In this document: positions 1 through 64,000 of the stretch, piece by piece
Position numbering within the stretch: position 1 is the first letter of the stretch
How the letters are laid out: each line of letters starts with the position of its first letter
NCBI GenBank assembly: GCA_046563655.1
Contig: CM102286.1
Coordinates: forward strand, 6,634,001 to 6,698,000
Source of the DNA: Yuukianura sp. NJ FZ-2021
Taxonomy: Eukaryota
Reading direction: 5' to 3'
DNA: 64,000 bases
Notes under the pieces: generated by a model
What the model saw: the letters and a program-made list of their open reading frames with translations, nothing else
What the model was told of the DNA's origin: nothing
Database searches by the model: none
Position numbers and translations under genes: made by a program

Positions 1-578
1 GGAGTTTTTGCAGGAACATCTCTGATGTTCTGGAAAAACACGGCTGCTGTGAGTTCATTTTGTAAATGGTTGGAACAATTTAATTATTTCCAAATTTTAA
101 TTTTTCTTCCAGCCATGGAGAGATCTCTCTGACAGTTTAAATTATCTTAGTTCTTCTTGCGAGTGCATTTGCAAGTCGAGTTAAAGTAAATGAATTTTTC
201 TCATTACTTCAACTAGATTGAAATAATGAAGATGAAACTAGTTTTGATGAAGAGGGTTACGAGTCGACATAATTCAGTGTAGAGGCGTGTAGAACCTTTA
301 ACAAAAGTCCTCAGGGAACTTCTGTAGGCCCTTAATTGTTGTTATTATGTTATTATCTAATCAACGGAACTCACAAATCATTTGAAATTGAAAAAAAAAA
401 CAATAGGTAGTTATTATATCCTGGATACATTTGCATCGTTTATTGTATTTCGGTTCTTCGAAGCTGAGTTTGTTTGTAGATGTCGTCAAATAACTAGAAA
501 TCAATACTTATTGCAGAAAATCTATTGTACAAAAACGCGATAACTCGAGGCTATTTCTTGTCTAGAAATTTTCAATAT

Positions 579-1152
579 TGTTACGGGGCGTCGTACTCTA
601 GGCGCCCAAGGTGCCTATACAACGTCCTGTAAGGGTCCTAACTCCTCTCCACTCAGGAGAGAACCAGAAAAACAATGCTCCAACAATTGCGCCCTAGCTA
701 AATCAACGCCCTGCGCCCACTAAAGGCCAGGACAATCAGCAACGCAACAGAAGAGCAATGACCTCAAGGGTCAATGAAATGGTATTGTCAGTGGTTTATT
801 GAAAATAAAGTCTACCCACTGAGGGCATTGAAGGTAGCTCACTCAGAACCAGCAGACAATAGAATGAAGACTAAGATCTAGATACAGCAATGCAACCTCT
901 ATTTATAGGGGTTCTGGAGGAGTCAGGATTCGCAGAATCCTACTCCTGTGCAAAAACACAAAGAGGAATGAACTCTAAAACAACACAGAAACTAGACTAG
1001 AGTAATGAACTCTAACAAATGACAGACAGAAATAACCAGATAGTTGAACTCTAACAACTAACAGACAGAAGTAACTAGGGTAGTTGACCTCTAACAACTA
1101 ACAGGACAGAAATAGTGAATGTAAATGAAGTGCAGAAATACGTCTCGTAACA
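579..1152 (-). repeat. 3' LTR (574 bp)
   Basis: TGTTAC...GTAACA ends. About five substitutions versus 3183-3756 by eye. Minus-strand TATAAAT near 907-901 and AATAAA near 800-795. Four ~39-bp tandem units at ~965-1115. Confidence 0.93.
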
Positions 1153-3169
1153 ATTCCCCGTTGTGAAACAGAAGCGTGTCCTCACGTCTTCGTCCAATCC
1201 ACCAGGGCCCAATTTTTCTGCTGTCCACAGTTCGATGACTTGATGTGCTGCGAAGTCTTGACGTTGGTCGACCTCTTCTGACCTCTACTTCTTGGTGACT
1301 TGGCAATAGACATCATCGTAGTCCTCGTCGCAGTGGCCTCCTAATCGTTGTCACCCGTTTCCTTTTTTCCAGTCCACGTATCTCTCACGTCGGATGGTAG
1401 GGCGCAATCACGATCAGCCACTGTCGTCTCATCAGCTTAAAGTCGTTTCCTCGTCATCTCACGGTAGCATCCTCCCGACATCTCAAAATGGTTGACCCCG
1501 GTCATCTTTCCAAGCTCAATGTGGTCCTCCCATTTTCCCATGAAATTGTCATCTCGATGTAGCGTAGTTTGACTTGGACACAAAACTCGTCTGCTAAGGG
1601 CGTCATTTTTGTCTTGGCGTAGTTTTCGTCTCGGGCGTAGTTTTGGTCTCGGGCGTAAATTCCGTCGTCTTCATCAAATCCACACAAGTTCTGTATGCGC
1701 CCTGTAACTTAAAACAGTCACAATTAACACAAAGTTTACAGAACAAGTTCTGATTTGACCTAGGGTCACTCAGACAATCTTCGAAAGAACTAAAATTAAC
1801 AAATACATTAGACTTACTCTAATGTAAGACAAACTTACAACTACAACCAAAGGTTAATGAACCTAGTCGGCTTCTTTCGAATCCGTCTGAATCTCCTCAA
1901 TAGAAACACAGAGTAAACTACAAAAGATTCTTCGTGGTCGAACGAATCGGCACATGAAGTTTCGTGTACCAAACCCGATATAAGTGCCAAATTGAATTTA
2001 CACTTAGTAAAATTCAATGGCGACTTACCATCTTTGGGCGTAAAATGCTTGCGGGCGTAACTATTGCGCCCAACAAGGCTGAAGCGTAACTAATGCGCTT
2101 CAAAGGCTTTTGGTCCGTTTGTTTGTTGTGAGGGGTATTTCCATCAATTCTACAATTTCCAAGCACCAAGCTCTCGGAAACTCCGTAGCAAACAGACAAC
2201 ACCCTCCCCACATGAAACACAACAAACCAAAACGCAAATGCAATTTGCATCTGGTTAAGCTTCTCCACAGTTTTTGTTCTATCTCTAGAACTTTATGCAC
2301 GGAGCATCTCAAAGTTCAAGGACCGCAACAGAAACCTAGGGATGTCCGTCCCAGTGCACAAAGCAATGCGTCGGCCTCAAATGCACTAAGCAAATGAATT
2401 GTGAGTTATTGGTCTCACTAAAGGTCGTTGACACTTAAAAGTCACTCTTGCCTAAAGTTAGTTACAAAACACCAAATTTACGTAACCAAACACGGTTGTG
2501 CAAATCTGGTCATTGTGACCTTGCTTCCTTCTCAAATCTACTAAATTTCTGCACCAAGCACCGGAAATTTGACGTAGATTTGGAGAACAGCAAGCAACAC
2601 TCAGAACAGAATTGGCCAACCACAAAGGCTAATGGCACCTAGTAATGTTCCCATAGCTTGGGCGCATTTTCCTGAGCCTCATGCACAAAGCATTCAGAAG
2701 CACACATGGAATTCTGCACACAATAGAGAACAAATCCCAAGTTGCACAAAGCGACTGTCGTTAAGCTCACTTCCACAAAGCAAATGAACTTTGACCTCTT
2801 TACTTTCCTTCCCTTCCCGAAACGGAAGTGAGTTTCCAATCTCACGTATTTATCTATGTCACACAGAGTTTCATAAACAATTCGGTCCCAAAGATACACA
2901 AAGTAAATTATAAATTTTCGCCCTAGCGCTACAAAGATACACCAAGTAAATTTGATTTTTGCGCCCAAACGCAAAGTATTCGGCCAAGGCCTTTGACCTA
3001 CGATAGGTCACTGATTTCTCAATAGACGTGTGGCCATTCACATAGAAATGACCTATCTATTTCACCTCGTCCACCAATTGTTATGGGGACGTTAAATTTC
3101 TCAAATAAAGGTCACGGAGTTCGCACTAGACGTGGGGTCATTCACTTAGAAGTGACCTATCTAGTTCAG

Positions 3170-3180
3170 CTCGTCCACCA
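3170..3180 (-). promoter_or_regulatory. Primer binding site (possibly tRNA-Ala-like)
   Basis: TGGTGGACGAG lies 2 nt inside the 5' LTR on - and is complementary to a tRNA 3' end ...CUCGUCCACCA. tRNA identity is tentative. Confidence 0.65.
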
Positions 3181-3182
3181 AA

Positions 3183-3756
3183 TGTTACGGGGCGTCGTAC
3201 TCTAGGCACCCAAAGTGCCTATACAACGTCCTGTAAGGGTCCTAACTCCTCTCCACTCAGGAGAGAACCAGAAAAACAATGCTCCAACAATTGCGCCCTA
3301 GCTAAATCAACGCCCTGCGCCCACTAAAGGCCAGGACAATCAGCAACGCAACAGAAGAGCAATGACCTCAAGGGTCAATGAAATGGTATTGTCAGTGGTT
3401 TATTGAAAATAAAGACTACCCACTGAGGGCATTGAAGGTAGCTCACTCAGAACCATCAGACAATAGAATGAAGACTAAGATCTAGATACAGCAATGCAAC
3501 CTCTATTTATAGGGGTTCTGGAGGAGTCAGGATTCACAGAATCCTACTCCTGTGCAAAAACACAAAGAGGAATGAACTCTAAAACAACACAGAAACTAGA
3601 CTAGAGTAATGAACTCTAACAAATGACAGACAGAAATAACCAGATAGTTGAACTCTAACAACTAACAGACAGAAGTAACTAGGGTAGTTGACCTCTAACA
3701 ACTAACAGGACAGAAATAGTGAATGTAAATGAAGTGCAGAAATACGTCTCGTAACA
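3183..3756 (-). repeat. 5' LTR (574 bp)
   Basis: Direct repeat of 579-1152, followed on - by the PBS. Confidence 0.93.
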
Positions 3757-6700
3757 ATATTCAAATTTTAGTTTTTACATTTTTAGAAAAGGCAAAAAAT
3801 ATAAATCCAAGTTAATATAATTGCATTTTATTTTCCTCCAGCTTTTCTTTGACAAAAAAATCCGTAGGCTAATCCGCCCTTAAAAAGCTTCAGAGAAAGT
3901 TCTGCAAAAAGTGGCAGCAAAAGTTGGAAGTTGGAGCGCAGTGTGGCGCAAAGATTTTTGCTTTCATTTCCCTTTCCTCCCATAAAATATAATTGTGCAT
4001 GTACGCTAGGGAGTTGACGGGGCTGGCGAAAATGTTTAGATAATTAATTCCCTTCCTGCTTTTTTCTTCTTGCCAAGGTGACGGAGAAAGGGATTCTGTT
4101 CTAACTTTTAAGGAGGAAGTGGGACTGGAGGAGTTTTGATGTCTCCAGAACCTGTTTGAGCATTGAGGTGTGATTTGGCTGTAGGTAGAGAAAGGAGGGA
4201 GCGAATATGGAAAATCAAGCCAGAGGGTTATGTTATTTTTATGGAGCGGACTGTCTGGAGGCAGAGTGAAAGTAAGAATCCTTCTCACCGTAGTTCCAGA
4301 ACTGGAGGAGCCTCCATTTCGCATGGTAATGGGCCTTAATTAGACAAAGACTGGAGACGGGAGAGATGAATGGAAAGACAAGGGAGGAGGGAGATGAAAT
4401 AATATTACGTCCCACGTCAGTACTCCGCTTTCCCACTGCCTTCCAGCCATTTTCTCCTCAGGATGTGTTACTCTATTATTATACTTGGTGAGAAGAAAAT
4501 TTTTAAAAATGAAGAAAAGAAGGATTCGGAGAAAGGCCGTGGAAGGAAAGGCGGAAGGAAGTTTCCTTGAATATTTCATGAGTTCAAGATTGCGCTTTGT
4601 GCAGCAAGGCATCTTCAAGGATTTAGACGTTCTATGCAGGAGCAGTACTAAAGTATTAGGCTTAGCTGGAAAATGTGTCCTTGCTTCTAGAATGCTTTCT
4701 GTACATCAATGAGTGTCTACAAAGAAAACTATTAGAACATGGCTCTTCCCTTATGCTTTCTCCTGAATTATGAAGCCAAAGTACCAAATGTCTCTTTCTT
4801 TATCTACTGCATCTTCTGTGTAGAGGACAAGGGGTACTCGTGGCTTTTAAATATTTCAAAGAGGCCTTAGGAACCAAAAGTCAAAGGCAAAGGACTGAAG
4901 GGCATACTAATCTATTTCCGTGCTCATAAGGCATCAGTTATGAAAATTCTGAGAGCTTTCAACTAAACAATTCAAATTTTCAAATGTAAACGTCAGCACT
5001 GTCGAGGAGACGACAGAGGGGAGAGTAAGTTGTGAGAGAAAGTCGTGAGTAAGTTATAGATTGGAGAAAGTTGTTTGGTTAGTTATTGTATTTGTCTAGC
5101 ACAATTTGATTTACATAGGTTGTAATTGGTTTTGTGGTGAGGAAACAATAGGACCCTGACAACGCAGAAATGACAAACGAGTGAGTCAGTGGTAATAAAA
5201 ATGAAATACGTTTCACTCTACTACCATTTCCAACTGCGCTTTTCTCTGTGAAAATCCAGTTTTCGAGAATTTGATTTACTTCTCATACACTCCAAGCTCA
5301 ATTTAGTTTTGAGTTATTGCCATTTATTTTAACTAGCTCCGTTGTATGTATTGACGTCAAAATTTCTCAGAACAAACGCTTGTTTTGATTGGACTATTCC
5401 CGTTTCTGGAGGAATTTCTATATGTTCGGTGGACATTGGCTGGGTATAGCGTAGCCCAGCTAAGTTATGGAGTCCATTCGGATTACGAGTGACCATTCCT
5501 GTCTCTCCGCCAAATTCAAACAATGTACGAACAGAACACAACGGCCTCCTCTCATCAGACACAGAGTGCATTTACATGTAATGGGGACGCAGATTTCATT
5601 TTGGACGTATTTATCTTCAGTGACCATCAAAAATTTAGGTTTATGGCTTCATACCCGTCCATGGAAAGTACATTGGAATTGAATAAGAGATTTTGGCTAG
5701 GGAACAAATGCTGTAACCAGAGAAACCCTTTTACAGAAAACAGGAAATGCGAGAAAGAGAGAAACGATTCCAATAAAAATGAAGGGTTAGTAGAGATACT
5801 CACGATTTAAATTTTCTCTCGCTTTCTCATTGTCTAGAACTGCAAAACCGTTTTCAAAGTACCGGGAAAGACAATTCTCGTAGTAACTGCTACCACCACC
5901 GCCTTACAATCTTAAATCTTTCTCTAAACTGGATACATTTACCAAATCCTTTGTTAGCTCTCCGGATAAAGTTGTCCAACTAGTAAACACGTATTCACCG
6001 CAACTTGCATATTTTTGAAGAGATTGACGCGCCGATTGAATACACACTGGACGGTATGTTGATGCCAGTACAGCATTAAACAGCCCTGGATAATAGATCC
6101 AGAGTTCATTGAAATGTAGATCATGAAAACAACGGGCTATTATTTGGAACCCCTGATGATGTATGCTGGACAATAGGGCGGTCATTAGTCTATTCTTGAT
6201 ATCTGGCAGTACGTGATTCATGCTTCCTTTGCATCCATGTTTTAGCCGCCTTTTGGTTCCGCCTAATGGAGAGAGTGGGTTAGGTGCTAGAGGTGGACTA
6301 AAATTTATTTGGACGGCGCAACATTCTTCCGTGGCAGGTTCCATTGTTTTCCGCACTTTGGTTATCAGGCTAAGCATGTACTGGAGAGCACATGGCGGCG
6401 GATTGGGCTCTAGAGATTGAGCTCACCCGGGCGAGAAGAAATCTTGATATAATAACACGCCTGGCTAAATTATCTTCCCCCAATCTCTTTTCTTTTTACT
6501 TACTTTCCTGATCTTTACTTTTACCATTTGGAAATAGTGGACTAGAATGGTAGAATATATTTCAAAAATTGTCTAAACTAAATGTAGAGAAGGAGAGGGA
6601 GGGAGTAGGCTCTGCGCAAGTTCGGTGATCAAATTTGCTCAATTCCAGAGAGATGCGTTTGGTTTAATTTGAGCCCCTTGCCTGTCAAAGCAAAAGATCA

Positions 6701-8143
6701 GTTGCACAATGGAGATACAAATGCAATTAGAGGGGTGGTGATCAAGAACAACCAGGATGGATTTCACCCACAGAACTTTAACTTTTGTAACCCTATCTCG
6801 CGGGACGTGGGGGCTCTTCCTTTTGACTTTTAGTTAAAGAGAGGCAAAGTTCAAATCTGGGGAAAGTTTGTGTCGTTGCTAAGGTCCGCTGAGTTTCCTT
6901 TCACTAGACACTTTCATCGTTGTCTATGTCTATTTCTAATTATACAATGTTCTCAAAGTTTCACACTATTCACAACAACTTCTGCAATAATGCCTTATGA
7001 ATCTTAAATACTATGAAGTCTCCAGAGACACTTCTTCAATAAACCGGTCTAATGCCTAGAGACAAACTGTGAAGCCATTTGATAAAGCGTTGTGACGACT
7101 CAAAACAACTGAACAATTGCTTTTTCTCATTTGAATGGATTACCTCCGCTGAAGGCAAATTTTTCATGGGAATTGAATGTTTACGTTTACACTGTTGACT
7201 TGGCAAGTTCAAACTGAGAGTAAAGGTTTTACACACCTTAAGCATTCGTTAACCAAACTTTTAAGTTGCGGTCAAAAGGACAATTTATTAAACTAGTCAC
7301 CACACGTCGCAGGAGAAAAACTGGATATTATCGATTCTCCCATGTTTGGTAACTGAACCTGTCAAGACTCCTGACTCACGAGCATTATTTCATTCTGTGA
7401 AGTCGCGTCTTTCCATTTGCCCTTGTACAGGAAAGAGAATCTAAAATGTCTGTTAGACTTGAAATGTTGAACAAGATTGAAGCGCTGGAGTCCATTAGTA
7501 TTTATTACACCAACGACAAGTTGATGATTTCCTAGAACTTGAAAAATACTTTGAAACATGGGAAAGATGGTGGGTGTGGGGTTGGGTCCACTTTCTTCCA
7601 CTTAATATTCAGTGAAGGATAAACGACTTCCTGTCTCTTAGAATAATAATACATTTTGGAGAAATCCCAGGCAGACCTTCTTCTGAACACCACAAAATAC
7701 TTTGTAAACAAAAGCTGTCATAAAGGTTTGAGGGGTTAAGAACAGAACTCTCGCGGTTTAAATAAACTTCAACTTTCCAGACCCCTATGAGAACAACTCC
7801 TGTAGTAACTATTTCTCTGCTAGAAATCCGACTTATGCTGGGCCTACGACTGACAAAACAAATTAACTTTTCAGTTCTGACTTCCAGACGCACACACCTT
7901 TCTCCTCACAGTTGACACTGCGGGTGAACGGCAGTGCGGATTGACAGTTGCCAAATTTCGACAAAGGGTTTATGCCTGACAAGGTGACTTCTTTTTATTA
8001 CGTTTACATGAAAGCAATTTGTGGGTTTGCGTGTGTTGTAGCTTTAGCAGCACTAAAACGAAGTCTGCTCCCGCCAGGAAGTTCTGGTGGCGGTCAAAGA
8101 AATTCTAAGCATATTTTTGTAGGTTTACCGTTTTTGTTTACAG

Positions 8144-11100
8144 TTCCGCTCATCTCTGTCGAAGGAGTTCTGAAGCAGCAGGGGAAGCTTCCGTGCGATG
8201 TCAGAGTTCCGAGTCGGGATGACAGGCTCTACATGGTGCTCTGGTTTCGGGATAATGGAGAACCAATTTACAGGTACGGTGAACCATTCCTCATTAACCA
8301 AAGTGGTTCTAATTACAGACTGAGAATTGAGAATTGACTGGCGCGTAATTTTAATCAAGTTGGAATTAACGCCTACTCCAAAATTCTGAGCCTGGAATTC
8401 AATTTCGTTCACCCTGCAATTGTTTGAGTTGTAATCTTTGATTTTCGCCTTTTCAAACTGTCGCTTGAGTGGAAATCCTCTCGAATTATTGGAAACAAAG
8501 TGACAATGTCTTTATTCGGATTTCAAAGCGTCAGACTTGTGGAGTGATCAAACATGCGGAAGGCTGGCAGATGCTAGGCGCTTCTCTTCAAAGTACGTTT
8601 TCTCCTCTCGTTTTTGTGAGAAGTGGCGCAGCGTGGGATGAATATAAACAGGGACCGTGTAGAAAGCCATAGGCAAACTGTTACAGACGCACATGTGTAA
8701 AACGGGTTCATGAAATATCTTGAAAAAATTTTATATGAAAAAATTCGACTTGGATTTTATGATGCTAACAAGATGGTGATCGCTGGAAACTATGAAATTC
8801 GAGAAGTTTTCTTTTATGAATATTTAACCGGAGGGAGAGTGAATCTTGTAGAGTGTGAAAGTTCCCACACCAAAGAAATCAGAATTTATCCGAACAAAGT
8901 TGAAGAAAGTAAAAAGAAGTTCGGAAAGAGGAATCCCATCAATGGGATTTGAAGTCTAACTTCATTTCGGAAGTCGTTACATTTTGGGCTGCAAGCAAAA
9001 CTTTTGAAAAATTCATAAACACGGCAAGAGGCTTGGCCTAACAAAGCAGTTTTTCGATTTTTTACTTTTGCGTAACAGGTTTTGCCTTCGTTCAGTTTTG
9101 TGAATTGTTCAAAATGAATATCTGAAAAAAGTTATAGAGTTGAAATGCGTGCTGCAAGATGTTTCGAATACAACAATATTTGAAATAACGTTTCGTATTG
9201 TCCTATCTGTGAACAGATAAAGTTTATAACGGCAACATTGAGTATGACTAACAAAACGCATGTTGTCAGAAATACTTTGGTTCAATATCTACGAGTTATT
9301 AAATTTGAGTGAATCTATTATATTACAAGTGGGTTTGTGTGTTTGCTTTTAATTTTTCGGGTAAACGTATTCCATTATTCAAGTGCGCACAACGTTTGCG
9401 TGCAAAAACAAGAAAAGTTAGGAAAATCAAAAGAATAGACTCGAGTAAGGTGTGGTTCCGTTGAAATAATTATAAGGTCATAGGTCAGCAAGTATTATGT
9501 TACTCTAATTTTGCATTTTCTGAAATACTAATATTATATTGGTTTGTTGAGTATTTTGACGCTAAAAGTCAAAAACTCTTTTACAAAGGTTGTAAAATGC
9601 ATTGGAAGAATAATTTGGTGCTGCACAAAAATGTAGTATTTATGGTTTGAGTAATTTTAGGGTTATACAGTTTCAGGTTTATACAGAACCCGAAATTTCT
9701 CAAATTATAAATTCTACACGCCAAATTTAAGCAAACCGTTACACTACATTTTTCAATAGCAGAACATGATCGATACTACGACTTCCGTGTAATTTTAAAA
9801 ATTAAACTTAATTCCTTAGAAGAGACTTTCCTTGTTTACGCAACCTATACAAAGCAACTCAACGCATTTCGTGATAGGTCTTCAATGTCCTACGAAATAT
9901 TGCAACACAAGTAAACAAACCAAGGTTAAATATTTTTTGTTTGTTTTGTGTTCATTTTCTTCCAAAATAAAATTACGAAATTAGGTAATCCTGTTTCCTT
10001 CTCTAGTGTTCTCTTTTTTTCATTTGGAAAGCAAGGTCCCACTATACTTACGACACTTTGGCGTTGTGTCGTGCAGCATTAGCGTGTAATATTTTCACTT
10101 TTATCGTGTCTCGGTTCCCTGTAGCGTTCTGTAGGGTTGCTTAACACTTTTAGCCAACAACCCCCTTACCCCAAGGTTCCATGTTCTCCAAAGCGTGTAA
10201 GAATTTCTTCCAACGTGCAGAACCTCAGAGGTTAGAAATCTGCTCAGAATACATGAACAGGAGCAGGAGGTATTGATTTTGCAATAAATTTTGAACATGT
10301 TCTCCAGAATTTATGTACGCTCCTTTGGCACTTACCACCGTTCCATAATACTTGCAAAAAGGTTTATTTTGTCAACTCATCTACCGCAACACTATTGTCC
10401 CAATTGGGATAAAGGCTAAAGTGTGGCATGGAAGCCGACACTAGAAGCCTTTCGATTAGGACTTCTGTTATTCCATTGTTAAAATAGTCTGACAAGCTAG
10501 AATTGATAAACGGCGCCTTTCTCTCCCTTTCTTTCCCATGCAGGACCTCTAATCTTTGGCAGAATGACGAAGGACACGCTTAATTCAAAATTGGAAGCAG
10601 CCTTTTAGATCCCATTCCAGGAAACTTCACAGTTTCGACCGCCATCACCAGCGTAAAACCACGAGATTTGACCAGTGAAAATTTCTGGAAACCTTGGCAC
10701 AGTTTTCTTTCCTTTGTCCAAGTCTTCCTTCCGCTTCTTCAGGGAATAAGATCCTGAGCATGAAATATTTATGGCGGTAGAGAGACAGGGACTAGGTGCG
10801 TTCTGCCTGAAGAAGTTAGGCTCAAACCTCCTGAGTTCCGCATGTGGAAAGCATGGTTGGCATTCCTGGTTACGGTTAGGTTTTTGAAGTGAGAAGCCTA
10901 TCCAAACCAAGTGGGTCTGAACATATTGCTTTCACTAGTCCGCAGTTCCCACTTTCTCTCACTTTCGCCACCATTTCTGAATAAACAGGGAGAAGTGGAG
11001 GGAAAATATGAAAAGCCGCTGCGACATTCCGAAGTGAAGGGGAAGCGGTAGGGGCTGCACTTCACGTATACAAAGTATAAATGAAATTTTGATGAATATG

Positions 11101-14100
11101 TGTGAAAACGTGCAGGTTTATAATACTCAAGGAGCTCTCCTGGTGAAAATAGAAAGTTTGGAAAGAAAAGCTTTCTCTGCGAGTCCTTGTATAGTAGTTT
11201 GTGCGTATATTGTCACCTGAACACTTAGGAAGTTTCAGCATTTCAACGGAAGAAACCCACTTTCTTAAAATATTGGGTGATTTTATCAGCATTTGAAAAG
11301 TTGTTCATATTTCAGTTGTATTTCTTACCTTCAGATTTAAATTATGGCTGTTTGTAGTCGTTTTCCCATCATAGCTGTCACTTTTGAACTAGGAGAAATC
11401 AGATATCTCATAAAAGTGTTTATGACCAGTTGATTTTGCACTGAACGATGTCAGGAATAGTTCTGAGGTGCGGAAAAGACGTGAGAACAGGATGAGGCTT
11501 ATTTACTATTCTCATAAAAATATGAATCCACAACCCCGGTGCGGAACCATTGAAATTGCCACACGTCATAAAACCTTGCATCGAGCCTACGTCTGTCCTT
11601 GGAAAATAGGAGAACTGAAATTGGAATTTTATTATACGAAAGTACTATTCACACCGAAGCCGACAAGTCCCATTTCCCGAGCCAAAAGTTCAGTTTTATT
11701 TCGAATTGACTCGTTTAAATGAACACACGTCTTTGTACACATCTGCGTTTCTGAAAATTGTCTACGTAAACGCTCCCCCTTGATGAAGTAATAAAATTTC
11801 AACGTTTTTTGTTTTTGTCTGTTTGTTTCTACTTTTTTCTTTGTATTTTCGGTGCAATTTGGAAATCCAGTAATTCAAACTGATGCATTTTTTGTGTACT
11901 TTTTGATTGAAATTGACGCCTAGACGCAAACTGTTTCGAAAATAATTTAGTTCTCTTAAACCAGGTGAGAATTGGTCATACGTGAAATATTGGCGTTTGC
12001 TTTTCAAAAAACAACGATGGAGCTACCTTAATTAATTACAGGAAGAGTCATAAATTCTTTATATCCGGGCTTTTGGTTGTGGAAGTTCAAAGGAAGAAAA
12101 GAGAAAGTGACAGAGGAAGTTTAGCATCAGATAAAAGAGTAATCTGAAACTGTCGCCTTCCTTTTACTACCAAAAGAATTGTAATTTGAGTGAGAAATTT
12201 TAGTTTAAGTAAACGAGAAACTGAGAGTTTCAAACAAAATGGTTGGGATGAAGCAGAAGTGAAAACATAAAAGAATAGGAAGCGTGAAAGTTGTTCAAGC
12301 ATAAACACTCAGATATCGGAGCTTTGGAGACTTTCTTTTTAGGCTGGTTTAGGCCCCACCAAAAGTGTATATTCCATCATAGTCATCCCATGCTTTGTTT
12401 GATGAAATATGCACGTTGGTCCCGCTTTCGACCCACTTTATTCCTCTGATATTCCAACTGTCGTAGAAAGGGAGAGGGAAATTATTATAGTCGGATTATT
12501 TGGTTGAGAGCACAACGAGAACGTTAAGTAGTTTGGAAATCCGTAGTTGTTGCACTAATGCGGACTTAAAAGGTTGCTTTTAGTAAAGAATGGGAAGCTA
12601 AGGAGCGGAGAAATATACAAGTTAGTACATAGAAAAGCACAAAGCCAAAGTAGCAAATGAAAGTCAATGGTGCGAAAATTTTCTACGACTTGGAAGTTAA
12701 GCTATTCCCTTAAAAAGTCTATTATGGTTAAACGGAAAACGGCAAATACGAGCCTCTGACTTTTCTAATTTAGTCGAGCGAGATTTAAGAATAAGTGAGG
12801 GGATGATAGGAATCTTAAATGTGTGAATCCAATGTAGCTGGCTTTGGTTTGTGAATCCTGGAGTTAGTCTTAAGCCTACTTTAACTTGACTAGTGTATTC
12901 TTTGAAAAGACAAAGTCAGAGTAATATATTAAAAAGTTAATTGAATATTAGTGGAGCCAAACCAAAGAGTGGCGTAGATAAGCGTGAGTGGGGGCGAGGC
13001 TTGCACCCAGTTTGAGTCATTTATTTCTCGGTCTGTTCTGTCTCCCGCTCTCTCCGACTTTTTAATACTGTGCCAAGGAATGGCGGGTGACTTTCTGTGG
13101 CAAGGCCTGTTTCAAAGAAAGAGGAAATGGGTCCTATAAAGACTTCTCAATGAATTTATTGTATCTCCCCCCAGTCGCCATATTTTCAGTCCTTTTACTT
13201 ATCTTTCAGCACTCTTTGGACTTAATAACTTACTTTCTCCTTTGCGACTCGGACTCCAGAACGTCTTTGAAGGGAAAAGATAGGCTGAGGCACTTGGTGT
13301 GCTTTATGGCTCAGAGCATAATTCCACTCCCAAGTCAAATGTATAATTGAGGAGACGCAGTTTGCCTGGGTGTCTTATGCAAAAGTTTAAATAGAGTGGC
13401 TGTCCACTGTCTTTATTTCGGAGGGATTGTCTCCCCAAACTTTTCTCGTTTGGAGGAGAAAGGCAGAGAGAAAGTGCCTCAGAAGGATTCTTGGAATTCT
13501 GCATGCCAGGAACAGTCTGATAGAAAGTTAACCCAACTTTCTCCAACGCCCCGCCGCGTAGTTTCCACGCAGCTTGTCTTGTGCACTGGACAGATTAAAT
13601 GGAGAGTGTTTTTCTTGTTCCACAGGTACGACGTGAGGTCAAAGCCCCAGAGTGAGGCCAAAAGGTGGTCAGACGTGGGGGATCGTGTGTACTTCCAAGC
13701 CATGTCAGAACCAGCCCATCTTTTGATTAGCAACCTTCGGCTGGAAGATGAAGGTGTCTACAGATGCCGGGTGGACTTTAAGAATTCCCCGACGAGAAAC
13801 CTGAGGATTAACTTGACTATTATTGGTAAGCCCCTGCTTTTCTTTTCTCCACAATAGCTCAAATGACTTTCTCTTCACAAGTTATGTCTTTGTATCCACC
13901 AACTTGTGGCGAGGAGTAATGAAGACATTGATGAGTGTACAAATCACTCTGACATAGACATCACGAAATATAAGGATGGCTGTGCGTACAGCTTTCACTC
14001 AATTTTTGCAATCTCAGCATCTCAAATGCAACATTTGAAGTTTACATCAAATTCACAAATCATAGGTTAGTATTTTACTCATAGGTTTTTATTTGCATAA

Positions 14101-17100
14101 TTTTTGCAGGTAACAGCTCATTTTAGATGTCTAAGATTTATTACATTTTACAATTCACGACAAATTGAACTAACTTCCATTAGTTTTTAGGTTTTGTTTT
14201 ACTTGTATTTAAAAAACTGTAAGTTAGAAATTGTAGAAGAAAGGCAGGAAATTGCCAATAAATAACAGGTACTGGAAGCTGGGTCAACTACGTTAGGTTT
14301 GCAGGAAGCTCCTACTGAGCATGTATTCCAGACGACGTATTGGGATCATTTCCCCTGTTCTGGAAGTATCAAATGTGAGTTCTTCGTTTAACGACATCCA
14401 TTGATTCCGAATAAAGAAGTTTTAAAGGCAATATCAAGTCCAAATGAACTGTTATTACCTTTGAAGGAGCAGACACATATGATGGGCGGAGAGGAAATAG
14501 TCATCCGATGTGACCCTTGGGTTCAATTCCGTGGACTTTATAACACTCGAATGGACAGTTGGGTGGATTAGGACTCGCAAATATAATCATTGGATTCTAC
14601 AAAGTAGCAAATTCACAGATCCTAATCACAGCCAGATCCCCGTTACTGGATATTTACTCCCGTGGTGTTAACAAACTATTGAGAGCTTTCGATTTTCACA
14701 AGTTCCAACAATCAATATGAAAGACAAACTATTATTTCACTTGTTGGAAATTGTGTAATTTACTTGCTGAAAGTTTCGCAAATGGAGTATTTTTGGAGTT
14801 ATTTGTTTGTCAACTAAAATTACTTTGTCTAACTTACTTAGAAATTCTATTATAAAGCGTTTATGTACTCAAGTTTGGCTTATATAGAACTGCAAACACC
14901 GTTTATGAGTTATGGTTATGGATGTCTTTCAAATTTGCGAACTAAAATTGCAATTTTCGAACTGGTCGGCTTATTATTTGCTCAGAGTATATAGTAGCTT
15001 CGGTTAAAATTTAAAAAAATGGACAGGAGTTCAAATTTTGAAATATAATTTCCTATCAAATTAGTCGAGGTTTTTGTTTCGAACTAACGATCATTTTCAT
15101 CTTTGTATAAAGCATAACCTCATTTGTCATTTGTAATACCAAAATTGTTGTCTCACACTTTCCGATCCAGCCCAAACCCAACCACTTTAAAAATTTTATT
15201 CAAAAATTTCAAAAGTGGAAACAAGTATTCAACTTGGGAGTTGAGATGCGTAGAGTGTGAGGATATTAGACACTGAAATCGATAAAATTCACACCTCAAC
15301 CCATGCAACAAACTCGATCAAAGTTAGTAAAGTAAAGGAAGATGCAATCTGAAACCGATTAGCTTCAATAAACAAAACCGAGAACCCCCATTTTCTAGAC
15401 TTCTGGACCAATTTTTTCTAGAACAGCGGAGGCGGTAAATCAAATAGAACCTTCCGCGGCTTTCGTTTTCGCTTAATGGCTTTCTGTGGGTATCAAGTGT
15501 CACGGTGCAATTAAGGGGCCACGGCCAAAAGCTCTCGTTTGGATAGGATCCATTCACAGCATTTCAGTTTTCCAAGAAACCGAAATTAAAATCAATGGAA
15601 TAAAAAAAAAATCTATAGATTTTTTTCTATTCCCTCAGCAATACAAATAGTGAGAAAAAAGTTTCTCTACCTTTCCCAAAAAATGCTACAGCGCTAACGA
15701 TGGAAGTTCCGTGCCAACACTAATCATACGCCTTTCTCCTGCTTCCTTTTCAATCTCTTCCACCAACTTTCTATTTCAACGACATTTGATTCCAAACCGG
15801 ATTTTCTTCTTCTCCATCAATTTTCAAAGTTTGCAACTAAATTTCATTTTTGAAACTTTTTGTGAATCCCTTGAGCTCCAAACGACTTTTCGGTGAAGAA
15901 TGTTTGGATTCGCGTTCTCTTTTGTACTTTGTTCAGCATTTACGTCTACATGTTAAGCACACGAAGAAGTAAAGGTTTCTAAAGGTTGGAAATTTGTGTC
16001 GTAAAATGAGAAATGGGATTTTACAAACGTATCACCTCGTTTCACTGGACCCTGCAATTTAATTTGCTAGGAATATTTAAATTAACTGTACGTTTTCTGT
16101 TTCTGTGTTGTACTTAATCCGGCTTTGAAAGTTTTTGGTTTGAAAGCTTTTTGCCTTGAAAGTTTATCCAATTTGACTTTCCTTTGCGTAAACTTTTTTC
16201 AAAGGAAAATACAAACAAAGTTTGGATTGTTTTCCTTTTAGTAAGTTTGACTTAAAACAACGCCGTCCTTTGCGGCGTAGAGAAAATAGAATTTTCTGTT
16301 ACTGTTTCTGTTAATTTGTTGCTCGAGACTTGAATTAAGTTTTTAGTTCCATATTCTGTTATACTTTTACACGTAGTACCCAAATTGGAAACAACATGCT
16401 CTACATGTGTGAACATATACATAGACAAAAATTGTAGGAAATGTCAGAAATTGTTGAAACAAAAATCGACGTCATCTATATTCATTTGCTACTGGAAAGA
16501 GGATTTTCAAAGTTATTTTCTTTTCTGTTCGTAGTGCCTCCCGATAAACCTGTGATATATGATGCTAACGGTGTAACATCTCAGAATATCGGACCGTACA
16601 ACGAGGGCAGTGAACTCATCCTCATGTGCGAAGTCTACGGCGGTAAGTTATAACTTTAGCATTCATGTAATCATAAACATTCACTTGTGTTTGAGACGTT
16701 CCATTGTACTGTTATGTAAACTCCTAAACATTCTAAGGAATATCCAGGAAAAAATTACGCTGAACTGAAATGTTTCAGTTTAACCTAACTGCATGGTGGT
16801 TACACTTTTGCCTTGAGCTCCAGTTTCAAAAATTATAGACTTTTTTTTCAAAAATTGAAGAGGCCACATTCTTATTGGGTTTATGATGTTATCACATGCA
16901 GTTTTTATTTGGTTTATGGGCACATTAATTTAACCAAGAGAATAAGTTTATCTATGTCTATTGGGAGTGTCGTGTTTGGTTGAAAAAACTGTTAAATACT
17001 TTTTATTAGTCACCAGTGAAGGTATCCACTTACACGGGAGTGAATTTTCACGTTGGTTTAGAATGAAGTGAAATGTGCAGTAAATTAAGGGAAAAAATAA

Positions 17101-20100
17101 AAAATGTTGCGTGTGTGGACTGGAAATTGGCGTTGTTGAATTTTTGGAAGGTTGGAGTTTGGAGAGTAAGTGCGTGGATGGGATCATTATGCAGCTAATG
17201 CTTTTATTTGAAGGGTAATGTGTCACGGGGGATTTGTTGATGGGAGCTTCTCACGTGTCTAGCCCGCCTTGTCCCCAGCCCCACTTTCTCCGATTTCTTC
17301 GATGGAATTACCTTCATCTGTATTCTCCACTGGAGACGACTCTTCTGTACTGTGTGGATTTATAATCTCCAATTCATTCACCACTAAATCGACAGCACCT
17401 TCTTCTATTTCACCACAAAAGAGCTTTTTACGCCGCCGAACGCCTCTGTAGTGTCAGGAAAGAGTGAAAATTTGTATTGTTTTTCATACTACAGCAAATA
17501 CCGACACTTACTCCACACATCTAGAGTTGAAGAGTTGAAAACATGATTTTTGTAAAAGAAATCTTGATCGTTGGTGAGCATGGCTATGAGAGCAACTATT
17601 TGTAATGTTATTTCGACTAATTGGATGTTTGGCAGCACTAGGTCTAAATCAGTAGTTAGAGATAATGGAGTGGTGTCGTCCGCCTGGTGCAGAAGTGGTC
17701 CAAATCCATGGTGGCCTATTTTGTGGATTAGATCTGACAGTGATATATATCAATGATGATGAAAGTGTGCGGAAGAAAACAAAGATTGGTTTGTTTTCGA
17801 GGAGAAAGTGGCCTGGAGACATATATCTCAATCTGGGATGAGAAATGACTTATAGAAGAAATGAAATGTATTTTCTTTACTTTATAATAGCTTTTCTTTT
17901 TCACTTTTGCAATTCCATTTCAGAGTATGGGCCTTCGAGGCTTGAGCTAGAGTACCTGCTGTGTCAAATCGATGCAGGAACCATTTCTCGGTGCTTCTTT
18001 TTCCAGAAAGCCCGCTCTTTTGCTCAACTCGTTGGTTGAAATGGCGTAGTGAAAAGGAAAATCGTTCCTTGTTGTGTCGTGACTCGAGAACCCAAAGGAG
18101 TCGTTCAAGTGTCCACTCTCCTTCTGCCTTTCCTTTGTTTCACCTTAGAATTGAGTAGCCTTATGGGCTGGGACTTTACTTTCTCCAATTGCCTTCACAG
18201 AGTAGAGCGGCACAGGAAACTGCCAAGGAGAAACACTTTGTTATTCTTTGCATGATCTCCATTCACAGCACAACGACAAAGATTATGCGACAAAAGTACC
18301 ACCGCTTCATTCTCTTCCTCTTAACACCCACGTCAACCTTGTTACTACCACAAAAAACGGAATGTTTTCATTCATCTAAATGAAAACAAAGTTGTATGAA
18401 ACCTTTTCAAATTCTGAGAGAATTAATCTTTGTGAACTTTGAAAAGACTTCCCTTGGCCAAAGTTTGTGGAAATTTAAGTGTGAGTTATAAGGGGATTTA
18501 CAAAACAATTTTGAGGGAAAACACGATCATACTTTAAGGGAAACAAGGAGCCAATTAATTATTTGGTTCGGCCCAATTCCCTTCTAATTCTGATATATGA
18601 AAGAAGATGGGAGTGGGATTTGGTTGTTCTAGTCTAATAGAAAAGCCAGGCTATTGGTGCATAATGTATTACTTCAGAAAAGGCCACACAAAGTTCAAAA
18701 GTGCCTCGGTCGATATTAGTAGCTTCAAACTGCTGCGGTGGGATGGAAAAGTAGCATAGAAAATGGATATTCAAATCCTTCTACTTTCTCCGCCATCCTA
18801 CACCACAAGAGCAAACAGCCTAGAGAAATCCACATTTTGGTGGAAAAAGAAGCTGAAAAGTTGGAAATATAATCATTCCGTGGCTTAAAAACCTATTTCG
18901 GTTACCCACGGCGTTTTGTGCACTTTTCCTAATAGCCAAAAACCCACTTTCGACATGACGAAACTGTGGAAGAGTGACTTTTAATATTGGAGTTTCACAC
19001 TCAAAAATCCATTCTTCAAAATCCCTGCTGCTCCCTGTTGCATAGCAACAAAATCTGTTTCTTTTAAAAACTTTTTTTTTTTAAAAAGAGAGAGGGGAGA
19101 AGGGCGTGAACTTATCCCATTTTGACACTTTGAGTATAAACTAAAAGGCTTCTCTGTCTAGCTGGCACGAAAATTTCATGTTCCAGAAAAAGCATATGTG
19201 TAGGATGTTAGGTTGAGGAAAGGCTTTTCATCAATATTTCCACCAAAATTTCCACTTCCTTTCTCTGCAAATGTTTATCGTTCCCATTTTCTCTTCTACT
19301 GGTTTCCAAGCACACTAGTGGCTTTTCTCCTAGAAAGAGCACTACCACCACCCGTCCACTTTGGTTCTAGTGGTTTTCCTCTAATTGACACGTTCCACTT
19401 TGTTGGCATAGAAAATTTAGTTTACTTGCATTTTCTGTATTTCTCTGCATGAGTCGCATTATTTATCCAACACTACGTACTGCTTGTTTTTAGGTCTGGA
19501 GGGGTTTTCTATTAATTGGTTCATAAGATGAGTCAGTCACAGTCACTCCGCTGTAATGTTTTAGTTTAGGTCGCCGTAGTCACTGAATTACAATTGACGA
19601 AAATATGAAGAGCACAAGGACTCTAGGACTTCAAAACCGCCATGTTGAGGGAAAGGAACCATTTTCTCTTGGGAAATGTAAACAGTTTAAATTGCATTTC
19701 TAAACCTATCAAGTCCCTAGAGCATCAGCATTGAATTAGAATAACATTCTGAACATGTGGAGTTGCACTGTACTTTGTTCGGATTTGACAAATGTCTTTG
19801 TGAAACTGGGAATAAGCGGAAAGAAAGACACTGCTGCTCTTTGTTATTCTTCGCAGGAGAATTTCAAAAAGACGCATGCTCCAGGCAGAGTAAAAGTAGA
19901 AACAATTGTACCAGGCACTGGAACTACTATTTTCTTTCCAACTGTAAACTTTGTTATCTGAAACAGAAATTATTTTCCTCCAGTCGAGAGTGTCAAGTGG
20001 TACCAGTGGAAAATGGGGAATGAAGAATGGTTTTCTAAAGTTTCTTGGAGGTATAAAAGGAGAAGGTTGATTGAAGAGATTTGTGAAGATTGACTTTAGA

Positions 20101-23100
20101 GCGGAGAAAGATTAGGTGTTATATCTTCTTGGCTGGAGATGAGATTGGATTGAGGTTATGTAGCTACTATACTAAAGTAATCAAAAGAAGGAGAACCTAT
20201 AATGGGAAGTTGGAAAATCAATAAATAATTTGTTGTTACAATTTCTGGTGTTTTGTAGGTCGACCGAAACCGCGTGTAAATTGGTGGCTGGAAAACGCCA
20301 TGATTGACGACTCCTGGGTGGACCGGAAAGATGGAGTTCTGGTCAATCACTTGAAGTATTCCCCACTTCAGCGACATCATCTCAACGCCCGATTCGTTTG
20401 TCTCGCCTCCAATACAAATCAAACACTACCTCAGTCTACCATTGCCATTCTCAACCTCAATTGTAAGTTTGTGGAAATCTCCTTTCCTCACAGTCCCCGA
20501 TCGCCCTATTTCTCAAAGTGTCAAGATGAAAGTTAGGGCTCCCCAGTATCAATTCAAAGACATTCCTTTTCGCAGATCAGAGTTAACTTTCTAAAAGGCT
20601 TTGAAAACTCTGTGGTCCACAATATTTGGGTAGACCAAAGTAAGAAACGTTGCAGGATTCAGGGAATTGTAGAAGTAGAAATCCTATTCCCTTTATCAAC
20701 CATGCCCAGCATCATCCAATTCAGAGGCCACCACAACTTTTAGTCCAAAGTTACTGGAGCTTTCATTTCCCCAGCAGCTCTCCTTCCGTTTCCTTTGATG
20801 GAGAGTCTCCGCTTTCTCTTTGTGTCACCACAGTTACAGCAGTCCATTCTCTCTCCATTTATTTCCTACTGCACAATCTTAGGCTTGAATCAATCCAAAA
20901 GGAAAGCTTAGGCTCTTCAATCGGATTTGCACCCTCTCTATGGTGTGGCACAAGTAGTTAGATAGTGTAGGACTCCACATCATTTATTTTTAGCACCATC
21001 GTAGGGGTTAGGTCTGACCACTCATACTACTGTTACAAGGGAGGAAAAAAATCAAAAACAAAAAATGTCGGCAAAAGTATCAAAAACAAAAATGTCGACA
21101 AAAAAAAATATCGAACAAAATGTCGACAAAAAATATCAAAAACAAAAATGTCGACAAAAAAAATTAAAAAAACAAGTAATGATATTTTTGTATAGAAATT
21201 TCGAACATTGACTCTAGCCTAGTGTCTAAGTGCTCGTAACTACTTCTCTACGGTCGCTGGTTCGAATACCACACGGGTCAACGCCTATGGTTAAGAAGTT
21301 ACAAGTACTTAGATACAAGACTGGGGTCGATGTTATTATTTTTTTATTTTTAGTTAGGGATTAAAAAAGTTTTCGGAAAAGTGTCTTTTCTCGAGAAAAA
21401 AGTTTTTTCTTAAAAAAGAAAAAAAAGTTCTTTTCAAAAATAACATTTCTTTAGAAAAAACTTTTTTTGAAAAAATTGAAAATAGCATTTCAAACGTTGT
21501 TCTGAGTGGTACTTAAACAGTGAGTTTTGAAGCTAGAAAGCATCAGTTCTGAAATGAGTAAGCATGTTTTCAGACCAATAGCATTTATTGTTAAGACAAA
21601 ATGTCGAAACGCGCAGCGCTTCCGATCACTACTGAGTCAAAGCGTCAACGTACTGAAGTGTCTGACTTTGAACGACTCCCCTATTTGGTGTATGTTGAAA
21701 TTTTTTCAAATCTGGACGCGATTAGTGGAGCACAACTCATCAAAGCGTTTCCACAGTTCTCAAGCTTGCTAAAGCCTAAAATTTTGAGTTTCTACAAAAA
21801 AGTTTCTCAGTATGCAAAGTATGTGATCACATTCGAACGTGATTTGAACGCGTTCAAATCTTGGCAACAACTTGCGGGACGAAAACTTTTTCTGCGTGTA
21901 TTATCCAAGTTAAAGAATTTTCCAATTGCACGATCGCTAACAGTTGAAAGCTTTATAGCTGAACTCGCAAGGTCTGGTTCTGTGGATCTTGAATATGAAA
22001 TATTTCGAGAGTATTCACTTGAAGAGCTGATGTTGATGACGAACAAATTCGACTTCCAACGTCGAGCTGGTAATGACCTTTATATAGAAGTCAAACATCG
22101 AAATTGTACTGTTTTCGGGAGGCTCGAAACACTTGAGACTCTTGACATGTTGTGGGATATATTCCATAAGAGCGAAAACCAAATGCTACAAGATTTGATT
22201 GGCCAAGCACAGAAGGAGCAGAACGATTTGCAAGACGCTATGGAGAAGAAAGAAGCTTCAGAAGCATACAAAACCAAAAAGCAAGAACTTCAGCGCTGGA
22301 TTTGCAACCGAAAAAAATTCAAGAAACGCCACTGTTTCAAGCTTAAACTAAGTGCGTATCACCGCCTGAAAGCCCTTCAACGGTTGGAGCAAGCGCAAAA
22401 ACATTGCAAATGACAGTTAAACATTTTTTTAATTGTACTTTAACATTACTCTTTCATAATTGAATAAATTCAGACTTATACATTTTCAAACTTTTTGTTG
22501 TTGGAGTTGTTTTATTTTAAGAGTTTCTTCGTTAGTTGTTTAATCCTTTTTATTTTGAGAATTTCGTTTTGAAGTCGATGAACTTTTAACCCTTTTTCTA
22601 TAATTGGGAAAAGGGTCGTTTCTGTTGAAAATCGTTTTGAGTTGTTGTCCGTTTAATATTATTTCAAAAGACATTTTAACCGTTGGAGTGTTCGTTTTTC
22701 TATATTTGGGGAAAAGGGTTGTTTTTGTTGAAAATCGTTTTGAAGCATTGTCCGTTTAATCCTTTTCCAAGGAAATTTTAGTTCTTGGAATGTTTCCGTT
22801 TGCTATAATTAAGAAAAAGGTCAAATTTCTACCTGAAAACTTGAGATAAAAAGGCCACTCGACTGCTTGACAAACCATCAGTCTCATCACGACTTCAATT
22901 GAAACTTCTCCTCAAGAAACTACTCCTCAAGTACTACAATGGTTGAAGCATACGCTGCAGGATTCGTAAGCAAGACTCTTGAAGATCGGGTCAAATGCTG
23001 GTGGAAGCAGGAAGAAGATGGAGAATACAAAGTCTTCATCAAGAAGGACCGATACTATACAACTGTGGAGATGAAGGAAATTCCATTTATCGTCTCGAAG

Positions 23101-26100
23101 CTTATTCTCTTCTTTCTTTCAACGGGAAATCCAGTAAGCGAGCTGCCAAACTTTGAACTCTTACTATTGGATTGCAAACAGCGTTACGCTGATAAGGGTC
23201 AGCAAGCAAAGAAGCCCAAAATGGACATTGTGGCAGAGGCAATGAGCAAAGCTGTCTGGAATCGCAAATCTCCATCTCTCAAGCCTCGCTTGAATGCAAT
23301 CCCTGAAGAAGACTCTGACGAAGTCGAGGGAAAATACTGGATTGACAGCGACTCAAAATTTTAAGCAATTTTTTAAATATTTCAGTTTTGTAAAAAAATT
23401 GTTAGTTTTAAGAATTGTAAAAAATAAATTTTTTGACTCGTACCAAAATGGTATTTAAGCGATCGTTCTTCATTCTAAATGTTTAGTCTAAAACGAGCAG
23501 CCATGGGAGACTTTTACGTAACTCTTCAGAGTGATTCTTCGTCAAATCATTATCCAGAAAACACAATTACAAATTTTAGAAATCATTTTGCAGAATCAAT
23601 TCGCTTAGACGGTGTAAAATACGAGGTGGCGTTAGTAGAGTGTACATATGTTCATCACGAGTATATGCTTCACAAGGAAGGATGGCTTCGACAAGTTGGT
23701 AACGGGTCATTCTTTGATGTGCTCAGCATTTCCTCGGAAGACGCTGCATTGATTCGAACAGCAGACGATCTTGCAAACCGTGTATCGGATAAGTTCGTGC
23801 AAATTGAAATTAAAAACTCAAAAGCTAGATTTGTCAAGAAACCTACCAAATCCTTTGTAAGGTTTAATGAAGAGGCCACTAAAATTCTTGGATATGACGA
23901 AAGAAAACAGAGTTTCGACTATGAAGTTTTTGAACCGAGTGGACATACACAACTTTTCATTTACTGTAGTATAATTGAAAACCAGCGCGTGGGCGGTGAC
24001 CTTGCGCCACTGCTGAGAAAAATTTCAAATACGGGGGACCACAAGAAGGTTGTAACCCGTTCGTTTCAACATCTGCAATACGTAGACGTTGTATTTGACG
24101 ACATTGACCATATTTGGATGTACATCATGACTGAATCTGGTGATCCGCCAGCATTTACAGTTGGAACCTTTTCTGCCACTCTACACTTTCGGCGCAAGCG
24201 ATACTGAGAGGGTATAAAACCGGCGCTCTCAAAAATTTGCAATCATTAACTCTTCAAACGTCAAACTGTCAACATGTACAAATGCAACTTGAGCGAGGAA
24301 GATTTCTTTAGAATTTACAATCCTCAGAGAGGAGGAGCTGTTGGATCAGACGGAGCTGTATTCTTCAAAGCCAATCAGTTTCGTCAGCGTGGTCATGGAA
24401 TTGGTGGAATTTTTGGGTCAATTTTTCGAAAAGTTTTACCATACGTGACCAAATACTTAATGCCTCATGCTAAAACTGCCGTAGCTGGTATAGCTTCTGA
24501 TGTGATTGGTGGAAAAAAGTCTGTAAAGGAAGCTATTTCTGAACACGGCTCGACGGCTTGGAAGGGAGTACTTAAAGGCGTCACAGACGGTATTCTTTCC
24601 ACTCAGTCTGGATCTGGACGTTCAAGGAAGAGGAAGCAAAAACGAAGAGCAAGAGCCGCTCCCAAGAAAAAGAAACCAAGAAATATATTTGAAGAACAAT
24701 GAGTTCCAAACACGCTCCTCACCCAGAAGTAGTTAGAAGTGAAACAGACATATTTAGTGAACCAGAAATGGACGTTAGTCTGCAAAGTAGTGGCATGTTT
24801 GAGTACCATCCATTGTCAGCGTTAAGTGAAAATGGAGGTCCAATTTCTTTTCAAGTCAAGGGGAACGATGTTCACTATGTCGATTTAAGTGAAACTTTGT
24901 TATACGTCCGCTGTAATATTTCAAAAGCAAATGGAGATAAACTCGATGATCGAGCTACCATGCGAATTGCTCCAGTCAACAACTTTTTACATTCGTTATT
25001 CCAGCAGTGTTCTGTGTTTCTCAATGAAACACAAATTACCCCAACAATGTCACTCTACCCTTATCGAGCCTATATTGAGACTGTACTTGCATATGGAGGA
25101 GATTACAAGGATACTCAAGCAGTGACAGCTCTTTACTTGAGAGATGAAGAGAATTTGAGTGACACTGACAGTTCCCACAAAAAGAGACAAGAATTGGCGG
25201 CCAAAGGCTTGGATATGATTGGACGACCGTTTGCAGACATCTTTGCTCAAACTCGCTACTTGCTTCCTGGAATTGACATTAGAGTTACTTTCAACCGCTC
25301 CACTGAAGAATTTGCACTCCACTCTCAGGCAGACAATACAAATCGTTACAAAATCAACATTAGCGAAGCAAGACTTTTAGTTAAAAAACATACACTGCTA
25401 CCGAATATTTTGAATTGTCATTTGAAAATGTGGGCTAATGGACAGCCGGCATGCTACCCAATGCGACGGATTGAGATGAAAACGTACAGCTTGCCCCTTG
25501 GCACTGTGTCAAATGTGAATGAAAACTTGATTAATGGACTACTTCCCGACAGAATTATACTTTGCCTAGTTCAAAGTGAAAAAATGAACGGAACTCTGAC
25601 TACAAATCCATTTGACTTTAAACCTCCAGAGTTGAGACAAATTTCCGTCACAGCAAACGGAGAACAACTTTATCATCAGGTTTACCAGTACAACAGTGAT
25701 GGCGATGTTCGAGTTTCTGAAGCATACTATGGAATGTTTAGCGGTCTTGGACTGTGTGCTAGCAATGAAGGGCCTGCTATTAGCCTTTCCGAGTTTACAA
25801 ATGGAAAGGCGTTTTTCATTTTTAACCTCAGAAACATGAATCAAGGCTACTGCCCCCCAAGACACGGAAGTATAAAAATCGTCGTTCAGTTTGCAAAACC
25901 TACCACTGAGGCTTGGAACGTTGTCTGTCACGCTGACTTTCAATCTACTCTGTATATTGACGAAGGAAAGAACGTGTTTTTCAAAGACTATTCACACTAA
26001 TGGACACCACTCAAATTTACAAGTTTTTGTCAAATATGACTCGTGGATCGAGAGCATATTTCAATGTAATACCCTGCGACCTACTTGAAAAGCTAACAAT

Positions 26101-29100
26101 TGCTCACTTTCCAGCCTATTTGGTTGTAAATAACAAGCCTTCTGATCATCCTGGAGAACATTGGGTGGCAATCTACATTGGAGGCAGAACTGGACCAATC
26201 ATCTTCTTTTGCTCTTACGGACTTGGACTAGACTTTTACCCTATCGACTTTAGAAATTTTGTAAATAAGTTTTCTTGTAAAATTTTGGAGAATACTAGAC
26301 CATTGCAAGCCCTCGACTCTAACGTTTGTGGACAATATGCAATCTACTTTTTGTATAAAATGATGCATGGCTGCTGTATTCTGTCTACTTATTGTCACTT
26401 TTCTCCCAATAGACAATTAAATGATAAAAAAGTACAAAAGTTTGTAATATTAAAAAATCCTTTATTGAATTCAAATTGTAAATTTAAACACAAAATAATA
26501 AATCAATGTTGTACAAAATTGTAAATTTTTGTTGTTGTTGTATTGAAATTTATTTCCAATTGGGTGGGGTCTTCCACTCTTCAAGAAAGCTGTCATCCAT
26601 TCGAGCACGTTTCCGAGATTTGTGCATGCTTTTTCGATTTTTTCCATTAGTAGAAACGTCAGAGTCGTCTTCCGTGAAGAGATGGAGGTGTGTTTTGGGT
26701 AGGATAGACAATGGAAATCTTTTTGAGGTTAAAAAGTTTTTTATTGGTTCGAGTTCATCCTTTGAAATTTTACATCTTCCATTTGACAGTTTTTTAAGTA
26801 TTGAATCAAACGTAGAAATTGGTAGTGATCCACCGTCAAAGTTTACAATTCCTGAAGCTAGTGTAGTTCCATTGTCAATAAAAAACTGCAACAGATGAAC
26901 TCCAAGTCTTGTACGACCACCAAAGTCAAATTTCTCAACTGGCGATGGGCTGGGCGGGGTGTCCACTGATGGAACGTCTACGGGTGGCTCAGTCACGGAT
27001 TTAACAAGACTTTCTGTTTTTTCACGTTTCTTCTTGTCTGCCAATCGTCGTAAAACGTCTTGAAGTAACTTGTTTTGAATTTCTTCCGAATCTTTAATAT
27101 TGAGCAACTGATTTTTTTCAATCTCTAGTCTCCCCACTTCAGTTGGTTTAGAAGTTTGAGACATTAAACGCTCAAAGTCTTCATCACTAATGACTTTGTA
27201 TTTTGTTGGCATGTTTATAGGAGTTTGCCTAAAAGTTCACCTAGAACTGGAATTGCTGCACCAAGTAACAATGGTAGGAATCCACCCTGTTGAACAAGAA
27301 GACGACGCTTGTGATCTGCTTTTCCTTTGCGCGATATCAGACGTCTGATGTGATCCTTGTGAGGAATGAGCCGTTTTATAGCTTTTGCAGGAATAGCCAA
27401 ACGTCCATTATACACATTATGTGCACACTCGCAAATAGCTCGAATTTGTTCTGGACTCGCACTATTTAAATGCAAAGCTCGTTTCTTTTCAGAGCGAGAA
27501 TTCAAGTTTTTCAGAAAATTAAGATGCTTATTGATTTTGCTTCCAGCCATTTTGATTGCTAGAGACTGAATGATACAAATTGAACTGTGCAGCGTCCTTT
27601 TATTTCATTTCCACCATGGACACCGATCTGAAACAACGATGGTTAAACACTTTACTACCTGGAAGTTTTTCTGGAGCATTTGGGTTTCAAAAAGATTCAA
27701 ACACTAAGGTGTCTCCACACAGCGTCAGGAAAATTTTGAAGCAAATTCCAAGTTATCAACTACATCGACCAGTTCGATATCGGTTTCCACGTCGGAGAGT
27801 TTATGTTGGAGGCATGCACGAACAGTATTGTGCAGACTTGAAAGACATTCAAAACATGTCGGGAGCCAATAATAAAAAGAGGTTAGGTTAGGTTAGGTTA
27901 GGTAAGGTTATGTGGGTTAGGGTTTTTAACAAAACTCGAATTTGTTTTTTAGATATTTGCTGGTGGTAATTGACGCTTTCTCAAAACAAGGCTGGATCGA
28001 AGCAACTCCAAACAAGACAGGACCAGTTGTTCTCGCAGCATTTAAAAAAATTTTAGAGCGCAGTGGAGGAAAACCAAAAAGAGTGCAAGTTGACAAAGGC
28101 TCTGAATTTCTTAATCAACATATGAAGACTTTTTTGAAGCGTGAGGATATCAAGCTATTCTGGACGCATTCACCACTAAAATGTGTGATTGTAGAACGAT
28201 TCATTCGCACACTCTTTATGAAAATTCAACGTTACTTGACACATAACAGAACTAAAAAGTTTGTTGATAAATTGTCAGATTTTGAGAATCTGTACAATCA
28301 TGCATATCATCGAAGTATTAAAATGGCGCCGTGCAAAGTAACTGAAATTAATGAGGATGAAGTACGACGCAACTTGTACCCGGAAGTTGCAGTGGACTAT
28401 AAAAAGCCTAAACTCAACGTAAATGACCTCGTTCTTGTCGCCAGAATTAAAAAAACTTTTGAAAAGGGTTACTCAACAAACTATATTGACGAAGTTTATC
28501 GAATTGTGAGAGTTATAGCAACTAAGCCATACGTTTACAAGTTAGAAGACCTTGAGGGTACCCCTATTCTGGGTAGTTTTTACGACAAGCAGCTACTGAA
28601 ATTAGATCAGTAGCCATTCAGAGCGGGACCAGAAAACATGTGTTTTTTCAAACTTTGTGAGTACTTTTTGACCAAGATGTTTGGAAACAAAGAAGATCCT
28701 AGCATTTCCGTCTGTGACGACAACAAAATCAGCTGTATGTGCTGTTCAACCACCGCAAGACGAGGCTCAACCAAGAAACAACATACTAAAACTATTTTGG
28801 TTACTGAATTGTAAAAATACACTTTATTTAAAAAAAAAATTTTTTTTGAATAAATCAACTCTCGAAATACACAAAATTTTGTTTTGAATTTTATTTATTT
28901 ATTCATTGACATAAACGTAACAATTTTCGGGGAAAATGCTACTTCTAATTCGATAGTCGTCCTTTTGTGATTGAGTCAGATCAATTAAAAGATAGCCGTA
29001 GGGCTTTGCCATGCTCTCCTTGTAAGCCAGATCCATTGTAGCGTTCTTTTTTCCTCCATTCATTTGCCGTCCAAGACATGAGACAAATGCAGAGTCTCGC

Positions 29101-32100
29101 GGATTTTTCATCAGAACCAAGTACTGACAGTTGAGTGTAATTTCCCTCAGATTTTTATGGAAAAAATTCTGAACCAAAATAATCAGCGACACATTACGGT
29201 GATGAGAAGTTCTCGTGAAGGCTGCTCCAACGTCTCCCTTCTTTCCAGCTTCATGCATTAGGTCATCAAGCACCATAATTGACGGTCTGTCTGTGCCATC
29301 ATGCCATTTCTCTGGTAGTCCATGAACAAACTGGATCCCAGGGATTTTATTCTTTAATTCTCCAAAAAGTGCAGACTGCCATTCGGTGTAACAATAAGTT
29401 ACATTTGCAATTCCAATTGAAGTTTTTACAACTTCGTTTCTTCGAATCAAAATTTCCTTAACGAGTGTGCTTTTGCCTGTGTTTGTCATTCCGCTCACAC
29501 ACATTGTAAACGGTGCCACAAGTTGCAAGTCAATATCGTCTCCAGATCGTGGGTGCTGAAGTAGAGTGGCGGCGGCGGTGGGGCTTCTTCCGGTGGTGGG
29601 GCTCACCTCACCGATGGCTGGAACCTGCCAGGATATGGCGGCGGCGGCGGTAGGAGATCTAGAGAAACAGTTAAAACAGGTTTTCTCGTGACGCTTTGCA
29701 ACGTCCGAACGCGAAAATAATTTACCGCAGACAGAGTAGACACGCATAATTCAAAGAACAAATGACGACTAAACTCAATTTCAGAAATGACTTGGTTTAT
29801 ATACAAAAATTTTTTATTATACAAGTACTTTAAAACTATTTTTTTAAATTTTTTAACCCTAACCTAACTTAAAATAAAAAATTTTATTTTGGAATGTCTT
29901 TATGACCAAAAGCTAAAGTATTAACGCTATCCACAGCATATCGTTTGGTGTCTAGACCGTTGAGAGCTTTCTTCATAGTAACCTCTGTAAAAATGCGGTG
30001 TTCAACGCTTCGGAATCCTCTCATTGTGACCATTGTTTGCACGTTTTCGTGTAAGACTTTTTCGTAATCTTCAAACCTGATCTGTCCGTTGACTGCTGTT
30101 TTCGTGATTCCTTTTGCCTTCTTGGTGTACTCATCCTTGAAGAACCATGATCCGTCCGGCTTCTTCTGATAAATATTTTTTCCCGAGAGGTCACACTTGA
30201 AGGACTGGAGTTTGAGACTTCGGATTGTGTACATCTTCGGTCTCGGGCAGTAGACATGGGTAATCACCGCTCCAGCAGCTTCGTCCTTGAATTTTCCGAG
30301 GACTTTTTTGTTGACAGGATCATGAAATCTTCCAAATTGTGGATGATCTGCTGGATATTCACTCATGTCGTACAACTCCTTGTTCTCCAACATGTCCTGA
30401 TACACATCCTTGGCTTGAATGTGATAGATGAATGAGTCTGCAAGGAAAATAAAAATTTGTTACTAACCTAGTAAAGAATTTTGACAAAAAACTAAAAGTA
30501 GTTTGTACTTACCAGTATCAGTATATATTAGACGACACTTGTCTCCATACTTTGCCTGCATGCCCACCCTGTGATGACGATACATGATGCTTTTGGCCAG
30601 CTCAAGTACCGTAACTCCTGTGAAGATTGGTTTGGCTAGTGTCACTTGGAGTTTTTTCATCATAAAGACGCAAGTCGTCTCGTTGATGGGTATCACGTTC
30701 TGAACTGTGGGCTTCTTATTGTAGTAAAGCGCCTTCTCAACCGATGTGACAATGTGCGCATTCTGACGGTTTCGGACTTGTTCGATTGTCTTTCCGAACG
30801 CTGAGTTGTTGAGTAACTTCCAAAAGTCCTTAGCAAAGTCGCTGGTGGCCTTTTTTCTCATTTCGGTGTTGTAGTCAATAAAGTCCTTCATCCAAGCGTG
30901 CTGCGTGAACGAAATACCTCTGTGAATTTTTGTGACTTTGACTCCCATCGCCAAGTATTCCTTGAGAATGGCGTGATGAAGAATGTAGCTCTTTTTGTTG
31001 TTCAAATCCGCGACAAGTTTTTTAACTTTGAACAATCCAGGACCAGCGTTGAGGTCGTCCAACAGTTGATGCTGATGAGTAGAGAGCTCGTCCATTGTGA
31101 CAGTTCTCGTGGTCGGAGCTGGAGGATAATCATTAAGCTGATCGTGGAGTTCGGGGTCAATCTCCAGGTCAACCTCTAGTAAATATCCAGTATCCTTCAC
31201 CCTGTCCGTTTCCGCAATGAATCCGTCAATATCTCCCAAAATTTTATCCATTTGAGCCTGAGTCAGCCAACGAAAATCTCCAACGGGAAGCGCCAGACTC
31301 ATTGCTTTTCCCTAAAAAAGTATAATAAAAAATGAAAATTCAGACACATTTTCATCAATTGAAATAAACTACTAAAATATAAATTACTAACGTATAAATT
31401 ATTCGCGTCAATGTAAATGATATAATAGATGGGCTTCTCCGGATTATACTCGTCGGCCATGTAGGGATTGTTCGCGGTTGCAGAACGTCTAGATCCTACG
31501 CACACGAACCCGCCTAGTTTAAAAAGAAGTGTTTAGTTTTCAGCAATTTCAATTATTTAGGTTAGGTTAGGTTAGGTTAATATAATTTCTTACCCCTGAT
31601 CGAATGCTCTAAAAAGCAATGCATTGTAGGGTCGGTGATTAGCTCCAGTTTGACTCCAGACTTCTTTAGAGCACAATCAATGGCCATCATTGGAAGCGAA
31701 TAGTAATGACCAAGCTCCAAACCGTAGCTGTCCATCATTAGCTTCCTCACTCCTTCCATCACGTCAGCCAGAAGTGAGACGTCCAAACGAACGTAAAGGT
31801 CGTGCCATTCACCCATATTTTGAATATTGAAGCTTTCCCATACCTTCTTGGCATGCTCGTAAACTTGATCTTGAATCGTTGATTCAGTTAGGTCGTTGAA
31901 AAACGCCTCTTTTGGTGGTAGACTGTCCATCTCAAAGTCTTCACAGGATTTCATGAGTGAATATGGGTAGGCACCTTTCTGGAAAAGGAGATCAATGTTG
32001 GCTCCATTGTCGACTTCATGCTGGAATTCTTGACGAGTGATTGGAAAAGTAGCATTGGGGTCTTGGCGCATCACCTTAACCAGACCGTCTAAGGATTTGA

Positions 32101-35100
32101 GGGTAAAACCGAGACTGTCTGTGAATCGCAGTTTGTATTTTTCTCTTCTTCTCACGTTGCCAACCAAGTCATTCTCGTCTTCTTCTTCCTCCGCTTCTCC
32201 CGAATACTCTGGAGTAACGGTGACACACAAGTACTTCTCGCTGCTTTTTGGAATAACTTCAACTTTCTTGATGATTTTGTCTTCGGTTAGCTTTCCCATG
32301 GACTGGATAAGGAAGTGGGCGTCGTAGGAGGAGAAGTTGTGTAGGAACACTGGAAATTCCTTTTTGATTTGCGCCTGAAGGTTACAGAACTGGTGTGCCA
32401 TTCCAATGTAATTAAAAGGCGGTAGGTGTGTATGATGTCGAACTTTGACTTCGCCATTGAAGAATGCTTTCTCGCAAAAGCAGCATTTTCTCTCACGTTC
32501 TGAAGCCTCACGCTGCTCAGCGGTCATGGTTTGGTCGAGCATCCTCGGGGCAATCTTCTCATAGTCATCTACTTCCTTCCCGAGAGTTTTGGAAAAGCGG
32601 AGAATGCTCTCAACAAAGTGAGCAGCAACATCTTCGTCGTCGTCGGTCATGTGGTAGCATTCACCGTGACGACGTTTTCCCTCAAAGTCGACGCAGACCC
32701 ATGCGTATCCACAAGCCTTGTGAATATTTTGACGAGTTGAATTTTCCTTGACTTCTTTTTCTCGTGTTCCCTTCATTGCTTCTTTGTGCCGTTGACGGCA
32801 AAATTCGTGCTCGCAAGTGGAATCGAATTTGTTTAGAAATGCCTCAAAATCAGCATAAAAGCGGAACGGCATTGTTTGAGTGCGAGCCCACTTGTCAAAT
32901 TTTAGTTCGCATTTATTTTTGTCTGGATATCTGACTTTTTGAAGTCCGAGCGCTGCACAATATGGGAGGTGCTCCTTTAAAGTTCTTGGAAGCACAAAGT
33001 TTGAAAGACAGTTGCGGCAGATATGTTTGGTGCGATGACCGTTAGGAGACGTCATAAGCGCTTCAAGATTGCGGATAAGAATGAAATGAGAGTTATTACC
33101 TTGCATGAGGCACATCAGATCCACATGAATACGTTTGGACTCCTTTGAGTTATAAAGGAGGGATATGTTGTCCTGCATGTACTTAAACAACTCGACATCT
33201 TCCGCTTTGTTTTCCTTTGATTTCTTGCGATTGTTGGCGTTTTTTCGCTGTGGAGCCGCAGGACCGTCCATGTCATAACCCAGGACTGTCAATGATATGT
33301 TTGGGTTAAGCTCTTCGAAGCGAGGTAGTTGCTGTAAAGTTATTGGAAATTGTAGCCCCTGAGTGTTCACTTTTGAAACATGGGGAATGTAGGACCGAAC
33401 CAGTTTGTCCACCCGGCACCGGTTTGGTCCCGGAGGAACACCAGCAATTTTGTCGTGTGCAAGCACAGACCAGAGAAAACACTGATTGTGGGAGTTTGAC
33501 GCAGACACTTCACTGTTGTTAATATTTAGCAAAGTTTTATTATGTTCCGATAGCGGAAACGGTGTTTCCACATAAGTACCAATTTTTGTGAATTGGTATT
33601 TTGCGGTTACGAATGTGAAATCGGAAATATGATCCAAGTCCCACCCACTGCCTTCGTTGGTAAAGTTTTCAATTTGTGAGGTCATTTGTTGACCCATGAT
33701 CGTCCACACCTTTGGAATGCTTTCATCGGTGTAAACCAGATGGCGATACGAGGTGAAACAGCCACGGTTTGTTGCAACTAGTCCGTTGGAATTTGTTTTG
33801 GTGAAGTTGCAAACCATTGAGAAAAAAACTTTCAAGTTTTTCCAGTTTTTTCGGTCTTCTTTGATGCATTCCGTGGATGAATTGTAGACACACTTTAAGA
33901 AATCCCGTTCGTCGACACCATTTTCACATCTGAATTGGTCAATTTTGGCCCTGTATTGTTTAACAACTTGTAAAGATGTTAAAACTGGCTCTAAAGGGAT
34001 TGGTTGCAAGTGTGGTGGCAGCAGACCCCCTGTTTGTGATGAATTCGAGAAGAAATCTGGATGCATCTCATAAAAATGTCTCTGCATTTCATCCCGACAC
34101 AGAAATGTTAGGTTGCATGGTGGACACTTTATTTCGCGATAAGCGTTTAATAGGTCGCTTCCAGATGGCATCTGTTGATGAGGTTGTGGTTCTTCATCTT
34201 CATGTTGAACGTGTGTGTGAATAAGCAGCTGATTTGCACACGGGAAATTTTCGTTACAGATGTAACATAAGTGACGACGTTTAGCTGATGGGCCTGAAGA
34301 TGGAGATGCTGCTCTTTTAGACATCTTCTAAAAGTTGAAATGAAAAGTAAAAATGAGTAATTTAATAATTAACTAAGTAATATTTAATAGTTGTGAATTT
34401 AGTATTTAAGACAAACCGAGCATCGACTCGACTGTTATTTATTTGCTGTTATTTAACTAAATACTGCTATTTAACTTAAATAAATTAAATGAAATTAATC
34501 GTCAGTCCACTGAAAAAAGTGGTTTTTCAGCCATAACTTTTTTCACAAGAGACATAATTGAAAACTAAAAGGGCCAATCGATTCCCCATACAAATATACA
34601 TCAGAAATAATAGTTTTACTGTTGAAAACTGAAAAGTTGAAAAAATTTGAAAATTTTTAACTTGAATAGTGCGTTTGAATCTATTCATTTCAAACAACCA
34701 CTAGCTCTGACAATCATCAAAACTTAAAAAGTCTAAAGTCTAAAAGTTTTAAAGTTTCCATTTTCACATTAAATTATAACTAAAATGGCAACAAACTCCA
34801 CCACACCTACACCACCACCGGCTCCACGGATTCGACTTCCAAACGCGTCAAAGGTCAAGATGGATAATCTGAAGGCACTGATGCACAAGGCGTGCACTAA
34901 TCAGAAGTACGTCAACTCTGTGGGGTCATCAACAACTGCAGAGCGACGTCTTCCAGCGTACTTCTATTTCCATTGGGAGGACATTCTAGAAGTGTTGCTC
35001 TTCGATATGAAAGGCAGACCATCATCGATACCACGTGTGGTTCGGGAAGACTACACAACGGTAGTGGACAACTATCTTAAACAAAGGTAAGTATGCATTT

Positions 35101-38100
35101 TCTTTCGGTAATTTTTAATTTTTTAACTAATATTTCGTTTATGCATGGGCAATAGGTCTGCACAAACCTACCGTGAAAATCTTATATTCATGGTGAATGA
35201 TATCGTTCGATGCCAACGAGGGATACACGAAGTACATTCGTACTTCATGTTGAAAAACGTCAACGCGAGGCATCGCTACGCGTGGATCAATTCAGTCCAT
35301 GCGAAGCCTCTCAAAGACATTGGCAGAAGCAAGACTGAAATTCCAGCAGAGAGACTTCATTGGTCGAGAGAATTTCCCACCAACATCAAATGTTCAAAGT
35401 TCTACTATGATCATCAAGTGGTCAAGGTGGAGGAACATTGCGTCGACGCCCTGGAGACAAAACCAGCAATCGGGACTTATCCAGTCATTCTTATCGCATT
35501 CATGAAGGTAAGTTGTCTTAGTTATACTTTTACAACCTTTACCCTTTACTAGTTAATAATATATTTCTTTACAGAAATTGATGGAGAAGAGCACCTGTGC
35601 AAAGAAAATTCATCACATCCCGACGGAGCAAGCGTTTCGCACTGCGCCATATGACGTAATTAAACACGTTCAACTTGGTCTTGGATGTCATTACTCGGAC
35701 ACAAAAGCGGCAGCGTTCATGAGACCGACCATGGACATTTTAGCCATAATGGAAGTACCGTTTCTGGCAATGCCAAACCATACGGAAATTCTGATTCTGA
35801 CAGTCAAACTGCCGGGACATATTCTACTGGTGGCGGTTGACATTCCTCAGTGGTAAGTCTTCTACGTTTTAAATAGTTTTTAATGTTTTAATGTTGATGT
35901 TAATTTACTAATTCTAGGAAAGGATACATTTACGACACATTCGAGCCAGATAAGTTATACAACATGAGAACCCTCGTTGACAGAGTACTCCGGAGAAAAT
36001 TTTTCAAGCCATACTCGCTACAATGGGACTACCAACCTCACGTATACGTACACCTGGGTCCGGATAACAACTGTGCCAGAATTGCTGCACACGCAGCACG
36101 GATGATTGTGGAGCATGGCGTTGCAGATGTCCATGACAAGTTTGATCAAGCTGGAGTGCTAACCACACTGCAGCTAATGATTGACTATAGCAGAGAGGCG
36201 GTCTTTCGCCCACCCGACAGGCCATAAAGAAATATTCATGTGAATTATTTTCATTTTGTTTTTATTCAACTAATCATATTTTATACATCTTTTAATTTAT
36301 AATTTTAATTTATTTTTTATTTGGTGTTTTATTTCTTAAAAACTTATAAAATTAATAAAACAATTTTAAATTACAACTTTTCAATTGGATTCTTCAATAT
36401 AGCGATGAAAGTGAAGGCACGATGTTCCTTTAAGCTCTGGGAAAAAAAAAATTAAAGTTGTTAAAATTAGTATTCATTCTTTTAAATTCTTTTAATATAA
36501 AACAATTTTAACTTTAATTTGAATTACCTTAGTTACTTCTGTCCCAGAGCCGAAGAGCTTCACGACGATGGTACATGTTCGACTTCAGAAATGCTGTAGA
36601 TTTCTTAAATGCCTTCCGACGACGAATCCATCGTTGGAATTTGTCTTCGCGCAAGCGTTGGAGTTTTTCTTTGCGCATTTTTAATTGATATTTTCGACGA
36701 GATTCGTCCAGCTCTTTATCGAATTCAATGGATGACTCCACAGTTAGCCGCTGGAGTTCCGGATTTCTTTCCCCGCCATGTTGTGCGCCTTCAATGCTTC
36801 CAAGGGCTTGATACGTCTCGTATCTGCAACCGTAGCGACGAGGTGTGATGCTGATTACGATGTCGTCCCGAAAAATCCCGCGCTCAAAGTCGAATTTTTC
36901 AACGAGCGGTAGTAGTTCCTCGATGGAGCAATTTTTGAATATTGCGCTCTCAACCGATATTCGATGTGGCGCGATCGCAGTCAAAAAATTTTTCACACTA
37001 AGTAAGCGTCCAATCGGAAAACGCTTTAGACCCGACAGCACAACTTTAAACATTTGCTTCTTGTCGAATTCAAAATGGACGATGTGTGTCTCACCAACAC
37101 TGATAACGTGTGTGGTGTACTCGGCAACTTTCGCCCCCATCCTTTCCAGCATTGGCTTCAGTATGTTTAAAGAGCTTGGAAAAACTTTAGCAAGCTCCAA
37201 AGCGCTAGACCTGTCCAAATTTGCGAATATTTCTAGTTGGCACAGGTATGGGAGTTGATCAAACTCGAATTGTTTAGCCATTTTGAAAAAAGAAAAAATC
37301 CTTTACTTTAGAATTACTGCTTTAAAAACAAATTTTAAGCTGTTGGTGAGAGCAGAATGAAGTTGAAAATGAAGAACTTTTCAATTTTTTTGTGTCAGAC
37401 AAAAATAAAAAAGTATTTGTTTTGTCCCAGGGCGTTGGAGAATTCTAGGAATTCACAAACTCGAACTGAAAAAAATTTTTTTTGTTTGTCAGTGTGGTCA
37501 GAAATGAAAAAGTTCAAAAGTGTACAAAAAATATCCATCTTAATCCGGAAAAAGGTTGGGTTTGCATTCCAATCCCTTTTCCAAAAATATAGTGCCAAAA
37601 AATATCCATCTTAATCCGGAAAAAGGTTGGGTTTGCATTCCAATCCCTTTTCCAAAAATATAAACTAATTGTCAATTATAATTGACAATTAACCTAACTG
37701 ACTCTAACCCTACGATGGTGCTAAAAATAAATGATGTGGAGTCCTACACTATCTAACTACTGCACAGGTTTTTACTTTCATCTTTTAGTTTTCTAAAGTG
37801 CGTAACATTCCCCAGCCTAACCTTAATCCAATTGCCAGGATTTTCATAGCGTAAACAGGATTTACTAAAAGAATCTGGAATGTTTAGTATTATTAAATAT
37901 CTGCCAAGTATTAAATTTTGCCGGATTCCACCACACAAAAAAAAATTCTCGTAAGGATACTACTCCATTTTGCAGTTATTTACAATGAATTAAGTGGGTG
38001 GGGTTGAGAAATGACGAGGGAAGTTGGTGCTTGATTTAGGAAGGAAAGTATGAAAGCTCCATTTGTGCTCAATGGTGAAAGTTGGTGGAATGCGGCTGGA

Positions 38101-41100
38101 ATGAGGGCATGTGGAATCTATGTGGTCGTACATTAAGCTTAATGGCTAATTTTTATCCGATGGTTGGGGATGGGAATAGAGTTTTACTCTTCTTCTGAGT
38201 ATGTGTGTGCGTTGGCTTAATGGAGTGGTGGTCATATTTGCTGGATGGCTTTCCTATGAAATATTTTGGATTAGGCCAGCTAAAGTGAAAGTAGGGGAAG
38301 AAATGGAAGGGGGGGGGGGAGACAACCAGTTAACTTTTCAACCTAAAAACAACTGTGAGTGGGTGGGTTGTCCCAAAAAAAATAAGAAGGTAGACACTCC
38401 TTGTGGTGAAATATTTAACTTTCTCCAGACTGTCCCTGAGGTTTCACTCCACATTGTCACAATTTTTATTAAAAGCAAAAAACATAAAAAGAGTACAACG
38501 TAACATATAATTTTGGGACATTCTTAGATAATAATTAGAAAAAAGTACACGAGCACTCAAGAAATTAAGTTGTCCGAATTAATGTCAGTTGAGGGGAACA
38601 ATTATATGAAAACGATTAATCTAGACATGTTAAACTGCATTTCTTGGGTTTTCAGCTAAATTTAAGCATGCTCCTCCCAATTAATATTTGGTTGAGCTTT
38701 ATTGCGATATTTCAAAGACTACGAATTGCATTCTTCAATTATTAAAAGGCTATCATGTCATTGCTTTCTTAAATTGAACAACTATGAACACTGAACAACC
38801 AGTACTACATTTTTTAGCGTCAGCTGCCTAGATTATCGTGAAGTTCGTCAATTCTACATATAAAAGAAAGTAACGTCGCAATTATGAACGAAATACAGCT
38901 GAAATGGTAAACCTAGAAGTGTTGGTGTAGGTGACAAGCGTATAATGCCTCAGCACGTAGTATCGACATAAGGCAGGCTTTCAACGTATCTCCGGTGGAT
39001 CATTAGGGCTTGAAAAGAAGTAAAACTGATACTAGTAGTATAGGGGAGCTTCTTCCTTGAACATGCCACTGGACTTAGCACCTCCATAAAAACTACAGTG
39101 AAAAATGTGGAGGGGAAGTGAAAGGAGGAAGAGAAAGGCTAATAATGGAAGTGACTCCGACATTCAACCGCGGCAGCAATAAGGAAGGAAGAAAGCGCTT
39201 TATTTCTTTCCGCTCAAAATAACCCAAGTCTTTGTTTCCTTTTTGGCTTCTCTCCTTCACTGTCAAAACCCCCAAAAAATGCGCTGTGCTTTGCATTCCA
39301 AGAATCAGAAAGAAAACTTCCACCCGAGGCGACCTAGTTCGTTATTTACTTTGAAAATTCAGACACACAAAGAAAGTTTTTTTTATGGCTTTCTTATAAA
39401 TTTTAAATGGTGCTTTGCTGAAAGCATGGAATTAAAAATATAACTTATCATAAAACTGTTTCGACAGCTCAAACTTTCAGGTTGTTGCTGCATAACGTAT
39501 TGCGATCAAAGAGGGGTGTGTGTCACGAAAGACCGTATTAATTTAATAAATAAAACCCGCAAAGTAGTTTATGACTTGATAGTCTCTTTACCACGTTTTA
39601 TTTCATTTTTTTAGTACCCGGGGAGTTCCAACGTGCAAAACGAAAGTTAGGTCCTATTTACCCTCTAAAATCTAAACGTGTTTTTCAATACGAATTTCTA
39701 AAATCAACCAGGGCTCTCATTGTTCCAGAAACATTTCTAGTTTGATGAAACAAAATCCGACAGTTTAGAGAATGCATGCTTTGTTGACAGTTAAACTAGA
39801 GAAGTCGAATAAGGGAATTAGGCTTACTATGGCTAATGGCAATAATTGTCTTTGCAGTGCGTCCCTTGAGTGTGTCCATTACGACAAAAGACACAAACCT
39901 CTTGGCCGAGAAGCGGTACGACATTGAGTGCGTGTCAAGTGGTTCCCGCCCTCCTGCTACCATCACGTGGTGGAAAAACGGAAGACAAATCAAAAAGTCA
40001 CCACATAACGTAAGACTATGTTTTTGCACAGAATTCTCAGAATTACAGAAGGAGTAATAATTAATAAAATTGCATATGAGAAACTAACATAAGCTTTGAA
40101 GAATTCACGTAAAGTAGAGAATGTTTTGTAAAGAGATATTTCGGCTTATTAAAAATTAGAAGAAAAAAGATTTCAAGCGGAAAATCTGAAGACGCTATTT
40201 ATAATTTAAGACGCAGAGTTTTCTTTGAACTAGCCCAACATACTAATCTCGCTGTTGCTTTAACAAAAAAAAACACAGCAGAGGCTGATTTTTTTTTCTA
40301 TTTTGTGCAAGCGACAGCTTTGTTTGTGTAGTAGCGCTTATGAAAGAAAATAATAACCGAAACAGTACTTTTTGAAAAACAAGTAAAAGAATTCCAAAAA
40401 ACGGTTTTGTGGTAAAATTTCGTAAACAGCTCAGCCGGTTTTGTTCTTTAAAACTTACAAAGAAATGTAAAAGAGAAAGCGTCTTACTCATAAGTTTCTT
40501 AAATTCTCTTTCATGTTAATCCTTTTGTAGCCGAATTCTGAAGACAAGAATATTTCCACCAGCATTTTGAGTCTCACTCCTTCAGTTGAAGATGATGGGA
40601 AGGTCTTGACTTGCAGAAGTGAGAATGCGTGGATCCCAGCAAGTGCCATCGAAGATCGCTGGAGACTCAATGTCAATTGTAAGTACAACGTTTCAAAATT
40701 TCTCAAACATACACTTCGCCAGCAATTTGTATCCTGGTGTTGAGAATATACTATTTTATAATGTAAGTTAAGCTAAAGCTTTGTTAGTCGAAGCTAAACC
40801 TCACCACATCAGGGCCCAATAAAGCCGGGTATTTTGGTTCGCTAAATTAAAACACGTCCGCGCATTTTCCATATATTAGAAATGTTAAAAAGCAAAATGT
40901 GAATTGCGAAAGAAAGCACGTTAATAAGTTGTGTTTTCTGAAATATTTCTATGGAATTTAACTTGAAGTTATATAACAGACATATCTGTTACTAAACGCA
41001 TAACCTCAAGCACCAAGAAGGAAAAGGCGCCCTCTTGTTTTGGAAAATTGTATAAACAACGGTAAACCAGTGAGACCTCGAGCTATTAATTTATAGTCTC

Positions 41101-44100
41101 AGGATAAAGTTTCTACAAGATAGAGATCACATTTAGTATCTGATTTGAACATCCCGCCAGACTCTTTCTAGTCCGCCAAAGGCTTTCAACAGTATTGGTA
41201 AATAACTCATCGCTGGTTCAGGCACCTGCGGCGACACAGTGCACAAACAACGTAGAATCCTTCACATATTTCACCATGCTCCCGATCTATCAAAGTCACG
41301 CCTGCTTTCCTCAACGTCTATTTACACACATTGTCAGAAGGCATCAGATCAGGAGTTGACTGTTTCAGTTTGTGTACTTTACATGCAAAAGTAACGATTT
41401 AGCCTCTTTCATTTGTTCCAAAACTGTAACCCTGTAACGCCTATTGTCGTCTATTACTAACTTTTATTTTGTTTCTAGATGCACCAAAGGTCACAATGCA
41501 ATTGGGTTCCAGCTTGGTTCCAGACAACATCAACGAGGGCGCGGACGTGTACTTTGAATGTATTGTGAAATCAAATCCTGCCTACATGCGTCTGTCATGG
41601 TTTCATGAGGTAAGGACGTCCATGTTTAGTTGAGTGTAATCTTTTTTGTTGGATGTTGATGGTTGTGGACAACCAAATGGTTGGAAAATGTTGGGGTCAC
41701 GCCCTTCTGTGTCGGCGGAAGTGGATGGGGTTAAAAGTTACAGAGAAAGTTGTTCTGGTTAATGCATCTATGCAAATCTTATTTTGGAGACACAATGGGA
41801 GGACATGGTTAGGAGAGGAACATGAAATTGCAAAAGTTTGTGGTGAAGGCTCATTACGTAAATGGGCCCTAACATCCTTTTTCCTAAATGCTTCAACAAG
41901 AGGGAAAGGGAAATTGGAACAGAGAGAAAGCAACCTCAGGAAACTAAAAAAGTTTGCTCGAACTGGACCTCACAGCCCACATAAACGTCATTTACTTTGT
42001 GTTTTTTTAACAGGGGAGGAAAACATGATTTTATTTTGGATAATTGTGAAACAGTAAAACGTGTAACGACCTCTTCCCAGAAGAATTTTTCAAAAGTTAG
42101 AATCATTTTTCCTGCTGCAATTTCTTGCAGGGTCAATGACAGGGCTAAAAGTTTTAAACAACAAACAAAAATAAAAACCATTTTGAAAGTTTCTCCACTG
42201 GCTACATTGCTAGCATGTTCGTAGACAGTTTAGAACAAAAAGTAAGCGTCAAATTACATACTTGAAATAAGACAATGTTGGACGAGGCATTGGTCCGAGT
42301 TTATTGTTATTTTCGACTTCAACTTGTGCCAAAGTGAAAATTGAAGAAGCTTTTTTTTCTCCTGCTCTTACTTTCTCTTTTTGTGAACAGCACGTAAACC
42401 CTTGCCTGGTTAGTCCTTTTGAAGTTTTTCAATAAATCAGGTACCATTGCATGTAACATTCCCGGGTATCGCTTATGACACCCATTATTATTGAATTAAA
42501 GTGAGCGCTTGTTAGCACTGGAGAGAAATGGAAGGCCAAAAGAGAGAAAGTTTAATGGAACGTGTAACAATAACTCTTTCGCCCAGGCTCAAAGTTTGCC
42601 CAAAGTTTTTGAGTTTCGAAAATCCCGCCACCATTCTTGTGAAATTGTCTTATTCTCTTTATTCTTTGTAGGATCGAGAGTTGCGACACAATCTCTCGCA
42701 ACGAATTATCATGAGTAACACGCGCCTCGTTCTCCAGAAAATAACTAGGCACTCCGCTGGTGGGTATTACTGCAGTGCCTACAACTCTGAAGGGCTCTCC
42801 CACAGTAACGTCGTCCAACTTCGAGTCAAATGTAAGTGGAATGATCTGATCTCCTACATGGTCATGCTACTTTTGCACAATTTTCTATGCTAAATTCCGC
42901 GTTTCGTATTACCAGAAGTGTCAAGATTACCATATGCTTCCGTCATTTTTGATTTTTGAACAGACATTTACATCCCATAAATTTTGCGGAAGCCTCTTAA
43001 CTCTTCCATTTTCCACCATAATTTTTCGGTTCCTGGAAATAGAAAAGATTGAATCCACTTTTTCCGCATTTCTTATTTAGGTCAGGAGTGAAAGCGGCCG
43101 CAGGGGTTGAGTATTTAAGTGCTTTTGTATGCATACAAATGGCGGCTCCTCGTTTCCTTGGTTTAGACAGAGATAACACAAAGTAGAGAAAGTTTCTTTG
43201 TCTTTCCCATGATACAAATACAGAATTAAAGACGGAGTTTTCTCGGGGCGGTGGATGAAGATGCTCAGGTGAAGCACCAAACTGCTTGGATTCGTATTAA
43301 GGAGGTGGAGAGGAAAGATTTATAAGACTCCCAGGTTCATTCCCCTGGAAAAGGGCAGGGTGGAGAGCGGAAGATGCAAATGCAGAAGTAACATGAATTA
43401 TGGTTTGTACTTCTTCCAAGAACCCTTTGCTTTTAAGTAGATTTTCAATAGAACACAAAGCTTTAAGGCTTGAAGAGAATGAAATGGAAATAGCTGTTCC
43501 AGATACTTGTGAAAAGTGTTCTTATCTAATGCCGTCAAAAGTTTCATTTGACTGTCACCCGATGCTCCTTGTCTTCATACGAATCTGGAGAAAGTGAAAA
43601 AGGAAATTGAGAGAAAGGAGCTAGGAATAACGTATGCTACACGCCTTTTGTTCTTTAGCCGAAAAAAAACTTGAAAAACAAATCCGACTTTCGCATCATT
43701 ACCCATCACGGACTGAAAAGGTGGAGCAGCTAGAAGAGAAAGGCCTTATTATCAGACACATAAATAGAGAGATAGGAGCATCCTTTATATCGATCAGCCC
43801 ATTACTTTCCAAAAAGAAAGCTCTAGCGCCTTGGCGGGAATTCTAGACAGTGAGAGTCATAAGGTTCGTATGACTGACTTGGCATATGGTTGGGATGTCG
43901 TTGATCCGAGACGACTGGTGGAGCAATCCTGGATGTCATGTTGATTCTTCATTATACTCTCCTGGAGGCGTCTGCTGCCAATGGCTTGGTTCTAAATCAT
44001 TTCTTTACGTAGCCTTAACTCCCAATCAGACGGCTGAATAATGGCTTATAATTGGAAAGGTTCCCGAAAAGAAAGTTTTCAACTTGACTTTCTTTGGGGT

Positions 44101-47100
44101 TTTTCCTCTTTCTTTCCCCGCAAATGCCGCCAACTTTGAATCAATTCTCTCCATTTGAGTTCCAAACTCAACTTTCTCTTTTATCTTAATGTGAAGTGAG
44201 TCTCTATAGTAGCTCTGGTGCAGTTCCAGGAAATGAGTTTTCTTAATGTGTCTTTGTCTGGATTTCCATTTCTAGATGTGCCAATATGCAAGGCTGGAGC
44301 AGAGGAGCTAATCGGTGCAATGATACATGAGACCGTAGTAGTACGTTGCGAAATGGCGGCGGATCCACCTACGGTCCAATTCTTTTGGACATTTAATAAC
44401 TCGGGCATGGAAGTGTCCTCAATCGTCAATTCCAGGTTCACGTCCAGTGGAACCGTGAGCATCTTCAACTACACCCCGGCTGCGGTCAGTGACTTCGGAA
44501 CGCTGAGCTGTTGGGGAGCAAATCCTATTGGACAGGGCACAAATGAGCCATGTCGATTTCAAATTGTTCAAGCGGGTCCACCCTTTGCACCTAAAAATTG
44601 TTCCATTTATAACGAAACGGAAGACTCTGCTACCGTTGGATGCATCGAAGGATTCAACGGAGGTCTTTCGCAACTTTTTACTCTCGAAGTTCATGATACT
44701 CAAGCCAAAAGCCTTAGGTTTAATGTTTCATCGGCGGTAAGCTCATCCTTCATTTTTTTAAATTCTTGTGTTCCAAGTAAGACAATAGACGTAGTTGACA
44801 AATGTTCCTACACATTAATTAACTCTTTCAGAGAGTTATTTATTAACTAGTTTTGGTTCATTCTTTGTAGGTGCCGGTATTTACAGTGGAGGGTTTGGAT
44901 GCTGGCATTCCGTTTAACTTTCTTTTGTACTCTAGTAATAGCAAAGGTCGATCCGAGCCTATTGTCATGGACGGTATAACCTTCCGTGGAGTTGCCAAAT
45001 ATACGGGTCAGCAATCCTTTTGAATTTATCAAGACGTTTTGGCAATACCAACTAAAAATTATGTTAGTAAAGTTGTGAATTTGTGTTGCCAGGTCCTACG
45101 GGGGTAGAAGTGTACCCCATTTACGCAATTCTAGTCGTTGCAACCCTTGTTCTCCTAATATTTCTCGTGATTACAATTATTGCAATTTGGAAACGGTCAA
45201 GACGGAAGAAACCGCCAGTGGTTAAGGCTGCTATTAGAAGAGAGAGTGAAAACACGTTGGAATCCGATGAACCAACTCCAACCAAAGTAGATCCAAGCGG
45301 CCTCGAAGAAATTGGCAACCCTGATGTCATTCCTAGCAAAAACGGTAAGTAAGTTCCCAGTGACTTGGAGTTAGCTGAAAGAAAATGTTGGTTTCCCTTG
45401 TTACATAATTGGCTTAACGTCTTTTCCACAACGTCAAGTTTCACTTTACAGAGAGACTCAAGTGAGGATCCACTTTCCTTACTTAATAAAGTTACCAAAA
45501 CTAGGTATATTCCAAGGCCTGATTCCACAAAAAAAATGAATCACGGTTTAGAAAGAGATTTTTGGAAGTAAGCAAGATACTGTTAATAAATTAAACCTTA
45601 TACTGCAAAATCCCTCGTTTTGCACCTCGCTGTGATTGGTTAATTTTGCCTACCGTAAATTTTCTAATACCCAACATATAAACAGTATGATAGATTTGGA
45701 CTTAAAGCACCGGTAGTTGTTTTGTTTAGAATTGAGGTCATTGAGAAACACTCAGCTTTTATATCTCGGCAACCAAAAAAAAATGTTGCTAAAAGAGGAA
45801 GTTTTCTGTACTGGATTTTTTTTCTTCCTGAAATACGATAAAGTCAAACAAAATAAGGGCGGAGACTAGCCAGAGCCCCAACTAGACTCTGATTGATTAA
45901 GTAACTAAGATGACTTGAAGTTGTGAAGAAGAATATTCGTTTCCTACTTAGAAGTTTCGTCTTACACACAATTAATGTTGTTCCTTCATTTCCAGGTGGT
46001 CTGCGCGGTTTCATTCGAATTCATAAAACTCCTCCGGCAAGAAGAAGAAAGAAGAATCTGGAGGTGAAGCACAATGGAGAGACTGTGGCTCTGACTGGAG
46101 AGTTGCCGGTAATTAATAATTCCACAGCTTCCACTGTGCTTTCTTTTCAACCTACACCTAACACAGAGTCTCCGCATATAATTCAAATCCCATGCTCCCA
46201 CTTTCTATTCTCTCAGTGAAAGAAACGCCCCACATCATTCGGATTGTTCCTAATTATACAAAGAATAACTCAGGGTAGTTATGCTGAAGGATTCAAAATT
46301 CTTGACACGCTGAAATGAAAAAAATGGAAATTTTAGTATTCTCCTGTGACCTACACTTTCCTTATTCTCTACAATCCTTTTCAAAATATTGACACCGACA
46401 ATTATAACATAAAAAGATTGATGTGTTGAAAGGTTATGAGGTCTCGGGTAAGTACCGTATCCAGCTTTTTACAGAATTGATATACTAGGAGTATCGAGTA
46501 TCTGAAGGCCCTTTTTGAACTTTGGCTCTTACCATGAGAGTACCAGCAATAAAAAATATTTTATTGATCTGTTCACGATGAATTTCTGGATTGGAGTTCC
46601 ATAACCTGTTTTTTTCTCTATTACGTCATCATAAGAATTCTAAAACGACTTGATTCTACGATTTTTCTTCTTCAGTGTAGTGTAGCTGAAAAAAGATACG
46701 CTGAGTGAGCAGTAGAGTGCAAATAACAGGAGAATTTCATGACACCATTTTCCCTATTTGTCGTCTACCTTCTTTTCTTCCTGTTTAACAAACCAAGAAA
46801 AGGATCCGTTTCCTGTTTTTATGATGGCAACATCAATATAGCACTGAAAATCCCAATCTCCCTAGCAGAATGAATTAAAAATTGAAATTTCTGTCCATTG
46901 TAAGGGGTAAAAACCCCTGATGCAGACGACATTAAATTGATGTTTGAACTTTTTTAAGCTTATTAAATTCTATATTTTCTGAAATTAAATTGATAAATTT
47001 TCAAAATTTTAAATTAACTATTTATTAACGTATTGCTTGTATTTTGTTAGGAACTGGAGCATCGTGGGAACAGTAATGGGAGTCACAGATTTCTCCAATC

Positions 47101-47140
47101 GTCAAGTCAAGGAACCCTTCCGAAAGAAAGCAGAATCTAA
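8144..47140 (+). CDS. Sidestep/nephrin-like Ig-superfamily receptor (5 Ig + FN3 + TM + cytoplasmic tail), multi-exon; signal-peptide exon not located
   Basis: Phase-compatible GT-AG exons: 8144-8273, 13626-13825, 16535-16642, 20259-20462, 39858-40009, 40531-40678, 41479-41609, 42672-42831, 44276-44736, 44871-45006, 45093-45344 (TM, NPDVIP), and probably 45996-46063 and 47051-47140 (ends ...KESRI*). Motifs LPCDV...VLWF, DEGVYRCRVDFKNSPTRN, GGRPKPRVNW, EGADVYFECIVKSNP and DFGTLSCWGANPIG are typical of arthropod Side proteins. Confidence 0.9.
20953..21006 (+). repeat. Left terminal inverted repeat
   Basis: AGTAGTTAGATAGTGTAGGACTCCACATCATTTATTTTTAGCACCATCGTAGGG is the exact reverse complement of 37708-37761. 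Confidence 0.97.
21050..21165. repeat. Subterminal tandem repeat, 4 A-rich ~28-bp units with AAAATGTCGACAAAA core
   Basis: Cores at ~21062, ~21088, ~21117 and ~21145. The TGTCGACA core is palindromic (first copy TGTCGGCA). Confidence 0.8.
21204..21345 (+). ncRNA. Putative Pol III tRNA-like hairpin RNA (VA-RNA/TMER-like)
   Basis: A-box-like TAGCCTAGTGTC at 21215-21226, B-box-like GGTTCGAATAC at 21259-21269, acceptor-like stem TTGACTC/GGGTCAA. A 42-bp stem 21204-21245/21293-21334 has 5 G-U pairs. T7 run at 21339-21345. Confidence 0.5.
21601..22413 (+). CDS. F-box-like protein A (270 aa), paralog of 36529-37281
   Basis: N-terminal FERLPYLVYVEIFSNLD...LIKAFP matches the F-box pattern. Basic NLS-like N-terminus and coiled-coil-like C-terminus. 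Confidence 0.7.
   Translation: MSKRAALPITTESKRQRTEVSDFERLPYLVYVEIFSNLDAISGAQLIKAFPQFSSLLKPKILSFYKKVSQYAKYVITFERDLNAFKSWQQLAGRKLFLRVLSKLKNFPIARSLTVESFIAELARSGSVDLEYEIFREYSLEELMLMTNKFDFQRRAGNDLYIEVKHRNCTVFGRLETLETLDMLWDIFHKSENQMLQDLIGQAQKEQNDLQDAMEKKEASEAYKTKKQELQRWICNRKKFKKRHCFKLKLSAYHRLKALQRLEQAQKHCK
22598..22840. repeat. Degenerate ~102-bp tandem repeat (about 3 copies) upstream of ORF 22939
   Basis: CTATA(A/T)TTGGGAAAAGGGT...GTTGAAAATCGTTTTGA...TTGTCCGTTTAAT at ~22598 and ~22700, with a partial copy at ~22803. Confidence 0.7.
22939..23364 (+). CDS. Hypothetical Polinton protein (141 aa)
   Basis: Clean ORF with ACAATGG start context, upstream GATAAAA plus TCAGT initiator-like motif, and downstream AATAAA. 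No family recognised. Confidence 0.65.
   Translation: MVEAYAAGFVSKTLEDRVKCWWKQEEDGEYKVFIKKDRYYTTVEMKEIPFIVSKLILFFLSTGNPVSELPNFELLLLDCKQRYADKGQQAKKPKMDIVAEAMSKAVWNRKSPSLKPRLNAIPEEDSDEVEGKYWIDSDSKF
23479..24207 (+). CDS. Minor capsid protein (penton, Polinton PX-like); likely start 23503
   Basis: Hallmarks FYVTLQSDSS..YPENTITNF...YEVAL, LFIYCSIIENQRVG..LAPLLR and terminal TLHFRR. Confidence 0.88.
   Translation: MFSLKRAAMGDFYVTLQSDSSSNHYPENTITNFRNHFAESIRLDGVKYEVALVECTYVHHEYMLHKEGWLRQVGNGSFFDVLSISSEDAALIRTADDLANRVSDKFVQIEIKNSKARFVKKPTKSFVRFNEEATKILGYDERKQSFDYEVFEPSGHTQLFIYCSIIENQRVGGDLAPLLRKISNTGDHKKVVTRSFQHLQYVDVVFDDIDHIWMYIMTESGDPPAFTVGTFSATLHFRRKRY
24274..24702 (+). CDS. Putative virion core/membrane-active precursor (142 aa)
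   Basis: QRGHG-IGGIFGSIFRKVLP amphipathic helix, then QSGSG followed by an Arg/Lys-rich tail. Sits directly upstream of the MCP as in other Polintons. Confidence 0.75.
   Translation: MYKCNLSEEDFFRIYNPQRGGAVGSDGAVFFKANQFRQRGHGIGGIFGSIFRKVLPYVTKYLMPHAKTAVAGIASDVIGGKKSVKEAISEHGSTAWKGVLKGVTDGILSTQSGSGRSRKRKQKRRARAAPKKKKPRNIFEEQ
24699..26000 (+). CDS. Major capsid protein (double jelly-roll, Polinton PY/hexon-like)
   Basis: 433 aa. Motifs YVDLSETLLYV, PVNNFLHSLFQQ, YPYRAYIETVL, YLLPGIDIRV, LLPDRIILCLV and NPFDF. Confidence 0.93.
   Translation: MSSKHAPHPEVVRSETDIFSEPEMDVSLQSSGMFEYHPLSALSENGGPISFQVKGNDVHYVDLSETLLYVRCNISKANGDKLDDRATMRIAPVNNFLHSLFQQCSVFLNETQITPTMSLYPYRAYIETVLAYGGDYKDTQAVTALYLRDEENLSDTDSSHKKRQELAAKGLDMIGRPFADIFAQTRYLLPGIDIRVTFNRSTEEFALHSQADNTNRYKINISEARLLVKKHTLLPNILNCHLKMWANGQPACYPMRRIEMKTYSLPLGTVSNVNENLINGLLPDRIILCLVQSEKMNGTLTTNPFDFKPPELRQISVTANGEQLYHQVYQYNSDGDVRVSEAYYGMFSGLGLCASNEGPAISLSEFTNGKAFFIFNLRNMNQGYCPPRHGSIKIVVQFAKPTTEAWNVVCHADFQSTLYIDEGKNVFFKDYSH
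26000..26524 (+). CDS. Adenain-like (clan CE) maturation cysteine protease
   Basis: Motifs VVNN...PGEHWVAIY, FFCSYG (usual FDSYG position) and LQ...SNVCGQY. Confidence 0.9.
   Translation: MDTTQIYKFLSNMTRGSRAYFNVIPCDLLEKLTIAHFPAYLVVNNKPSDHPGEHWVAIYIGGRTGPIIFFCSYGLGLDFYPIDFRNFVNKFSCKILENTRPLQALDSNVCGQYAIYFLYKMMHGCCILSTYCHFSPNRQLNDKKVQKFVILKNPLLNSNCKFKHKIINQCCTKL
26550..27212 (-). CDS. Hypothetical Polinton protein (220 aa)
   Basis: Long clean ORF with N-terminal coiled coil, Pro-rich linker and basic C-terminus. Starts 2 nt after the stop of the 111-aa ORF. Confidence 0.75.
   Translation of the reverse strand: MPTKYKVISDEDFERLMSQTSKPTEVGRLEIEKNQLLNIKDSEEIQNKLLQDVLRRLADKKKREKTESLVKSVTEPPVDVPSVDTPPSPSPVEKFDFGGRTRLGVHLLQFFIDNGTTLASGIVNFDGGSLPISTFDSILKKLSNGRCKISKDELEPIKNFLTSKRFPLSILPKTHLHLFTEDDSDVSTNGKNRKSMHKSRKRARMDDSFLEEWKTPPNWK
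27215..27550 (-). CDS. Small basic Polinton protein with C-terminal QQGG-FLPLLLG amphipathic peptide (111 aa)
   Basis: IRAICECAHNVYNG and QQGGFLPLLLGAAIPVLGELL resemble a conserved small Polinton ORF. Confidence 0.8.
   Translation of the reverse strand: MAGSKINKHLNFLKNLNSRSEKKRALHLNSASPEQIRAICECAHNVYNGRLAIPAKAIKRLIPHKDHIRRLISRKGKADHKRRLLVQQGGFLPLLLGAAIPVLGELLGKLL
27616..28613 (+). CDS. Retroviral-like (rve) integrase, 2 exons (27616-27881, 27953-28613), 308 aa
   Basis: DDE triad in CADL, VDKGSEF and IVERFIRTL. Also YNHAYHRSIKM and FEKGY. A phase-2 GT-AG intron restores NKKR|YLLVVIDAFSK. Confidence 0.93.
28638..28814 (+). CDS. Small Cys-rich ORF (58 aa) ending in VTEL
   Basis: AACATG start 24 nt after the integrase stop. 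Sequence MCFFKLCEYFLTKMFGNKEDPSISVCDDNKISCMCCSTTARRGSTKKQHTKTILVTEL*, with AATAAA downstream. Below the ORF-track cutoff. Confidence 0.45.
   Translation: MCFFKLCEYFLTKMFGNKEDPSISVCDDNKISCMCCSTTARRGSTKKQHTKTILVTEL
28899..29747 (-). CDS. A32/FtsK-like genome packaging ATPase with degenerate N-terminal zinc finger
   Basis: Walker A GMTNTGKS, Walker B MVLDD, plus SHHRNVSLIILVQN and PYGYLLIDL. Confidence 0.93.
   Translation of the reverse strand: MRVYSVCGKLFSRSDVAKRHEKTCFNCFSRSPTAAAAISWQVPAIGEVSPTTGRSPTAAATLLQHPRSGDDIDLQLVAPFTMCVSGMTNTGKSTLVKEILIRRNEVVKTSIGIANVTYCYTEWQSALFGELKNKIPGIQFVHGLPEKWHDGTDRPSIMVLDDLMHEAGKKGDVGAAFTRTSHHRNVSLIILVQNFFHKNLREITLNCQYLVLMKNPRDSAFVSCLGRQMNGGKKNATMDLAYKESMAKPYGYLLIDLTQSQKDDYRIRSSIFPENCYVYVNE
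29884..34324 (-). CDS. Protein-primed family B DNA polymerase (pPolB), 4 exons, 1401 aa
   Basis: Exons 34324-31594, 31513-31392, 31311-30513 and 30437-29884 total 4206 nt in frame. Exonuclease motifs YADFE, HNFSSYD and YVRLDV. Polymerase motifs SIRG|G, DANNLY|G, KLLNNSAFGK, YTDT|DS and KAKG. N-terminal 2x C2H2 fingers, a CFLWSV...HF OTU-like segment, and an HNH/endonuclease VII-like insertion (CCFC...VRHHTH...AHQFCNL). Confidence 0.96.
34785..36227 (+). CDS. 4-exon gene (413 aa) with C-terminal Ulp1/SENP-like clan CE protease domain
   Basis: Exons 34785-35086, 35156-35507, 35575-35852 and 35918-36227 total 1242 nt in frame with GT-AG introns. The spliced product reads ILILTVKLPGHILLVAVDIPQWKGYIYDT...GPDNNCARIAAH, giving His-Asp-Cys in Ulp1 order. 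Confidence 0.7.
36529..37281 (-). CDS. F-box-like protein B (250 aa), paralog of 21601-22413
   Basis: FDQLPYLCQLEIFANLD...LAKVFP. Collinear similarity to protein A (FPIGRLLSVKNF vs FPIARSLTVESF; FQRWIRRRKAFKK vs LQRWICNRKKFKK). A small extra 3' exon at 36436-36381 is possible. Confidence 0.7.
   Translation of the reverse strand: MAKQFEFDQLPYLCQLEIFANLDRSSALELAKVFPSSLNILKPMLERMGAKVAEYTTHVISVGETHIVHFEFDKKQMFKVVLSGLKRFPIGRLLSVKNFLTAIAPHRISVESAIFKNCSIEELLPLVEKFDFERGIFRDDIVISITPRRYGCRYETYQALGSIEGAQHGGERNPELQRLTVESSIEFDKELDESRRKYQLKMRKEKLQRLREDKFQRWIRRRKAFKKSTAFLKSNMYHRREALRLWDRSN
37525..37691. repeat. Right subterminal 71-bp-period direct repeat (2 copies) and perfect 26-bp palindrome
   Basis: Copies start at 37525 and 37596. 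Palindrome TAATTGTCAATTATAATTGACAATTA at 37666-37691. Confidence 0.9.
37708..37761 (-). repeat. Right terminal inverted repeat
   Basis: Reverse complement of 20953-21006, ending ACTACT and followed by the TSD GCACA. Confidence 0.97.
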
Positions 47141-50005
47141 GTTTCTATTTCTTGTGAAACTTTGAAACGTTTCCATAAATTATCCTCACATTTATGTACT
47201 TGTGTCGCAAAATCTTTTGTCACTAAAAATGCGATCCTAAATATGATCTAGCGGTAATTTCAGTGTTCTTCAAATGTTCAAAAGTTTTGTACACTCATTA
47301 TTAACCAAATATTCAATGACTTATATTGGACAAAAAATAACTCATTTTATACATAACAGTTGGTTATATTCATATAACGGGTTTTCACTTCTTCATTTAA
47401 TAAACTAATTAAACTATTACTGTATTAAAATTTGGCAAATAAATAATCCACTATTCGATATTGTATTTAACTCCAATGCAAACTAAAACACAAACAATTT
47501 TCAATGAAACTTATGTCACCTCATCTTGTAACAAATATTTTTGCCAAGAAATTGTGTTTTTTTTTTGACAGCAATAAATATTTTTGGAAAAATAATTCTG
47601 CATTGAATTCGAGCAAAATAATATAAAATCTACGGAAATCTTTTTTTTTAACAAAATTATTGTTTTTTACAGCTTGTAGCAATGAAAGTCCATGTAAAAT
47701 TTAAAATCACGCACCTGTAATAACTTACTACCGCAAAAACAACAAAGTTTGCTTACACATTCTGAAATTGGATTTGTTCTTGTGTGGCGGAAGTCATTTT
47801 TTGGTAAAACGAAGACAAAAGCGTAGAAAAATAAGTGGAGTGTGTCCTGAGGGAATTGTGTAAGAATGTAAGCATCCCGGAGGACATCTCCAATTTCTAT
47901 TTCAACTCGTTCTTCTTGCTCATACACCATCAGCAGTCAACTACATATCTGTCTCTGCAGCTCTACGGCTCGTTTCATGAAGAAAAACTGTTTTCTCTGT
48001 CACTATGTCGGCAAGTGGGTTGCAACATTTTGAGACCGTCTGTCTGCCGTGTTAAGTTGGAATTGAATGGGGAAGCGAGAAAGTGAGGATTAAGGCAGAG
48101 AAAGTCGTTTCTCTCTGCTGTTTGTTGACATGGTTTTAGATGTGGATTAATGTATAATCTTCCGCTAGGCAGGTCGTCTTGTGCCAGTCTTGTGTCAGGT
48201 TGCCGTCTGCCTTCTTAGCTCAAACCTTCTATTCTCGGTTGGTCTACAAGTATGAGGCGGTTTATGTTGACTCGTGCAAAAACTCTCTTCAAAATATTTC
48301 GTTACTCTACTTTTCCAATCTGACCGTTTCATAAAGCTCACAGTTCAGCTCCTTTCATATTTCATTTATAGTCACCAACTGCGGATCTGCCTTTAGAATG
48401 CCTTTCAGCAAAACTGAATTTGAGTTGTTTAAAAGATTGACTGTTGTTTACTCTCTAAAAATAATTTGATTTTGAATGGAATTTTTAATTATTGCAATAA
48501 AACCAGCAGATTTTGAGAGTCTAACGTGGGCGCTAGTTTACTAAAATTCAAAATCGTGCTTTTTGGTTAGTATTATACTTTCATACTTCCAAATTTATTA
48601 TGGGGAAATTTAACGCTTGCAGCAGAACGATTGAAATTCAGGTTCCATGCCAAGGTTCCAAAGCGCATTGCACCGAACGGTAAATTGTTCCAAAAATATT
48701 CTTGTATATTAATTTAATCTAACTTCACTTTATAACGCAGCCAAGTGTAATTTCTTGATTGTTAGCCTAGGCAATCTTAACACTATGATTTATAACCTAA
48801 ACTATACTTTATGCTAACCTATGTAATGTGAAATAATTCAATTTCGGACGAAATAGTTTAGCAAAGCAATTTACCTTCCGCATCAATTGGTTCCGTGGCA
48901 ATTCATTCGGAGCAATTCGTTTCGGAGCAATGACGTGCTACAGAAATTGAAGAGTTTTCTGTTTATCTAGTTATCGCATGACTATCGACTGCCCGCTTTT
49001 TTCATTTTTGAAAACGAAATCCATGCCCTTTATTCAAACATGTGCTTGGTCAGTTTCCAACAAATACACGTTGCTACTTTACTGACTTTCAATTTCTCCA
49101 TTTGCATGACCAAGTCTTTTGATCTCCAACTCTAATATCGTTCTCTGTGAAATCAGTGTACGCTCCACCAGTATCAATTTGAATTGTAGTCAATTCTGGC
49201 TTATGCCAAAAAGAAGCACTTATTGAAAACTACAGAACCACGAAACAACAAGCAGTGTCAGAAGCCTCAATTAAACAATGTCCTCAAATATTAAACCAAT
49301 TTACAGCATGTAATAACAGTAATTAATTGTGTCTTTTATCATGATCTTTATTGATGAGCAACGTTAGCCCATACGAAATCAGTGACTAACTTATTTTGGT
49401 TTAGTTACGAGTATCCGTGAAAAAAATTTAATAATGCATTTATACATTTTATGCAATTTTGGATTGACCTTTCTATTATTTTGCACTCTGTTTTTATTAC
49501 AGAACAAAGCAGAATAAAAGAATCTAGGTTGATGAGAGATTAACTAAGGAATTTTGAATGCAATTTTTTAGTCTTGTACTTCACGTTTTTCTCGTATCCA
49601 ACAACTCGACTCTTAACTAAATAGAACAATGCTAACATTCAAACGTTTAATTTTATAGATTTTAAGACAGTTTGGCTTACAGCTACATACATAGTGTACA
49701 TATAGTAGACAAAGAGTTGGACACAAAGGATTGACTGGTTGACATAAATTGTTTCCTCAGGTCTAGGTCGCCCCATATTTTCTGTCGTTATTTAGTGTTT
49801 ACCCAATTTCAGCCCTTAATTAAATTTTTAGGTCTCAGCGAAATATAAAATGCGTTCATGAATAAATAGTGTTTACTTTTGCGGGTTAGTTGAATACGAA
49901 ATGTAAGTTACGGTTGTACTAACAGAACTTTGCTTTAACTTCCCCATTTGCTTTTACTTCCTGTCAGCAACTTACATGGGTATAGTTAATTCCTAATACC
50001 GAACT

Positions 50006-53000
50006 TTATGTTTGAGTATCCACTGTGTGTGTAGTATGTGATCTGAAGTAGAGAATTGCACATACACAGCCAAGCAAAAAGATCAACATGCCAATTACCA
50101 ATAAACCAATCAGCAAAAGTCCATAAGGCCACTGAAGATTTCGGAGCAAAGCTCCGATTCCTTGCTGTGATGAGGCTGCGGACTCGTCGTCCCAATTGGG
50201 CTTTGAAACTGTCAAGTTCATCTCTGTTGCACTCGTGGTACTGGCACTGTCGTCGGTATCTGTTGCAAAATCAAAGAAAAAGAGATCGTTCATAAACAAT
50301 CCCGCCATTTTTGGAAAAACTTATGAACTTATGAAAAAAATTGGACAACATGTACTTCGGCAGTCCTAGTTTTGGAAACTGTAGAGCAGACACATGCAGA
50401 GATGCTCCCTACGATTTCCTGAAGCTAAGTGAATGGAGGGAGGGGATAATGGAACTATTTGACTCCGTTTGCCACTTTCTAAATGAGTTGAGGAAATGAA
50501 GTTGTGTGGATGGGCTTTTGGCATCTCTGCCTCCGCATCAGATCAAAGAAAGTTTTCAAGTCGGAATTTGAGAAGGAGTGAAGATGTGGTTATAATGCTG
50601 CGCTTTTATGACTGGTTTCGAATGTCATGTGGATATTCCCTCTCCTTTTTTGTGCCTGACTTTATGTTTTTTTGTGCGCGATGGAGTGAAAGTGGCGGAG
50701 AGTGAAAGTGGAGAAAGAAATATCTAGTTTCTACTAATGTTTCTTTCCACTTTTCCTTTCAGCCCTAACACCTCTCTCTAGTCGTCTCTACGCATCTTCT
50801 TCAATTCTTGTTACTTTAACTTAAATTTCAAATTAGTAGGTTGTAATTTTTATGAAACAGTCCGGAATTTACAACTAACTTTTGTTCCGAAAGTCAATAG
50901 GAAGGAATTTTAAGAACAAGCTTGATTTTTTCTATTTAGTCAGAGTATGCTGTTTGTCTTGTGCAAAAGAAGCGCAAGACATTGTGTTCATGTGGATAAA
51001 AGATACCCGGTTCCTAATCTGTTCTACTTTTCGCAGGAAAAGTAAAAAGAACGGGAAATCTTGAAGGGGTTCCCAATGAAAGTGAAAGTCCTATTGAGAT
51101 CAATGGGTTGCCGTCTGTGCTCTGTTGCTTCCTTCGGAATCCAAATGGGTTTTAGTAGTTTGGATTCTAAAGTCAATTGGAGTCTGGGAAAAGTAAATGA
51201 CTTCTGGTTCATTATTATTACTCCAAGGTTTATAGCTCCATAATTCGCTGCTGTTTCCTTTCCCTAGAACACATCAATAGAAATTCCATTTGTGTCACAC
51301 CCTATTCGCCTAGAGAAAGTGCTCCAAAGTGAGTCCTGGAATAATATTTGCGTAGCACTTTGAAATTAAAGTAAAAGCCAACTTAACCTAATCTAAGGCA
51401 CATAGAGGAAACTCAGAAACTGTGAAAAATGGAATGAGAGCGTAGTTAAAACCAAGGAGGTTTGGTGAAAAGACGGTGCTAATAAAACCATTTACGGGAA
51501 CCTCCACTGCATTCGCCTAGGTTTCCTCTAATCCTTCCAAATTTATAAAATATGGCGGTAAAATGGCTTGTGTTGATGTGAAAATAAAGGTTGCGTAATA
51601 CGTAATATAATGTTAAAATTGGCCTAGAATAATTCACGGAAAAAATACGACCTACTTATTTTCACGTCATCGTATTTACATGTTAATATTCAAATTTCTC
51701 CACTACTGAGCTTGGCTATATGACTAAAATTAATGGAGAAAAGTTTACAGCGTACTTACGTGGCACAATACGGAATAGGCACGGGGATATTTGTTTGGCA
51801 TATGAGTTTCTTGCCCAGCATCCTACCAAACCATAATCAAGTTGAGATGTGACTCGGTAGAGAAGTCGAGATTGATGAAATATTCGATCAAACTCGACAT
51901 CACTCTCTCCACGTTTACTACTTTTCTTGTTTCTCTCCAATGCTTCTTCCCTAAAGTGTTCCAGATCTTCGGATAGCAACGAAGAGGCTGAATCTGAATT
52001 TTTGGAATCTAATCTCACTTTCGCTCCAAAGGGATTCTGACGATGGGCACTCGCGTCCCTTCTTACTTCGTCCTCTGTTAAGTTCAGTTTTATAATTTGA
52101 CCTACACTTGACAAGGGCAGGATGCCACCGGATCGGTTGAGAGTCCAATAAAAATTTAAATCTGGTGGCCATGCCAGAATACTACAGTTTAGATGACAAG
52201 ATTCACCAACGGCTAATGGAATGACTTCTTCGGTGCTTGAAGAACATTTTGGTGAAACTGTAATTTACACAAAAAAGAGTAGAGGGAGTCGTGGGCTAAG
52301 CAAAGAAACGGGCCTATTAGTTCTAATGTCTCCCTTTACGCGGAATTTATTTGAACGAATTCTTAATAATACTGTTATTTCATATAGAGTTTGCGGTGGG
52401 TAGTTTAGCAAATGACAAGATAAACAAGAGACTGGAATTGAATGAGCTAACTTTATATCGGGAAGTGACGAATTTGGACACCGCTGGAGGCTCTAAAATG
52501 TAATCGCTGAATTGGCAACCACGGAGTCACTTTTTCTGTTGCGACAGAAATTGATTAGCAACAAAGCTTTCATTAATAAAAAAAAAGTGAGAAAAGGAAA
52601 TAAAGCTCGCGGGCATTTTCGCTTGAAACGCTGTGGTTGCGTACAACTTTGAAAAAGTGAACGTGGAAATGACTTTTTAGGTTTACGGAGACAGTGCGTT
52701 CGAAACGTCAGACATCCACTGTTTTAGAGCTAATGTGAACGTAATAAGTCATTTTCTCGTTGTAGTGGTGTGTGGAGGCGTTCTTTCACGGGTAAGAGCA
52801 ATTGTGAAAGTGAGTGAAAGAATTGTGAAGCACACAACTACAGAACTTGTGACAGTGAGTTAAGTAATTTGGCCGTCCACACTCTTAGGAACTGTTGAAG
52901 GTTATTGGCACTTCCTTCCAATTATTTCTTCCCACGGGTCCATAATCGTAAAATTTTGTCACTCGGGAGAACTGCCAATTACATTGCTACGCAGTCCGCA

Positions 53001-56000
53001 ATTAACACACGGAAACTCGCCTGTTAATCCCAGTTTCAGAAGGGAAGTTACAGTACTGCAACGCACAAATTGTGAGAACTGAACTGAATGATCGTAAGTT
53101 CACGTTACATGTTGCAACAATGTAACACGATTAGCGCTCTGCATCATTTCAAATAGCATATTTACTAAAAACTTGATTTTTCGCACTGATATGATATGAA
53201 TTTTTCTGAACACGTTCAGCAATTGGAAAAAATGTTGTTTTATTTTGTTGAACTACGAAAAGAAAAAATTCGTATCGTTCCACTTATCTACATAGAAATG
53301 GCGTTGATGTTTTTATTCTTGACGTACCAACGTAAATTTTACAATGTTGCTTTTAAAATTATTTTTCGCTAATTTCGAAACAAAATGGAGTTTATTTTAA
53401 ATACTTTTAAAATTGGCTTCCTAACAACTTGTAGTTGACCTTTTACAAATCGCACAAAATGCAAACAAGCGAAATGTAATGGTAGTCATTAAAGTAGTTT
53501 TCAAAACGTGCAGCTCTTGTGCAGGAGACTCGCGTAATAAACAGGTCTCTCTTGCAATAGAGAGACCCTGACTCCTAACCTAACTGCATAGCACAACGGC
53601 TTAGGAATTCGGATTCAGTCTATGTGTTTGTTGGTTCCAATCTTCCAGAGATCGAGAGCATATTTTTTGTTCAAATTTAATCTGGACGTCGGAAATCTAA
53701 TGTGACACCTTGTCATCCTGTCCACGTATTTCCAATAAAAGGAAATTGTTTTCTACTGGAACGACTAGCGTATGGTCTTTGACAAGATCCATAAGCATAA
53801 AACTAAAGTAAACCTAAAGTTGAATGGATTCGATGTGAATTTCTAGGTAATTTCAATCTTATGGAGTTGGAACAAAAGGTAATACGCTTTCAACGTCCAT
53901 TGCCTTGTATAAAACCTTTTTACAGGTTGTGCGTGTGTACTTTACAATTTCCATTCACTTTCATAGAGGAGGAGGCAGAGAAATCCGATCCAGCTTTCTC
54001 TCACAGAAATTGTAACGTTCAACTCTAAAGGGCGAGTGCTGCTGATTTTTAGTTTACGGATACGGTGCAAAATATATCAGTTTTTCAAATGTAAAAAATT
54101 CTTCGTTTTCCGGGAATCTTTGAAAAATTATGCCTTCCTACAAACACACGCCTGGAGGATTGAAAAATATATTTTCAAAAATCGTGTACACTTACTGCTC
54201 AGTTGAAGCCGAAGGGTATTGCTTCTCTTTTTACCAACTTTGTTGGATACTTCGCAAGCGTAGCCCCCGGCTGATGCGTACGTTAAGTAACGCAGAACTA
54301 GTGTCATGCCGTTTAAATGGATTCCAGCAGCGATGTTGTCAGTCAATTGCTTCCCCTGTCAAAACGTCAGATCGTGTTCAAATTATTCTTCATCTAGAAA
54401 TGTTCCTTTCTTTACAGCTAAAAAATAATTAATCATAGGAAACAAAATGTCTCATCTCGCAATCCAAATTATACAGAAGTGAACGAATTCTGTTGTAACT
54501 TTTTGGGTCGTAAATTGAAATGTTTTGTGCTTCTGTTCATGTGACAGTCCATTCAGTAGTTGATCCAGAACTTTCTCCGAAGTTACAAGTTGCTTTTTTC
54601 GAACCAAATGAGAACGAATCTAAAATTGAGCATGTTTGGATTTTGTCGCAACAATTGAAATAAACTAGTTTTTTTTTTGTTCCTGTCATCCATCAGAGCA
54701 AGAATGAATGAGAGCATTGATTCATTCGTTGGTGAAAGCATATTGCTCCACTCCAGTCCATTGTAACTCCCTTCCCCTGTTGATCTCAGTCGTCGAAAGA
54801 ACAAGAGCGGAAAATCCATTCATTCGCAATGCATGGGGAAAGACATGAAAACGTTTCGCTGTTTGTAGTCTTCAAAAGCGACAAAAACCACCACAAGGCA
54901 AGGTCCTTTGAGTATAAGCATTCATGAGTCCTCTTCCAAGCCTGATCTACATGCAATTCTCTTGTTTGTGCCAAATCGATAAACTGTCAAAGTTCAAAGG
55001 AAAACAAACATGGGGTATAGTGAATTTAAGAGATTCTATTAACAGACGTGCCATCGAAATAACTGGGCGGGAATCCGCTTATATGGCGTCGTTTCCAATG
55101 CAAATGTGCATGCAATCAAAGACGAAAGAAATTGAAAAGGAAATGATTTTGTTTGAGATGGAGATGATAGGATTTGAAGTTGGCGCTCTCTTCAGAAGTG
55201 AGTCAGTTCCTCGTGTAACTCCTTTTGTGCATACTTTCACTACTATTCCTTGTGTCCCAGTTCCTTTTAATTGCAAAAACTAAAACGAATGTATATTACC
55301 TTGTGGAACCACGTTATTGAATGCAGTGGTGGATTTGCCTTTGCATGGCATTCGAGAAGGACGGATTCACCTTCAGAAAAGTTCCCACGAGCAGTGGAGC
55401 CGAATCGCAAAACTGAAACCGGGGTATCTGGAAAATATAAATTTTGGTTTGATTTGAATGGGTGGATTTTAACATGATTTGATATGATTAACTTTTAATT
55501 TCAACTCTCTGTCTCTAGGCTAAAGTGTCATATGATGATAACGGAATTTCAACATTTCCTGAATGAGTATTCGGTGCCGAAAGGATTTCCAAAACTCATC
55601 AAACTAATACGTCTATTTACACTCTAAGCCTCCTTACTCTGAGGGAAAATTAGAATTTGAAACTAATCCCCGAGGACATGTATGAATGAATTTGATTTTG
55701 GAGTAAATATTACAAAACTCGAGCTTATCACTTGCCATCAGAGTCAAAGTTTAATTAGAAAAACAGCAATCTTATTATACAACTAATGCATAGCTCTATA
55801 CGTCAGTAGGTCATCTGTAAATTTTCGGCATACATTGGGTCAAAATGGCGTAGGAAACCGTTACCCAAGTCTACTACATATCTAATCTACATATAACCTA
55901 ACTACATATCTGGAATTCATTCGGGTACTTAAATGCAACATGTAGATTACGTACAATGCCTGGGAAAATACAGAATTTAATTCAATGTGAACTTACATAC

Positions 56001-59000
56001 AACGTTAAGCTTTCTCCCAGCCTCCATGAAGTTTTGAGGTATCCATGGGTTTTCAGCCTTGCAGGTTATAAGGGCTTCATGGTCTGACGCCTCAGGCACA
56101 AATGGAATTGTGTAAGTTGACGCATGCTCATCTCCTTTCTAAGAATTGTTTTCAACAATTTTTTATTAGAAAAAAATAAAAACAAAATTTTCAAAATTAT
56201 TCGGGTATTTTTAATGTTTGCTGGTGTTAAAAGTTTTAGGAAGATTGGAGGCACCAGGAATGCATGGTAAACGGATTTTGAGGTAGTGATAGTGAAGTAG
56301 GCTTTTCTACCCGAATTTCATTTAAAAGGACATGGGTTGCCCTAAATAAATTTTCCGAAGTGAAAGGAAACAAAGTTTCTGCTACCACACGACCAAAAAA
56401 CAATCCTAAATATGGATTTTTTGAAATTGGACAAAAATTGTGAGCGTAACACTGATAGCAATAAAAGACAACATATGTAAGTCGAAAACCATAAGGTTGT
56501 CACTTCCAGTTTTCGATAAGTAAACCTCAACAACCAATCTTTACACTTTCGTAGTACACTCCATGTTCACCGAATATTTTCTCAAAGTGAAGTTTGGGAA
56601 AAAGGCTCTAAAGTGAGTAATGCATTGTTTGTCGTAAAAGTAAAGCTTTCAATGATTTCGAATGGAATGGAGAAACCAGCTACTGCAGAGGATGAGCAGA
56701 ATAGGAAATGGGCTTTTGAGAAAATGCTTTATGTTCTTTATTTGGCTGAGGACCATCCCGCTTTCTCCCGTCCAGAATACACAATACACGGAGGAAATCT
56801 CTGCAGGGAAGGAGGGGGCTTGAGCGGAGGCTGCCTCGGGTAACCTCTTCACCTTTTTTATGCAGCAGTAAGCACGCAAACAACAAAAGTCGTTTCGCCA
56901 CAGCCTCTCCGGACGCCCTTTGAACCCACTTCCGCCGAAAATGAAGGAGATTCAACGGAAAGGGGAGGAAGGTGCGAGGGAAAATTGGTTTATGATGGAA
57001 GAATAAGGTGGGGAGCCAAGTGAAAGTGTTTTGGCATTGGCCCTGTGTTTGCATATATGTAAGCTTCAATGATTACACTTTGATAGCTGCCACCAATTCT
57101 GTCCTGGAGTTTCCAAAATTCCACTTTGACGGCGGGATAAGCCCCTCTGGTCCGACATGTGAGATTGTACTGAACTCCCGCTGTCATCTGATCTGGGGCA
57201 TCCACTTCAATATGCTTCACTCTCGCTGCAAGTTATTTTCAAAAACTGGTTTTTCAGAAATAAACAAGATTTCAATGGCAGTTCGGATATAGGCGTCAGA
57301 TCTGATAGGCATGAGGGAACGACAAAAATATAATCTGGCTCTGTGACTTCTACGCGTCGGAACCATTGTTCCAATTTTAGGCAAACTTGAAAATAAAAAC
57401 GCGCATGTGCTTTCGTACAAACTTGGAGCGTATTGTCAGGCAGAGTAAATTCGGCGTTGGAATGTTTTCTTTAACAAAATAGAAACAAAATTTTTTAAAA
57501 TTTAAAAAATTAAAAAAAAAACACCATTTTTTTCCTTCACAAAAAAAATACGGACAAGTTTTACACCCCTCTATCTTCAAGATTAGTTTTCGGGAACTTC
57601 ATTACTCCGAAGCATTAATTACCACTCTCGGCCGTTATTTATCAATTGGGTTATAAAAGTTGCGTTCCAGTGGGATAATGATAGAAACTTGAATGTAATT
57701 GAAGATGACACTTTTGCTCCTTTGTATATCACACCCAGGGAGTCAAATTGACTTGTGGAGATTACCAAATGTCACAGTTCATAGCGTCTAATCTCCAGTC
57801 AAGGAAGTAACTATCTATTTTAATCTACGCTTGCCGCCAGCAGGGAAAGTTTCTTTTCAAAGTTCGACTCCCTGAACGCCTAAGAAATTTAGTTACTTGA
57901 GTTTTGCTTTGGCTAAGTTTGCTACCACAAAATTAGAAAAAGGACTCACAGTACACGTCGACGTTGACTCGATGTGAGATTGGTTTGGTTTCGTTATTAT
58001 TGGAGGCTCGACAAGTGAACAAGTCATGACTGTGTGTTCGGTCCAAACTTACGATCACAAGTTCGTTTGCGACAGACTCATTTCCAGTCACAGAAAAACT
58101 CGCGTCAACCACTGACTCATTTCGATACCAAAGAACTTCTGGAAATGGCAGGCCTGTAAACAATTTTAAACAAACATTTCATAACCCTTTGTCAAATTCC
58201 GCAGAAACTATTCATAAACTACAGAAACTTTGTTGGATTTACGACACGACGTTTTGTTACAATGTGAATGTGAAATAAAAGTTTTCAAACATTTCACAAC
58301 TTTTTGAACAGTTGACGCTGGTTTGCATTGCGAGGCTATATTATTACTAGAATTAATTATTACTTTTGTATCCAACTCAATTCCAAAGATGATAAAATGT
58401 AGACTTAAGTTGAGTTTACGGCAGTATTTTGGAACATTAAACACACGAGTTTTGTTTTGTCACATCATTTGATTCAAAAAGGAAATCAAAAGGCGAGGAA
58501 ATAATTTGTTTTTGAAAAGGTTTTGGATGTAAAGGCTTTGTTGGCACTGACATGAATGAAACAAAGGGAAAGTCAAGTACTTCCTAAGGACATGGATGGG
58601 CTCAAGGAGGAGAGCATGAGATCATCCCAGAGTTTTCAAGTGGTCTTCTCAATTTTTCCTCGTTGTTCTTTTTCATGGAAAATGCGAAGCACGTTCAAAT
58701 AGAAGTGAGCAGTAGTGTCCTTACTACTGCTGAAGACTAAAATAATACAAAAACGGAAGAAGCAGAACGGAGAAAATAGGAGAAAGTGAGAGTGGAATGA
58801 AAAGAAGTGAGAATCCTCTCACTGCATTGCAGATTTCCCACTCAAACTTCATTGATATGAACATGACGCCCTTCTCTCAAATATCCTTTCTACAGTTATG
58901 GTGTTTCAATTATTTGCCAAGATTGGGGCTCTCTGGCGACAGTTCTCAGCCTGTTCCAATTTTCTCAATTGAGTCAAGGAATCAAAACCTTGTTTCAAGA

Positions 59001-60072
59001 AACACCATCATTATTCTAGAAAAGTTACATTAAAAATTCTTACCTCCAAATGCAGTACATAGGATGCTCACATTTTGTCCTTCTATATAAGGGCCCATGT
59101 ACGTTATTTCATTAGATGTAGCCCCTGGACTCCCAGCTCCAGACATCTCCTGATCGGAAATTGGGCCAGATTCTGACAGAGCCTGGATTTCAAGTCTCGT
59201 CGGTGGCTCTTAAAAACGAAGAACAAAAGTTAATTGAGCCTCATTTTTTTCTAAAGTTTATTTTTCATATAAATATCCCAGGAGATTGGCTCCCTGAGGA
59301 TCTTACGAATAACATGAAGACGGATGACATGGTTGGTGGTTGGGGAGTTTCTGTAGTCAATGCGACAGCGGTAAGAACCCGAGTCGGATGACTTTAAGTT
59401 CCGAATAAGTAGGGCAGGCGGACGACCCGAGGGAGATGACAACGTCTTAGATGGGACGCGGAAATGAAGTCGCAGACCTAACTCATTTCTCACTGGTGAA
59501 TGTCGTACTGGTTCAGTTTCATCACGGGCGTCAAAACTGCATGTACGAGAAACGATATTAGAAAGTTCAATTAACGGCGAACGCTAACTGTGGAAGATTG
59601 ATGGATTAGACACATCAAAGGAAATTTTCATTGTCGTTGAAAAAAATGTCTTTGCTTTCACTTTTAATGACAGGTTAGTGTCACTTATTGGTAATTGTGT
59701 AATAATTGGAATCAGTTGAAGGATTATTTTTTTAGATGTGTTAGATATACAGCAATTGTTAGCTTTTTTTTAATTCTAAAATTATGTTACGTGTAAATGG
59801 GTGTTCCGTTTGATTCCTTGAACCACAAAATCAAAGCGACATCGTCGGCAGGATTCACGTAACATGGAAGTTGACCAACAGTACCAGTGACACTTGTGAC
59901 TTCTTTCCCTGTCGAAGATGTCGCCCATGGTTAAGTAACTTTCTTTTTAACAACTTACAACTAACCTTGAGCTTGGTTACAATAATGTTCACTTACGTCT
60001 ATTCGAATACGAAAGAAGAGCAGAACGATGAACACAAAAAACCAAAATGAGAAATAATTTGCAGTGGTACAT
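50006..60072 (-). CDS. Second sidestep-like Ig receptor (signal peptide, 5 Ig, stalk, TM, very short tail; no FN3 exon found)
   Basis: Phase-compatible exons on -: 60072-59997 (MYHCKLFLILVFCV signal peptide), 59908-59791 (GQLPC...LILWFK), 59536-59307 (DSGSYRCRIDYRNSPT), 59208-59044, 58153-57950, 57225-57077, 56138-55997, 55427-55300, 54355-54196, 52257-51760 and 50259-50006 (TM). Ig intron positions and phases mirror the + gene. Confidence 0.85.
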
Positions 60073-63000
60073 AATGATAATTTCTTTCCTCCACATTTAG
60101 CATTTAACCAACCAATGTAATATTACACTTTGATGTTGAATTAACAATACTTCCTGAGGTTTTACAATCACTTCAAGGCACTCCACCGAATTCGTCTTCA
60201 TTGTGAGTACTACTTCTAGCTCCCGAAATCTTTGCATCTGCTTCAAAGACACTTTCTTTGCAGAATGAATGGCAGTCCTCAAAGGATTCCAGGGAAAATC
60301 TTACTACCGATTTCGTGTGTTCATAATTCTATTTTGGGATTTGCTGAGCGTTCTGCTTGTGGCGCTGCTTTTGGTTAAGAGCAAGTTGTTGACTCTTTTC
60401 TGGCTCCACAAACTTGTCGCCATCCTACTACTGTTAAAGTTTTTTTTATCTAAAAGTTGAATCTTGACTCGAATTCTTTGAAAGCGTGCAGGAATACTTG
60501 TCAATGTTGTCATCCCCTCTACATTACTTAGAAAAGACGCATGAAAACAAGCTTTTCCTTGGAACGGATCTTGAAAACACACAAAACAGTTTTTTTCTGT
60601 TACACTCTACTTCCTACTTGACAACGCAAGCGCTGTGGATAATTTTTAGAAAAGCGGAAATTTTAAACGAAATAATTATCACCTTAATGCTTTTTATCCG
60701 TAAAAATTTTTTGCCTTTTGGGATGTGTAATGTGATAGAATTGGGGAATTGCAAATAACTATTCAACCATACTACACACACACAATTTGGTGTTAACCCA
60801 AAGTCATGGCGTCAAAAACCTTGACTGAAGAGTGAAAGAACATGAGATGTTATTCCACAGATATGAAAATGGACAAGGAATTTTTTAAACTATTCGCTTC
60901 GATTCACGCTGGAAAGATATCAAATATTTGTAAAATGATGATTCTCCGAGAAATTTTTGAACCTAGCACAAGGGCGTTGATGGCGTTTGAATTTATCTGG
61001 ATTTTTGGAAATCTGCCAAGAAACACTTCCATAAATTAAAAAATATTCCCTCCCTACATCTTGCCAAATGAAGACCAATGGATTCCTGTGACATTATTGA
61101 TTGTCACCGTCCAACGTCTTATCCATGTCATCCTGGGATGATTTATTATGTTGCGTAGTCACTTGCACCTAAATTACCTGTTACTTTCTCTTTGTAGTGA
61201 TCATTTCTGGAGTGCCTTGCACAAAACAAAGGCAATACTAACAAGCAATGATTGTTTGCGAGAGATGCTCTGGTCTTTACAGTGCCTGGGCGTGTATTAA
61301 GAGTAGTTCTGTGTCGTGTTTCCCGCTTCCACGGTTTACCAAAACCATCCGTTCTTTCTTGGGTTTCATGTCAGAGTTTTCCACTTTTATGTTCCGCCTT
61401 ATTTCGAAATATTTGGCCCAAGACTACGATCCATTCAACTAAAGTTGTCACGCGCCTGGCAAAGTATGGCTCCAAAATAATGTCGGCTTGGGACAAATTG
61501 AATGCATTTTATCTGAATATCATACCTCACCTTCCTAAGTAGCGTCTTAAACTACAGTAGGGAAGTTATCACGATAATCCATGGCGATGTATTATATTAT
61601 ATTGGTTTCTCTTATTCGAAACACTAGATTTTAATTTGAGTTTACCATTTAAATTAATTCCTGGTTTTTAGAGAAAGTGAAACTCAATTTATTGCGAGCA
61701 GATTTCCTGCCTGATGAAAGCCTGCTTGCCTGTTCGACAAATCAATCCGATTTTTAATCATTCCGTTATGCTGTTTATGAGTCGCGAAGAGCAGTTCCGT
61801 GCAATTGGTTCGAATGAATTGCTTCTACGGTAAAAGTTTCTCTAAATTATCTGTAAAAACCTCACATTTACGAGCAAAGCTTCAGAAACAATTTTCCTTT
61901 AGAACCAATCATTTTAGAAGCTCCCGTTAGAAGGCGTGCTCCCACATTAGCTCAAACAAGCTTCAATTCATGCAGTGTTTGTTGGATACTAAACGCAAAT
62001 GCAAATAACCAAATGAAAAGTAGTAAGAAAGACCATCTAGCGGAAGGAAAGAATACATTTCCTAGATTTTGCTTTCTCCATGAAACGGAGGCGAAGGGAA
62101 AACTGGGATCGAATCCGACCGAAAGCTGCACACTTAAGTGCTCCATTCTAGATGGCAAGCAGAGCCGGACAATCCTATTATTATTGCCTTGCCTGACTAT
62201 CATGGTTAGTTAGGTTTGGGTAAAGGTATGGTTAGTTAACTCTGTATGAACTGAAGACATTACGGCATTATATTCCTGAGGAATGCCTCTCGTATTTAAA
62301 TCTCGAAAAAAAAATCTGATGCTTAAGTGGGACGCTTGCACTTTATGTGTATTTTCAGCAATATTTCTAACTCATTTTTTCTAATTATAATTTATTTTCA
62401 TAAATTCTAACTGGAATTTACTCCAGTACCTAACCTTTAATCTAGCTGAGTCTTTGACATGCAGCGGCATCTGAGTCTAATCTGGCGTTGAAATTCCCAT
62501 TTCATTTCGTTCATGACATACTTGTTTACTGGAAATTCTAAATACCGGCTGGCTGATATCACTTCCATTTTATGCTTATCTTATATCTATAATGTTTAAG
62601 TTCCGAAGAATTTGACTAAAAAGCTGGTTTTCACATTAGATGCATTGGCACTAGGAAACCATGATACATTTTGACATCGAAAAGCCCCAAGCGATATCTA
62701 AAAATCTAAGTACTTAATTTTATTAGGGACTGCAAGACAGGACTGCTTTATGGGTATGACTGTTTCGTTGTTAGATTTGATGCCGATGCCATTTCTTAAC
62801 TTGATCTTGCTTGGCTTTATTTGTCCAAGCATTTATTGCCTTCGGATCAGAAGTGAACATTTTTTCCCGATTCCAAATATCTTTGAGCGAAGGAGAAAGC
62901 AGAGGCGGTGTTTTACGAAGCCTCGCATTTTAGCCCAAAGGGAAATAATTTGTTCTTGATTCAAGTTGAGACAATAGCAACATCAAGAGGAATATTTTCG

Positions 63001-64000
63001 TTCTCTGTCCATCTTAACACTGCGAAGATATGTGCCTGCTTTTCTTTAATATAACTTAAACCTACACAGCCCTCGATCCCACGGCCTTGATCTCTTCTAC
63101 AGATTCCCCCCATTTTCATGTCCTGTGTTCCTCCACTTCCTTTACAGTTGACTTGAGAGGAGAGACTACAATATTATCTTCTAAGATGAGAAAAAAAGGA
63201 AACTGCCAACTTTCTCTTTCGCCTACCAAATGCTTTATTGCCTAATTCGACTTTCCTTCCTTTCGGAGCAAGCTATTTCCTCTTCGGGAATTTTTTCAGC
63301 CGTGCAGACAAGACATTTTCTCAATTATTACATTCCCTAAGCCCCTTGTTTCTCTTGATCAAACGGCAATTTCAAAACTTTCTCTTTCTGGATGTATTTC
63401 TGGCTTTTGGAAACTTTTGGAATAGCAAGACTCGAAGAAAAGGCTTCACGCAATAAGCTCCTAAACTTTAGACAAATCATGAGGACTGAAAATAAAAACA
63501 ACATGTTCCTTTGCCTGCCTAGAAGTAACCTACCATTCTAGAACTCATTATTGGCGATCGGCAAAAGTAGGATGGCTAATGTGAACTAATATAATGTAAA
63601 TTCAATTCCATTTCAAACTTCGTTTGAAACTTGTCAAGGGAGAAATTATAATGTTGCCTCTAAGGTGGAAACAGATTAGTACATTTGATCATTTCAATTG
63701 CAACGGAAACTGTTCATGAAAGATTCTATATTTAAAGACTTCTACATCAACGGGACCTTAGGGTATGATGTACATAGTAGGATAACGTTGTCAACAGTCT
63801 ATGGTGAACCTTTGAAATGTTTTGATTTGATGAATTTCTGATGTAGTGCAAGACTTTTAGTTCACTGTACCACACATTGCGCTTGTTTATGTCTTATGCC
63901 AATAAAATTTGATAAATAAATTTTTATTAATTTTTGGAAATATCTCTGAAACCGGAACGTTCAAATTTACTATCATCCTGTGACCGGGACTACCACGAAC

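Follow-up and report, generated by a model that had tools for sequence, protein, structure and literature searches.

The locus considered here lies within a 64-kb stretch of DNA, analysed at its full length and referred to below as the window, which holds about 47 kb of host DNA and a whole element of the Polinton/Maverick type (20953..37761, 16,809 bp, no strand assigned), annotated on the basis of its pair of terminal inverted repeats (TIRs), an rve integrase and capsid genes. Polintons, or Mavericks, are integrated, transposon-like relatives of adenoviruses. The left TIR (20953..21011) and its partner on the right (37704..37761), likewise without assigned strand, align by blastn over 59 nt at 98.3% identity, and 54 nt of the left repeat pair with 37708-37761 at 100% complementarity. 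The element is bounded on each side by GCACA, a direct repeat of 5 bp (20948-20952 and 37762-37766); the target site duplication (TSD) of Polintons is usually 6 bp. The rve integrase at 27930-28613 scores 43 bits against a cut-off of 32.6, and the major capsid protein (MCP; 24699-26000) has 319 homologues, with one UniRef name reading "Major capsid protein" and the best named relative, at 44%, coming from a springtail. Homologues of the MCP, penton, protease and ATPase are syntenic across related loci. A pPolB-like ORF is suggested by an Atlas lead alone (score 0.97; PF03175 in 26-36% of the members of the nearest clusters, in which arthropods are the commonest taxon), and comparison of the polymerase ORFs with Pfam, PDB and PHROGs returned chance-level rows and nothing significant. 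TIRs, a short TSD, an rve integrase and double-jelly-roll capsid genes, with PolB by that one lead, place the element among the Polintons/Mavericks, and from its sequence it looks largely intact: the TIRs are 98-100% identical, and the breaks in the polymerase ORF are common to relatives. In the host DNA, an exon with an Ig domain found no match when compared with longer proteins.

The feature with which we are chiefly concerned is a 131-nt imperfect hairpin (21204..21334, + strand). It occupies subterminal non-coding DNA, with the left TIR 193 nt away on one side and ORF1 267 nt away on the other, and no ORF of at least 100 aa overlaps it. With 45% GC between flanks of 25-26%, the hairpin is a GC island; two AT-rich tandem arrays, both exclusive to the left end of the Polinton, border it. 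Between the TIR and the hairpin lies an A-rich array of 4.5 copies of a 28-nt unit, each with a ATGTCGAC core (21045..21170, + strand; TRF score 157), which is not present at the right Polinton end, and no element similar to the hairpin was found at that end either. ORF1 (21601..22413, + strand, 270 aa) is the first ORF inward of the hairpin and an orphan with a paralogue at the opposite end: the terminal ORF on the right (36529..37281, - strand, 250 aa) is 36% identical to it (E 1e-35) and has a weak F-box-like N-terminus, the F-box match of which reaches 15 bits, under the cut-off of 20.5. Neither the protein collection nor a set of 80 related loci contained a homologue of ORF1, and its absence from the latter suggests that the whole left end is lineage-specific.

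The hairpin was first noticed as a 42-column pairing of 21204-21245 with 21293-21334, and in this respect the preliminary description is confirmed: the columns comprise 33 Watson-Crick pairs, 5 G-U pairs and 4 mismatches, exactly as it had claimed, the mismatches being two A-C and two A-A oppositions. The pairing is, however, longer than first claimed. It extends as an ungapped palindrome of 61 + 9 + 61 nt (21204-21264 / 21274-21334), the 61 columns of which hold 42 Watson-Crick pairs, 10 G-U pairs, 4 A-C oppositions and 5 others around a 9-nt loop, with a minimum free energy (MFE) structure of 52 bp at -57.6 kcal/mol. Folding of the slightly wider segment 21195-21350, as had been suggested, gave -59.2 kcal/mol on the + strand, against -31.8 +/- 3.6 kcal/mol for shuffled versions (z -7.67; 0 of 200 as good), and -44.4 kcal/mol on the minus strand (z -4.98). 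This puts the + strand 14.8 kcal/mol ahead of the - strand, and both fold far better than shuffles. When stability was scanned across the 64-kb window in about 2,554 segments of 150 nt, with a 25-nt step, the hairpin took rank 1. An excess of G-U over C-A oppositions had previously been read as mildly favouring an RNA structure on the + strand; the counts of 5:2 stand, but they fall short of significance (one-sided binomial p 0.23), and the corresponding counts over 61 columns are 10:4 (p about 0.09). We regard this excess as suggestive only.

Signals of the kind found in type-2 genes of RNA polymerase III (Pol III) are built into the same palindrome, with an A-box-like TAGCCTAGTG at 21215 and a B-box-like GGTTCGAAT at 21259, spaced as in a tRNA. 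The A-box-like motif TAGCCTAGTGT (21215..21225, + strand) agrees at 10 of 11 positions with TRGCNNAGTGG, which we take to be the A-box consensus. The B-box-like motif GGTTCGAATACC (21259..21270, + strand), located at the apex of the hairpin, matches exactly over its first 9 nt the presumed B-box consensus GGTTCGANNCC, after which one inserted base shifts the final CC and produces an 8-nt "T loop"; this insertion, we infer, may weaken the binding of TFIIIC. The combined pattern TRGCNNAGTG-N25-50-GGTTCGAA has a single occurrence in the 64-kb window, and none of 100 dinucleotide shuffles contained it. Further GGTTCGAA sites at 61807 and 14520 were judged by eye not to be tRNA-like. Downstream of the stem, a candidate Pol III terminator (21339..21351, + strand) consists of a T7 run (21339-21345), an A and a T5 run (21347-21351). 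The T7 run had been noted as following the hairpin, which it does: it starts 5 nt past the last paired base and is the first T run, and the T7 and T5 are the sole runs of at least four T in 21195-21360, the hairpin itself containing neither a T4 nor an A4 run. Because the first T run comes directly after the stem, a Pol III transcript is predicted to match the hairpin in extent, although a T run in this position is not improbable by chance, given flanks that are rich in T runs. The palindrome starts about 11 nt upstream of the A box, at the distance expected for the start of a type-2 Pol III gene. With the caveat of the insertion in its B box, the segment has the sequence features of a type-2 Pol III gene, namely an A and a B box 30-60 nt apart followed by at least four T.

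Resemblance to a tRNA does not extend much beyond these motifs. The preliminary description had envisaged two mutually exclusive folds, a cloverleaf and the long hairpin, but the 75-nt segment proposed for the former (21208-21282) folds at -16.1 kcal/mol, a value equalled by 67 of 200 shuffles (z -0.33), and its MFE structure has a 10-nt loop where a tRNA has a 7-nt anticodon loop on a 5-bp stem. Computed for 21204-21343, the hairpin reaches -58.3 kcal/mol against those -16.1. Detector programs, to which the question had been referred, sided against a tRNA: ARAGORN reported 0 tRNAs at its default, 95% and 90% thresholds and, at 80%, a tRNA-shaped but anomalous "tRNA-???" (21209-21282) whose anticodon has 4 bases, while the Rfam tRNA model (RF00005) had no match at E<=10 in either 1,001 nt or 96 nt. 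The default ARAGORN results, Rfam, the 10-nt loop and the chance-level energy of the cloverleaf all speak against a canonical tRNA gene. Since the cloverleaf stands at chance level and no detector accepts a tRNA at default settings, the idea of two competing folds is weak, and because default ARAGORN and Rfam see no tRNA, the case for tRNA ancestry is one of motifs.

Copies and relatives of the hairpin were sought at several distances. Within the window, including its host DNA, there is no second copy; two 19/22 matches near 990 and 3600 are chance matches that belong to a host tandem repeat. No 21-mer of the hairpin recurs elsewhere in the window with up to 3 mismatches, so that no siRNA-type target is in sight there. 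An exact 30-mer of the hairpin had 0 matches in the viral contig collection, in which no relatives of the MCP and ORF1 were found. Related Polinton loci were gathered by a metagenome scan with MCP alignment, which retained 80 of 262 relatives (365,478 nt). A counterpart of the hairpin was found in 0 of these 80, none of which is both close and long, by blastn, ARAGORN, the A + B box pattern or a covariance model of the hairpin, and blastn matched neither Polinton end region to any of them. The four closest loci (L001, L003, L024 and L062; 73-76% MCP identity) measure 1.2-2.4 kb and end before the corresponding region, and the longer ones have an MCP at most 56% identical and are without ORF1 and ORF2; with no locus both close and long enough, the comparison is not a fair test of conservation. 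In one distant relative, L014, the genes of the capsid module are directly preceded by a long inverted repeat that is unrelated in sequence to the hairpin.

We tentatively favour, as a reading that we would not yet call probable, a type-2 Pol III cassette that is an orphan, derives from a tRNA gene and has as its predicted transcript an shRNA-like hairpin of ~140 nt. In its favour we count the stability of the fold and its bias to the + strand, the paired boxes, the position of the T7 run, the tRNA-shaped ARAGORN call at 80%, the Rfam match to RUF6-5 far under its threshold, the ORF-free GC island, the largely intact Polinton and the published precedents discussed below; against it stand the empty comparison with 80 loci (none of them both close and long), the insertion in the B box, the default tRNA detectors, the non-significant G-U excess, the T-run-rich flanks and the lack of a 21-mer target in the window. 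The cassette most likely would have originated when the 5' portion of a tRNA-like gene was duplicated, in inverted orientation, downstream of the gene itself. TFIIIC and TFIIIB would recruit Pol III, which would initiate near 21200-21208, terminate within the T7 run and so release an RNA of about 135-145 nt. This RNA is predicted to fold as a single long imperfect hairpin (about -58 kcal/mol) rather than as a cloverleaf (-16 kcal/mol) and, by analogy, might serve as an shRNA-like or pre-miRNA-like substrate of, or competitor for, the host dsRNA machinery of the Exportin-5/Dicer type; it may benefit the Polinton, as a decoy or regulator, or may simply be tolerated.

The same palindrome might, somewhat less plausibly, be an inert relic, that is, a tRNA pseudogene or tRNA-like fragment that underwent local inverted duplication and has since drifted by substitution, with no meaningful transcription and no role. 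Rejection by the default tRNA detectors, a cloverleaf energy at chance, the insertion in the B box and the non-significant G-U bias are all consistent with such decay, as are arms that differ in 19 of 61 columns when G-U is counted, much as in a drifting palindrome, and the want of a counterpart in 80 related loci (none of them both close and long). Drift of this kind is harder to reconcile with a palindrome that is still ungapped over 61 columns, 52 of which are pairable on the + strand, with the persistence of a GC island amid very AT-rich, repeat-rich DNA, and with A and B motifs that are the best-preserved tRNA features, in a joint spacing that no shuffle reproduced. Moreover, the Polinton looks young or intact, which implies that the divergence of the arms arose while the element was still propagating. 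That the hairpin might instead be a host non-autonomous repeat (a tRNA-related SINE, a MITE or a foldback element) inserted into this Polinton copy or a recent ancestor, its link to the Polinton being accidental, strikes us as improbable. A and B boxes are typical of the heads of tRNA-derived SINEs, the GC island lies within AT-rich repeats, and none of the 80 related loci, with the limits of length and distance already given, has the feature; in addition, a 9-nt direct repeat, ATTAAAAAA, at 21163 and 21360 bounds a 188-nt segment that contains the hairpin. This candidate TSD is, however, of low complexity, stands 33 and 26 nt off the stem ends and is marginal (p about 0.04; 41 of 1,000 flank shuffles contained a repeat as long), and the hairpin ends themselves show no TSD. 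Nor is there an A-rich or simple-repeat tail in either orientation or a second copy in the window with its host DNA, and long palindromes are not normal for SINEs. Should either of these two readings prove correct, the feature would be an ordinary decayed tRNA-like palindrome.

Position bears more directly on another possibility, which we consider unlikely, namely that the palindrome is a DNA-level cis element of the Polinton and not an RNA gene. It could then act as a chromatin barrier of the tDNA type, bound by TFIIIC and shielding the Polinton from neighbouring host chromatin, as a palindrome that forms a cruciform or binds proteins during replication or packaging at the left end, or as a part of the promoter of ORF1. 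Insulators made of tDNAs or B boxes are established in yeast and mammals, and a subterminal non-coding site between the TIR and ORF1, set between two AT-rich arrays exclusive to this end, would suit such a function; so would the far better than random folding of each strand and the unrelated inverted repeat upstream of the capsid-module genes of L014. Yet a DNA palindrome needs no G-U-tolerant asymmetry, and the + strand is nonetheless the better folder by the margin given above; the end of the stem at a T run and its start at the expected Pol III start would become meaningless coincidences; and nothing similar was found at the right end or in the 80 related loci, none of them both close and long.

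If the Pol III cassette is real, it would illustrate how inverted duplication can turn a captured tRNA gene into an shRNA, and a Pol III hairpin gene in a Polinton would be a concrete candidate for a small-RNA counter-defence or for a regulatory RNA. Little is known, to our knowledge, of how Polintons handle host RNA silencing. We give only a small chance to the more ambitious proposal that this Polinton lineage makes a Pol III hairpin RNA from a captured tRNA gene and thereby swamps or reprograms the Dicer/Argonaute antiviral pathway of its host, in which case a ~60-bp shRNA-like molecule would be produced in bulk while the element is active. The decoy or miRNA role against arthropod RNAi put forward in the preliminary description is purely conjectural. 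If the more ambitious proposal held, the hairpin would be a functional counterpart, among the transposon-like relatives of adenoviruses, of adenoviral VA RNAs and of the TMERs of the herpesvirus MHV68, and Polintons would have their first example of a non-coding RNA that counters host defence. The literature searched contained no paper joining "polinton" with "VA RNA", and among the papers with "polinton" and "polymerase III" none was, by its title, about a Pol III RNA encoded by a Polinton.

The hairpin can be compared with several known systems. VA RNA is built of a terminal stem, a central domain and an apical stem, and acts mainly on PKR. Three reports describe VA RNA I and II as highly structured, ~160-nt Pol III products with internal promoters, whose terminal stems are substrates of Dicer and competitors of the RNAi machinery (PMC3643585, PMC2777419, PMC6599070). 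Like the Polinton hairpin, VA RNAs come from a Polinton-related virus lineage; unlike the three-domain VA RNA, the hairpin is one unbranched structure near a genome end, in a host that is likely an arthropod. Membership in the VA RNA family itself is not borne out, there being no match to the Rfam VA covariance models at E<=10 and a single unbranched fold. The TMERs of MHV68 cluster at one genome end, and in each of them the tRNA-like part folds apart, with one or two separate pre-miRNA stem-loops downstream of it. They are described, in PMC4337559 for example, as Pol III units with a tRNA-like promoter module that give rise to hairpin-derived small RNAs. The tRNA-like sequence of the Polinton hairpin, unlike that of a TMER, itself constitutes the 5' arm and apex of the sole hairpin, which speaks against membership in that class as well. 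By analogy, the hairpin could still work like a VA RNA or a TMER.

The best Rfam match was to RUF6-5 (RF01581), which aligned over the full model (1-156) at 25 bits against a gathering threshold of 70; homology to the Plasmodium RUF6 RNAs is rejected on this score, far under the threshold, and the family, which PMC9670795 describes as transcribed by Pol III, is an architectural look-alike. In both, a hairpin-like RNA of ~150 nt, predicted in the case of the Polinton, has an apex that resembles a B box and a 3' end rich in U, but RUF6 belongs to an unrelated organism and has an unrelated role, in var gene regulation. [quoted passage not shown] PMC12220804 also tabulates ncRNA hits in PLVs, 10 of them labelled "miRNA", which could include comparable elements. 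The supergroup, then, does acquire Pol III tRNA-type genes, but those tRNAs are detector-positive and presumably decoding, whereas the Polinton cassette is no tRNA and forms part of a long hairpin. As a working analogue, the pre-tRNA-Ile/miR-1983 system of mouse and human comes nearest. PMC6912820 describes pre-tRNA-Ile as the product of a type-2 Pol III gene whose primary transcript, with its 3' sequence, adopts a long hairpin in place of the cloverleaf; XPO5 exports it, and Dicer processes it to miR-1983. In miR-1983 the source is a functional cellular tRNA gene, of which the hairpin is a minor fate, whereas the Polinton hairpin is rejected by tRNA detectors, has a much longer stem (52 bp) and resides in a mobile, virus-like element. 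Both involve pairing between tRNA-like sequence on the 5' side and an extension at the 3' end, and by computation the Polinton sequence would likewise be a Pol III unit of the tRNA type in which the long hairpin with 3' sequence is preferred over the cloverleaf.

The most stable structure in the window is a hairpin formed by a 131-nt palindrome at 21204-21334 (+); it is confirmed, and it lies beyond chance. Re-reading matched the sequence first reported for 21204-21345 exactly, and a recount of the arms as originally drawn (21204-21245 against 21293-21334) agrees on 33 Watson-Crick pairs, five G-U pairs and four mismatches (two A-C and two A-A). The palindrome is longer than first reported, running ungapped over 21204-21334 as 61 + 9 + 61 nt, with 42 Watson-Crick, 10 G-U, 4 A-C and 5 other oppositions in its 61 columns. 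In its minimum free energy (MFE) structure, 52 bp (43 Watson-Crick, 9 G-U; -57.6 kcal/mol) form one hairpin without branches, and 1x1 mismatches divide the stem into helices of 14, 2, 13, 6 and 3 bp. When the full 64 kb were folded in 150-nt segments advanced by 25 nt (some 2,554 of them by our own count), it ranked first and was the sole single long stem among the top ranks. With short flanks (21195-21350), the plus strand has a folding energy of -59.2 kcal/mol, where dinucleotide shuffles average -31.8 +/- 3.6 (z -7.67; none of 200 as good); the minus strand is less stable at -44.4 kcal/mol (z -4.98), an asymmetry of 14.8 kcal/mol in favour of plus. The preliminary description had also taken the surplus of G-U over A-C oppositions as mildly favouring an RNA on the plus strand; the direction stands but significance does not (5:2, p 0.23; 10:4 over all 61 columns, p ~0.09 by our own arithmetic), and the excess leans towards selection on plus-strand RNA.

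The same segment carries motifs for RNA polymerase III (Pol III). Against the A-box and B-box consensus sequences, TAGCCTAGTGT at 21215 fits the former at 10 of 11 positions, and GGTTCGAAT at 21259 matches the first nine positions of the latter exactly, with one extra base before the final CC. Singly such motifs are not rare in the window (two exact GGTTCGAAT, four TRGCNNAGTG); as the pair TRGCNNAGTG-N25-50-GGTTCGAA they occur once, and in none of 100 dinucleotide-preserving shuffles. The T7 run reported behind the stem is present at 21339-21345, starting 5 nt past the last paired base, and together with a T5 run at 21347-21351 it accounts for every run of four or more T within 21195-21360, an interval free of A4 runs. 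The hairpin is 45% GC against 25-26% in the surrounding DNA, and since those flanks are full of T and A runs, a T run just behind the stem is not improbable by itself. Given the A and B motifs and the T7, a type-2 Pol III transcript would start a few bases 5' of the A box, stop in the T7 and match the hairpin almost exactly; the segment 21204-21343, of predicted transcript length, folds at -58.3 kcal/mol. On paper, the anatomy of a Pol III hairpin is real.

As proposed at the outset, the hairpin lies inside a Polinton. The 16,809-bp element is of Polinton/Maverick type: it is delimited by terminal inverted repeats (TIRs) at 20953-21011 and 37704-37761 (54 nt perfect, 59 nt at 98%), with a 5-bp direct repeat, GCACA, on both flanks, and it holds an rve integrase (43 bits, above cut-off), a major capsid protein (MCP) with 319 homologues (best 73%), and penton-like, protease-like and A32-like ATPase ORFs whose synteny extends to related metagenome contigs. 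The best named MCP homologue is a springtail protein (44%), and UniRef names one relative 'Major capsid protein'. For the large polymerase-like ORF, Pfam, PDB and PHROGs gave nothing significant; its nearest Atlas clusters (0.97), mostly arthropod, carry DNA_pol_B_2 in 26-36% of members. This gene (29884-34324, -) is split over three ORFs, 31577-34324, 30463-31302 and 29884-30393, which recur as separate tblastn segments with short gaps in related Polinton loci (all three in L009 and L040, the first two in L007 and L008, the last two in L070), a pattern that suggests conserved introns rather than decay. Ig-domain-like exons flank the element at 13630-13857 (+) and 44278-44754 (+) (V-set 27.6 bits; Ig_3 24.7 bits, below cut-off), and the Polinton probably sits in an intron of an animal Ig-superfamily gene; a homologue search with one such exon found none.

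Within the element, 193 nt separate the hairpin from the left TIR and 267 nt from ORF1 downstream (21601-22413, +). It lies between a tandem array (21045-21170), in which a 28-nt A-rich unit with a ATGTCGAC core is repeated 4.5 times, and AT-rich repeats of 17-19 nt. The right end has no hairpin, and its repeats differ, comprising 1.9 perfect copies of a 71-nt unit (37525-37662) and a 26-nt perfect palindrome (37666-37691). We speculate that these asymmetric, end-specific subterminal repeats could be packaging or protein-binding sites. ORF1 and the last ORF (36529-37281, -) are inward-facing paralogues (36% identity, E 1e-35), the latter with a sub-threshold N-terminal F-box match (15 bits vs 20.5); because of this paralogy, the ends look like remnants of a much longer ancestral inverted repeat with a lineage-specific accessory gene. 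Either the left end acquired the hairpin or the right end lost it. At 22593-22820, in the gap from ORF1 to the following ORF, there is also a direct repeat of ~125 nt (79% identity) whose copies overlap in tandem.

The cloverleaf drawn from 21208 is unsupported. ARAGORN found no tRNA in the window at default, 95% or 90% thresholds; at 80% it placed a 'tRNA-???' on 21209-21282, with an anticodon of four bases and a shape unlike the fold first drawn. Searches of 1,001 nt and of 96 nt against Rfam returned no tRNA at E<=10, and the cloverleaf-shaped MFE structure of the 75-nt tRNA-like part (-16.1 kcal/mol) is at chance level (z -0.33; 67 of 200 shuffles as good). The supposed two mutually exclusive folds thus reduce to one strong fold and one chance-level fold, and the case for tRNA ancestry comes down to a 7-bp acceptor-like pairing and the promoter-like motifs.

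Relatives were sought by a metagenome scan with an MCP alignment, which kept 80 loci of 262 relatives (365,478 nt). None of the 80 gave a blastn match to the hairpin or end regions, an ARAGORN tRNA, the A+B box pattern or a match to a hairpin-derived covariance model. The four nearest in MCP (73-76% identity) span only 1.2-2.4 kb and end short of the hairpin region; the longer ones are at most 56% identical in MCP and are without ORF1, ORF2 and ORF16. ORF1 had no homologue in a large protein collection, neither it nor its right-hand paralogue had one in the 80 loci, and the viral contig collection (viral_contigs) contained neither the hairpin nor MCP or ORF1 relatives. Judged by these loci, distant or short as they are, the cassette is not shared by Polintons at large. 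Three hairpins scored at least 29 when the window and 365 kb of related DNA were scanned for inverted repeats: that at 21204-21334, one in L020 and one in L014 (44% MCP identity). The L014 repeat (146-364; near-perfect, with 76-nt arms and 67-nt loop; MFE -125.9 kcal/mol, z -15) lies ~85 nt upstream of a 739-aa ORF, the first gene of the capsid module; its sequence is unrelated, and its internal T4 runs and lack of a B box make it a different kind of thing.

Tentatively, we read the hairpin as an orphan cassette of the type-2 Pol III class that yields an shRNA-like hairpin RNA and goes back to a tRNA gene; an inverted copy of the 5' part of that gene, placed downstream, would have given the long palindrome. 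The motifs, their spacing, the fold, its strand asymmetry and the position in the element are the observed basis. That a host repeat had inserted into the Polinton seems improbable: the 64-kb window holds no second copy, and the stem ends show no A-rich tail or target-site duplication. What keeps this explanation weakly alive is a low-complexity 9-mer, ATTAAAAAA, found in direct orientation at 21163 and again at 21360, on either side of 188 nt that include the hairpin; 41 of 1,000 flank shuffles had a repeat as long. Elsewhere, near-identical stretches at ~900-1100 and ~3500-3700, some 2.6 kb apart and with a ~30-nt tandem motif (GTTAGAGTTCAACTA..., minus strand), are a host duplication or repeat; matches there to a hairpin arm (the sole weak blastn hits and 21-mer near-matches) were rejected as chance level. 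The palindrome might instead act as DNA, perhaps binding TFIIIC as a barrier, serving replication or packaging, or forming part of a promoter, which we consider unlikely; that it is an inert relic is likelier than that, if less so than our own reading.

Under the orphan-cassette reading, Pol III would produce an RNA of ~135-145 nt folding as an shRNA-like hairpin, and we infer that it could be exported and diced and might benefit the Polinton. No hairpin 21-mer recurs elsewhere in the window with three or fewer mismatches, which excludes a perfect-match siRNA target in the element or neighbourhood; if the RNA acts, it would serve as a decoy, recognise seed-type targets or reach loci beyond the window. 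A VA-RNA-like counter-defence role in Polintons is a long shot. If the cassette is real, Pol III-made viral or tRNA-derived hairpin RNAs would gain a further form.

Capture of a tRNA gene would be unsurprising, since such genes have been found in polinton-like viruses and virophages (558 in 8,300 genomes; PMC12220804) and in MELD viruses (PMC8502044, Figure 6). In the literature searched, no paper joined polinton and VA RNA, and the titles of those naming polinton and polymerase III do not point to a Pol III RNA encoded by a Polinton. The top Rfam match, RUF6-5, spans the full model but scores 25 bits, where the gathering score is 70; RUF6 is described in the abstract of PMC9670795 as a Pol III-transcribed Plasmodium ncRNA family, and the likeness is one of architecture, without homology. 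The hairpin does not belong with adenovirus VA RNAs or MHV68 TMERs, the viral analogues proposed at the outset: unlike the former, it is a single unbranched stem with no Rfam VA match, and unlike the latter, its tRNA-like part forms no separate fold. Its helices and 1x1 mismatches resemble pre-miRNAs and the VA terminal stem. By analogy, the closest working counterpart of the putative cassette is the pre-tRNA-Ile/miR-1983 pathway, in which Pol III makes a tRNA precursor that XPO5 exports and that is then diced (PMC6912820).

Follow-up and report, generated by a model that had tools for sequence, protein, structure and literature searches.

Seven short candidate introns in the polymerase, integrase and a third gene of a Maverick/Polinton

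Within a 64-kb window of the Yuukianura sp. genome (the window being the whole stretch of DNA analyzed), a Maverick/Polinton carries a polymerase, an integrase and a third gene whose open reading frames are all interrupted. Are these genes decayed, or are they split by introns that the host spliceosome could remove? When Mavericks, Polintons and endogenous viruses are surveyed, it is common to rely on prokaryote-style ORF finders and to take interrupted genes as decayed (PMC8097293, PMC10120064). If the introns are real, a lineage with a split polymerase and a split integrase would be scored as dead, although it may be intact. In addition, the intron positions that relatives share, lack or have at an offset would make a small, naturally occurring model of how introns are gained and lost, and one that bears on the question why catalytic motifs come to hold introns.

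The element and its intronless genes

The element (20953..37761, unstranded; 16,809 bp) is bounded by terminal inverted repeats of 54 nt. The left repeat (20953..21006, + strand) starts with AG and is 100% complementary to the right repeat (37708..37761, − strand), and a 5-bp target duplication, GCACA, lies at 20948–20952 and 37762–37766. The insertion appears to be recent, judging from the perfect inverted repeats and the target duplication. It lies within a host gene of the immunoglobulin superfamily, in a long intron with Ig exons on both sides of the element. Assignment to the Maverick/Polinton group is based on these termini (inverted repeats with a target duplication of 5–6 bp), on a protein-primed family B DNA polymerase (pPolB; 33 homologues, with motifs A and C in the alignments) and on an rve integrase (Pfam rve, E = 5.7e-11, in exon 2 of the gene). 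The element resembles animal, adintovirus-like Maverick/Polintons in its protein-primed PolB, rve integrase and predicted packaging ATPase, as well as in its AG-starting inverted repeats, 5-bp target duplication and size of about 17 kb. Exons are reportedly annotated for some invertebrate Polintons in Repbase entries. Core genes are described as lacking introns in part of a study of intact vertebrate Mavericks (PMC8097293) and likewise in part of one on nematode Mavericks (bioRxiv 10.1101/2022.07.12.499685), and another survey says of endogenous viruses that they "do not contain introns" (PMC10120064). Unlike the elements in these descriptions, the present one has pPolB and integrase genes interrupted by four introns.

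Single-protein queries against viral contigs found no relatives of the element's proteins; an alignment query recovered one distant contig, L018, which is intronless. A search of prokaryote genome contigs found nothing related, and a tRNA scan of the element gave 0 matches.

Three further genes are single ORFs. The predicted packaging ATPase (28899..29747, − strand) has a weak Pox_A32 match (E = 0.006), is about 60% identical to ORFs adjoining pPolB in four relatives (L003, L006, L011 and L017), and is 24% identical to the L018 ATPase, which itself matches Pox_A32 at 3e-13. A putative adenain-like protease (26000..26524, + strand), for which Pfam, PDB sequence and PHROGs searches gave no direct match, is 32% identical to an L018 ORF that matches Peptidase_C5 at E = 5.7e-4, below the cut-off. 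The putative major capsid protein (24699..26000, + strand) is an open frame of 433 aa with no match in Pfam, PDB sequence or PHROGs searches. Single-sequence folds of the putative capsid protein and protease, with mean pLDDT of 30 and 34, respectively, were too poor for a fold search. A first-pass annotation of this DNA had described the introns as confined to non-structural genes; this holds for the ORFs in their present form, but the ATPase, which is non-structural, and six unnamed genes likewise lack introns. The grouping of the intron-bearing genes as non-structural, as opposed to structural, was made post hoc.

Signals, frames and colinearity of the seven introns

The pPolB gene, encoded on the − strand, consists of four exons. 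Exon 1 (31594..34324), an open frame of 916 aa holding the N-terminal region and the exonuclease half, ends in ...SIRG and is followed by intron 1 (31514..31593; 80 nt, phase 1), which has an internal (TTAGG)4.6 tract on the + strand. Exon 2 (31392..31513) ends within motif A at ...DANNLY. A 15-nt × 2.5 tandem repeat (31364–31401) spans the last 10 bases of this exon and the 5′ end of intron 2 (31312..31391; 80 nt, phase 0, GC 0.17). Exon 3 (30513..31311) extends from the second half of motif A to the first half of motif C (...YTDT), which is split by intron 3 (30438..30512; 75 nt, phase 1), an in-frame segment with stop codons. Exon 4 (29884..30437, stop codon included) begins ...DSFIY, and shortly after its stop codon comes a third telomere-like tract, (TTAGG)3 (29858..29872, − strand).

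The integrase gene is on the + strand. Exon 1 (27616..27881) matches the L017 and L008 integrases and ends at phase 2 of an Arg codon, and exon 2 (27953..28613) encodes the rve core together with the stop codon. Between them lies an intron of 71 nt (27882..27952, GTTAGG...TTTTTTAG), the first 40 nt of which are a degenerate (AGGTT)n array. Five tandem GT(T/A)AGG units in 5-nt steps open this intron (27882–27902), and only the first of them restores the frame.

In the third gene, also on the + strand, exon 1 (34785..35086) starts at an ATG and is followed by intron 1 (35087..35155; 69 nt, GTAAGT...CAATAG), exon 2 (35156..35507), intron 2 (35508..35574; 67 nt, GTAAGT...TTTACAG), exon 3 (35575..35852), intron 3 (35853..35917; 65 nt, GTAAGT...ACTAATTCTAG) and exon 4 (35918..36227, stop codon included). 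The three introns of this gene are predicted from splice signals and frame only. No Pfam match, even at E ≤ 10, and no PHROGs match was obtained for its product, and a phmmer search of 1.84 billion representatives returned two matches, both repeat proteins and judged spurious. An Atlas feature search, which we treat as a language-model lead, gave exon 4 a score of 0.95, with 196/256 features in common with ElaD-SseL-like_C and Peptidase_C48 clusters; on this lead, exon 4 may hold the catalytic C-terminus of a protease of the CE clan (Ulp1/ElaD/SseL-like), in line with the "Ulp1-like" label of the first-pass annotation. The best score for exon 3 (0.77) was uninformative.

All seven introns have a GT at the 5′ end and an AG at the 3′ end, measure 65–80 nt and are AT-rich, with a GC content of 0.17–0.34 against 0.39–0.47 in the flanking 150 nt of exon at each end. 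The entering frame meets at least one stop codon inside each of them, and their removal restores the frame in 7/7 cases, as expected of U2-type introns, leaving coding lengths of 4203 nt (1401 codons) for pPolB, 924 nt (308 codons) for the integrase and 1239 nt (413 codons) for the third gene. The coordinates given for these introns in the first-pass annotation were exact, and the restored junctions SIRG|G, DANNLY|GKAMS and YTDT|DS read as it had claimed. The exons, 6.4 kb in all, have no other frameshifts, stop codons or lesions. Most 5′ sites have the consensus GTAAGT and the 3′ ends are ordinary. Counted against genuine introns are the T at position +3 of two 5′ sites (GTTAGG and GTTAGT) and the poor pyrimidine tract of intron 1 in the third gene.

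A loose splice-signal filter returned 63 candidates in the 64-kb window, 16 of them inside the element. Since the splice motif alone is not rare, it is homology that carries the weight. We collected 33 pPolB homologues at E ≤ 1e-3, several of which carry PF03175 and the nearest named of which is an adintovirus PolB from the springtail Orchesella (34% identity), and examined colinearity over the introns by tblastn with 14 of them. At intron 1, across which homologue residue numbers run on consecutively, the first segments stopped at 31592 in all 14 homologues. At intron 2, residue numbers were consecutive in 10 of the 12 homologues that had segments on both sides, and at intron 3 a 25-residue gap fell exactly over the 75 nt in the three full-length homologues shown. 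The integrases of L017 (51% identity) and L008 (42%) have no intron and are colinear across the R|Y junction. Thus, at all four introns open to such comparison, in pPolB and the integrase, the exons are colinear with intronless homologues. The agreement is more than chance: by our estimate, GT and AG would both fall exactly on boundaries fixed by homology with a probability of about (1/16)^2 for each junction. Conservation at the three pPolB intron sites was in the 98.4–99.9th percentile (the top 1.6% of 6-residue windows), in agreement with the proposal that the splitting of catalytic motifs is non-random.

Intron positions among relatives

Comparison with related elements, which had been suggested as a check, showed that two of the pPolB introns are shared. 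In L001, two introns (62 and 64 nt) occupy the exact positions and phases of introns 1 and 3, L016 has one at the exact position and phase of intron 3, and the tail of the P0002 ORF reads into GTAAGT at motif C, the position of intron 3. These are metagenomic relatives at about 50–60% protein identity, and the L001 and L016 introns have kept their ends while their middles have diverged. The sharing of positions and phases among such distant relatives indicates that introns 1 and 3 were inherited and are not copy-specific insertions, the finding that would have spoken against the first-pass reading. It is otherwise with the integrase intron and pPolB intron 2, the exact positions of which were seen only in the studied copy. 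Near the latter position, L002 has an intron 4 nt upstream, and P0001 probably has one about 2 nt away, judging from its ORF tail. In both the integrase intron and pPolB intron 2, the 5′ end is occupied by a tandem repeat that extends in from the upstream exon, and the two introns look younger.

All placeable intron-bearing rows (L001, L002, L016, P0002 and the studied copy) fall in a 13-row clade with support of 99/96; P0001 could not be placed in the trees. Motif C is uninterrupted in the nearest relative, P0043 (77% and 65% identity), and likewise in P0042, P0044 and P0060, so that intron 3 must have been lost, gained repeatedly or exchanged; alternatively, these four records are transcript-derived. 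A scheme of stepwise, nested intron gain, drawn from a 20-row tree, was withdrawn once these four were added.

Alternative explanations and possible origin of the introns

We favor the explanation that a recently inserted Maverick/Polinton carries genuine spliceosomal introns of the U2 type, and put the probability of this at about 0.8. In this case, the pPolB, integrase and third-gene transcripts would be made in the nucleus, where we infer that splicing takes place and is constitutive; until the host spliceosome had acted, the SxRGG stretch before motif A, motif A itself, motif C and the residues leading up to the second integrase Asp would stay interrupted. The introns would belong to the Maverick lineage and not to a single copy, the two shared pPolB positions having been inherited, or exchanged among elements that differ at about half of their residues. 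Because the element copies itself as DNA, the introns are not erased at each cycle. The open exons, whole codons, colinear junctions and two shared positions bear out the earlier view that the replication and integration genes look broken only to ORF callers.

The same observations leave little room for decay, in which the gaps would be disabling insertions in a dead copy and their GT and AG ends would have come about by chance. Slippage could produce sequences like the integrase intron and pPolB intron 2, which are largely tandem repeat and occur at their exact positions in the studied copy only. However, canonical ends in seven of seven cases, at exact homology-defined boundaries, two positions in common with distant relatives that have open exons, 6.4 kb of exons free of further frameshifts or stops, and perfect inverted repeats make decay the least probable of the explanations considered. 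Delivery by an intron-generating transposon is scarcely more credible. Such introners have been reported in part of a study of dinoflagellate Maverick-Polinton-like proviruses, where the introns are copies of repeated mobile families (PMC11957031), and the patchy distribution of introns among relatives of our element would fit a mobile source. The two systems are alike in having spliceosomal introns within an otherwise complete Maverick-like element. They differ in that the introns described here are unique animal sequences of 65–80 nt, with positions shared at about 50–60% protein identity. Apart from the TTAGG tract, the seven introns show no similarity to one another or to any other part of the 64-kb window, in which no near-identical copies were found, and they are far shorter than typical transposons.

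Regulated splicing, as proposed in the first-pass annotation, was also considered, by analogy with the P element, a DNA transposon that depends on intron removal for its enzyme and whose third intron can be retained; the likeness to the studied element is one of analogy only. Under this explanation, one or more introns would be retained in certain tissues or stages, and polymerase or integrase would be made only where splicing is complete. If any of the four polymerase or integrase introns were retained, the enzyme would end short of a catalytic motif or inside one, and the five tandem units of the integrase intron loosely resemble decoy 5′ sites. Nevertheless, consensus GTAAGT at most sites, ordinary 3′ ends and the lack of tandem 5′-site arrays in the related L001 and L016 introns make regulation improbable, and nothing that we observed requires it.

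If the introns are genuine, this animal Maverick lineage might show spliceosomal introns still being born within catalytic polymerase motifs, a suggestion that we make tentatively and regard as rather doubtful. A 5-nt span of motif A would then have gained introns at least twice (in the studied copy, L002 and probably P0001), the new sequence coming from a tandem duplication on the spot or from an expanding microsatellite that starts in the exon itself; the repeat at 31364–31401 and the telomere-like (AGGTT)n array supplying the 5′ splice site of the integrase intron would be examples. Introns could persist at the most conserved sites if imprecise loss is lethal there, and conserved flanks could let them spread by exchange between co-resident elements. 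Inteins and homing introns likewise occupy the most conserved catalytic motifs of family B DNA polymerases, and the choice of site in pPolB is similar. The intervening sequences described here differ in being of the spliceosomal GT-AG type, with no endonuclease or self-splicing structure (an Rfam scan gave 0 matches over 17.1 kb covering the element). A side effect of intron birth at such sites would be that replication or integration needs prior splicing in the nucleus.

Splicing signals, reading frames and colinear homologues

The Maverick/Polinton spans 16,809 bp (20953–37761) and is bounded by perfect terminal inverted repeats of 54 nt each (20953–21006 and 37708–37761), which begin with AG; a GCACA duplication of 5 bp flanks them. 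Immunoglobulin-domain exons of a host gene on the + strand (13351–13854, 39800–40054, and 44200–44847) lie on either side of the element, which therefore occupies a long intron in an animal host. Examination of open frames, together with family searches, identified an rve-family integrase and an A32-like ATPase. The protein-primed polymerase (pPolB) has 33 homologues, several carrying PF03175; its best named match is the Orchesella springtail adintovirus PolB (34% identity). Through an indirect homology link, one ORF is probably an adenain-like protease, and putative capsid genes are presumed to be among several further ORFs without a family name.

The first-pass annotation had reported GT-AG introns of 65–80 nt in the integrase (27882–27952), in pPolB on the − strand (introns 1 to 3: 31514–31593, 31312–31391, and 30438–30512), and in a third gene that it called Ulp1-like (35087–35155, 35508–35574, and 35853–35917). 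On re-reading, these coordinates were exact, and all seven segments start with GT, end with AG, and fall within that length range. Their GC content is 0.17–0.34, versus 0.39–0.47 in the adjoining exons, and the 5' end reads GTAAG in five of them and GTTAG in the integrase intron and pPolB intron 2. Intron removal leaves whole codons in pPolB (4203 nt), the integrase (924 nt), and the third gene (1239 nt), and yields the predicted junctions SIRG/G, DANNLY/GKAMS, and YTDT/DS (slash, splice junction).

A loose splice-signal filter returned 63 candidates in the window, so the signal alone is not rare, and homology constitutes the real evidence for introns. When 14 of the 33 pPolB homologues were compared with the window by tblastn, the first segments ended at 31592, at junction 1, in all 14. 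Residue numbers were consecutive across intron 2 in 10 of the 12 homologues having segments on both sides, and intron 3 (75 nt) coincided exactly with a 25-residue gap, flanked by TDT and DS, in three full-length alignments among those listed. At the R/Y junction of the integrase, two metagenomic loci, L017 (51% identity) and L008 (42%), aligned gap-free. By comparison with intronless relatives, the four gaps in the polymerase and integrase genes are therefore non-coding. The genes, which had been said to look broken to ORF callers, are most likely split rather than broken.

The third gene consists of four open exons, read in three different frames, that join into 413 codons beginning at ATG; sequence and Pfam searches detected no homologue of it. 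A language-model feature search of exon 4 returned ElaD/SseL and Peptidase_C48 clusters (score 0.95, 196 shared features), a lead rather than a test, making this exon a candidate ElaD/SseL- or Peptidase_C48-like domain.

Position of the pPolB introns and their distribution among relatives

Conservation was scored over an alignment of 18 full-length homologues in 6-residue windows (n = 1284). Those at the three junctions of pPolB ranked at the 98.4th, 98.8th, and 99.9th percentiles, bearing out the earlier claim that the introns split catalytic motifs. By our arithmetic, random placement would put all three in the top 1.6% with P ~ 4e-6. As the gene has no other interruptions, the bias is not an artefact of inspecting motifs alone.

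We then compared 17 loci from a metagenome scan with translations of the window's exons, each used on its own. Junction 1 was interrupted in one of nine assessable loci (L001, a 62-nt GT...AG intron at the same nucleotide and phase) and continuous in eight. Junction 2, in motif A, was interrupted in one of ten (L002, where the intron lies 4 nt further upstream and falls within the NNLY Leu codon) and continuous in nine. Junction 3, in motif C, was interrupted at the same nucleotide and phase in two of 15 (L001, 64 nt; L016, 63 nt) and continuous in 13; the L001/L016 intron has kept both ends while its middle has diverged. Between L001:1548–2144 and L016:1–596, the exon 3 part is ~99% identical, and in the exon 4 part most differences fall at third codon positions, a mosaic that suggests recombination between related elements.

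Among protein homologues, the P0002 ORF runs through junctions 1 and 2 without a break; it ends in YTDTGKS..., the result of reading on into GTAAGT at junction 3. The P0001 ORF passes junction 1 unbroken and loses homology after DANNL, which, from residues only, fits an intron offset by ~2 nt from intron 2 of the window. In a second protein search, 26 of 42 matches spanned motif C uninterrupted, including P0042, P0044, P0060, and P0043, which is the closest relative of the window (77% and 65% identity); protein-only records may stem from gene models or transcripts, so that an absent intron there is no DNA-level proof. A viral contig, L018 (35% identity), lacked introns at all three pPolB sites.

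In separate exon 3 and exon 4 trees, in which P0001 could not be placed, all placeable intron-bearing rows fell in one 13-row clade (support 99/96), and the window was sister to P0043 (100/98 on exon 4). Accordingly, the comparison of intron positions proposed by the first-pass annotation revealed exact sharing at junctions 1 and 3 together with a patchy distribution, indicating that introns have been lost, gained repeatedly, or exchanged. Two homologues from a more distant lineage, P0056 and P0063, have ORFs starting five unrelated residues before ...AMS of motif A, and may carry a further intron there, outside the 13-row clade.

Nature and origin of the introns

We consider it most likely (probability about 0.8) that the introns are of the ordinary spliceosomal kind, are removed constitutively, and belong to a Maverick lineage with nuclear gene expression. 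The first-pass annotation had instead entertained gating by regulated splicing, as in the P element. The one structural hint toward this idea, which is drawn by analogy, is that the integrase intron holds an array of five tandem 5'-site-like units, only the first of which restores the frame. Introners, which PMC11957031 reports in dinoflagellate Maverick-like proviruses, might also have supplied the seven introns, but these show no further similarity to one another or to the remainder of the 64-kb window, which argues against such a source.

Three introns could plausibly have arisen by local duplication or slippage, judging from repeats at their ends. The first 40 nt of the integrase intron are an (AGGTT)8.6 array beginning in the last two exon bases, and the 5' splice site is itself one AGGTT unit. 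At its 5' end, pPolB intron 2 is part of a 15-nt x 2.5 tandem repeat (31364–31401), which also takes in the final ten bases of the exon, and the first six bases of the L002 intron resemble the six exon bases after its 3' end. None of the three has a counterpart at the exact position in any relative examined.

Core genes are described as intronless in intact Mavericks of vertebrates (PMC8097293) and nematodes (bioRxiv 10.1101/2022.07.12.499685), whereas in the window's element pPolB and the integrase are split by introns. Endogenous viruses are taken to lack introns in PMC10120064, and a term search of the adintovirus paper (PMC8502044) met introns only in a figure legend on group II maturases. 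Full-text literature searches turned up no account of conserved spliceosomal introns in the pPolB or integrase genes of animal Mavericks; an earlier mention may stand in the founding papers, which lay outside this scope.

Repeats, terminal genes and host setting

TTAGG is the arthropod telomere unit. The window contains three telomere-like (TTAGG)n tracts of at least 15 nt (27880–27921, 31557–31579, and 29858–29872; chance expectation 0), all inside the element and none in 47 kb of flanks. Two lie in introns and one directly after the pPolB stop codon, with inconsistent orientation relative to the transcripts. Non-coding tandem arrays occur subterminally on the left (21045–21170, 28-nt x 4.5) and right (37525–37662, 71-nt x 1.9, perfect), and between the first two genes (22594–22822, 103-nt x 2.2).

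The host context comprises two immunoglobulin-superfamily genes, the second at 51719–59583 (−); relatives of the host Ig exon were solely metagenomic (up to 81% identity). The outermost genes of the element, at 21601–22410 (+) and 36532–37281 (−), point inward from each inverted repeat and had no match in a Pfam search. The two are paralogous, with 36% identity across 248 residues (E = 1e-35). Upstream of both, a crude splice-signal filter marked GT...AG candidates (21353–21454, +; 37610–37708, −), which could be 5'-UTR introns or chance matches.
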